Of a stretch of DNA of 30,539 nucleotides, positions 1 to 30,539 are shown piece by piece. A program made the position numbers and the translations under genes. The stretch covers positions 1 through 30,539 of the IMG/VR virus record IMGVR_UViG_3300043184_000049, one strand, 5' to 3'. The stretch comes from a virus (lineage: Duplodnaviria; Caudoviricetes). Below the pieces are notes generated by a model. That model was given only the letters and a program-made list of their open reading frames with translations, ran no database searches and was not told the DNA's origin. Each line of letters opens with the position of its first letter. The first letter of the stretch is position 1.

Positions 1-1
1 C

Positions 2-127
2 CACGCTGCCGCGACGGGCACCCGCGGCCACGCTGCCGCGACGGGCGACAGCGGCCACGCTGCCGCGACGGGCACCCGCGGCCACGCTGCCGCGACGGGC
101 TACGGCGGCCACGCTGCCGCGACGGGC
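2..127 (+). repeat. 27-bp coding tandem repeat, at least 4.7 copies (CACGCTGCCGCGACGGGC-N6-GGC)
   Basis: Units start at 2, 29, 56, 83 and 110. 21 nt per unit are invariant and 6 nt vary. The array is cut by the window edge. Confidence 0.95.
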
Positions 128-325
128 AAGCAGGCGATCGCTGCGTCTCTCGGGTGGGGCGGCACCGCCACTGCCGGCCCCGATGGCTGGATCGTGCTGG
201 CCGCGCACGACAGTGAAGGCAACCTGCTGCTGGTGCAGACCGGCAAGGTCGGCACCGACGGCATCGAGGCGGGCAAGCGCTACCGCCTGACGCGCGATGG
301 CCTGCTCAAGGAGGTGCGGGCATGA
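2..325 (+). CDS. 5'-truncated phage protein with 9-aa (HAAATGxxG) repeats followed by a C-terminal domain ending ...VGTDGIEAGKRYRLTRDGLLKEVRA
   Basis: Frame +2 is open from base 2 to TGA at 323-325 and is absent from the ORF track because it has no start. The translation HAAATGTRG-HAAATGDSG-HAAATGTRG-HAAATGYGG-HAAATGKQ resembles the SATGxxG-repeat proteins of phage early regions. The stop overlaps the next ATG (ATGA). Confidence 0.8.
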   Translation, partial: HAAATGTRGHAAATGDSGHAAATGTRGHAAATGYGGHAAATGKQAIAASLGWGGTATAGPDGWIVLAAHDSEGNLLLVQTGKVGTDGIEAGKRYRLTRDGLLKEVRA

Positions 326-513
326 CCCCCGCCGTCCCCCCGAAGCCGCGCCACCCGTGGAAGGGTGGCACGGGCGCGCACCCGATCGTGCGGCGCGATC
401 TCGACTTGCCGGAGAACGACGCGCACATAGCCGTCGATCACGCCGTTGCCCGCGGCGAGCGCGAGCCGGTCAACGGCGGCTACTGGCTGGTTCGCGCTCC
501 AGGGGCGGAGTAG
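322..513 (+). CDS. hypothetical protein (63 aa)
   Basis: ATGA overlap with the upstream gene and a GGAGG RBS at 310-314. Its stop lies 1 nt from the convergent gene's stop. Confidence 0.65.
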   Translation: MTPAVPPKPRHPWKGGTGAHPIVRRDLDLPENDAHIAVDHAVARGEREPVNGGYWLVRAPGAE

Positions 514-514
514 C

Positions 515-1702
515 CTAGGGGTCGTTGGCCGCCGCTGCCGGCACGGTGGCGGCCAACATGCCCTTCAGCCCATGCCTGGCAAGGAACCGGCGCACCTCTT
601 CCAAACCGGCACCGTAATCGGGCACCAAGCGACCCTGGCCACGTTCATAGGGCGGCCGGTTACGCCGTGGATCGTGCGCCATGAACACCACATCCGGCCG
701 TCCCTGGTTCCACGCGCCAAAGCGCTCGTAATCCAAGCCTGGCGGCGCGAATTCGTCGTTGAACGGCGTGCGCGCGATCACGCGGAAGTTCGAGCGGCTG
801 TAGATGTCCGGCAACTGTGTATCGAACGCATCCAGCCGCCGCCCACCTTCCTGCACCGCCAGCGGCAGGGCCGCATCGGCGAACCCCTTGTGCGGGCTGT
901 CGTCGGCCTTGAAGACGCCCACGATGTCATCGTCAGCCAAGGCAAACCCTGCCGTGCGGTCCGGCGGCATGAACAGCCTCTTGCCAGAGGTGTATTCATC
1001 CGGCGAGCCGACATAGACGGCAGCGCCATACCGGTTCGTCGCCGCGTGCTGCGCCAATGCGCGTTGGTAGGCCCCACCGCCCAGACGCGGGTCAATCTCC
1101 CTCATCTCGTTCAGGCCAGGACCGCGGCGGGCGAAGGCGGCTAGCTCGTCTTCACGCAGTATTCTGCTTCTTCGCGAGTCAGGTTGGGGTTGAGCCGCAT
1201 CAGCCATTCCGCGGTCAACGGATCGTTGCCCGGCTCCGGGTCCGGCATCGGTCGCGGCACGACCGTCCGGCCCTTCGGCGCCCGGGGTTTTGGTGTCTCG
1301 GCCATATCTCACCCTCGCTTTTTCGCCCGCCTCGGTCAACAGCCCGCCGACGCGGCGCCACAGCGGCGCGGCCTCCGCCTCGCTCGGTTCGGCCGCCGCC
1401 AACAGGCCCGCGCCGATCGCGCGTGCGGGCACCCGCAGGGGCGCGGCAGCGACCATCAGGGCAGCGTCCAGCGGCGACTGCGGCACCACCAGGTCGGCGG
1501 CGCCGCGGGCAAGCGCGCCGGCTGCCGTCGTCAGGGCCTCGCGCTGTTCCGGCCACGTGGGGTCGTCGGTGCGGCCCATCTGCTTGCGCATGCGGGCCAG
1601 CAGGCGCGCGTCATACTCATCGTCCGCCAGCAGCCCGCTAGGCGGCAGGGCGTTGACACGCGGGCCTGGGATCGGCTCGGGCGCGGGGCGGCGGTAGGTC
1701 AT
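515..1702 (-). CDS. Protein with low-complexity N-terminus and C-terminal GNAT-like domain of the type found in phage polyvalent/ejected proteins (395 aa)
   Basis: Start reassigned to ATG 1702 (ATGA overlap with upstream stop 1699-1701). C-terminal motifs: RLFMPPDRTAGFAL..DIVGVF, LAVQEGGRRLDAFDTQLPDIYSRSNFRVIAR, GRPDVVFM. Confidence 0.7.
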   Translation of the reverse strand: MTYRRPAPEPIPGPRVNALPPSGLLADDEYDARLLARMRKQMGRTDDPTWPEQREALTTAAGALARGAADLVVPQSPLDAALMVAAAPLRVPARAIGAGLLAAAEPSEAEAAPLWRRVGGLLTEAGEKARVRYGRDTKTPGAEGPDGRAATDAGPGAGQRSVDRGMADAAQPQPDSRRSRILREDELAAFARRGPGLNEMREIDPRLGGGAYQRALAQHAATNRYGAAVYVGSPDEYTSGKRLFMPPDRTAGFALADDDIVGVFKADDSPHKGFADAALPLAVQEGGRRLDAFDTQLPDIYSRSNFRVIARTPFNDEFAPPGLDYERFGAWNQGRPDVVFMAHDPRRNRPPYERGQGRLVPDYGAGLEEVRRFLARHGLKGMLAATVPAAAANDP

Positions 1703-3000
1703 GCAAACAGCCGCGCGCCGGCCAACATCACGGGAACGGCGGCTTCGGCGGCCCTGTTGGTGACGTGAGAACCATCGGTAGTGAACCAAAACGGAACACC
1801 CTGCCCGCTCACGCGATACTTGTGTGCCTCATTGGGGTCAGACCACACGCCCCCGATGTCGATGAAGCCGGTCAGGGGAAACACCTTGCCCCTGATTTGG
1901 TCGTTCATCCGCCAGCGCACGCCGGCCGTATCGGGGTTCTGTGGCGAGGAGCCGTCCAGCGGGTCGGGCAGGCCGCCGGAGCCGTCCGTCTGGTTTGCCA
2001 GGGTGGCCCAGTTGTCGGGGCTGCCGTTGGCCGGGCGAGGGCCGATGACCGTCTGGACGATGGCCACGTTGCGCTTCGTGCGCAGGTAGTTCCACCAGTT
2101 GGGCAGGACACCCGAGAGGGCGCCCCAACTGGCGGCGCTGCCGTAGGCCGAGTTGTGGCCGTGCTGCGTCAAGTGGGTGGTGGCGAAGGGCATGAGGGTC
2201 GCCCGGTTGGCGTAGTTGGCGTCACCAGTGGCTTGCTGCGGGTTCGACCCGGCGACGCCCACCATGGCGTAGGGGTAGCCCAGTTGATACAGGCCGCGCT
2301 GGTAGGCGCCCGAATTGCCGAAGCCGTCGCCGGTGTCGTCGCCGCCGCGGCTGATGCTGTCGCCGTGCAGCAGCACGGAGATGGTGCGTCCCTCGACCGT
2401 CTCGGCCGTCATCGCGAAGCAGCTATATGTCGCTGTCTGGCCGGTGAAGTCGCCCACCTCGCCCCACGGGATGTCCGTGAAGGCGAGCGCCTGGTGGCCC
2501 CCGGGGGTCGCGCCGTTGTAGCGAAACATCCGTCGCCCGCCGATGCCACCGGGGCGGACGCCGCCGGCAGCCACTTCGCTTTCCACGCAGACCCACACCT
2601 CGGTGCCAGACGGGATCACGCCGGGCGAGGCGACCAGCGCATCGGATACCAGCACGCCGCCCGATGGCACGGTGCCCGTTGCGTTGCCGCTGAACAGGAC
2701 CGTGCGTTCGACCTCGCTGGGCACCCGCATGAGTTTCAGGCGGGCGCGGACAGCGATGGTGTTCCCGGTGGCAACCTCAGTGCTAACGTTGCCGGCCGCC
2801 GGCGTCCATCCTGGGAAGTGCAGGCGGAGGTTGCGCAGGGGGAGCAGCGGCGTTCGGATGCGGAAGAAGTGCGTTTGGAACACCTGCCCCGATGTGACGG
2901 TAGGCACGGACGCCCCGATCTGGGGCGCCCCCAAGGCGTTCGCGGCGAACACCTGCTGGCCCGCCTGGGTGCGCGGAAAGATGTGCGGCGTGCACAACAT
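1699..3000 (-). CDS. SGNH/GDSL hydrolase (putative virion-associated esterase/deacetylase)
   Basis: All four SGNH blocks are present: LLHGDSIS (Ser), VGVAGS, QHGHNS and TDGSH (DxxH). The N-terminal domain is beta-rich. TGATG coupling with the upstream gene. Confidence 0.85.
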   Translation of the reverse strand: MLCTPHIFPRTQAGQQVFAANALGAPQIGASVPTVTSGQVFQTHFFRIRTPLLPLRNLRLHFPGWTPAAGNVSTEVATGNTIAVRARLKLMRVPSEVERTVLFSGNATGTVPSGGVLVSDALVASPGVIPSGTEVWVCVESEVAAGGVRPGGIGGRRMFRYNGATPGGHQALAFTDIPWGEVGDFTGQTATYSCFAMTAETVEGRTISVLLHGDSISRGGDDTGDGFGNSGAYQRGLYQLGYPYAMVGVAGSNPQQATGDANYANRATLMPFATTHLTQHGHNSAYGSAASWGALSGVLPNWWNYLRTKRNVAIVQTVIGPRPANGSPDNWATLANQTDGSGGLPDPLDGSSPQNPDTAGVRWRMNDQIRGKVFPLTGFIDIGGVWSDPNEAHKYRVSGQGVPFWFTTDGSHVTNRAAEAAVPVMLAGARLFA

Positions 3001-4292
3001 CAGACGCCGCCGCGCGCGCGCAGGAAATCCATGGCGGCCTTCGCCGCGCCGCCGGTGAGGTTGTCGCTCCCGTCAACCGTGTAGGCCAGGGCCTGGTTGC
3101 CGCCCAGCACGTCGCCGATCAGGCCGGCGCCGGTGTTCGACCAGTATTCCGAGGGCGCCGCCAGGCGGCGGTTCGCACCAAGGTAGACACCGCCGACGGT
3201 GATATTGCCCGCAAGGCCGGCCGCGGCGTTCACCGACACGCGCACCCCGTTTATGAACTGCGCCAGCTCGGTGCCGTTGAAGATGGCCATGTGCACGTAG
3301 ATGCCGTTGATAGCCACGGTGCCGCCCGCGCCCGCGCTGGCGAAGTTGGCGTTGGCGTCAGCGCGCGAAGCCTGGAAGGCGGCCGTCGAAGTCTTCATCT
3401 CGATCGCGCTGTCGGCCGTGGCGCTGCCGGCCGAGATGCCGAACGCGGTGCGGGTCGAGGTGTTGTGCCCCGCGCGCACCAGGGTGGCCACGGTGAAGGG
3501 CTGGTTGACGCCCTCGAACGGCGTGCGCGCGCCCGCCTGGGTGCAGGCGAGAATGCTCGTGCTGATCGGGATAGACTTGCGGCCGTTCAGGCTGGTGGCG
3601 TTACGAGCCGACGGCAGTGTGAGGGCGCCGTCCTGAACGAACGCGAAGCCCGCAACCTTGTCGGTGATCTGCGTGATGTTGGCCCCTTCGGCGACCAGGC
3701 TGTCCTCGTTCGGATCAACCCAGAACACCAGGCCGGGCCAGCCGGTCAGCGGATTGAACACCGGCGCCTGCACCGGCAGCGGCGTATACCCCGCCCGGCG
3801 ACCAACGATGCTGAGCTTGTAGCCGCGGCCGGCCTGCGTGCTGCCCACTGCGTCCAGGTCGAACGTCACCCGGTCGCCCTGGTTGATCTGCGGGATCAGG
3901 ATTGCCGGCTGCTGGGGTGCAACCTGCGTCCCGGCAGGGATGACCTGTGCGTTGTCCAGCAGCGGCAGGCCGTTCACCCGCGCGTTCAGCGCCGCGTCGC
4001 TGCCGGTCGGGGCAGCGGTCGCCATGGCCAGCGTGCCTTCGACGCTCTGCGTGATGGGCCAAGTGACGGTCAGCTTGTTTGCGCCGGCCAGCGCGTCGGT
4101 GGTTTCGTCGGTAAGGGGGTAGAACATCGGTTCGTCGTCCTCCACGGGGGTGCCCATCGGCTCGATCGGCGGCGGCGGCGCGCCGGTGCTGGCGCCGCCC
4201 ACCAGGTAGTGTTCCGGCACGCCGCACGGCACGCGCCGGGGCGCGCCCCACATGTCCCGCGCGGCGCGGCGGATGTCGCGCTTCGATACCAT
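3000..4292 (-). CDS. Virion/tail protein with C-terminal LamG/concanavalin-A-like domain (430 aa)
   Basis: Start reassigned to ATG 4292 (TGATG with holin stop). PGLVFWVDP..ITQITDK, PFTVATLVR, HMAIFNGTELAQFINGV and GVYLGA are typical of phage LamG-like domains. Confidence 0.7.
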   Translation of the reverse strand: MVSKRDIRRAARDMWGAPRRVPCGVPEHYLVGGASTGAPPPPIEPMGTPVEDDEPMFYPLTDETTDALAGANKLTVTWPITQSVEGTLAMATAAPTGSDAALNARVNGLPLLDNAQVIPAGTQVAPQQPAILIPQINQGDRVTFDLDAVGSTQAGRGYKLSIVGRRAGYTPLPVQAPVFNPLTGWPGLVFWVDPNEDSLVAEGANITQITDKVAGFAFVQDGALTLPSARNATSLNGRKSIPISTSILACTQAGARTPFEGVNQPFTVATLVRAGHNTSTRTAFGISAGSATADSAIEMKTSTAAFQASRADANANFASAGAGGTVAINGIYVHMAIFNGTELAQFINGVRVSVNAAAGLAGNITVGGVYLGANRRLAAPSEYWSNTGAGLIGDVLGGNQALAYTVDGSDNLTGGAAKAAMDFLRARGGV

Positions 4293-4684
4293 CAGCGGCG
4301 CCGCACCGCTTCGGCGACCGCTGGCAGCACCTTCTCGGCCGACCGGCCGATCACATAGCCGCCGATCCCCAGTTCGACGATCGACCACAGCTTGATCACC
4401 TCGGCCTCGCTCAGGCCGGGCGCGCTGTAGCCCAGCCACCGGGCGACAATCAGCGCGCCGAAGGTCAACATCAGGATCGGCCGCCAGGATGACGTCAGCC
4501 AGTGCTCGCTCTCGGCCTCGGCCTTCACGATCGCCGCCGCGGCGTGCTCCATCTCGCCCTGCCGCTTCAGCAGTTCGAGTTGCAGTTCCATCTGCGCCTT
4601 GGCCGCCTGTTCCGGGTCGGGGAACAGACGCTTCACCACGTCCCCGATGATCGGGAACAGCGCGGGCAGCAGGGCTGCGATCAC
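4292..4684 (-). CDS. Holin, 3TM/GTA-holin type (130 aa)
   Basis: GTG 4684 with a GAGGAG RBS and GTGA overlap. Family signature VKRLFPDP...IVKAEAESEHWLTSSWRPILM...LGIGGYVIGRSAEK. Confidence 0.85.
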   Translation of the reverse strand: MIAALLPALFPIIGDVVKRLFPDPEQAAKAQMELQLELLKRQGEMEHAAAAIVKAEAESEHWLTSSWRPILMLTFGALIVARWLGYSAPGLSEAEVIKLWSIVELGIGGYVIGRSAEKVLPAVAEAVRRR

Positions 4685-4827
4685 GTGCGCTTCTCCTCGA
4701 CCGCCGAGGCCTGCGGCGGCTCGATGACGGGCGGGCACACCCAGACGAAGAACGGTCCGGCCGGGCCGGCAAATTCCGCCGGTGCGCAGCCAAGGGAAAG
4801 CAGCAGGGCAGCGATCGCGGCGGGCAT
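4681..4827 (-). CDS. Small Pro-rich predicted lipoprotein (48 aa), possible o-spanin
   Basis: MPAAIAALLLSLGC carries a lipobox-like SLGC and the mature part is Pro-rich. GAGGT lies upstream and the stop overlaps the holin start. Confidence 0.5.
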   Translation of the reverse strand: MPAAIAALLLSLGCAPAEFAGPAGPFFVWVCPPVIEPPQASAVEEKRT

Positions 4828-4840
4828 GCTTCGGGCTACC

Positions 4841-6796
4841 TCACTGCTGCGGCAGCGCGTCAATCACGCTGTTGCGGAACGTCTCGATTTCGTTGCGCAG
4901 TTCGGGGTTGGCCTGCGCCACCGCGCCCAGCCGCGCAAGCTGCGCGGCTACGCTGTTCACGTTGTCGGCGGGCAGCCGCGCGGTGCTGGTCAGCCAGCGC
5001 ACGAACGGGCGGCTTTCCAGCAGCCGCGCCGAGACGTTGCCGAACAACGACGTGGCCAGCCCGCCCGCTAGGCCGGTCACCGCATCGCCCAGCGAACTGC
5101 CCGCCACGCCGCCGCCGCCCATCATCGCCAGCGTGCCCAGCATGGCACTGCTGCCGCGCGGCTCGCGCGAGGCCGCGTCGCGCATCGACGCCATCACGCG
5201 CGCGAAGCTGTCCAACGCCTCGCGCGTGCCGTCGAACCGGGTGCCGCTGAACAGCGTGCGCCGCGCGCCTTCCGTCATGCTCTCCCAGTTGGAAAGCCAC
5301 ACGGCAGGGCTGAAAACCTCGCGCTGTGCGCCAGCGCCCGTCTGCAACGGCGCGAAGCCCATCTGCCGCAGCGTGCTGCCGGCGATCTGGTCCCATTGCC
5401 CCGGTTCGGCGAAGCTGCGCAGATAGGCAAGCTGCTTCGCGTCCTGCCGCGCGCCCGACATCGCCAGCGACATGACCCGGCCGGGCAGCGCATCGGGGTT
5501 CGCGAAATCCATCAGCGCTGCACCGGGGCCGCCGGCCGCGCGGAACGAGGAGACGAACGCGTCATGTCGGCGCAGCGCTTCCTGCGCAGCCGGGCCGGCC
5601 GATGTTGCCGCCTCGCTGATCGTCTCCGAAAGCTCACCATACAGGCGTTGCAGCGCCGGCACACCAACAGGGTTCGTGCCGCCGGGCACTGCCCACCCGG
5701 CTTCCTTGCCAACATCCGTGCGCAGTGCCCGCACCACGTCGAATGGCACCGCGCCGCCGCTCTGCGCCGCGTCGTTCAGCACGCCGTCCAGCCGCTGAAG
5801 CGCCGCCTGGTAGCGCGGCGCCAGCGACGTGGGTGCGCGCGCAAGCTCGCCCTGAAGCTGCGTTTGCAACTGCGCCAGCCGCGCCACCGGCACGGCCGTG
5901 CCGGCGCCGATGGCGCCGTTCAGCGCCACGTCGAGAGCCTCGCGGCGCGTCTCGAAATTGCGGATGCCCGTCTCCGCCGCCGTCTTCAGGCCGCGGCCCA
6001 GACCTTCGCGCGACAACAGCGCTTGCGTGCGGCCGGATGCATTCGCCACACCCTGCGCCATCGCGCGATTGGCGCCATCGCTCTGCGCCACTGCCGTCTC
6101 GATGGCGCGGTCAACCACGGGTGCCGATGGCGGGAAGGCGCGCAACGCGCCCTCGGCCCGCTGCACCGCCGGGTTGGCGGTGGCGGCACCGGCCGGCAAG
6201 TCAATGCCGAACTGGTTCGCTGCCTGCTGCGGGTTCACGTCCTGCATGCGCCCGCCGAACAGGTAGCGTCGCGCCGGGCCGATACCGCGACGGATTTGCT
6301 GCGCGGCCAAGTTGCCCAGGCCCGGCGCCACCGCATTCAAGCCGACGCTCATGGATAGGTCGCGCACCGTCGCCGCCACGTCGCGCGTGTCGCGTGCGCC
6401 GCTCAGGGCTTGATAGGTCTGTTCGCCCGCCGTGGCCCCCAGGCCGATGCCGGCGGCGATGCCGACGGGGCCGGATGGGGCAGCCGCCGCCGCCCCGATC
6501 GCGCCGCCCGCCGCGCCCGCGATCTCCCGGCCTACGCTGGCAACGTCGCCCACATCCAGGCCCGGCGGGTTATACAGCTTGCGCTGCCCGGTGCGCGGAT
6601 CGGTGTAGATGAAGTTGCCGTCGCCGGTCGGCGCGGCATCAGGAAAAAACCGCCGCACGGTCGCCAGACGGCTGTCGTCGTTCGGTGCCGCGCCGACCGC
6701 GCTGCGCACGTTGTAGGGCGCGCCCGTCTTGCGGTCGATGTTGCCGCGCAGGATGTCGAGCTGCTGGCGCAGCACGCTGTCAGTGATGTTGGTCAT
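4841..6796 (-). CDS. Large DNA-ejection (internal virion) protein, 651 aa
   Basis: Ala/Gly-rich helical protein with two Gly-rich hydrophobic segments. Last gene of the ejection-protein cluster; ATGA-coupled to the upstream gene. Confidence 0.7.
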   Translation of the reverse strand: MTNITDSVLRQQLDILRGNIDRKTGAPYNVRSAVGAAPNDDSRLATVRRFFPDAAPTGDGNFIYTDPRTGQRKLYNPPGLDVGDVASVGREIAGAAGGAIGAAAAAPSGPVGIAAGIGLGATAGEQTYQALSGARDTRDVAATVRDLSMSVGLNAVAPGLGNLAAQQIRRGIGPARRYLFGGRMQDVNPQQAANQFGIDLPAGAATANPAVQRAEGALRAFPPSAPVVDRAIETAVAQSDGANRAMAQGVANASGRTQALLSREGLGRGLKTAAETGIRNFETRREALDVALNGAIGAGTAVPVARLAQLQTQLQGELARAPTSLAPRYQAALQRLDGVLNDAAQSGGAVPFDVVRALRTDVGKEAGWAVPGGTNPVGVPALQRLYGELSETISEAATSAGPAAQEALRRHDAFVSSFRAAGGPGAALMDFANPDALPGRVMSLAMSGARQDAKQLAYLRSFAEPGQWDQIAGSTLRQMGFAPLQTGAGAQREVFSPAVWLSNWESMTEGARRTLFSGTRFDGTREALDSFARVMASMRDAASREPRGSSAMLGTLAMMGGGGVAGSSLGDAVTGLAGGLATSLFGNVSARLLESRPFVRWLTSTARLPADNVNSVAAQLARLGAVAQANPELRNEIETFRNSVIDALPQQ

Positions 6797-8514
6797 CGGC
6801 GGTTCCGGCGCGCGATCTCGCGCGCAATCGCGGCACGCTCGGCCGGCGGCACCTTGTCAGGGTTGGCCAGCGCATAGTCGGCCGCGGCGGCAAGCTGATT
6901 GGCGGGCAGTGCAGTGAGCGCCGCCTGTGTCCAGCCGTTGCCGGGCCGGGTGCCGGCGTCGGCCGGCAGGTCGGTGCTGTCGCGCCGCGGCCGGCCCGTG
7001 GGCCGCACCTCCGGCGCCACATCCTCGGGGTTCAGGCCGGCGCGCTGCGCCATCTCGCGGAACCGGCGCGATGCCGCGACCACATCGTCCTCGTATACAC
7101 GGAACCGGCCCTCCGCCTCGGCGCGCAGGGCCGCGCGCACGTCGGGCGTCAGCGCCGCACCGCCCGTCAGGCGGCTGACATAGCCTTGCAGCGTGTCGAA
7201 CACGCCGCCGGTGCGCTGGATCGTCGCGGCCTCGCCTTCGCGCACGACACTGGTCGGGTCAAGGAGCTTGGCGAACGCGAACACCAGGTTCAGGTCGCTG
7301 GCGATCGAGTTCACGCCCTGGCTTTCGCGGATCGCCTCGATGTTCGGCCGGGCCAGGTTGAACGCCTGCACCGCGGAACTGCTGGTGTAGTCAGTGCGCA
7401 GCGCGCGCGTGCGCTCGAACCCCTTGTCGTCGCGATCGCTGGCGGCGCCATAGTCGCGGCCCAGCTCGCCGCCCGGCAGCACCTCGCGCACCCGGCCATC
7501 GGCGACGATCGTCTGCGTGTTGCGCGGCGCGTCGGACCCGGAAGAGCCGTAATCGCGGCCAAGACTTCCGTCCGGCAGAAGCTCGAACACGCGGCCGTTT
7601 GCCGTGACCGTGCGCGTCTGGCGGTTGGCCAACGTGCCTTCCTGTTGCAGCAGCCACGACAGGGCCTTCTCAGGGTCGGCGGCCAGCATGCCCTGGAACG
7701 CGGCCAGCCCTTCGGTGGACAGCGAGGCCAGCACCGGGTTGCCGCGCAGCCGGCCAGTGATCGCAGCGGGCGCCGCGGCGGCTGCCGGCGGCGCGGCCTG
7801 CAGCGCAACCGGTGGCGCGGCAGCTTGTGGCGCAGAACCTGCCCGCACGCCAACAGCGGCGGGCGCCTGTGCGGGCGCGGGCGCGGCCTGGGGGTCAGGC
7901 GCCCCCGCGGGCGGCACCGCATCAGGTGGGCCTGCCTGTGGCGCCACGCGCGGGCCACCCGCGGGGGCGAACGCGCCCTGCACGCGATTGACCATCTGCC
8001 CCGCCGTCAGGCGGGCATAGTGCGGGTTGGCCGTCACGTAGCGCCGCGCCCAGTCGGCGCCCAGCGCCTGTTCCAGCACGGCGGGCAGCGGCGCGTCGGG
8101 GGCGGCGCGCGCAACGGCAGCCGCAGCCGCCGGCCCAAGTTCGTGGGCAAGGCCGATCTCGAATTCCAGCGGGTCGCGGCCAAGCCGCGCGCGCATCGTC
8201 TCGGCGTTGCGCTCGGCCAGCCACAGCGTCGCTTCCTGCGCCTTCTGCGGGTCGTTGCGCTGCGCCAGGATTTGCTCGCGGCTCAGTCCCTGCGCCCACG
8301 CAGGCGAGGCCTGGCGCACATAGCGCAGCCAGGTGTCCTCGACGAACTGGCCGAAGCCCACGCTGCTGCTGTTCGGGTTCCGCGCGCGCCCCTCACGCCG
8401 GTCGATCGCGCCCAGATAGTTCGGGCTGACGGCGTAGCTGCCCGGCTGCGCGGCAGGCGACGCCCCCGGCGGCGAGACACCCGCAGGCGCCCCTACCGCG
8501 GGGGCGGCACCGCT
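6793..8514 (-). CDS. -1-frame part of an ejection protein: lytic transglycosylase domain, Pro/Ala linker, and KLLDPTSVVREGE domain
   Basis: The frame is open well upstream of the track's GTG 8361 and reads ...PNYLGAIDRREGRARNPNSSSVGFGQFVEDTW, giving the catalytic Glu (codon 8394-8392) and GxxQF motif; AHELG follows. There is no ATG/GTG/TTG in this frame between the stop at 8667-8665 and 8361. Confidence 0.8.
   Translation of the reverse strand, partial: SGAAPAVGAPAGVSPPGASPAAQPGSYAVSPNYLGAIDRREGRARNPNSSSVGFGQFVEDTWLRYVRQASPAWAQGLSREQILAQRNDPQKAQEATLWLAERNAETMRARLGRDPLEFEIGLAHELGPAAAAAVARAAPDAPLPAVLEQALGADWARRYVTANPHYARLTAGQMVNRVQGAFAPAGGPRVAPQAGPPDAVPPAGAPDPQAAPAPAQAPAAVGVRAGSAPQAAAPPVALQAAPPAAAAAPAAITGRLRGNPVLASLSTEGLAAFQGMLAADPEKALSWLLQQEGTLANRQTRTVTANGRVFELLPDGSLGRDYGSSGSDAPRNTQTIVADGRVREVLPGGELGRDYGAASDRDDKGFERTRALRTDYTSSSAVQAFNLARPNIEAIRESQGVNSIASDLNLVFAFAKLLDPTSVVREGEAATIQRTGGVFDTLQGYVSRLTGGAALTPDVRAALRAEAEGRFRVYEDDVVAASRRFREMAQRAGLNPEDVAPEVRPTGRPRRDSTDLPADAGTRPGNGWTQAALTALPANQLAAAADYALANPDKVPPAERAAIAREIARRNRR
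7435..7623 (-). repeat. Two copies of an internal protein repeat with 33-aa spacing
   Basis: RQTRTVTANGRVFELLPDGSLGRDYGSSGSD and RNTQTIVADGRVREVLPGGELGRDYGAASD; starts are 99 nt apart (7623, 7524). Confidence 0.85.
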
Positions 8515-8520
8515 AAAGGG
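8461..8520 (-). other. Putative programmed -1 ribosomal frameshift signal: slippery heptamer C_CCT_TTA (8520-8514) plus downstream hairpin (8506-8461)
   Basis: X_XXY_YYZ heptamer in the correct phase of ORF 8945-8493; a -1 slip enters the transglycosylase frame. A 7-nt spacer precedes a stem of about 19 bp. Confidence 0.75.
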
Positions 8521-8945
8521 GCGCCGCCGTTGCGTCGGCGCGCCTCCTCTGCCAGGGCCGCCTGGCCGGCGGCAAAGGCCGCGCGCTGCCGCTCGACGGC
8601 AAGCCGCTGTTGTGCCAATTGCTGCCGCGCCGCCGCCTGCGCCAGGCCGCCTTGCAGCGTCTGGTCATAGGCCTGCTGGCCGGCCTGCACGCCCTGGAAC
8701 ACGCCCTGCCAGGGCGATCGCGGTTCCAAACTCGGCCCGTTCGCAGCCAGGATGCCCAGGCCCATGTTCAGCAGGCGGTTGCTCTGCGCGCGATCCTGAA
8801 GCGCATTGAAGTCCACCTGCGGCGGCTGCTGTGTCTGCTGCTGCGCCAGCAATCCGGGCGGCACCGGCGGTCCCTGCTGGTTCTCCGGCTTGTTGTGCCA
8901 GCCGGAAGCCCATTTCCATGCGTCGTCGAGGGTGAAACCGAACAT
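8493..8945 (-). CDS. Gln-rich ejection-cluster protein (150 aa); N-terminal part of the predicted 717-aa frameshift fusion
   Basis: ATG 6 nt after the upstream stop. Contains PPGLLAQQQ and LLNMGLGILAANGPS segments typical of internal-virion protein N-termini. Confidence 0.75.
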   Translation of the reverse strand: MFGFTLDDAWKWASGWHNKPENQQGPPVPPGLLAQQQTQQPPQVDFNALQDRAQSNRLLNMGLGILAANGPSLEPRSPWQGVFQGVQAGQQAYDQTLQGGLAQAAARQQLAQQRLAVERQRAAFAAGQAALAEEARRRNGGAPLAVPPPR

Positions 8946-8951
8946 GCTGCC

Positions 8952-9914
8952 CTACCGCCCCAGAAGGCCACCAAGTGCGCCCAGCCCCGCGATGCCCCAG
9001 CCCAGGGGGCCGCTGGCGCCAAGCGCAGACGCAAGGCCGGCGCCAGCCGCACCGCCGCCGATCAAGCCGGAAATGCCGCCGCCGCTGTTGTAGACCGGGC
9101 GCGTCTGCGTGCCCGTGCTGACCGTGCTGTAAGGCGACTGGCCGAGTGCCTGCTGGCGGATGAAGGCCTGCTGCAAATCATAGTCGCGCGCCTCGATGAA
9201 CTTCGCTTCATCCTGCGCCAGCCGCGTCTGGTCCATCGCCTGCTGGCTCTCGCCCACCGCGGCGAGCTGCTGCGCGTCGCTGCGCGTGATGTCGCTGGCC
9301 CGTGCTGCCGCGTTGACCGCTTCCGACCCCGCCTGCGCGCGCAGGCCGGCGCCCTGAAGATCGCGGTTCGCATCCGCGTTGAAGCCCTGCATCGCCTGTT
9401 GCCAGCCCTGGCTGAACAGGTTCGCGGTGGCATCGCCCGCGACCGTGATCGCCTCACGGTTCGTCAGCGCATCGGCCACACCCTGCCGACTGCCGCCGAA
9501 GGCGCCTGCGCGCAGGGCTGCATCCTCGGTGCCCGCGACCGCGGCGCGGCGCTGTTCGTCGATCGAGCGCAGCGTGGGGTTCAGCGTCGCTTGCAGGAAC
9601 GGGTTGATGTAGCCCGCCTGGTCGGCGTTCAGCCACGACTGCGGCGTGTAGCCGGCAGCGCCGGTGATGGCGCTGATGCCTGAATTGATCGCGCCCTGGT
9701 TCGCGCCGGCATTCTGGCGGATCAGCCCGAACGCCGCCTGCTGGTCGGGGCTGAACGGCGCGATCGTCTCGCCCTGATACTGTTGCAGCGGCCGGTTCGT
9801 GATCTCGGAAATCTGTTCGTAGTTGCCCTTGCTGGCTGCATCGACCCAGGCCGGCAGGGTGTTCCGGGTTTCCTGCACGACCGTCTGCGACTTGCCGCCA
9901 CCCTTACCGCCCAC
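8952..9914 (-). CDS. DNA-ejection/pilot protein (320 aa)
   Basis: GTG with AAGGAG RBS. MGGKGGGKSQTVVQ N-terminus, YINPF and AGAFGGSRQGV motifs, and a Gly-rich hydrophobic C-terminus. Confidence 0.75.
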   Translation of the reverse strand: MGGKGGGKSQTVVQETRNTLPAWVDAASKGNYEQISEITNRPLQQYQGETIAPFSPDQQAAFGLIRQNAGANQGAINSGISAITGAAGYTPQSWLNADQAGYINPFLQATLNPTLRSIDEQRRAAVAGTEDAALRAGAFGGSRQGVADALTNREAITVAGDATANLFSQGWQQAMQGFNADANRDLQGAGLRAQAGSEAVNAAARASDITRSDAQQLAAVGESQQAMDQTRLAQDEAKFIEARDYDLQQAFIRQQALGQSPYSTVSTGTQTRPVYNSGGGISGLIGGGAAGAGLASALGASGPLGWGIAGLGALGGLLGR

Positions 9915-10296
9915 CGTGCAACTCCTTCACCACCGTGACGCACGCCTTTCGCCAACCGTGGTGCCGCAAGGCCCGCACCCAGCCGTCGCGTCCTACGCCC
10001 GTGAGTTTCGATGCGCCGATCTCGCGCGCCCAGGCCGCAACACGCTCCGAAATCGGAACTACGCGGTCCAACCGCCCCGCGACTATCCAGCAACGCACCT
10101 CGCGATAGCGCGGGTGATCCAGCACCTCGGTGACGATGCACGACCCCGGTCCTTCCTCATCCAGCCACAGTTGCGCATGCCCGGTGCGGATCAGGTTCGA
10201 CAGGTCGTCGAAATCGTGTGTGTCGCCGCCGTGCGCCAGCGCCTCCTCGATCTGCGGCCGGCAGGCATCGAGGGCAACGGTGATGCGGTCAGGCAT
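9904..10296 (-). CDS. GNAT-fold-like morphogenesis protein (130 aa)
   Basis: SCIVTEV..HPR and AAWAREIGASKLTGVGRDGWVRAL..HGW. Sits between the tail hub and the ejection genes, a usual position in podoviruses. Confidence 0.65.
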   Translation of the reverse strand: MPDRITVALDACRPQIEEALAHGGDTHDFDDLSNLIRTGHAQLWLDEEGPGSCIVTEVLDHPRYREVRCWIVAGRLDRVVPISERVAAWAREIGASKLTGVGRDGWVRALRHHGWRKACVTVVKELHGGR

Positions 10297-10516
10297 CGCT
10301 GGCGATCACCAGGGCGCCCGCGTTCGAGACGCTGACGCGCCAGCGCGCGCCGTTCGGCGAGACGAGCACCAAGTATTCCTGCGGTCCGCGCGCACGCTGT
10401 TCCACGGCCGCCATCTGGCGGGCAAGCTCGGCGCGCAGCCGGTCCTGGTCGGCGCGGTCATACCGCTCGGCCGCCTGCGGCAACGAAACCTGCGGCACAT
10501 AGGGCGCAACCGTCAT
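10289..10516 (-). CDS. Small virion protein (75 aa)
   Basis: Short helix followed by an LVSPNGARWRVSVSNAGAL beta motif; overlaps both neighbours. Confidence 0.65.
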   Translation of the reverse strand: MTVAPYVPQVSLPQAAERYDRADQDRLRAELARQMAAVEQRARGPQEYLVLVSPNGARWRVSVSNAGALVIASDA

Positions 10517-12006
10517 CGGCGCGCGCCCTGCCCGGCATGCAACACCAGCGAGCCGAGCTTCCAGCCCACGTCATCGGCACCGCGCACGGTGAAGCTGGCG
10601 CGCCGGCCGGTGAACCGGCAATCCGCCGCGCCATCGGGCCGCGTGAAGCTGTAGGGGCCGCGCGCCGTGGGCACGCTGTTCGGCTTGTCGCGCACGGCGA
10701 CCTCGATGTTGAAGCCCTCGGGCCGCACCACGGTGTCGCTTTCGATCATCGTCACCACCACCTCACGATCGCCGGTGCCGATCTTCAGCGGCGCGGTGGT
10801 GGCGAAGATGCCGGCGGCGCGCGGCGCCCCATCGTCCAGCCAGCCGAATTCGTGCTGATACAGCCGCCCCGCAGGTGATGCGGCGATGGGCCGATCGTCG
10901 CCAGGCACTTCCGTCATGGCGGTGCGGTCAAGCAGCCCCGTTGCCCACCATCCTTCCCGGAAGCTGTAGGTCGCGTAGCGCCGCGCGCCTGCGCGGTCGG
11001 TGTAGAACCACCACACCTCGCCGCGCGCGAAATTCACGCCGGACGAAACTTCGCCGTCGTTCAGCCGGCGCGTGTCGTCGGGCACCAGTGCCTCGATCGT
11101 GCACGGCAGGCGCCGCACCGCACCGTCGAACACCCAGAAACCGTTGCTGGCCAGCCAATATGCGGCACCGCCGGCCACCGCCACGCCACCCGGCCCCACG
11201 CACCCGCAGTTGCCGGCCAGCCGCTGCACGCCGTAGGTGAAGGGGCGGCCGACGAAGCTCAGCAGGTGCGCGTCGGTGTCAGTCAGGATCAGCGTGCCGC
11301 CCCGGATTTTGGCATGCGCGCGATAGACGCCGTTGGTGTTCATGCGCAGGTCGCCGCTGTTGTTCAGCGGGTCAGTGCTGGGCGCCCAGACGGCCAGGTC
11401 TTCGCGCTTGCACCACTGGATTTTGCGCGGGTCGCCGCCGGCCGCGAAAGCCACTAGGTGCCGCTCGTCAGTCACGGCGACGCCGCGCGCGGTCGGCGCG
11501 CCAAGCAACGCCGCGGCCTGCGCCGCAAACAAATCCCAGCGGTAGATCGCGCCGTTGTCGTTCGGGCAGGCGATCAGGTCCTGCCCCCAGTTGTCGAGAG
11601 ACCATACCCGCGCGGCCAACGTGATGCCGCTGCCGATGCGCTTGCGGCCATACTTGCCGCGCCCGTATGGGCCGGCGCCGTAGCCCAGGCCCGGCGCGCT
11701 GTAGGCGCGGCCGGCGGTCAAGCCGGCGGGCGTGATGTCGGCAACACTGCTGCCCGACCAGGCATACAGTTTGGTGTTCGTGCCGATGGCGACGCGGCGC
11801 TGAAGATCGTTCGCGGTCCATGCGTGCAGCGCACGCGGCACGCCATCAAGCACCTGTTCAAACGCCCGCCCCCATCCGCCGATCGGCTGCAACGCGCCGT
11901 CCACCCAGCGCACCTGGTTGGCTGAACGCCAGCGCCCGGAGGCCTGTTCGTCCGTGCTGTTCGCCACCACGCCAGGCGGCAGGGTGATGGGCAGAGGCTG
12001 CTTCAC
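10513..12006 (-). CDS. Tail hub/nozzle (DNA stabilisation protein, P22 gp10-like), 497 aa
   Basis: Start reassigned to GTG 12006 (GTGA overlap). ITLPPGV..GRW...VRW, GYGAGPYGRGKYG, WSLDNWGQDL and FARGEVWWFY; beta-propeller-like pattern. Confidence 0.8.
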   Translation of the reverse strand: MKQPLPITLPPGVVANSTDEQASGRWRSANQVRWVDGALQPIGGWGRAFEQVLDGVPRALHAWTANDLQRRVAIGTNTKLYAWSGSSVADITPAGLTAGRAYSAPGLGYGAGPYGRGKYGRKRIGSGITLAARVWSLDNWGQDLIACPNDNGAIYRWDLFAAQAAALLGAPTARGVAVTDERHLVAFAAGGDPRKIQWCKREDLAVWAPSTDPLNNSGDLRMNTNGVYRAHAKIRGGTLILTDTDAHLLSFVGRPFTYGVQRLAGNCGCVGPGGVAVAGGAAYWLASNGFWVFDGAVRRLPCTIEALVPDDTRRLNDGEVSSGVNFARGEVWWFYTDRAGARRYATYSFREGWWATGLLDRTAMTEVPGDDRPIAASPAGRLYQHEFGWLDDGAPRAAGIFATTAPLKIGTGDREVVVTMIESDTVVRPEGFNIEVAVRDKPNSVPTARGPYSFTRPDGAADCRFTGRRASFTVRGADDVGWKLGSLVLHAGQGARR

Positions 12007-12959
12007 GCGGCCCGCCGTCGGCGCTTCGGCGCGCTCACCAGCGCGTCGCCGCGGAAGATCACCTCGTCGCCCTGCACCTCCGCCATCTCGGGCGGCAGCA
12101 GCCGGCCGCGGCGGAACGTGCACACGCCGAACCCTTCCGCCCAGGGCGAAGGCGTGCCGCGGCGGTAGCGGAACTGCGGGCCGTGCGCCGGGCCAAGCAT
12201 GCCCAATTCCAGCGCGTAGGCGCGGCGCACGAAGTTGGTGTAGGTTTCGATCTTGCCGCGGTGCGTGTGCGCCGTGCAGATCGAGGCGCCGCCCTTCAGC
12301 AGGTTGTTGTAGCTGGCATGGATGCCCTGATGCCACTTGTGCATCACGATCAGTTCCTGGTCGTTGATGTCATACGACCAGGCCTCTGCCCAGGCGGGCA
12401 GGTGATCCTTCAGGCGGAACCCGTGAACCTGTTCAAACTGGTCGGCATTGTTCGCAAGCAAGGTGTCGATGCGCTCATCGTGGTTGCCGATGGTGCGCAG
12501 CAGCTCGGCATCCGGCGCCGCCGCCTCGATCTCGGCCAGCGCCTGCTTCACCGCCGCCAGTTCGTCGCGCACGGCGGGCGCGTGCATCCAGCCGATGCGC
12601 CCGTGGCGGCTGATCCGCGCGCCATCGAAAATGTCGCCGTTCAGGATCACCGCGGCGGGCTTCAGCGCCTGACAGGCGTGCACGAAACCGCGCAGCGCCA
12701 GCGAATGCTTCACGCCCGGCCACGCGTGCAGGTCGGCGCCAAGCAGCACCACCCCTTCGTCGATGCGCAGCGGCAGTTTCTCGGGATAGACGACATCGAT
12801 CTGGTCAACGACCAGTTCGGGCGCATCCTGCGCGCGCAGCATCGACAGGCGGGCCTGCACGGTGCGGATGTGGATACCAAGCTTCTGCGCCGTGCGCAGC
12901 GCATTGCGCCCTGCCGTAATGTAGGCGTTCAGGAACTCCTCGCGCGAGACGCGGGTCAT
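12003..12959 (-). CDS. Calcineurin-like metallophosphoesterase with N-terminal HTH-like segment
   Basis: Metal-binding motifs ADLH, LNGDIFD, GNHD, MH and AHTH. N-terminal ALRTAQKLGIHIRTVQARL. Confidence 0.85.
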   Translation of the reverse strand: MTRVSREEFLNAYITAGRNALRTAQKLGIHIRTVQARLSMLRAQDAPELVVDQIDVVYPEKLPLRIDEGVVLLGADLHAWPGVKHSLALRGFVHACQALKPAAVILNGDIFDGARISRHGRIGWMHAPAVRDELAAVKQALAEIEAAAPDAELLRTIGNHDERIDTLLANNADQFEQVHGFRLKDHLPAWAEAWSYDINDQELIVMHKWHQGIHASYNNLLKGGASICTAHTHRGKIETYTNFVRRAYALELGMLGPAHGPQFRYRRGTPSPWAEGFGVCTFRRGRLLPPEMAEVQGDEVIFRGDALVSAPKRRRRAA

Positions 12960-13264
12960 GCCGGCGGGTCCGGATCGATGTCAAGAAGCTGGGCGATCCG
13001 CTGCGGCGACCAGCCCAGCGCGGCGCCGGCCGCGGCAAGCTGCGGGTCGTCATTCCAGAAGAACGTGACAGCGCCCAGGAACAGCCGCTGCCGGCGCGGC
13101 AGCAGGGTGACGAACAGTTCGTAGTCAACCTGTTCCAGGTCGTTCATGCGATCGATGAAGGTGCTTTTGCGCACGCGCCACCGCGGCGGCCGTTCCGGCG
13201 CCTGCACGGCGATCTCGCCGGGTCGCGCTTCGCGCAAGCGGCCATCTTCCAGCACCTGCGGCAT
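12956..13264 (-). CDS. Hypothetical protein, possible tail-fibre chaperone (102 aa)
   Basis: Start reassigned to ATG 13264 (TGATG with the fibre stop); directly downstream of the tail fibre. Confidence 0.55.
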   Translation of the reverse strand: MPQVLEDGRLREARPGEIAVQAPERPPRWRVRKSTFIDRMNDLEQVDYELFVTLLPRRQRLFLGAVTFFWNDDPQLAAAGAALGWSPQRIAQLLDIDPDPPA

Positions 13265-14241
13265 CAGGCGAGCACCACGTTGTGAATGGTCAGCGACGAC
13301 CCTGCTTGCAGGTTCACGCCGCCCGGATCGCGAACGCGGATGTTGGTGATGGCCTGGCTGGCGTTGTTGTGCCTGCCGGTGAAATTCATGATGCCCGTGT
13401 TCGCATCCTGGAAGCACTGGCCCCAGATATGCTTCGCGCGACTGGCCTGGTTCACGATCTCGAACCGGAAGCCCGTGTTCTGGCTGGCGTAGCCCAGGCT
13501 GTCCTGAAGCATGCGCAGGCCCGCGCCATTCGTGCTTGAAATTCCGCGCGAGTTCGAGGCGTCGGCGCCAAGTGCGCAGAAAGCCCACCCAGCAATCGTC
13601 CAGGTCGTGCCCCCGTCATAGGACACCTCGATCTGGATGTTCGTGATCATGGCACTGAAAATCGCCTGGCCCTCGACGATCAGGCGCCCGCCAGCCGGCA
13701 CGGTGGCGCTGATCGCCGCCGCCGCCGATCCGAGCGACTGCGCGGAGACGAACGTCAGGGCCGCGTCACGCCAGCCGCGCACCCCGGCACCGTCGGTGCC
13801 GTAGACCTTGCTGTTGCCCGGCGCGGCCATGTCGTTCACCAGGTTCAGCGTTCGGTCCGCGGTCAGGTCGCCGCCGCCGGCCAGACTGTGCTGCGTGGTG
13901 ATCTGGCGCACGGTGAGCGCGTCAAGCTGCTGCTTGGCGACCGGGTGCAGCGCAAGCGTCGCATTGCCGTCCAGCACGATCTTGCCGGTCATGGTGCCGC
14001 CCGCACGCGCCAGCGCGGCGTTCGCGGTTGTCTGGGCTGTGGCCGCCGTCGTCTGCGCTGCCGTGGCTGCCGCGCTGGCGGCGGTCGCCGCGGTGCTTGC
14101 CGCCGCCGCCTCGTTCTGGCGGTTTTTCACCTGGGTATCAATCGTGTCCAAGTTGGCGTTCAGCTTGACGCCCCAGGTGTCGTCGCTGGCGCCGTCCTCC
14201 GGCTTCGTCAGGGCGTAGTTCGTCGTGAATGTATCGGGCAT
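13264..14241 (-). CDS. Tail fibre protein (325 aa)
   Basis: N-terminal anchor [35 protein letters not shown], an Ala/Thr coiled coil, and fibre motifs [15 protein letters not shown] and [13 protein letters not shown]. Confidence 0.85.
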
Positions 14242-14849
14242 CAGAAGCTCCGGCGGGGGCGTGCGACAAGCGCGGCGCCGCTGAAGCGCGCCCGCTCGTC
14301 GGCCTGTTCCAGTTCAGCGACGGCGCGTTCGTAGCCCGCGTTCCAGGTGCCGATGCGCTCGTCGTCGCGCAGATACGGCGCGCTGTGCACCAGCGTGCCG
14401 TATAGGTAGAGATCAGGGGCCGCAGTCAGCAGCCATGATGTCGGTGTGCCCGCGGTGATGCGCGGCGGCACCGCATAGTAGACCAGCCGCAGCACCTCGG
14501 TGACCGGCGGCGAGACGCGCACGGTATCGCCCGTGTAAGTGTAGGCCTCGCCCGTGCTGCCCGTCTCGGCCGAGGCATCCCAGAACCGCCGCGGCGGCAG
14601 GAAGTCCAGATGACGCGGGCGATCGGTTTTGGTGGACAGGCTGATGGCTTCGGCGAAATCGGCGGGCGCCGGTGCGACGCCGGCCGTCACCGGCAGGTCG
14701 GCCACCGTCACCTGGTCCTGAAGCCGCAAGCGGCGGCCGATGCCGGCGTCGCACAGCGTGATGAAATCAGGGATGCGCGTGGTCAGGGAGGCGTTGTCCA
14801 GCCACCCTTCCGCCGCCTCGATCAGTTCGGAGTAGTTGCCGATCGGCAC
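14241..14849 (-). CDS. Head-tail adaptor (tail tubular A-like) protein
   Basis: [24 protein letters not shown] and [28 protein letters not shown]; position after the capsid gene. Confidence 0.8.
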
Positions 14850-14852
14850 CGC

Positions 14853-15146
14853 TCAGAACCTCCCGTCGGTGATCCGGAAGCGGAAATTGTCGCGGTCGTT
14901 CGCCCACCGCTTCCACGCCTTGTCGTCGTGGAACCAACCCTCGCGCATCGCCTGTTCGACGATGAACTCGGGCACTTCGGCCACCGGCTTCCAGCCGGGG
15001 TCGCGGTAGTCGTTCGCGTCGCGCAGCGTGCGCACCCAATCCAGCGTCGGCTGCACGTCCTGGCGCGTTTCCAGCACCGTGGTTTCATCGTCCGCGTGAA
15101 CCACGCGAACGATGTCCCCATCGGCGTCAAGGATGCGACGAAGCAC
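14853..15146 (-). CDS. Hypothetical phage protein downstream of the capsid gene (97 aa)
   Basis: QDVQPTLD..PVAEVP..WANDRDNFRFRITDG pattern; GAGG RBS. Confidence 0.7.
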   Translation of the reverse strand: MLRRILDADGDIVRVVHADDETTVLETRQDVQPTLDWVRTLRDANDYRDPGWKPVAEVPEFIVEQAMREGWFHDDKAWKRWANDRDNFRFRITDGRF

Positions 15147-15159
15147 CCCGTCGCCTCGA

Positions 15160-16131
15160 TCAGGTCAGGTCGAACAGGGCGCTGTGCGCGCCTTCGTTGC
15201 GCACCTCGATGCCCCACTCGGCCAACAGCAGCTTGGCTTGGTTGTCGCCCGTCTTCGCGATGTCGATGCTCTGCATCGGCCGCAGGTAGGACACGGCCGC
15301 GTATTCGGGGTCGAGCAGGAACAGGTCGCGCGCCTGCATGAAGCGGTTCGGCACCACCTTCAGGTCGCCAAAGTCGCTGCTGTAGATCGTCACGCCGGCC
15401 GTGATCTTCTGCGCCGGCACGATGATCTGCTGGCCGGCGCGGCCGGTGAAGCCGGCGATCGCCACCTTCTTGTCGCCGCTGCACACGATCATGCTGGGTT
15501 CCGCGCCGTTCGACCAGGCGATCTGCATCTGGTTGCGCAGCAGCGTCTCAGTCAGCGCCCGCTGGGTGCCGTCGGTGCGCACGCTGGTCAGCGTCGCCAG
15601 CACGGGGTTGGCGCCGCCGGTGCCCATGCCCTGGCCCACGGCATAGGCGCCGCCGTTGGCGGCCCCGGTGACCAGGAAGTTGCGCAGGCTGCGGGTGATG
15701 CGCGCGGTGCCGACGGCACCGGCGTTGGCGGCACGGCTGGCGGTCAGGATCAGTTCCATGTCGCGCTTCAGCTCGCGGCCCTTCTTCGCGATCTGGTATG
15801 CCAGTTCGCTCTTCCGGCCGGCGCGCTTGGTCGCTTCCTGCGTGCCGGAAACCGTCGCGTCCTTGAAGCTGATCTGGCAGACGTTGTTCAGCCGCACGGG
15901 TGGCGTGCTGGCCTGGCGCGGCGTGTCGTCGCCTTCGAGCTGGTGGTTGGTGTTCGCAGCCGCCGCCAGCGTATCCGTCTGCCAGTCGAACTGCACGGCA
16001 TCGACGCTGCGCCGGGGCAGCGCCGACAGCACGGGCGTCTCGGTCGGCGCGATGTTGTAGATCACATCCGAGAGGTCTTCGCGGATGCCCACGTTGCCGT
16101 AGGTGGTGAACGTATTGGCCGGGAGGGCCAT
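15160..16131 (-). CDS. Major capsid protein (DUF5309/SU10-like)
   Basis: GIREDLSDVIYNIAPTETP, WQTDTL, ELAYQIAKKGRELKRDME and YSSDFG; AAGGA RBS. Confidence 0.92.
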   Translation of the reverse strand: MALPANTFTTYGNVGIREDLSDVIYNIAPTETPVLSALPRRSVDAVQFDWQTDTLAAAANTNHQLEGDDTPRQASTPPVRLNNVCQISFKDATVSGTQEATKRAGRKSELAYQIAKKGRELKRDMELILTASRAANAGAVGTARITRSLRNFLVTGAANGGAYAVGQGMGTGGANPVLATLTSVRTDGTQRALTETLLRNQMQIAWSNGAEPSMIVCSGDKKVAIAGFTGRAGQQIIVPAQKITAGVTIYSSDFGDLKVVPNRFMQARDLFLLDPEYAAVSYLRPMQSIDIAKTGDNQAKLLLAEWGIEVRNEGAHSALFDLT

Positions 16132-16148
16132 GTGGGTGTTCCTTCGCC

Positions 16149-17117
16149 TTAGATCAGGTGTTCGATGACGGAAGCCGCGTCACGCAGGCTTCCGGATTTG
16201 GCGAAACGGGTCTGTGCATCACGCTGCGCGCGCCGAGGGCCGGAAGTCGGCACCTGGGTGACGCGCTGGGCAGGGCCGGGGGCGGCAGCGAGCTTCGGCC
16301 GGGCGTTCTGGAGCCGATCGTAAGCCATGGCCTTGCGCACCAGCAGCAGCAGGCGATGGTCCGCCAGGGAGTTGATCTCCTCGGCGGTAGCGCCGGCCGC
16401 TTCCAAATAAGTGCGCATCTCGCCGCGCTCGCGCTCGAACACTTCGGGCTTTGCCAGTTCCGGCACCGCCTTCAGCAGCTTCTCGCGCTCCTCGGCCAGC
16501 TTGGCCTTGATCGTCTCGATCGCCTTCGCCTCTTCCGCCTGGGCCAGGCGGTCGCGCTCGGCGCGCACCGCGTTCTGCTGCTGCGTGTGGCGCTGCCACT
16601 TCGCCCATTCGGAGGCGAAGCCGATCGGGTCCTCGGCTTCCAGCTTCGCCCAGTCGGGTTCCGCGCCCGCCTGGTCCTGCAAGATACGCTGCACCGCCGG
16701 CAGGAGCTGCGCGAGCCGGGCCTGTTCGGCCGTGATCGCGCGCGACATCTCCTCCGCCTGCCGACGCATGTCGGCCAGTGCCTGCGTCTTCTTCGTGTAG
16801 TCCGCCTGCCGCAGGTAGCCTTCGGCGATCTCCGCGCGCGACAGCGTGACCGCCTTGCCGTCGATCTCGACGGTGACGGTATCGGCTGGCGCCTCGGCAT
16901 CGTCTTCGGCTGCCTCGGGGTCGGCGTCGGCCTGCGCGTCCGCCTGCGCCTCGTCGGCGCCCGTTTCGTCGGCGGCCTCGGCGGCCTGGTCCTGATCCTC
17001 GACCTGCGCGGTCTGCCCCGGCTTCTTGGGGTCCAGCAGGTCGGCGATAGCCGCTGCCGCAGCGTCCAGGCCATCGCTGGTCGTGGTGCTCTCGGCGGGT
17101 GCGGTCGTCGTGTCCAT
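16149..17117 (-). CDS. Capsid scaffolding protein
   Basis: Acidic N-terminus, VEIDG..EGYLRQADYTKKTQ, PDWAKL..EDP, C-terminal KSGSLRDAA. Confidence 0.88.
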   Translation of the reverse strand: MDTTTAPAESTTTSDGLDAAAAAIADLLDPKKPGQTAQVEDQDQAAEAADETGADEAQADAQADADPEAAEDDAEAPADTVTVEIDGKAVTLSRAEIAEGYLRQADYTKKTQALADMRRQAEEMSRAITAEQARLAQLLPAVQRILQDQAGAEPDWAKLEAEDPIGFASEWAKWQRHTQQQNAVRAERDRLAQAEEAKAIETIKAKLAEEREKLLKAVPELAKPEVFERERGEMRTYLEAAGATAEEINSLADHRLLLLVRKAMAYDRLQNARPKLAAAPGPAQRVTQVPTSGPRRAQRDAQTRFAKSGSLRDAASVIEHLI

Positions 17118-17148
17118 GGGGGTGCTCTACGTCCTTGCGGCGTGAAGG

Positions 17149-17163
17149 TGTCTATCCGGCAAC
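17149..17163 (-). promoter_or_regulatory. Conserved motif GTTGCCGGATAGACA, ending 32 nt upstream of the scaffold start
   Basis: Exact match to the copy at 22394; contains the TAG stop of the upstream gene. Confidence 0.75.
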
Positions 17164-17457
17164 ATCGGGCTGCTGCGAAATCCGGTGCTGGTCCAGCGTG
17201 TGCGCGTCGGCCAAAGCTTGCAGGCGCACGCGCAGCATGCGCAACGCGCGCTGCGCGGCATGCAGCAGCTCGCGGCCGGCGGCGTCGCGCGGCTCGCTGC
17301 GCGCCCAGGCCTCGGCATACAGGCGTTCCTCCGTCGCGAAGGCTTCCGCGACCACCGGCTCGTCAAGCAGGCGCTTGGCTGCCGCCTGAAGGTTCCGCAA
17401 CCGGGTCGGGTTGAGGGTTTCCTGTGCCGCCAGCAAGGTTTGCAGCGTCTCCTGCAC
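17152..17457 (-). CDS. Small protein between portal and scaffold (101 aa)
   Basis: GGGAG RBS before GTG. AKRLLDEPVVAEAF..W...RE pattern. Overlaps the portal 3' end by 95 nt. Confidence 0.7.
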   Translation of the reverse strand: MQETLQTLLAAQETLNPTRLRNLQAAAKRLLDEPVVAEAFATEERLYAEAWARSEPRDAAGRELLHAAQRALRMLRVRLQALADAHTLDQHRISQQPDVAG

Positions 17458-19468
17458 TCTGTGCTCCCGTGGGATTTCGCGGCGCGTCGATCTCGGCCTT
17501 CAGCCGGGCCAAGTCGATCTGCACCGCGTATTTCGCCTGCGTCTCGGCGGTGCGAAGCTGGATGTCGGCGGCCAGCCGGTCGCGCTCGCGATCGTCTTCC
17601 GCCTGCTGCTTCTGGCGCTGCAATTCCAGCTTCGCTGTTTCGATCTGGAACTGCATCTGCGCGACAACCATCGCCGGGTCCTGCGCGGGTTGCTTCGGCG
17701 CGGGCTGCTGTTGCTGGTCGGGGTCAAGGAAGAACAGCGAGGCATCCTTGTAGCCCTTCACCATCAGCATCTGCGCGTAGGTGTGGCGAAGCTGCTTCAG
17801 CGTCACCATCGGGTTGTCGGGGCCGATGGTCGTCAAGATTTGTTCCTGCTTGCCGGCGACCGCGGCAAGGAAGGTCAGCCTGTCCTCGTCGGTGCCGCGC
17901 GCCATGCCGATCGTGCACGTGACGCGCATATCCAGGTCCCAGGTCGCGGGATCAACCGCGCGCAGCGTGTCGCCGATCGGGATGTAGGTCTCGCCCTGCG
18001 CATATTTCACCAGCAGGCGCAGCAGGCCGCGGAACACGGGCTTGACGAACATCTCCGCCAACACGCGCGTGATCAGCTCCTTGCGTTCCTGCGCGCCGGT
18101 CACGGTCGCATCGACCGCCTTCGCGGTCGTGCTCTGCATCACGTCGGCATCGAGGCCCTGGCTGGCACGCGACAAGCCGGTGCGCTGTTCGCGCACGGCA
18201 TCGAGGTAGCCGATCACCGGCAGCGCGGAACCGCCCACAAAGGGCGAGGCCAGTTCCTGCACCATGCCTGGCGCCCGCTGGCGGATCACCGCCCCCGTCT
18301 CGACGTTCAGCACGTCGTCGATGTTCACCTGTCCCTCGACGATCGCCGTGCGGGGATGCAGCGAGTTGGCCAGGCTGTCCAGCACGCCGCGCATCACATA
18401 GGACTTGATGCGCTGAAGATCGGCGGTGATGTCGGCTAGGCTCAGGCCCCACAGCGTGTGCGCTTCCGGATCAGGGCAGCCGACAGCATAGGGCACTTCG
18501 TCAGCCAGCTCGACGCGAGCCACCATGTGGCTGCTGCCCAGCGCGATCACGCGCAGCAGCTCAGAGATGCCGTCGCCGTCGGCGTCGTAGCGGAAGTAGC
18601 AGTCGAACACGCGCACGCGCGCCGTCGCTCCGGTGCGGCCGTCGCCGTCCGCCTCGTCCCAGGTCGTGCGGTTGCGCGCCTCGCGCTCGCCGGTGGTGTC
18701 GATCTTCTCCTCGTCCACCGCGACCTCGGGGTCGGCAAGCAGTTCGGGGTCGATGCCCCAGGCTTCCAGCCGGCCGCGCTCCTCGCGGTAGCGCCGGCCA
18801 ACCAGCAGCGTGTTGCCCAGCGAATGCGTGCCGGGCGTGAAAATGAACTCGTCCGGCGGCACCGCCTCGACCAGGGGCCGGCTGATGCGCACGCGCTTCT
18901 TCACCGCCGCCCGCACCAGGTCGGCGGGTTCGCCGGTCGCGTCATCGGTGCCGACGACGCCCGTCTTGCGCGTCTCAATGCCGATCACGTCCGGCTGCGC
19001 GGAAAGCTTCAGCAGCGCCGAAGGCGTCACATCCTCATAGGTGCAGCCGACGACTTCCTCGCGGCTCTCCCAGCGCCAGGTGATGATGCCAAGCTTGCGC
19101 ACCAGCGCGTCCTTGCAGGCGTCGTGCAGCACACGGAAACCGTCGCACTCGCTGAAGAACCAGTAGGGCACGGCCAGCGTGGCTTCCTCGGCCATCTGTT
19201 CCTGCCCCGGCTTTGCGGGCGTGAACACCACGGCGCGCTCGGTGCCGGCGAACACGCGCAGCAGCGTCGGCATCATCTGCGATACCGTGTCGCGCACCTC
19301 CGTCATCACGATCTGGCTGCGGCCATCCTGTTCGTCGCCAAACGGCTCGCCGTTGTAGAACCGGGTTGCCGCCAAGCGCTGCGGCGCGATGTCATCATCG
19401 ATGTGGTTCTCGGCGCGCAGGCAGGCGGCGGCGAACGCGGTGCGGAACTCGTCGCTGGCCTTGATCAC
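17363..19468 (-). CDS. Portal protein (701 aa)
   Basis: FYNGEPFGDEQDGRSQIV, DALVRKLG, VPPDEF, D.DGDGISEL and EQRTG motifs; C-terminal coiled coil; downstream of the terminase. Confidence 0.92.
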   Translation of the reverse strand: MIKASDEFRTAFAAACLRAENHIDDDIAPQRLAATRFYNGEPFGDEQDGRSQIVMTEVRDTVSQMMPTLLRVFAGTERAVVFTPAKPGQEQMAEEATLAVPYWFFSECDGFRVLHDACKDALVRKLGIITWRWESREEVVGCTYEDVTPSALLKLSAQPDVIGIETRKTGVVGTDDATGEPADLVRAAVKKRVRISRPLVEAVPPDEFIFTPGTHSLGNTLLVGRRYREERGRLEAWGIDPELLADPEVAVDEEKIDTTGEREARNRTTWDEADGDGRTGATARVRVFDCYFRYDADGDGISELLRVIALGSSHMVARVELADEVPYAVGCPDPEAHTLWGLSLADITADLQRIKSYVMRGVLDSLANSLHPRTAIVEGQVNIDDVLNVETGAVIRQRAPGMVQELASPFVGGSALPVIGYLDAVREQRTGLSRASQGLDADVMQSTTAKAVDATVTGAQERKELITRVLAEMFVKPVFRGLLRLLVKYAQGETYIPIGDTLRAVDPATWDLDMRVTCTIGMARGTDEDRLTFLAAVAGKQEQILTTIGPDNPMVTLKQLRHTYAQMLMVKGYKDASLFFLDPDQQQQPAPKQPAQDPAMVVAQMQFQIETAKLELQRQKQQAEDDRERDRLAADIQLRTAETQAKYAVQIDLARLKAEIDAPRNPTGAQSAGDAANLAGGTGNPQPDPVAEPSGGSQAPA

Positions 19469-19752
19469 CGTGGGCGCTCTTCCAGCCGCTGGCGCACATA
19501 GCCCACATCGCGCGCCAGGCCTTCCAGCGTGCGGGCCAGGTGCTCGCGCAGCGTGGCCGTATCCTTGTCGTCGGCAGTCCGCGCCGCTTCCAGCTTCGCG
19601 ACGCGGCCGACCACATCCGTCACGGCGTATTCGATGCGGCTGGCGAACCAGATGCCAGTCGCCGCCTGCACCAGCAGGCCGACGATCATCGAGACGATCA
19701 GCGCCAGCGGAACCTTCTTCTCAAGGTGCCACTGTTCCGCGGGCGCCGACAT
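19465..19752 (-). CDS. Single-TM membrane protein with C-terminal coiled coil (95 aa)
   Basis: Start reassigned to ATG 19752 (TGATG overlap). WHLEKKVPLALIVSMIVGLLVQAATGIWFAS followed by a heptad region. Confidence 0.7.
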   Translation of the reverse strand: MSAPAEQWHLEKKVPLALIVSMIVGLLVQAATGIWFASRIEYAVTDVVGRVAKLEAARTADDKDTATLREHLARTLEGLARDVGYVRQRLEERPR

Positions 19753-20120
19753 CACTCGGCTACCTTCTGGCTCAGCCACACGCCAAAGCTGCTGCCGTTC
19801 GTCGCACCACTGCGCAGCGTCACGCGCACCAGCGGCGGAGCGGCCTGGTTGATCTGGAACGCGAACCCGAACACGCTGTTCGCGACCTGGTTGCCGACCA
19901 TCTCGGCCACCTTCACCCAGGTCGAACCGACGGTGGCGAACTCGATGTCCGCCTGCGGGTTGGTGGTCGGCGCCGCGGCACCGTTGGTGATCTGGCCATA
20001 CAGCACGTAGGGGCCTTGCGATGGCCCGGTATCGACGGCAACGGTGGCTGCCGACGCGCCCGCAGCGACCGCTTGCGCATCGGAAGTGGTAAGGCGGGTG
20101 ACGGTGATCGCGTTCGGCAT
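19752..20120 (-). CDS. Hypothetical beta-rich protein (122 aa), possibly a virion decoration
   Basis: Ala/Thr/Val-rich; preceded by the conserved motif at -32. Confidence 0.65.
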   Translation of the reverse strand: MPNAITVTRLTTSDAQAVAAGASAATVAVDTGPSQGPYVLYGQITNGAAAPTTNPQADIEFATVGSTWVKVAEMVGNQVANSVFGFAFQINQAAPPLVRVTLRSGATNGSSFGVWLSQKVAE

Positions 20121-20151
20121 GGGTCAGGCGTTACCGATGCGGCACGCGCGC

Positions 20152-20166
20152 CGTCTATCCGGCAAC
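20152..20166 (-). promoter_or_regulatory. Conserved motif GTTGCCGGATAGACG, ending 32 nt upstream of ATG 20120
   Basis: 14/15 match to the other copies; contains the TAG stop of the dNMP kinase gene. Confidence 0.75.
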
Positions 20167-20730
20167 TGCCGGCCCGTGTTCGGCGATGGCTTCATCGATG
20201 CAGCGATGCAGGTAGGCGACCGGCCCGCAGTTTTCGATATCAACGGTGCGCACGTCCGGCGGGCTGATGTAGCCGCGGCTGTCGTTGGCATAGGTGCAGC
20301 CCTCCCGATGCAGCCGGATCAGCAGCGCGTTACCCCGCCCGACGCTCGCCAGCACGGCCTCCGCCTCCGGCCGGAACCCGCTGTCCGGCACCGCGGCGAA
20401 CGAGGCAAACGGCGCATGCTCGCGCTCCCACCGGCGCAGCCACATGTGACCGAACACGTCCGCACCGTGCAGCGGCTTCATCAGGTGTTCCGACACGGCG
20501 ATGTAGGCCCGCCGGGGCGAGACGCCGCCGAACTGCCCCAGCGCCACGTCCTTCATGTCCTCGTAGTGGTCGAACGCGGCGGCCAGGCCATACAGCCGGT
20601 GCGTCATCTCCTTCAGCTCATGCGCGAACCCGCACGCCCGCCAGCCCTCGCGCTTGGCGAGATGCGCCGCAGCCGTGTCCTTGCCGCTGCGCGGTGGCCC
20701 ATTCAGGAAGACAACGAATTTCGGGGTCAC
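20155..20730 (-). CDS. Deoxynucleoside monophosphate kinase (191 aa)
   Basis: Start reassigned to GTG 20730. P-loop FLNGPPRSGKDT, then FAHELK, SPR and VPDSGFRPE. Confidence 0.8.
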   Translation of the reverse strand: MTPKFVVFLNGPPRSGKDTAAAHLAKREGWRACGFAHELKEMTHRLYGLAAAFDHYEDMKDVALGQFGGVSPRRAYIAVSEHLMKPLHGADVFGHMWLRRWEREHAPFASFAAVPDSGFRPEAEAVLASVGRGNALLIRLHREGCTYANDSRGYISPPDVRTVDIENCGPVAYLHRCIDEAIAEHGPAVAG

Positions 20731-20936
20731 TGCTTCGCATTCCTCTTGCGTGGGTGCCGCTTGGGCGCCGCGGGTTCCGGATGACTGGGACCGGGGTTCG
20801 CGCCATGGAAGCCGGGCGGGAACTCCCGCGGCGGGGGCTTCCGCCCGGCCGGGGCGGGGTTCGAGATCACGCTGCCGAAACCGCAACCGAGCGGCGCCGC
20901 CTCGCCCACATCGTTGTCGCCGAACCGACCCGCCAT
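20727..20936 (-). CDS. Small Pro-rich hypothetical protein (69 aa)
   Basis: ATG overlaps the terL stop (TGATG) and its TGA overlaps the kinase GTG (GTGA), so it fills the gap exactly. Confidence 0.55.
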   Translation of the reverse strand: MAGRFGDNDVGEAAPLGCGFGSVISNPAPAGRKPPPREFPPGFHGANPGPSHPEPAAPKRHPRKRNAKQ

Positions 20937-22363
20937 CACACCAACCCCTTGATCCCGCGTTTCAGCGGCCGGCCGGCCGCCCACGGCCTCCCGAAGGCCG
21001 CGACGGCCGCCGTGCCACCGAAGGTCAGCGCCAGCGCATCCCCGCCATCGGGCGAGGGCACGCCGCGCTTCTTCATGTCCTGCTTGCTCTCGACCTGAAG
21101 CCGCCCGCTGCTGCTGAACGCGTAACGCGGCGCCGCCAGTTCGGCCGCCAGCGTCTCGTCCTTCGGCAGGCGCACCGCCAGCGTCGCCAGCCAATCCTTC
21201 GCGCTGAACCACAGTTGCGCGCGCAGGTTCAGATACTTGTTCCCGATCGACGGGCTTTCCGAGACGTTGATGCCGATCGCCGGCAGGCCAAGCTCGCGCA
21301 GTCGATCGACCACGCCCGCGCCGATGCCGATGCTGTCCACAAGGATTTCGGCAGGCCGCTGCGGATCGGGCCGCGCGTTCCACCGCTCGGCAACCAGGCC
21401 GGTCACCTGCATGGTATCCAGGCCCGACCAACGCTCCGGCGGCGCCGGCACGATGTTGCCGTGGCGCTCGACCAGCACCGTCTTGTCGCTGCCGAACCGG
21501 GCCACATCGAGGCCCCAGACGCGCGGCGCGCTTTCCAGCACGGCGATGTCCCGGCCCATCGCCGCCGCGATCGTCTCATAGGCGATGACGGTATCGTCCT
21601 CCGCCAGCGGGAACTCGCCCAGCACGCGCACGCGATAGGCGTTACTGTTCTCGCCGTAGGTCAGGCGCTGTTCCGCCACGTAGGCAGCCGAGACACGCGG
21701 CGTGTCCAGGCACGAGATGTGCTCGCAATGCCAGTAGCCCGGCGGCGGGGGGTCTTGCTGCGCCCGCAGCGCGGTCTGCGATCGCGCGAAATAGCCCGTG
21801 TTGCGCGTCGGGTTGCCGATCAGAAGGGCCACGGCATCGTCGCCCGACATCGAGCCGCTGGCCGCCTCATAGACCTGTTCCGGCACGCCGGAGGCCTCAT
21901 CGACGATCAGCATCACGTGATCGGAATGCACGCCTGCCAGCGCTTCCGGCGTGTCGGCACGGCTGGTGCGTGCCGAGATGAACGCCTCGTCCGGTGCGGC
22001 CGACAGGCGAACGCTGTCCTGGTTGTATTCCAGCAGCCCTGAAAGCTCGGGCGGCAGCTTGTTCACCCAGGCCTTCATCTCCGCCAACAGGCCGTCGAAC
22101 AGGGTCGAGGAGCTGGGGGCGGTGCAGACGATCTTCACCGGGAACCGGGTGATCAGATACCAGATCGCCGCCCACGAACAGAGCGTGGATTTGCCGGTGC
22201 CGTGGCCGCTGCGGATCGAGATGCGCCGCACGCCCTTGGCGATCTTCGCCAGCACGCGCGCCTGCCAGGGGTCGGGCTTGGCGCCCAGGATGTCCTCGAC
22301 GAACGCGACGGGATCACCGCGGTAACGCTCGATGAAGCTGCGAAAAATTGCGGCGGCGTCCAC
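20936..22363 (-). CDS. terL: Terminase large subunit
   Basis: Walker A SGHGTGKST, Walker B MLIVDEA, IGNP, nuclease WGLDVARFGSD and SPDGGDA. Confidence 0.95.
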   Translation of the reverse strand: MDAAAIFRSFIERYRGDPVAFVEDILGAKPDPWQARVLAKIAKGVRRISIRSGHGTGKSTLCSWAAIWYLITRFPVKIVCTAPSSSTLFDGLLAEMKAWVNKLPPELSGLLEYNQDSVRLSAAPDEAFISARTSRADTPEALAGVHSDHVMLIVDEASGVPEQVYEAASGSMSGDDAVALLIGNPTRNTGYFARSQTALRAQQDPPPPGYWHCEHISCLDTPRVSAAYVAEQRLTYGENSNAYRVRVLGEFPLAEDDTVIAYETIAAAMGRDIAVLESAPRVWGLDVARFGSDKTVLVERHGNIVPAPPERWSGLDTMQVTGLVAERWNARPDPQRPAEILVDSIGIGAGVVDRLRELGLPAIGINVSESPSIGNKYLNLRAQLWFSAKDWLATLAVRLPKDETLAAELAAPRYAFSSSGRLQVESKQDMKKRGVPSPDGGDALALTFGGTAAVAAFGRPWAAGRPLKRGIKGLV

Positions 22364-22393
22364 CGGCAGAAAATCACCGGGGGGCCGGGGGAT

Positions 22394-22408
22394 TGTCTAT
22401 CCGGCAAC
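22394..22408 (-). promoter_or_regulatory. Conserved motif GTTGCCGGATAGACA, ending 31 nt upstream of the terL start
   Basis: Exact match to the copy at 17149; intergenic. Confidence 0.75.
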
Positions 22409-22650
22409 TGTCGGAAACAGGGGCTTTGTGGCGGGTGCACCACGCTCACGCGCCCGCCCCGGGGGTCAGGCCGGGGGTGGGGGGGTTGCGCCGGATGGCG
22501 GATTTCCGTCTCTATCCCGGCCCGTTTTCCCCGTTTGCCGTGCAACACGTTGAAAAGGCTAGGCGCAACGCTCTGGCGCAGATTGTCGTGCTCTTCCGCC
22601 CGTGCCGATCGGCCGCGCGTGAGAACACGCGCCCCCTCCGCCAGCAGAAC

Positions 22651-22714
22651 CCCAGTCACCCGAACCCGCGATGCCCAGTCACCCGAACCCGCGATGCCCA
22701 GTCACCCGAACCCG
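22651..22714. repeat. 23-bp tandem repeat, 2.8 copies (CCCAGTCACCCGAACCCGCGATG)
   Basis: Perfect units at 22651 and 22674 and a partial unit at 22697; intergenic. Confidence 0.95.
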
Positions 22715-22733
22715 GCACCGACAGCGCCGAAGC

Positions 22734-22886
22734 TCAGCGCAGCGACCCGCGGTCGTCGGCAGCCGCGGCGACCAGCCCGAAGAACACAGCCAGCGCCAGC
22801 GACACACCTTGCAGCATCGCGTCGTCGTGCGCCTTAGCCACCGCGAAGACGACCAGATACAGGCCGGACACCAACCACAGGATCAC
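22734..22886 (-). CDS. Small two-TM membrane protein (50 aa; not in ORF track)
   Basis: MILWLVSGLYLVVFAVAKAHDDAMLQGVSLALAVFFGLVAAAADDRGSLR. GTGA overlap with the upstream stop; GGAGG upstream. Confidence 0.6.
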   Translation of the reverse strand: MILWLVSGLYLVVFAVAKAHDDAMLQGVSLALAVFFGLVAAAADDRGSLR

Positions 22887-23053
22887 TGCTTGGGTGCCTC
22901 CGCCTTGCCTCGTGTCGCGCGCAGGTAGTCCTTCGCGTCGCGGACCATTGCCTGGTAGGTTTCCAGCTCGCTACCGGGCAGCGCCCGCGGCGGCGGAAGC
23001 TCGTCGCTATCCACGTAGACCAGCCCGGCATCCGTGCGAACCAAGCGGCTCAT
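22883..23053 (-). CDS. Hypothetical protein (56 aa)
   Basis: ATG 23053 with AAGGAG RBS and ATGA overlap. Confidence 0.6.
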   Translation of the reverse strand: MSRLVRTDAGLVYVDSDELPPPRALPGSELETYQAMVRDAKDYLRATRGKAEAPKQ

Positions 23054-23217
23054 CGGCCTTGCTCCTTCGTCTTCACCCGCATGACGGCGGCATCCCGTTC
23101 GACCCGCAGCCGCCACAAGCGGTCGCGAAGTTCATGCAACTCCAATCCCTGCTTCACGACGACGAACGCCGCCGCGAACAGCAGGACCAGCGCAACCGAA
23201 ACCGCGATATCCACCAT
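23050..23217 (-). CDS. Small N-terminal-TM protein (55 aa; not in ORF track)
   Basis: MVDIAVSVALVLLFAAAFVVVKQGLELHELRDRLWRLRVERDAAVMRVKTKEQGR. TGATG overlap upstream, ATGA downstream, GGAGG RBS. Confidence 0.6.
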   Translation of the reverse strand: MVDIAVSVALVLLFAAAFVVVKQGLELHELRDRLWRLRVERDAAVMRVKTKEQGR

Positions 23218-23537
23218 CAACCCTCCCTGATCACGTCGATGACACGCGGCGCCGCGTCCCGCCGCTCGGTCACCAGGCCGCGCATCGCACGCACAAACTC
23301 AGTCGCCGCGTTGATGCTCTCGCCCGCACTCTTCTGCGGCTTCAGCCTGGCGAGGATGCCGATCGTCTTTGCAGGGTCGCGCTTGATCTCGGCGGCCAGC
23401 AGGTCAGACAACGGCAGGCCTTCGTGACGCAGCTTCGCAAGAGCCTCCGCCAGCGCGTTTTCGATCTCAACCCACGGGCCGTTGGACCGGGCACCGGCCC
23501 CCTTCGTGATGACTTTTCGGTTCGTGCGCGACACCAT
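23217..23537 (-). CDS. Putative terminase small subunit (106 aa)
   Basis: First gene of the late block. Basic N-terminus, helical core with RDPAKTIGILARLKP, and a C-terminal VIDV strand. Called from position and pattern only. Confidence 0.5.
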   Translation of the reverse strand: MVSRTNRKVITKGAGARSNGPWVEIENALAEALAKLRHEGLPLSDLLAAEIKRDPAKTIGILARLKPQKSAGESINAATEFVRAMRGLVTERRDAAPRVIDVIREG

Positions 23538-23568
23538 CCCCTGAACCCTCGTCGCCGCGGCCCCGTGT

Positions 23569-23583
23569 CGTCTATCCTGCTAC
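23569..23583 (-). promoter_or_regulatory. Degenerate motif copy GTAGCAGGATAGACG, ending 32 nt upstream of the putative terS start
   Basis: 13/15 match to the copy at 20152, with identical spacing. Confidence 0.6.
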
Positions 23584-23618
23584 ACGACCAATCCGCCAGC
23601 GAAACGTGGCACTGTCAA

Positions 23619-23934
23619 CTCGGCACGGTCGCCGCAAATCGGCACAGACGTTTTCGTGTTTGCTTTCAACAAGCTACGAGGTGTAGCCCGGCCAATCTGT
23701 GCCGATTTCCCCTCCAATCCGCTTTAAGTTTTATGTTATTTTTATATATTTGCATAGCTTATATAGAAGCTATGCGTGTATATCATATCTTATGTTAATA
23801 TTTATATATAACTCATAACAAAAGAATAAATCGGCACAAGCAGCACGATCCTTCGGAAACCCAGCTTCCAGCTTGCTCTCCGCTGTGCCGATAGTCCAAC
23901 AAGCTACACGCACATCCGACACAGATCGGCACAG
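23619..23934. other. Putative replication origin: AT-rich core with central palindrome, flanked by ATCGGCACA repeats in both orientations
   Basis: The only strongly AT-rich tract in the window (about 23723-23830). Repeats at 23636(+), 23696(-), 23828(+), 23884(-) and 23923(+). Just downstream of the primase-helicase gene. Confidence 0.75.
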
Positions 23935-24102
23935 CTTTTCCCCGCGGCAACGTCGTGGCGGGAGACGAAACCGGGCATGGCCTGCGCTATCCAGGGCAGG
24001 ATGCTGAAGATGAGGTCTATGTGTCCCTTGGGCATACGCGAAACGGGCGACCGAGTTTCCCCGATCGCCCGTTCCGTTAACCAATGGGGGCTTGCTGCCG
24101 TA

Positions 24103-26676
24103 TCAGGCAGCCGCGTCGCGCAGCTTCCCGTGCTTCACATACGCGACCGGGTTGTTGCCGGTGTGCGCGAACCGCTTGCGCAGCGGCCGGCCATCCGGAT
24201 TGCGCACCATCAACCCGGCAACACCCTTCAGCCGCGCCGTGAAGCGATGCTCGCTCATCTCGTCGTCGGCCCACGCTTCGTCCTGGGTGCTGCACCACGC
24301 CTGGTAGTCGCGGCGAAGGTCGCTCACCGGCGTCTCGACACCGATGGCCGCAGGTCCCGCCTGCAAGCGTTCTTGTGACCAGCCGACGAACCGGTCCATG
24401 GCCCCGAAAATCTCGTTCGTCGTCATGCGCATCCGGTGCGGCCATTCCACGACAGTGCAGCCGTCGAGGTAGCTCAGCCGCGCCTGTTCGATCAGCCGAT
24501 GCAGGATCGCCGGCCCTTCCTGCATCACCAGCCGGTCCGTCAACCGCGTGTCGCGCTTGTGCTCGGGCACCGGAACCTCAGTGCCGATGATGCGCACGCG
24601 CCGCGTGATCGCGTTATCGACCTGCTGGAAGTCGGGAAACTTCTGCCCCGCCACCAGCAGCAGCCCGCGGAACCGGAACGTTCGCGGCGGCCCGTGCATC
24701 TGCCGCGCCTCGATCTCGTCGCCGCCCGTCAGCGCCTTCAGCCGCGCCTCGTTCCACCGTCCGCCTTCCTTGGTGATCTCGTTCAGCACTGCCAGGCGCA
24801 GATCGTGCAGGCGGAACAGGCTGGCCTTGTGCTGCGCGGCGCCGCGCGTGTTCAGCACGTCCGCGTCGATCGCACCGGCATAGCTGCCCATGATCTTCAG
24901 CAGCACGTTCAGCAGGGTGCTTTTGCCCGTGGCGCCCTCACCCACCAGGCTCAGGAACACCTGCGATCGCGGGTCGCCCAGCAGGCCGTAGCCCAGACAC
25001 CGCCACAGCCACTCCACCGTCTCGGCGTCGCCGTTGCACAGGTGCAGCAGCAGCGCGTCGAACAGCGGCGTCTCGCCGGCTGCCGGAGAGATTGCCGTGC
25101 AGCGCGCATCGAACCACTGGCGCGCCGTCGCCGCGTCCACCGTCTCGCCGGTGCGCAGGTCATAGCTTCCCGTCGGCGTCTGCAAGCCCAGGGCGTTGTG
25201 GCTGAACTCTTGTGGCGGCAACAGGGCGCCGCGCAGGATCGCCAGCACCGCCGGGCCGCGGTTCGCGGTCGCCACCTGCACCATCTGCGTGTTCGACCAC
25301 TCGATGCCGTGGCGGTTCGCATAGGCCGCGATCAGGTTGCGCACGATCATCTCGGCTTCCACGCCTCGCGTCTGGGAGCACGCCAGCCAGCGCTGCCCGT
25401 TCCACCGCATCCAGCGTTCGCTGAATGGGTCGAACGCCAGCACCTCCCGGGCCGCAGCCCACACGCCGCGGGCGATCATCGCATCCGCGTAGCTCGGCGT
25501 GCCGTCCTGCACGTCGATCGGGTTCTTCAGTTCCTCGCCCGTGCGCGGGTCGATCGCCGGTTCCAGCGCCGGCAGCACCGGCCTGAACTCGCTGCGCGCC
25601 TCCTCCTCGCGCAGGCCCTGCACGCCGTGCTGCGTGGCAAAGTCGCGCAGCCACCGCCAGCCCAGGTTCGCCACATCCTGTTGCGACCAGTCGTCGCGGA
25701 ACTTCGCCCGCTCATCCTCATAGGCGCTCGGGTGCGGCCCTTCCCAGCGGCTGGCCCACAATGCGGCCAGGTGCTCGGCTTCTTCCTGCTGTTCGAGGCT
25801 GATCGCATCATCCTGCCGCAGCGCGGCGATGCAGCCCGCGGTCGCCAGCATCACCTTCATGTAGTCGTCGCGGCTGACGGAAGCCGGGTTGCGCATGTCG
25901 CGCAGCGCGGCCAGCAGCAGCCCTGCCTTCGGCGGCCGGCGCTCTTCCGCCGAGAGAGGCGGCAAGGCACTGCCGCCGCCCGCCGCCGCCGTGATCACTT
26001 CCAGCCCGTGCGTCGCGCCGATGCTGCGCAGCGCGTCTTCCACCAGCGTCACCAGCGCCTCGCGCCCGATCGGCGTGCGCAGCGCCTGTTGCAGGTTCGG
26101 CACCGGCCGGTGCGAGCCTTCGCCGAACACCGTCCAGCCGATCGGGTTGCCGCTGGCGTGCGTGCCGGCGATGACGATCTGCTGGCCCTGCCCCAGCAGT
26201 TCCAGCTTCCATTCGTCGGCGCCCTTGCGCAGCAGCCACGTCGCCTTGCGCGGCACCTCGTCGTCGATCTTCAGCAGGGTGGCACAGCGGCCCATCACCG
26301 TCTGCCGCATGTCCAGTGCGCCGCAGTCGCGCGCCTGTTCCAGCGCGCGCATGAACGCCTCTGCCACGTCGGCATGCTGCGGCGGGCCATCCCAGTCCAG
26401 CGCCACGAAGCCGGCAGCGCCAAGGTTCAGCCCGACGTTGCCGCCCGGCACCAGGCAGCGATCCAGCAGCACGCCGATGTCGAACCCGGCCGGCCATTCG
26501 GGGGCCGGATACCACCGGCCATCACCAGGCGACCACATCGCCGGCGCCTTGCCCATGCGATCTTCCGTCATGCCGCCGCCTGGCTGGCCAAGGGTCATCG
26601 GCGGCGAGACGGGCACCAGCACGGCCGAGCCGATCGCATCCGTGACGGGCCGCAGCGCGGCTGCCGATACAGGCAT
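24103..26676 (-). CDS. Primase-helicase: Prim-Pol (AEP) N-terminus plus D5/P4-type SF3 helicase
   Basis: GNVGL..FVALDWDG and QIVIAGTHASG (Prim-Pol); Walker A GEGATGKST, VLNE, LKALTGGDEIEAR and DNAITRR (SF3). Confidence 0.9.
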   Translation of the reverse strand: MPVSAAALRPVTDAIGSAVLVPVSPPMTLGQPGGGMTEDRMGKAPAMWSPGDGRWYPAPEWPAGFDIGVLLDRCLVPGGNVGLNLGAAGFVALDWDGPPQHADVAEAFMRALEQARDCGALDMRQTVMGRCATLLKIDDEVPRKATWLLRKGADEWKLELLGQGQQIVIAGTHASGNPIGWTVFGEGSHRPVPNLQQALRTPIGREALVTLVEDALRSIGATHGLEVITAAAGGGSALPPLSAEERRPPKAGLLLAALRDMRNPASVSRDDYMKVMLATAGCIAALRQDDAISLEQQEEAEHLAALWASRWEGPHPSAYEDERAKFRDDWSQQDVANLGWRWLRDFATQHGVQGLREEEARSEFRPVLPALEPAIDPRTGEELKNPIDVQDGTPSYADAMIARGVWAAAREVLAFDPFSERWMRWNGQRWLACSQTRGVEAEMIVRNLIAAYANRHGIEWSNTQMVQVATANRGPAVLAILRGALLPPQEFSHNALGLQTPTGSYDLRTGETVDAATARQWFDARCTAISPAAGETPLFDALLLHLCNGDAETVEWLWRCLGYGLLGDPRSQVFLSLVGEGATGKSTLLNVLLKIMGSYAGAIDADVLNTRGAAQHKASLFRLHDLRLAVLNEITKEGGRWNEARLKALTGGDEIEARQMHGPPRTFRFRGLLLVAGQKFPDFQQVDNAITRRVRIIGTEVPVPEHKRDTRLTDRLVMQEGPAILHRLIEQARLSYLDGCTVVEWPHRMRMTTNEIFGAMDRFVGWSQERLQAGPAAIGVETPVSDLRRDYQAWCSTQDEAWADDEMSEHRFTARLKGVAGLMVRNPDGRPLRKRFAHTGNNPVAYVKHGKLRDAAA

Positions 26677-26677
26677 G

Positions 26678-28768
26678 CTATTCCCCTTTCAGATAGCGGT
26701 CGGCAGCCGACGCATCGGCCGCCACCGGCAGGCCGGTGCGCCAGGCAGACGGCAGCGTCATCGTCGATCGCAGCAGCTCGGCCGCGTCCTCGGCTTGCGC
26801 GCAGCGGGCGCGGCGCACCTCGGCCAGCACCTCGTCGTGCACGGTCATCACCAGGTGCACGCCGACGGTGATCGCCAGGCGCAGCATCGCCTCGCCCATC
26901 ACGTCGCGCGCGGTCGATTGCGTGATGTTCTCGGCCAGCAGACCGCCATACATCGTGAAGCGACGGAACTGCTTGGTCTGCGCGTCCTCGCCCATATAGG
27001 TCACGGCGTCGCGCGGGCCGAACGGCGTCTCGATGCGTTCAAGGCGCGGATGCCAGTAGAACAGCTTCGATCCGGGCAGCGGCAGCGCCAGCGCCATGCA
27101 GGTGCTGGTGCGCCGGAACACCAGCGCCGGATGCGCGTGCGCCGCCCGGCTGCCATCCCACGCCACCTGGTCGCGCACGCGCACGCGGTCCCCGACGGGT
27201 GCCCGCATGCACGCCAGCGCGGCGTCGTTCAGCGCGCGCCACAGTGCCACGATGCGCGGGTTGGCGGCCCGCCAGGCGATCTTGATCTCCTCCGCGCGTT
27301 CGTCGCTGACACTGACGCGGTAGAGCTTCGCCATGCTCTGGAACGCGCGCACGCCGCCCTGGAAGCCGAGGGCCAGCTCAGGCACCTTGCCCAGGGCCTG
27401 CCGGTCGTCCTTGGTCACATCCTCGGGCGCCTTGCCGGTGATGCGCGCGGCCGTGACCTTGTAGATGTCGGGGCCGCGCCCGTCGTCGAACGCCTGGAAT
27501 GCGTCGAGCTTCGCCTGTTCGCCGGCCAGCCACGGCAGCACGCGCGCCTCGATCTGGCTGTAGTCGCCGCGCGCCAGCCAGCAGCCGGACGCCGCCTGGA
27601 AGCAGGGGCGCAGAAGCTCGCTGGCGACGACCAGGCCCGGGCCGTGCGCGGCCTCAATGTGCGCCAGCGAGGCGCCGGCCTTCAGCATCGCAACCGCGCC
27701 GGCCGGGTTTTTCACGGCCCCGCCGCGCGGCATGTTCTGCAACTGCGCACCGCGGCTCGACCAGCGCCGCGTGGCGGCGGCACCGCTATACACCAACGGT
27801 CCGCGCAGGCGGCCGTCGGCGCCCGTGCGGTTCATGATCGCGCGGTATTTGCTCGCGCTGCTTTTCCCGCCCTCGCGACGCAGCAGCAGCACCTCGCGTG
27901 CCAGCGGCGGCGTCTCGGGGTTGGCCAGCAGTTCGTCCACCGCGGCGCGTGCCACCGACAGTTCGGCGTCGCCGTGCTCGAAATCCCAGCCGGCGAGATC
28001 GAGCTGCGCGCGCAGCCACGTGGCCAGCGCCCGGTGATCGGTGACGCGGCGAAGCGCCCCGCCGGAAGCCAGTGCCATGCGTCGGTTCACTATCGCGGCG
28101 GCTTCATCGACCAGCAGGGCGGCGCGCGTCAGCATCTGCGTATCAACGCCGATGCCGCGGTCGTTGATCATTTCCGTCAGGCGCCACAGCCGGCGTTCCT
28201 GGTCGGGCAGGGCGGGCAGGGCGCGGTCAACCAGCCGCTCCACCACCACGTCGTCGCGGCAATAGGCGGCGAGGCGGGCCACGCGGTCCGCATCCTCCCA
28301 CCACACGATGCCGCCGCCGGGGTCGATGCGGCGCGGCCGGCACATCTGCAACATCAGCCGGTGCCCTTCGGCGTCCTTCTGCGCGGCGAGGCCCAGGGCC
28401 TTGCCGGCGCCGGCCAGCGTGCGCGGCAGGCCGAAGCAGGCCGCACGTGCGGCCGTGCACGTGAACCGCACCAGCCCGAACCACGCGGGATCGAGGCCGA
28501 GCGCGCGGGCGTGCGCGCAGCGGGTGAGCATCGTGCGCTCGAAACTGGCGTTGTGCGCGACCAGCGCCACGGCCGGGTTGCGCAGTGCGTCCAGCAGCAG
28601 CCGCGGCGCCGGGTCGGTCAGGCAGTGCCACACCTGCACCGCGTCGTCGTCCAGCGCCCAGGCGAACAGCATGACCTGGGTGGTCGGGTGGTTCGCGTAT
28701 TCGTAGGCGCCGACCTTGCGCAGGTCGGCCGTGCTGCGGGTTTCCAGGTCGATGTAGAGGTTCGGCAT
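26678..28768 (-). CDS. polA: Family A DNA polymerase with 3'-5' exonuclease
   Basis: ExoI YIDLETRS, ExoII AHNASFE, ExoIII YCRDD; motif A DYSQIEARV, motif B RQALGKVPELALGF, motif C VHDE. Confidence 0.95.
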   Translation of the reverse strand: MPNLYIDLETRSTADLRKVGAYEYANHPTTQVMLFAWALDDDAVQVWHCLTDPAPRLLLDALRNPAVALVAHNASFERTMLTRCAHARALGLDPAWFGLVRFTCTAARAACFGLPRTLAGAGKALGLAAQKDAEGHRLMLQMCRPRRIDPGGGIVWWEDADRVARLAAYCRDDVVVERLVDRALPALPDQERRLWRLTEMINDRGIGVDTQMLTRAALLVDEAAAIVNRRMALASGGALRRVTDHRALATWLRAQLDLAGWDFEHGDAELSVARAAVDELLANPETPPLAREVLLLRREGGKSSASKYRAIMNRTGADGRLRGPLVYSGAAATRRWSSRGAQLQNMPRGGAVKNPAGAVAMLKAGASLAHIEAAHGPGLVVASELLRPCFQAASGCWLARGDYSQIEARVLPWLAGEQAKLDAFQAFDDGRGPDIYKVTAARITGKAPEDVTKDDRQALGKVPELALGFQGGVRAFQSMAKLYRVSVSDERAEEIKIAWRAANPRIVALWRALNDAALACMRAPVGDRVRVRDQVAWDGSRAAHAHPALVFRRTSTCMALALPLPGSKLFYWHPRLERIETPFGPRDAVTYMGEDAQTKQFRRFTMYGGLLAENITQSTARDVMGEAMLRLAITVGVHLVMTVHDEVLAEVRRARCAQAEDAAELLRSTMTLPSAWRTGLPVAADASAADRYLKGE

Positions 28769-29241
28769 CAGGCGATGCCGTGTTCATCCAGCCCGCTGAC
28801 CAGCGAGCCTGTCTTGCACGGCGTGCACATGCGGATGCGGATGCGGTCGGGGCTGAAGAACGGGTTGCCGCAGCACAGGCAGTTGATCGCGGCGCGCTTG
28901 GCCTTCTTGCCCGGCTGGCGGGCGTGCAGACTGAAGTAACGCTGCTGCACGGTCTTGATGGCCGTGCGGCCCATCTCGATGCGGATGCGATCCCAGGTCC
29001 AACCCAGGTCGTCGCGGTAGATCAGTAGCAGCTTGTCGTCGTCGGCGGTGAAGCGGCGCAGCGTTTCCGCCGGGCGGCGGGGGTTGCGCGCCTTGCTGGC
29101 GGGGATGCCGTGGCGGGTGCGCACCGTCCAGACGGCGGCGCGGTTGATGCCGAGATCGACACTGATCTGCTGGTCGTTCAGCCCTTGGCGGGCCAGGGCG
29201 CAGATGCTTTCGACCCGTTGGGGCGGCAGGCGGACAGGCAT
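28768..29241 (-). CDS. Putative transcriptional regulator: HTH, Myb/SANT-like repeat and C-terminal Cys4 Zn ribbon
   Basis: GLNDQQISVDLGINRAAV (HTH), FTADDDKLL..GWTWDRI..EMGRT, and CLCC..CTPC; GGAG RBS. Confidence 0.7.
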   Translation of the reverse strand: MPVRLPPQRVESICALARQGLNDQQISVDLGINRAAVWTVRTRHGIPASKARNPRRPAETLRRFTADDDKLLLIYRDDLGWTWDRIRIEMGRTAIKTVQQRYFSLHARQPGKKAKRAAINCLCCGNPFFSPDRIRIRMCTPCKTGSLVSGLDEHGIA

Positions 29242-29277
29242 GATGATCTCCGGAGGTAGCCTCTCCGTTCACCCTGC

Positions 29278-29292
29278 TGTCTATCAGGCAAC
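29278..29292 (-). promoter_or_regulatory. Motif copy GTTGCCTGATAGACA, inside a possible sigma70 promoter spacer upstream of the regulator/replication operon
   Basis: 14/15 match. TTGACC at 29300-29295 and a weak -10 (CAGGGT) 18 nt downstream. Confidence 0.6.
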
Positions 29293-29324
29293 TTGGTCAA
29301 CAGGCGAGTGCGGGGACGCAGGGC

Positions 29325-29537
29325 CTATCCGAACACGCGCGCGCGCAACGCTGCCTTGGCGGCCGCGATCTTGTCAGCCGCATCCGCCGGCAGGGGCAGC
29401 ACGGTCACCGGCACGTCAAGCCACGGCCCGTGCGCAACCCCAGGCTGCGGCTGCCAGACCTGGGCCAACTTGTCGTCGGCCCATTGTCGCGTCGCGCATT
29501 CTCGTGTGCCGGGATCGTGCGGTCGGTGGTCGCTCAT
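29325..29537 (-). CDS. Hypothetical protein (70 aa)
   Basis: The ORF fills the gap on the coding strand; no recognisable motif. Confidence 0.4.
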   Translation of the reverse strand: MSDHRPHDPGTRECATRQWADDKLAQVWQPQPGVAHGPWLDVPVTVLPLPADAADKIAAAKAALRARVFG

Positions 29538-29579
29538 GCCGGCGACAATCGCGCCGCGTGTCGCGCGCGGGCTATCCCG

Positions 29580-29897
29580 CTATCGTCGGGGATCGTTCCG
29601 GAAGCGGGTTTCTGCGATGGCGACGCAAAACGCGAAGACGATCGGCGCGCAGCCAATAGTGATCGCCGATAGCCATATACCCAGATCAGGAACAAGCGCG
29701 ACGATTAATATTCCGGCCACCCCGCCGAGCAGCAACAGGGCCGCAGTTTTCTTATCCTCAGCCTTGACGCATTCGATGAGCATCGCGACGGACATCACCG
29801 CGCCGAACCCGGCAAGACCAAAGGCCAAGCTGTTCTTGATGAAAACGACTAGCGGGTCGCCGTAGAAACCCAACTCGCGCAGCAGGTAGTCGTGCAC
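29580..29897 (-). CDS. Membrane protein with about 3 TM helices (105 aa)
   Basis: Three hydrophobic segments; starts 9 nt after the repressor stop; visibly less GC-rich codons. Confidence 0.65.
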   Translation of the reverse strand: MHDYLLRELGFYGDPLVVFIKNSLAFGLAGFGAVMSVAMLIECVKAEDKKTAALLLLGGVAGILIVALVPDLGIWLSAITIGCAPIVFAFCVAIAETRFRNDPRR

Positions 29898-29906
29898 CCT
29901 TGCCCC

Positions 29907-30467
29907 CTACGCCCGGTGCAGCACCCACGTCACCCGGCCGGCGATCGCCAGCCTGTCGGGTCGCACCTCCTCCACGTCGTCGCCGCCCAGGGTCACGCGC
30001 AGCTTGCCGTCCAGCATCCGGCGCACGTGATACAGCTCGGGCGGCGCGTTCCCGCCGCCCTTCACCGCCAGCAGGTATATGCCGTCGCCGGCCACGCGGC
30101 GCACCGCGGTGTCGATCAGCACCGCGTCACCCTGCTTCGCCGCCGGCATCAGGCGAGAGGTGGTGACCGTCATCAGTTCCAGGTTCGCGCCCGGCACTTC
30201 CGTCATCTGCGCCAACCGCTGCATTATTTTTGACGATGTATTCGGCGGTGCCGCGCCCAGCGCCGTCATGACGCGATCATAGTCGCGCGCGAGGATGTTC
30301 CGCTCGCCTCGCTCGATGCGAGACAAATACGCGCGCCCCCAGCCAACCCGCTTGCCGAGTTCTTCCAGCGTCAGGCCGGATTTCATGCGCGCTTCTTTGA
30401 TCTGCGCGCCCAGGTCTTTCGCGTCCACCACACATACCCTTGTGTTCTGTCGCCTTGTGGAAAACAT
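29907..30467 (-). CDS. CI-like repressor: XRE HTH plus degenerate S24-like C-terminal domain (start may be GTG 30428)
   Basis: IKEARMKSGLTLEELGKRVGWGRAYLSRIERG (XRE); MP..KQGDAVLID..GDGIYLL..IAGRV (S24 pattern). Confidence 0.85.
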   Translation of the reverse strand: MFSTRRQNTRVCVVDAKDLGAQIKEARMKSGLTLEELGKRVGWGRAYLSRIERGERNILARDYDRVMTALGAAPPNTSSKIMQRLAQMTEVPGANLELMTVTTSRLMPAAKQGDAVLIDTAVRRVAGDGIYLLAVKGGGNAPPELYHVRRMLDGKLRVTLGGDDVEEVRPDRLAIAGRVTWVLHRA

Positions 30468-30539
30468 AACATCCCGGACGGGCAGCGCATATGCGAACGG
30501 ATGACGAACACTGTCGCCTGTCCGGCAATTTCTCCGTTG

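Follow-up and report, generated by a model that had tools for sequence, protein, structure and literature searches.

The locus lies on the minus strand of a 30,539-nt phage sequence (the window), and its features are collected in the table below. It comprises a 150-aa open reading frame (frame 0, 16.2 kDa), whose 3′ end reads GCC CCT TTA GCG ... TAG, and an overlapping frame in the -1 register that is open from stop to stop. Joined at the slip site, with frame -1 read from 8514, the two would encode a 717-aa protein of ~75 kDa, made of the first 144 residues of frame 0 and 573 residues of frame -1. Recomputing the lengths of both products and the extent of the -1 frame, which runs to 6793, returned the values of the first-pass annotation. 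The junction as sequenced, within 8490–8530 (-), is CCCCTTTA. The annotation had also described the neighbouring junctions as tightly coupled and this one as not, and the gaps between genes agree: -4, -8, -11 and +6, then 131 between the 150-aa ORF and the GTG at 8361, then -4 again. The phage carrying this two-frame ejection gene is a freshwater phage, and no tRNA genes were found in the window.

Table 1. Features of the two-frame ejection gene and its neighbours (window coordinates).
Feature	Position	Strand	Comment
N-terminal module of gp20-like ejection protein; putative short product	8493..8945	-	0-frame ORF, 150 aa
Family N-module (residues ~57–115)	8601..8777	-	contains the most hydrophobic segment
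Most conserved block, extending through the slip site	8511..8567	-	17/19 residues identical in P0032
Slippery heptamer C_CCT_TTA	8514..8520	-	frame 0, Pro-Leu; frame -1, CCC TTT
Spacer	8507..8513	-	7 nt
Predicted 20-bp stimulatory hairpin	8461..8506	-	-38.8 kcal/mol; contains 0-frame TAG 8495–8493
Alternative 9-bp hairpin, heptamer in loop	8503..8528	-	predicted fold; would compete with the base of the stimulatory hairpin
GAGGAGG (codes Glu-Glu-Ala) 7 nt 5′ of in-frame -1-frame ACG	8533..8549	-	possible non-canonical start
-1 frame, open stop to stop	6793..8664	-	
Lytic transglycosylase domain, phiKZ gp144-like	7969..8424	-	putative catalytic Glu 8394–8392
Conserved DPxSVVRE domain	6991..7440	-	homologous to Lederbergvirus gp20 residues 260–377 (P22 PP3 'plinth' region)
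Upstream ejection gene in gp7 position, 320 aa	8952..9914	-	PHROG 4287 DNA ejection protein, E 8.7e-18; weak profile match to SEN22 gp7, E 0.0024
Downstream gene in gp16 position, 651 aa	4841..6796	-	position only; 4-nt overlap with the stop of the long form

Homology places the 150-aa ORF and the -1 frame together, as halves of a single P22-gp20-like ejection gene. Twenty-four family ORFs share its conserved hydrophobic N-module, and 23 of the 24 N-module matches outside the window have the C-domain in the same ORF. Within the ejection cluster it takes the second place, following gp14-like and gp7-like genes, which is the position of gp20 in P22, and its C-domain profile matches SEN22 gp20 at residues 260–377 (E 1e-30), E212 gp20 (E 9e-30) and Mx8 p56 (E 1e-52). 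Cluster position and these profile matches replaced a gp16-like identity that had been considered for the two-frame gene; the gene downstream of it has no significant match to gp16. Profile comparison of the N-module with the N-termini of Lederbergvirus gp20 detected no direct similarity. P22 gp20 is packaged, ejected and assembled into a 12-mer periplasmic channel, which is known for P22 only, and has an outer-membrane helix at residues 51–66 (bioRxiv 10.64898/2026.09.03.749273). By analogy, the hydrophobic segment of the N-module is likely an outer-membrane helix as well.

The transglycosylase domain inserted in the -1 frame matches PHROG 4067 (E 1.6e-12), has the G-x-x-Q-F motif and the fold, and found no match in Pfam. 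Its best match in both sequence (E 8e-4) and predicted structure (TMq 0.70, prob 1.00, E 3.2e-3) is phiKZ gp144 (PDB 3bkh); a single-sequence fold prediction was poor and uninformative. phiKZ gp144 is a stand-alone endolysin, whereas the domain here would be internal cargo with putative activity, and it differs in having Glu-Gly for Glu-Ser and a loop ~4 residues shorter. The Glu at 8394–8392 is invariant in one alignment and lies at a helix end in the model, followed by Gly and a loop with pLDDT <50. It is likely, though not certain, to be the catalytic residue, since a gapless alignment places Ile-Asp opposite the Glu-Ser of the homologues. The earlier claim that the catalytic segment lies upstream of the first start codon in the -1 frame, the GTG at 8361, is borne out as far as the homology and the conserved Glu are concerned, while the catalytic identity of this Glu is the less certain part. 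That GTG falls within the enzyme domain with a weak Shine-Dalgarno match (-3.5), and the first ATG comes 156 codons in.

As first annotated, C_CCT_TTA at 8520–8514 is an exact X_XXY_YYZ heptamer in the right phase, inside the overlap of both frames. CCCTTTA occurs a single time on the minus strand of the window, and neither an in-phase XXXYYYZ (Y=A/T) nor a TTA codon occurs in the 6,650 codons of 16 other genes, counts to be read with the selection of this locus for study on account of its heptamer. When the coding signal was followed with 3-periodic Markov models, the frame switch peaked at 8518–8521, with 67–87% of the weight in 8508–8531. Frameshift sites of the dnaX and IS911 type can have an internal Shine-Dalgarno sequence ~10–14 nt upstream, as an optional feature; here GAGGAGG ends 22 nt 5′ of the heptamer, outside that range. 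C_CCU_UUA also differs from the usual bacterial heptamer A_AAA_AAG, and the giardiavirus case that might serve as its precedent is contested (PMC8230311).

The downstream hairpin is predicted to fold as the annotation had drawn it, with 8 bp, a bulge, 4 bp, a second bulge and 8 bp (three of them G-U) closed by a UGCG loop, and its distance from the heptamer falls within the 5–9 nt taken for a stimulatory structure. It ranks first in predicted stability among 15,247 46-nt segments and is the second locus among 60-nt segments. Its folding z-scores are -3.8 and -4.5 when the segment is cut tightly and -0.9 to -1.3 when it is longer, and 71 of 1,500 synonymous recodings fold equally stably (p ~0.05).

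The closest relative, P0032, is a 156-aa protein with 53% identity that is known from protein alone. It keeps the conserved block up to the slip site, including the Glu-Glu-Ala encoded by GAGGAGG, reads A-P-L-A in frame 0 and stops just one residue after these four, at Pro-Leu-Ala-Arg. Its ending at the same place suggests, independently of the window, that the frameshifting is programmed, with the limit that P0032 comes from a 5,738-nt contig whose end could have cut the gene; several other short matches of the same search, on contigs of 601–1,308 nt, look like fragments. The Leu of P0032 also bears on the rare TTA codon, which the first-pass annotation had counted as support: the rarity holds, but by itself it is no evidence, since off-frame reading after a deletion would yield TTA too, and it gains weight only through the Leu that P0032 has at the same place.

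Such a deletion, of one base in the CCCC or TTT run, could have broken a continuous 717-aa gene in a defective phage or decaying prophage. It would fit the continuous genes of the family, the random break known in one other locus (L106) and a repressor-like gene that suggests a temperate phage. However, only 16 of 19,869 simulated single-base deletions produced an in-phase heptamer at the break, the strongest hairpin of the genome lies 7 nt 3′ of the heptamer, none of the other core genes tested is truncated, and P0032 has the frame-0 Leu-Ala at the slip site rather than Phe-Ser; we consider a deletion unlikely. We give still less credence to a base dropped in sequencing or assembly. The runs are just 4 and 3 bases, P0032 is independent, and an 18,185-nt contig of depth 44.3, possibly from the window's own source run, equals 6500–9500 with 0 differences, 0 gaps and no indel variant listed, although this is a comparison of contigs and all three contigs with the 150-aa protein possibly belong to one data set. 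Transcriptional slippage, which needs longer runs than these, was rejected.

The two frames might instead be separately translated genes, a small ejection protein followed by an enzyme-plus-plinth protein starting from the ACG at 8535, a CTG/ATC or the GTG at 8361. In 28 of 63 other loci the gp7-like gene is separated from the gp20-like gene by a gap, mostly with a small ORF, and the GAGGAGG upstream of the in-frame ACG is the strongest Shine-Dalgarno-like match tested (-11.7). Yet the three other GAGGAGG sites all lie inside genes, this one codes for residues kept in P0032, and ACG is a very weak start codon in bacteria, while a start at GTG 8361 would remove the conserved Glu. Any such second product would be without the N-module present in relatives, and the heptamer and hairpin would be left unexplained. 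Separate translation is, in our view, quite improbable.

Searches of the wider family found the combination of heptamer and hairpin in none of 168 other closed family loci, all more distant than P0032. Scanning viral contigs with a degenerate junction pattern gave 0 matches, and viral scans with the 150-aa ORF, P0032 and the junction patterns gave no close relatives at the DNA level; a 20-nt junction pattern had one match, L254, within a 2.2-Mb record. Another sequence (L012) has an upstream gene that is 99% identical but ends before the junction, relatives found by capsid protein are at most 50% identical, and three loci from a metagenome scan are distant and all continuous. The P0002/P0032 profile matched none of 401 genomes and the C-domain profile five. 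The 150-aa ORF had no match in phage records, and no longer homologues of it were found, which is weak evidence; Atlas matches, short viral clusters at 0.88–0.91, are leads only. L106 has a +1 break ~180 codons later and an intact twin (L026), and the break was judged random. L076, L119, L144 and L161 were rejected as parallel cases: each pairs an overlapping ORF upstream with a heptamer, but their folds are weak (0 to -21.5) and an ATG lies close by. A frameshifted extension of the capsid gene was likewise discarded, with no heptamer and a 97-aa gene occupying the gap. Seven loci of one clade have a separate 115–169-aa gene in the same position, which is paralogous to the gp20 N-module (E 1e-8 to 4e-5).

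We conclude that programmed -1 frameshifting probably joins the -1 frame to the 150-aa ORF. Ribosomes would slip at C_CCU_UUA, driven by the predicted hairpin 7 nt downstream and possibly aided by a slowly read UUA codon. Those that do not slip would terminate 21 nt on and release a 16-kDa N-terminal anchor, while those that do would make the 717-aa form, comprising the anchor, a Pro/Ala linker, the lytic transglycosylase, a further linker and the C-terminal domain, which makes up the inner-membrane plinth in P22 gp20. The first-pass annotation had the frameshift decide whether the protein carries a transglycosylase. A programmed slip is the reading with the most support, some of it independent through P0032, but the shift would add the whole periplasmic part and not the enzyme alone. 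Since the added part also includes the linker and the C-terminal gp20 domain that is required family-wide, the long form is likely essential, and by analogy with P22 it is probably a subunit of the periplasmic tube that would cut peptidoglycan during ejection. The short form may take the role of the separate small gene of some related phages, and the slip rate would therefore set the ratio of short to long, which, as first annotated, may in turn govern how many muralytic subunits are ejected. More tentatively, and with the balance of our judgement against it, the ejectosome of this small lineage might be built from two gp20-like recoding products in a ratio set by slip rate, a packaged short anchor that partly fills the gp7 ring and a long, enzyme-bearing tube subunit. 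Recoding would then stand in for the gene duplication of related freshwater phages, which have a short paralogue beside the full gene, mixed gp20 rings would be possible, and the short anchor would be a fourth, overlooked ejection protein. An anchor-only ejection protein that is separately encoded in related phages would bear on how the trans-envelope channel is assembled and on its muralytic load.

Phage -1 frameshifts that yield a short and an extended form with the same N-terminus are familiar from lambda G/GT, in tail assembly chaperones, and T7 10A/10B, in the major capsid protein. The gene described here belongs to another class, its extended form bears the conserved domain of the family, and the structure predicted to stimulate the shift is a very long GC hairpin. 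As in the capsid frameshifts of phage A2 and Kuravirus, an XXXYYYZ site near the 0-frame stop would give short and C-extended forms with one N-terminus (PMC10885494, PMC9965538). The two-frame gene shares the second ejection gene position and C-domain profile matches with P22 gp20, Sf6 gp12 and Mx8 p56. In contrast, those are single ORFs of 428–471 aa that lack a transglycosylase, and the accessible parts of the sources describe no short form of them.

The statement that no such case had been described in an ejection protein does not stand, as a -1 frameshift has been predicted in an internal virion gene of Alteromonas phage vB_AspP-H4/4, gp39/gp40 (GenBank MF278336; PMC5658483). Both predictions concern a podophage ejection gene in which a -1 slip gives short and long products and a cell-wall enzyme is involved. 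H4/4, however, has the frameshift in the last ejection gene of a T7-type (Autographiviridae) phage rather than in a gp20-type gene, at A_AAA_AAG directly 5′ of the stop rather than at C_CCT_TTA. Its short product is an endolysin, so that the enzyme is in both forms, whereas here the short product would be the anchor and the enzyme would be in the long form only. For P22 gp20-class ejection proteins, the literature searched held no case of -1 frameshifting; if ours is real, phage -1 frameshifting extends to this class, and the site is a strong frameshift cassette, bacterial and GC-rich, whose heptamer is not A-rich. Gene callers start the -1 frame at GTG 8361, which truncates the gene and loses the N-terminal helix of the enzyme.

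Two domains are encoded in the −1 frame: a transglycosylase and, C-terminally, a DPxSVVRE domain (C-domain), whose profile matches SEN22 gp20 and E212 gp20 (residues 260–380) and also Mx8 p56. Because of these matches, and because the matched genes occupy the second position in their ejection clusters, we regard the window protein as gp20-like. Judged by alignment, the 150-aa ORF is the N-terminus of this protein: it aligns to the start of a homologous protein, P0007 (46% over 56 residues), and among 24 matches outside the window to the profile of the family's N-terminal segment (N-module), 23 carry the C-domain in the same ORF, though duplicates among the relatives' loci mean that such counts overstate independence. 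The sole exception, locus L106, has a +1 break and an intact near twin (L026); its break is probably an error or mutation. That the two frames are instead two separate genes is quite unlikely. The first GTG lies 131 nt beyond the stop, against −11 to +6 at neighbouring junctions, bearing out the poor coupling described in the first-pass annotation, and it falls within the enzyme domain.

We consider it probable that a programmed −1 frameshift joins the two frames. Recomputation reproduced the frames, heptamer, 7-nt spacer, hairpin and 717-aa fusion originally described. In the 6,650 codons of 16 other genes of the phage, neither an in-phase XXXYYYZ (Y = A/T) nor a TTA codon occurs, and 3-periodic Markov models (orders 2–4) trained on these genes place the frame switch at 8518–8521, with 67–87% of the weight in 8508–8531 and 11–16% in 8496–8507. 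The hairpin ranks first in stability among 15,247 46-nt windows taken at every second base, and is the second locus among 60-nt windows; the top 60-nt fold, at −49.6 kcal/mol, sits close to the 3′ end of the ORF for the large terminase subunit. Shuffle z-scores were −3.8 and −4.5 in windows fitted to the hairpin and −0.9 to −1.3 in longer ones. Among 1,500 synonymous recodings that kept the −1 frame peptide, 71 folded equally well; a good part of the stability is thus tied to this Pro/Ala/Gly peptide, whose sequence the RNA may in turn have shaped. A dnaX-type internal SD was absent at the expected spacing of 10–14 nt from the heptamer; GAGGAGG stands 22 nt away.

A real deletion that broke the gene is an unlikely source of this arrangement: of 19,869 simulated deletions, 16 produced an in-phase heptamer at the break by chance, although the finding was picked out for having such a heptamer. 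The best of 21 non-self matches to the 150-aa ORF (E 3.5e-28, 53%; 1.84 billion representatives searched) is P0032, a 156-aa protein encoded on one 5,738-nt contig; the remaining short matches lie on tiny contigs. P0032 is identical at 17 of the 19 final residues (binomial p 4e-4 at 50%, for a block picked post hoc), reads Pro-Leu-Ala, as does the window's frame 0, not Pro-Phe-Ser, and, compared as protein rather than DNA, ends one residue beyond the 150-aa ORF. The matching reading and end point are not what one would expect of a private deletion, so P0032 provides independent evidence; its end may be a truncation at the contig end. Sequencing or assembly error is very improbable, as an 18,185-nt contig of depth 44.3, perhaps from the source run, is identical over 6500–9500. 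Of 178 ORFs bearing the C-domain, 169 are closed at the 5′ end, the window's among them; an upstream started ORF, in-phase heptamer and strong hairpin coincide in the window only, and the signal is therefore confined to a small lineage.

Rare codons such as UUA may slow decoding in a GC-rich host. In the frameshift we propose, tRNA-Pro would sit on CCU and tRNA-Leu on UUA, perhaps decoded slowly given its absence from the 6,650 codons, when the ribosome reaches the hairpin, and a fraction of ribosomes would re-pair on CCC UUU. For P22 gp20, a 12-mer, bioRxiv 10.64898/2026.09.03.749273 describes residues 1–47 as lining the gp7 channel, 51–66 as spanning the outer membrane and 256–435 as the plinth, a presumed template for gp16. 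On this model, the short product would be the anchor alone and the long product a tube subunit bearing the enzyme.

A use for the short anchor is suggested by seven loci of one clade, which encode a separate 115–169-aa N-module paralogue upstream of a full gp20-like gene and downstream of the gp7-like one. These paralogues share the terminal motif IRVPSLLG, and sister loci L001–L006 have no such gene. A separate small gene is optional, since in 35 of 63 other loci the gp20-like gene follows the gp7-like one without a gap. The remaining 28 of the 63 (64 compared) do have a gap behind the gp7-like gene, most of them with a small ORF rich in Pro, Gln and Gly that may be a fourth ejection protein, overlooked so far; unrelated inserts occupy some gaps (e.g. 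L083, L091, L020, L046). Six loci (L014, L116, L123, L132, L133, L146) carry the DPxSVVRE domain in 955–1,119-codon ORFs extending about 400–900 codons beyond it, possibly gp20–gp16 fusions.

Coordinates of features in the window and in relatives (L, relatives' loci; P, homologous proteins)
Feature	Source	Position
150-aa ORF (frame 0)	window, minus strand	8945-8493
−1 frame, open end	window, minus strand	6793
Heptamer C_CCT_TTA	window, minus strand	8520-8514
Hairpin	window, minus strand	8506-8461
First GTG, −1 frame	window, minus strand	8361
Glu codon, enzyme domain	window, minus strand	8394-8392
Top 60-nt fold	window, minus strand	20962-21021
Deoxynucleoside monophosphate kinase gene	window	20155-20886
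Metallophosphoesterase gene	window	12003-12959
DNA polymerase, primase, repressor-like HTH gene	window	24103-30467
N-module paralogue	L007	4281-4769
N-module paralogue	L020	2927-3436
N-module paralogue	L022	3112-3459
N-module paralogue	L008, L010, L030, L253	
Small ORF, Mx8 p55	L258	2966-3325
Small ORF, MJing1	L264	4261-4602
gp20-like gene with +1 break	L106	2435-3803
Scaffold enzyme slot	P0008-P0015, P0023, L001, L020, L022, L264	between N-module and C-domain

The enzyme domain matches phiKZ gp144 in sequence (E 8e-4), and a model built from a 7-row alignment (pLDDT 83) resembles the same protein (TMq 0.70, prob 1.00, E 3.2e-3). The Glu, at the end of the first helix, is invariant in one alignment and is not placed opposite the homologues' Glu in a second. 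From sequence and model, the domain is likely to be enzymatically active. Cell-wall enzymes are interchangeable on the gp20-like scaffold, which bears transglycosylase-like types, PF05838, PF01832, a SleB-like domain or none.

Known frameshift comparators are lambda G/GT, T7 10A/B and dnaX. The first-pass annotation knew of no case in an ejection protein, which holds for gp20-like genes in the literature searched (most subscription papers, and supplements including PRFect's lists, lay outside it) and not for ejection proteins at large: PMC5658483 predicts that in phage H4/4 a −1 shift fuses an endolysin with an internal virion protein, a precedent from a different family with reversed logic. 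C_CCU_UUA was put forward for giardiavirus and is disputed in PMC8230311; the comparison also took in parts of PMC10885494, PMC8954989, PMC10386132 and PMC9965538.

The window, a whole virus record of 30,539 nt and 69% G+C, is that of a podophage whose terminase, portal, scaffold, capsid and ejection genes lie on the minus strand. The one public run containing the stretch, a freshwater metagenome, may be its source, and the best C-domain match (51%) is in a Rhodovarius genome. No integrase was found among 32 scanned ORFs of the window, which also encodes a DNA polymerase, a primase and a repressor-like HTH protein. The kinase and metallophosphoesterase genes are located within the structural module.
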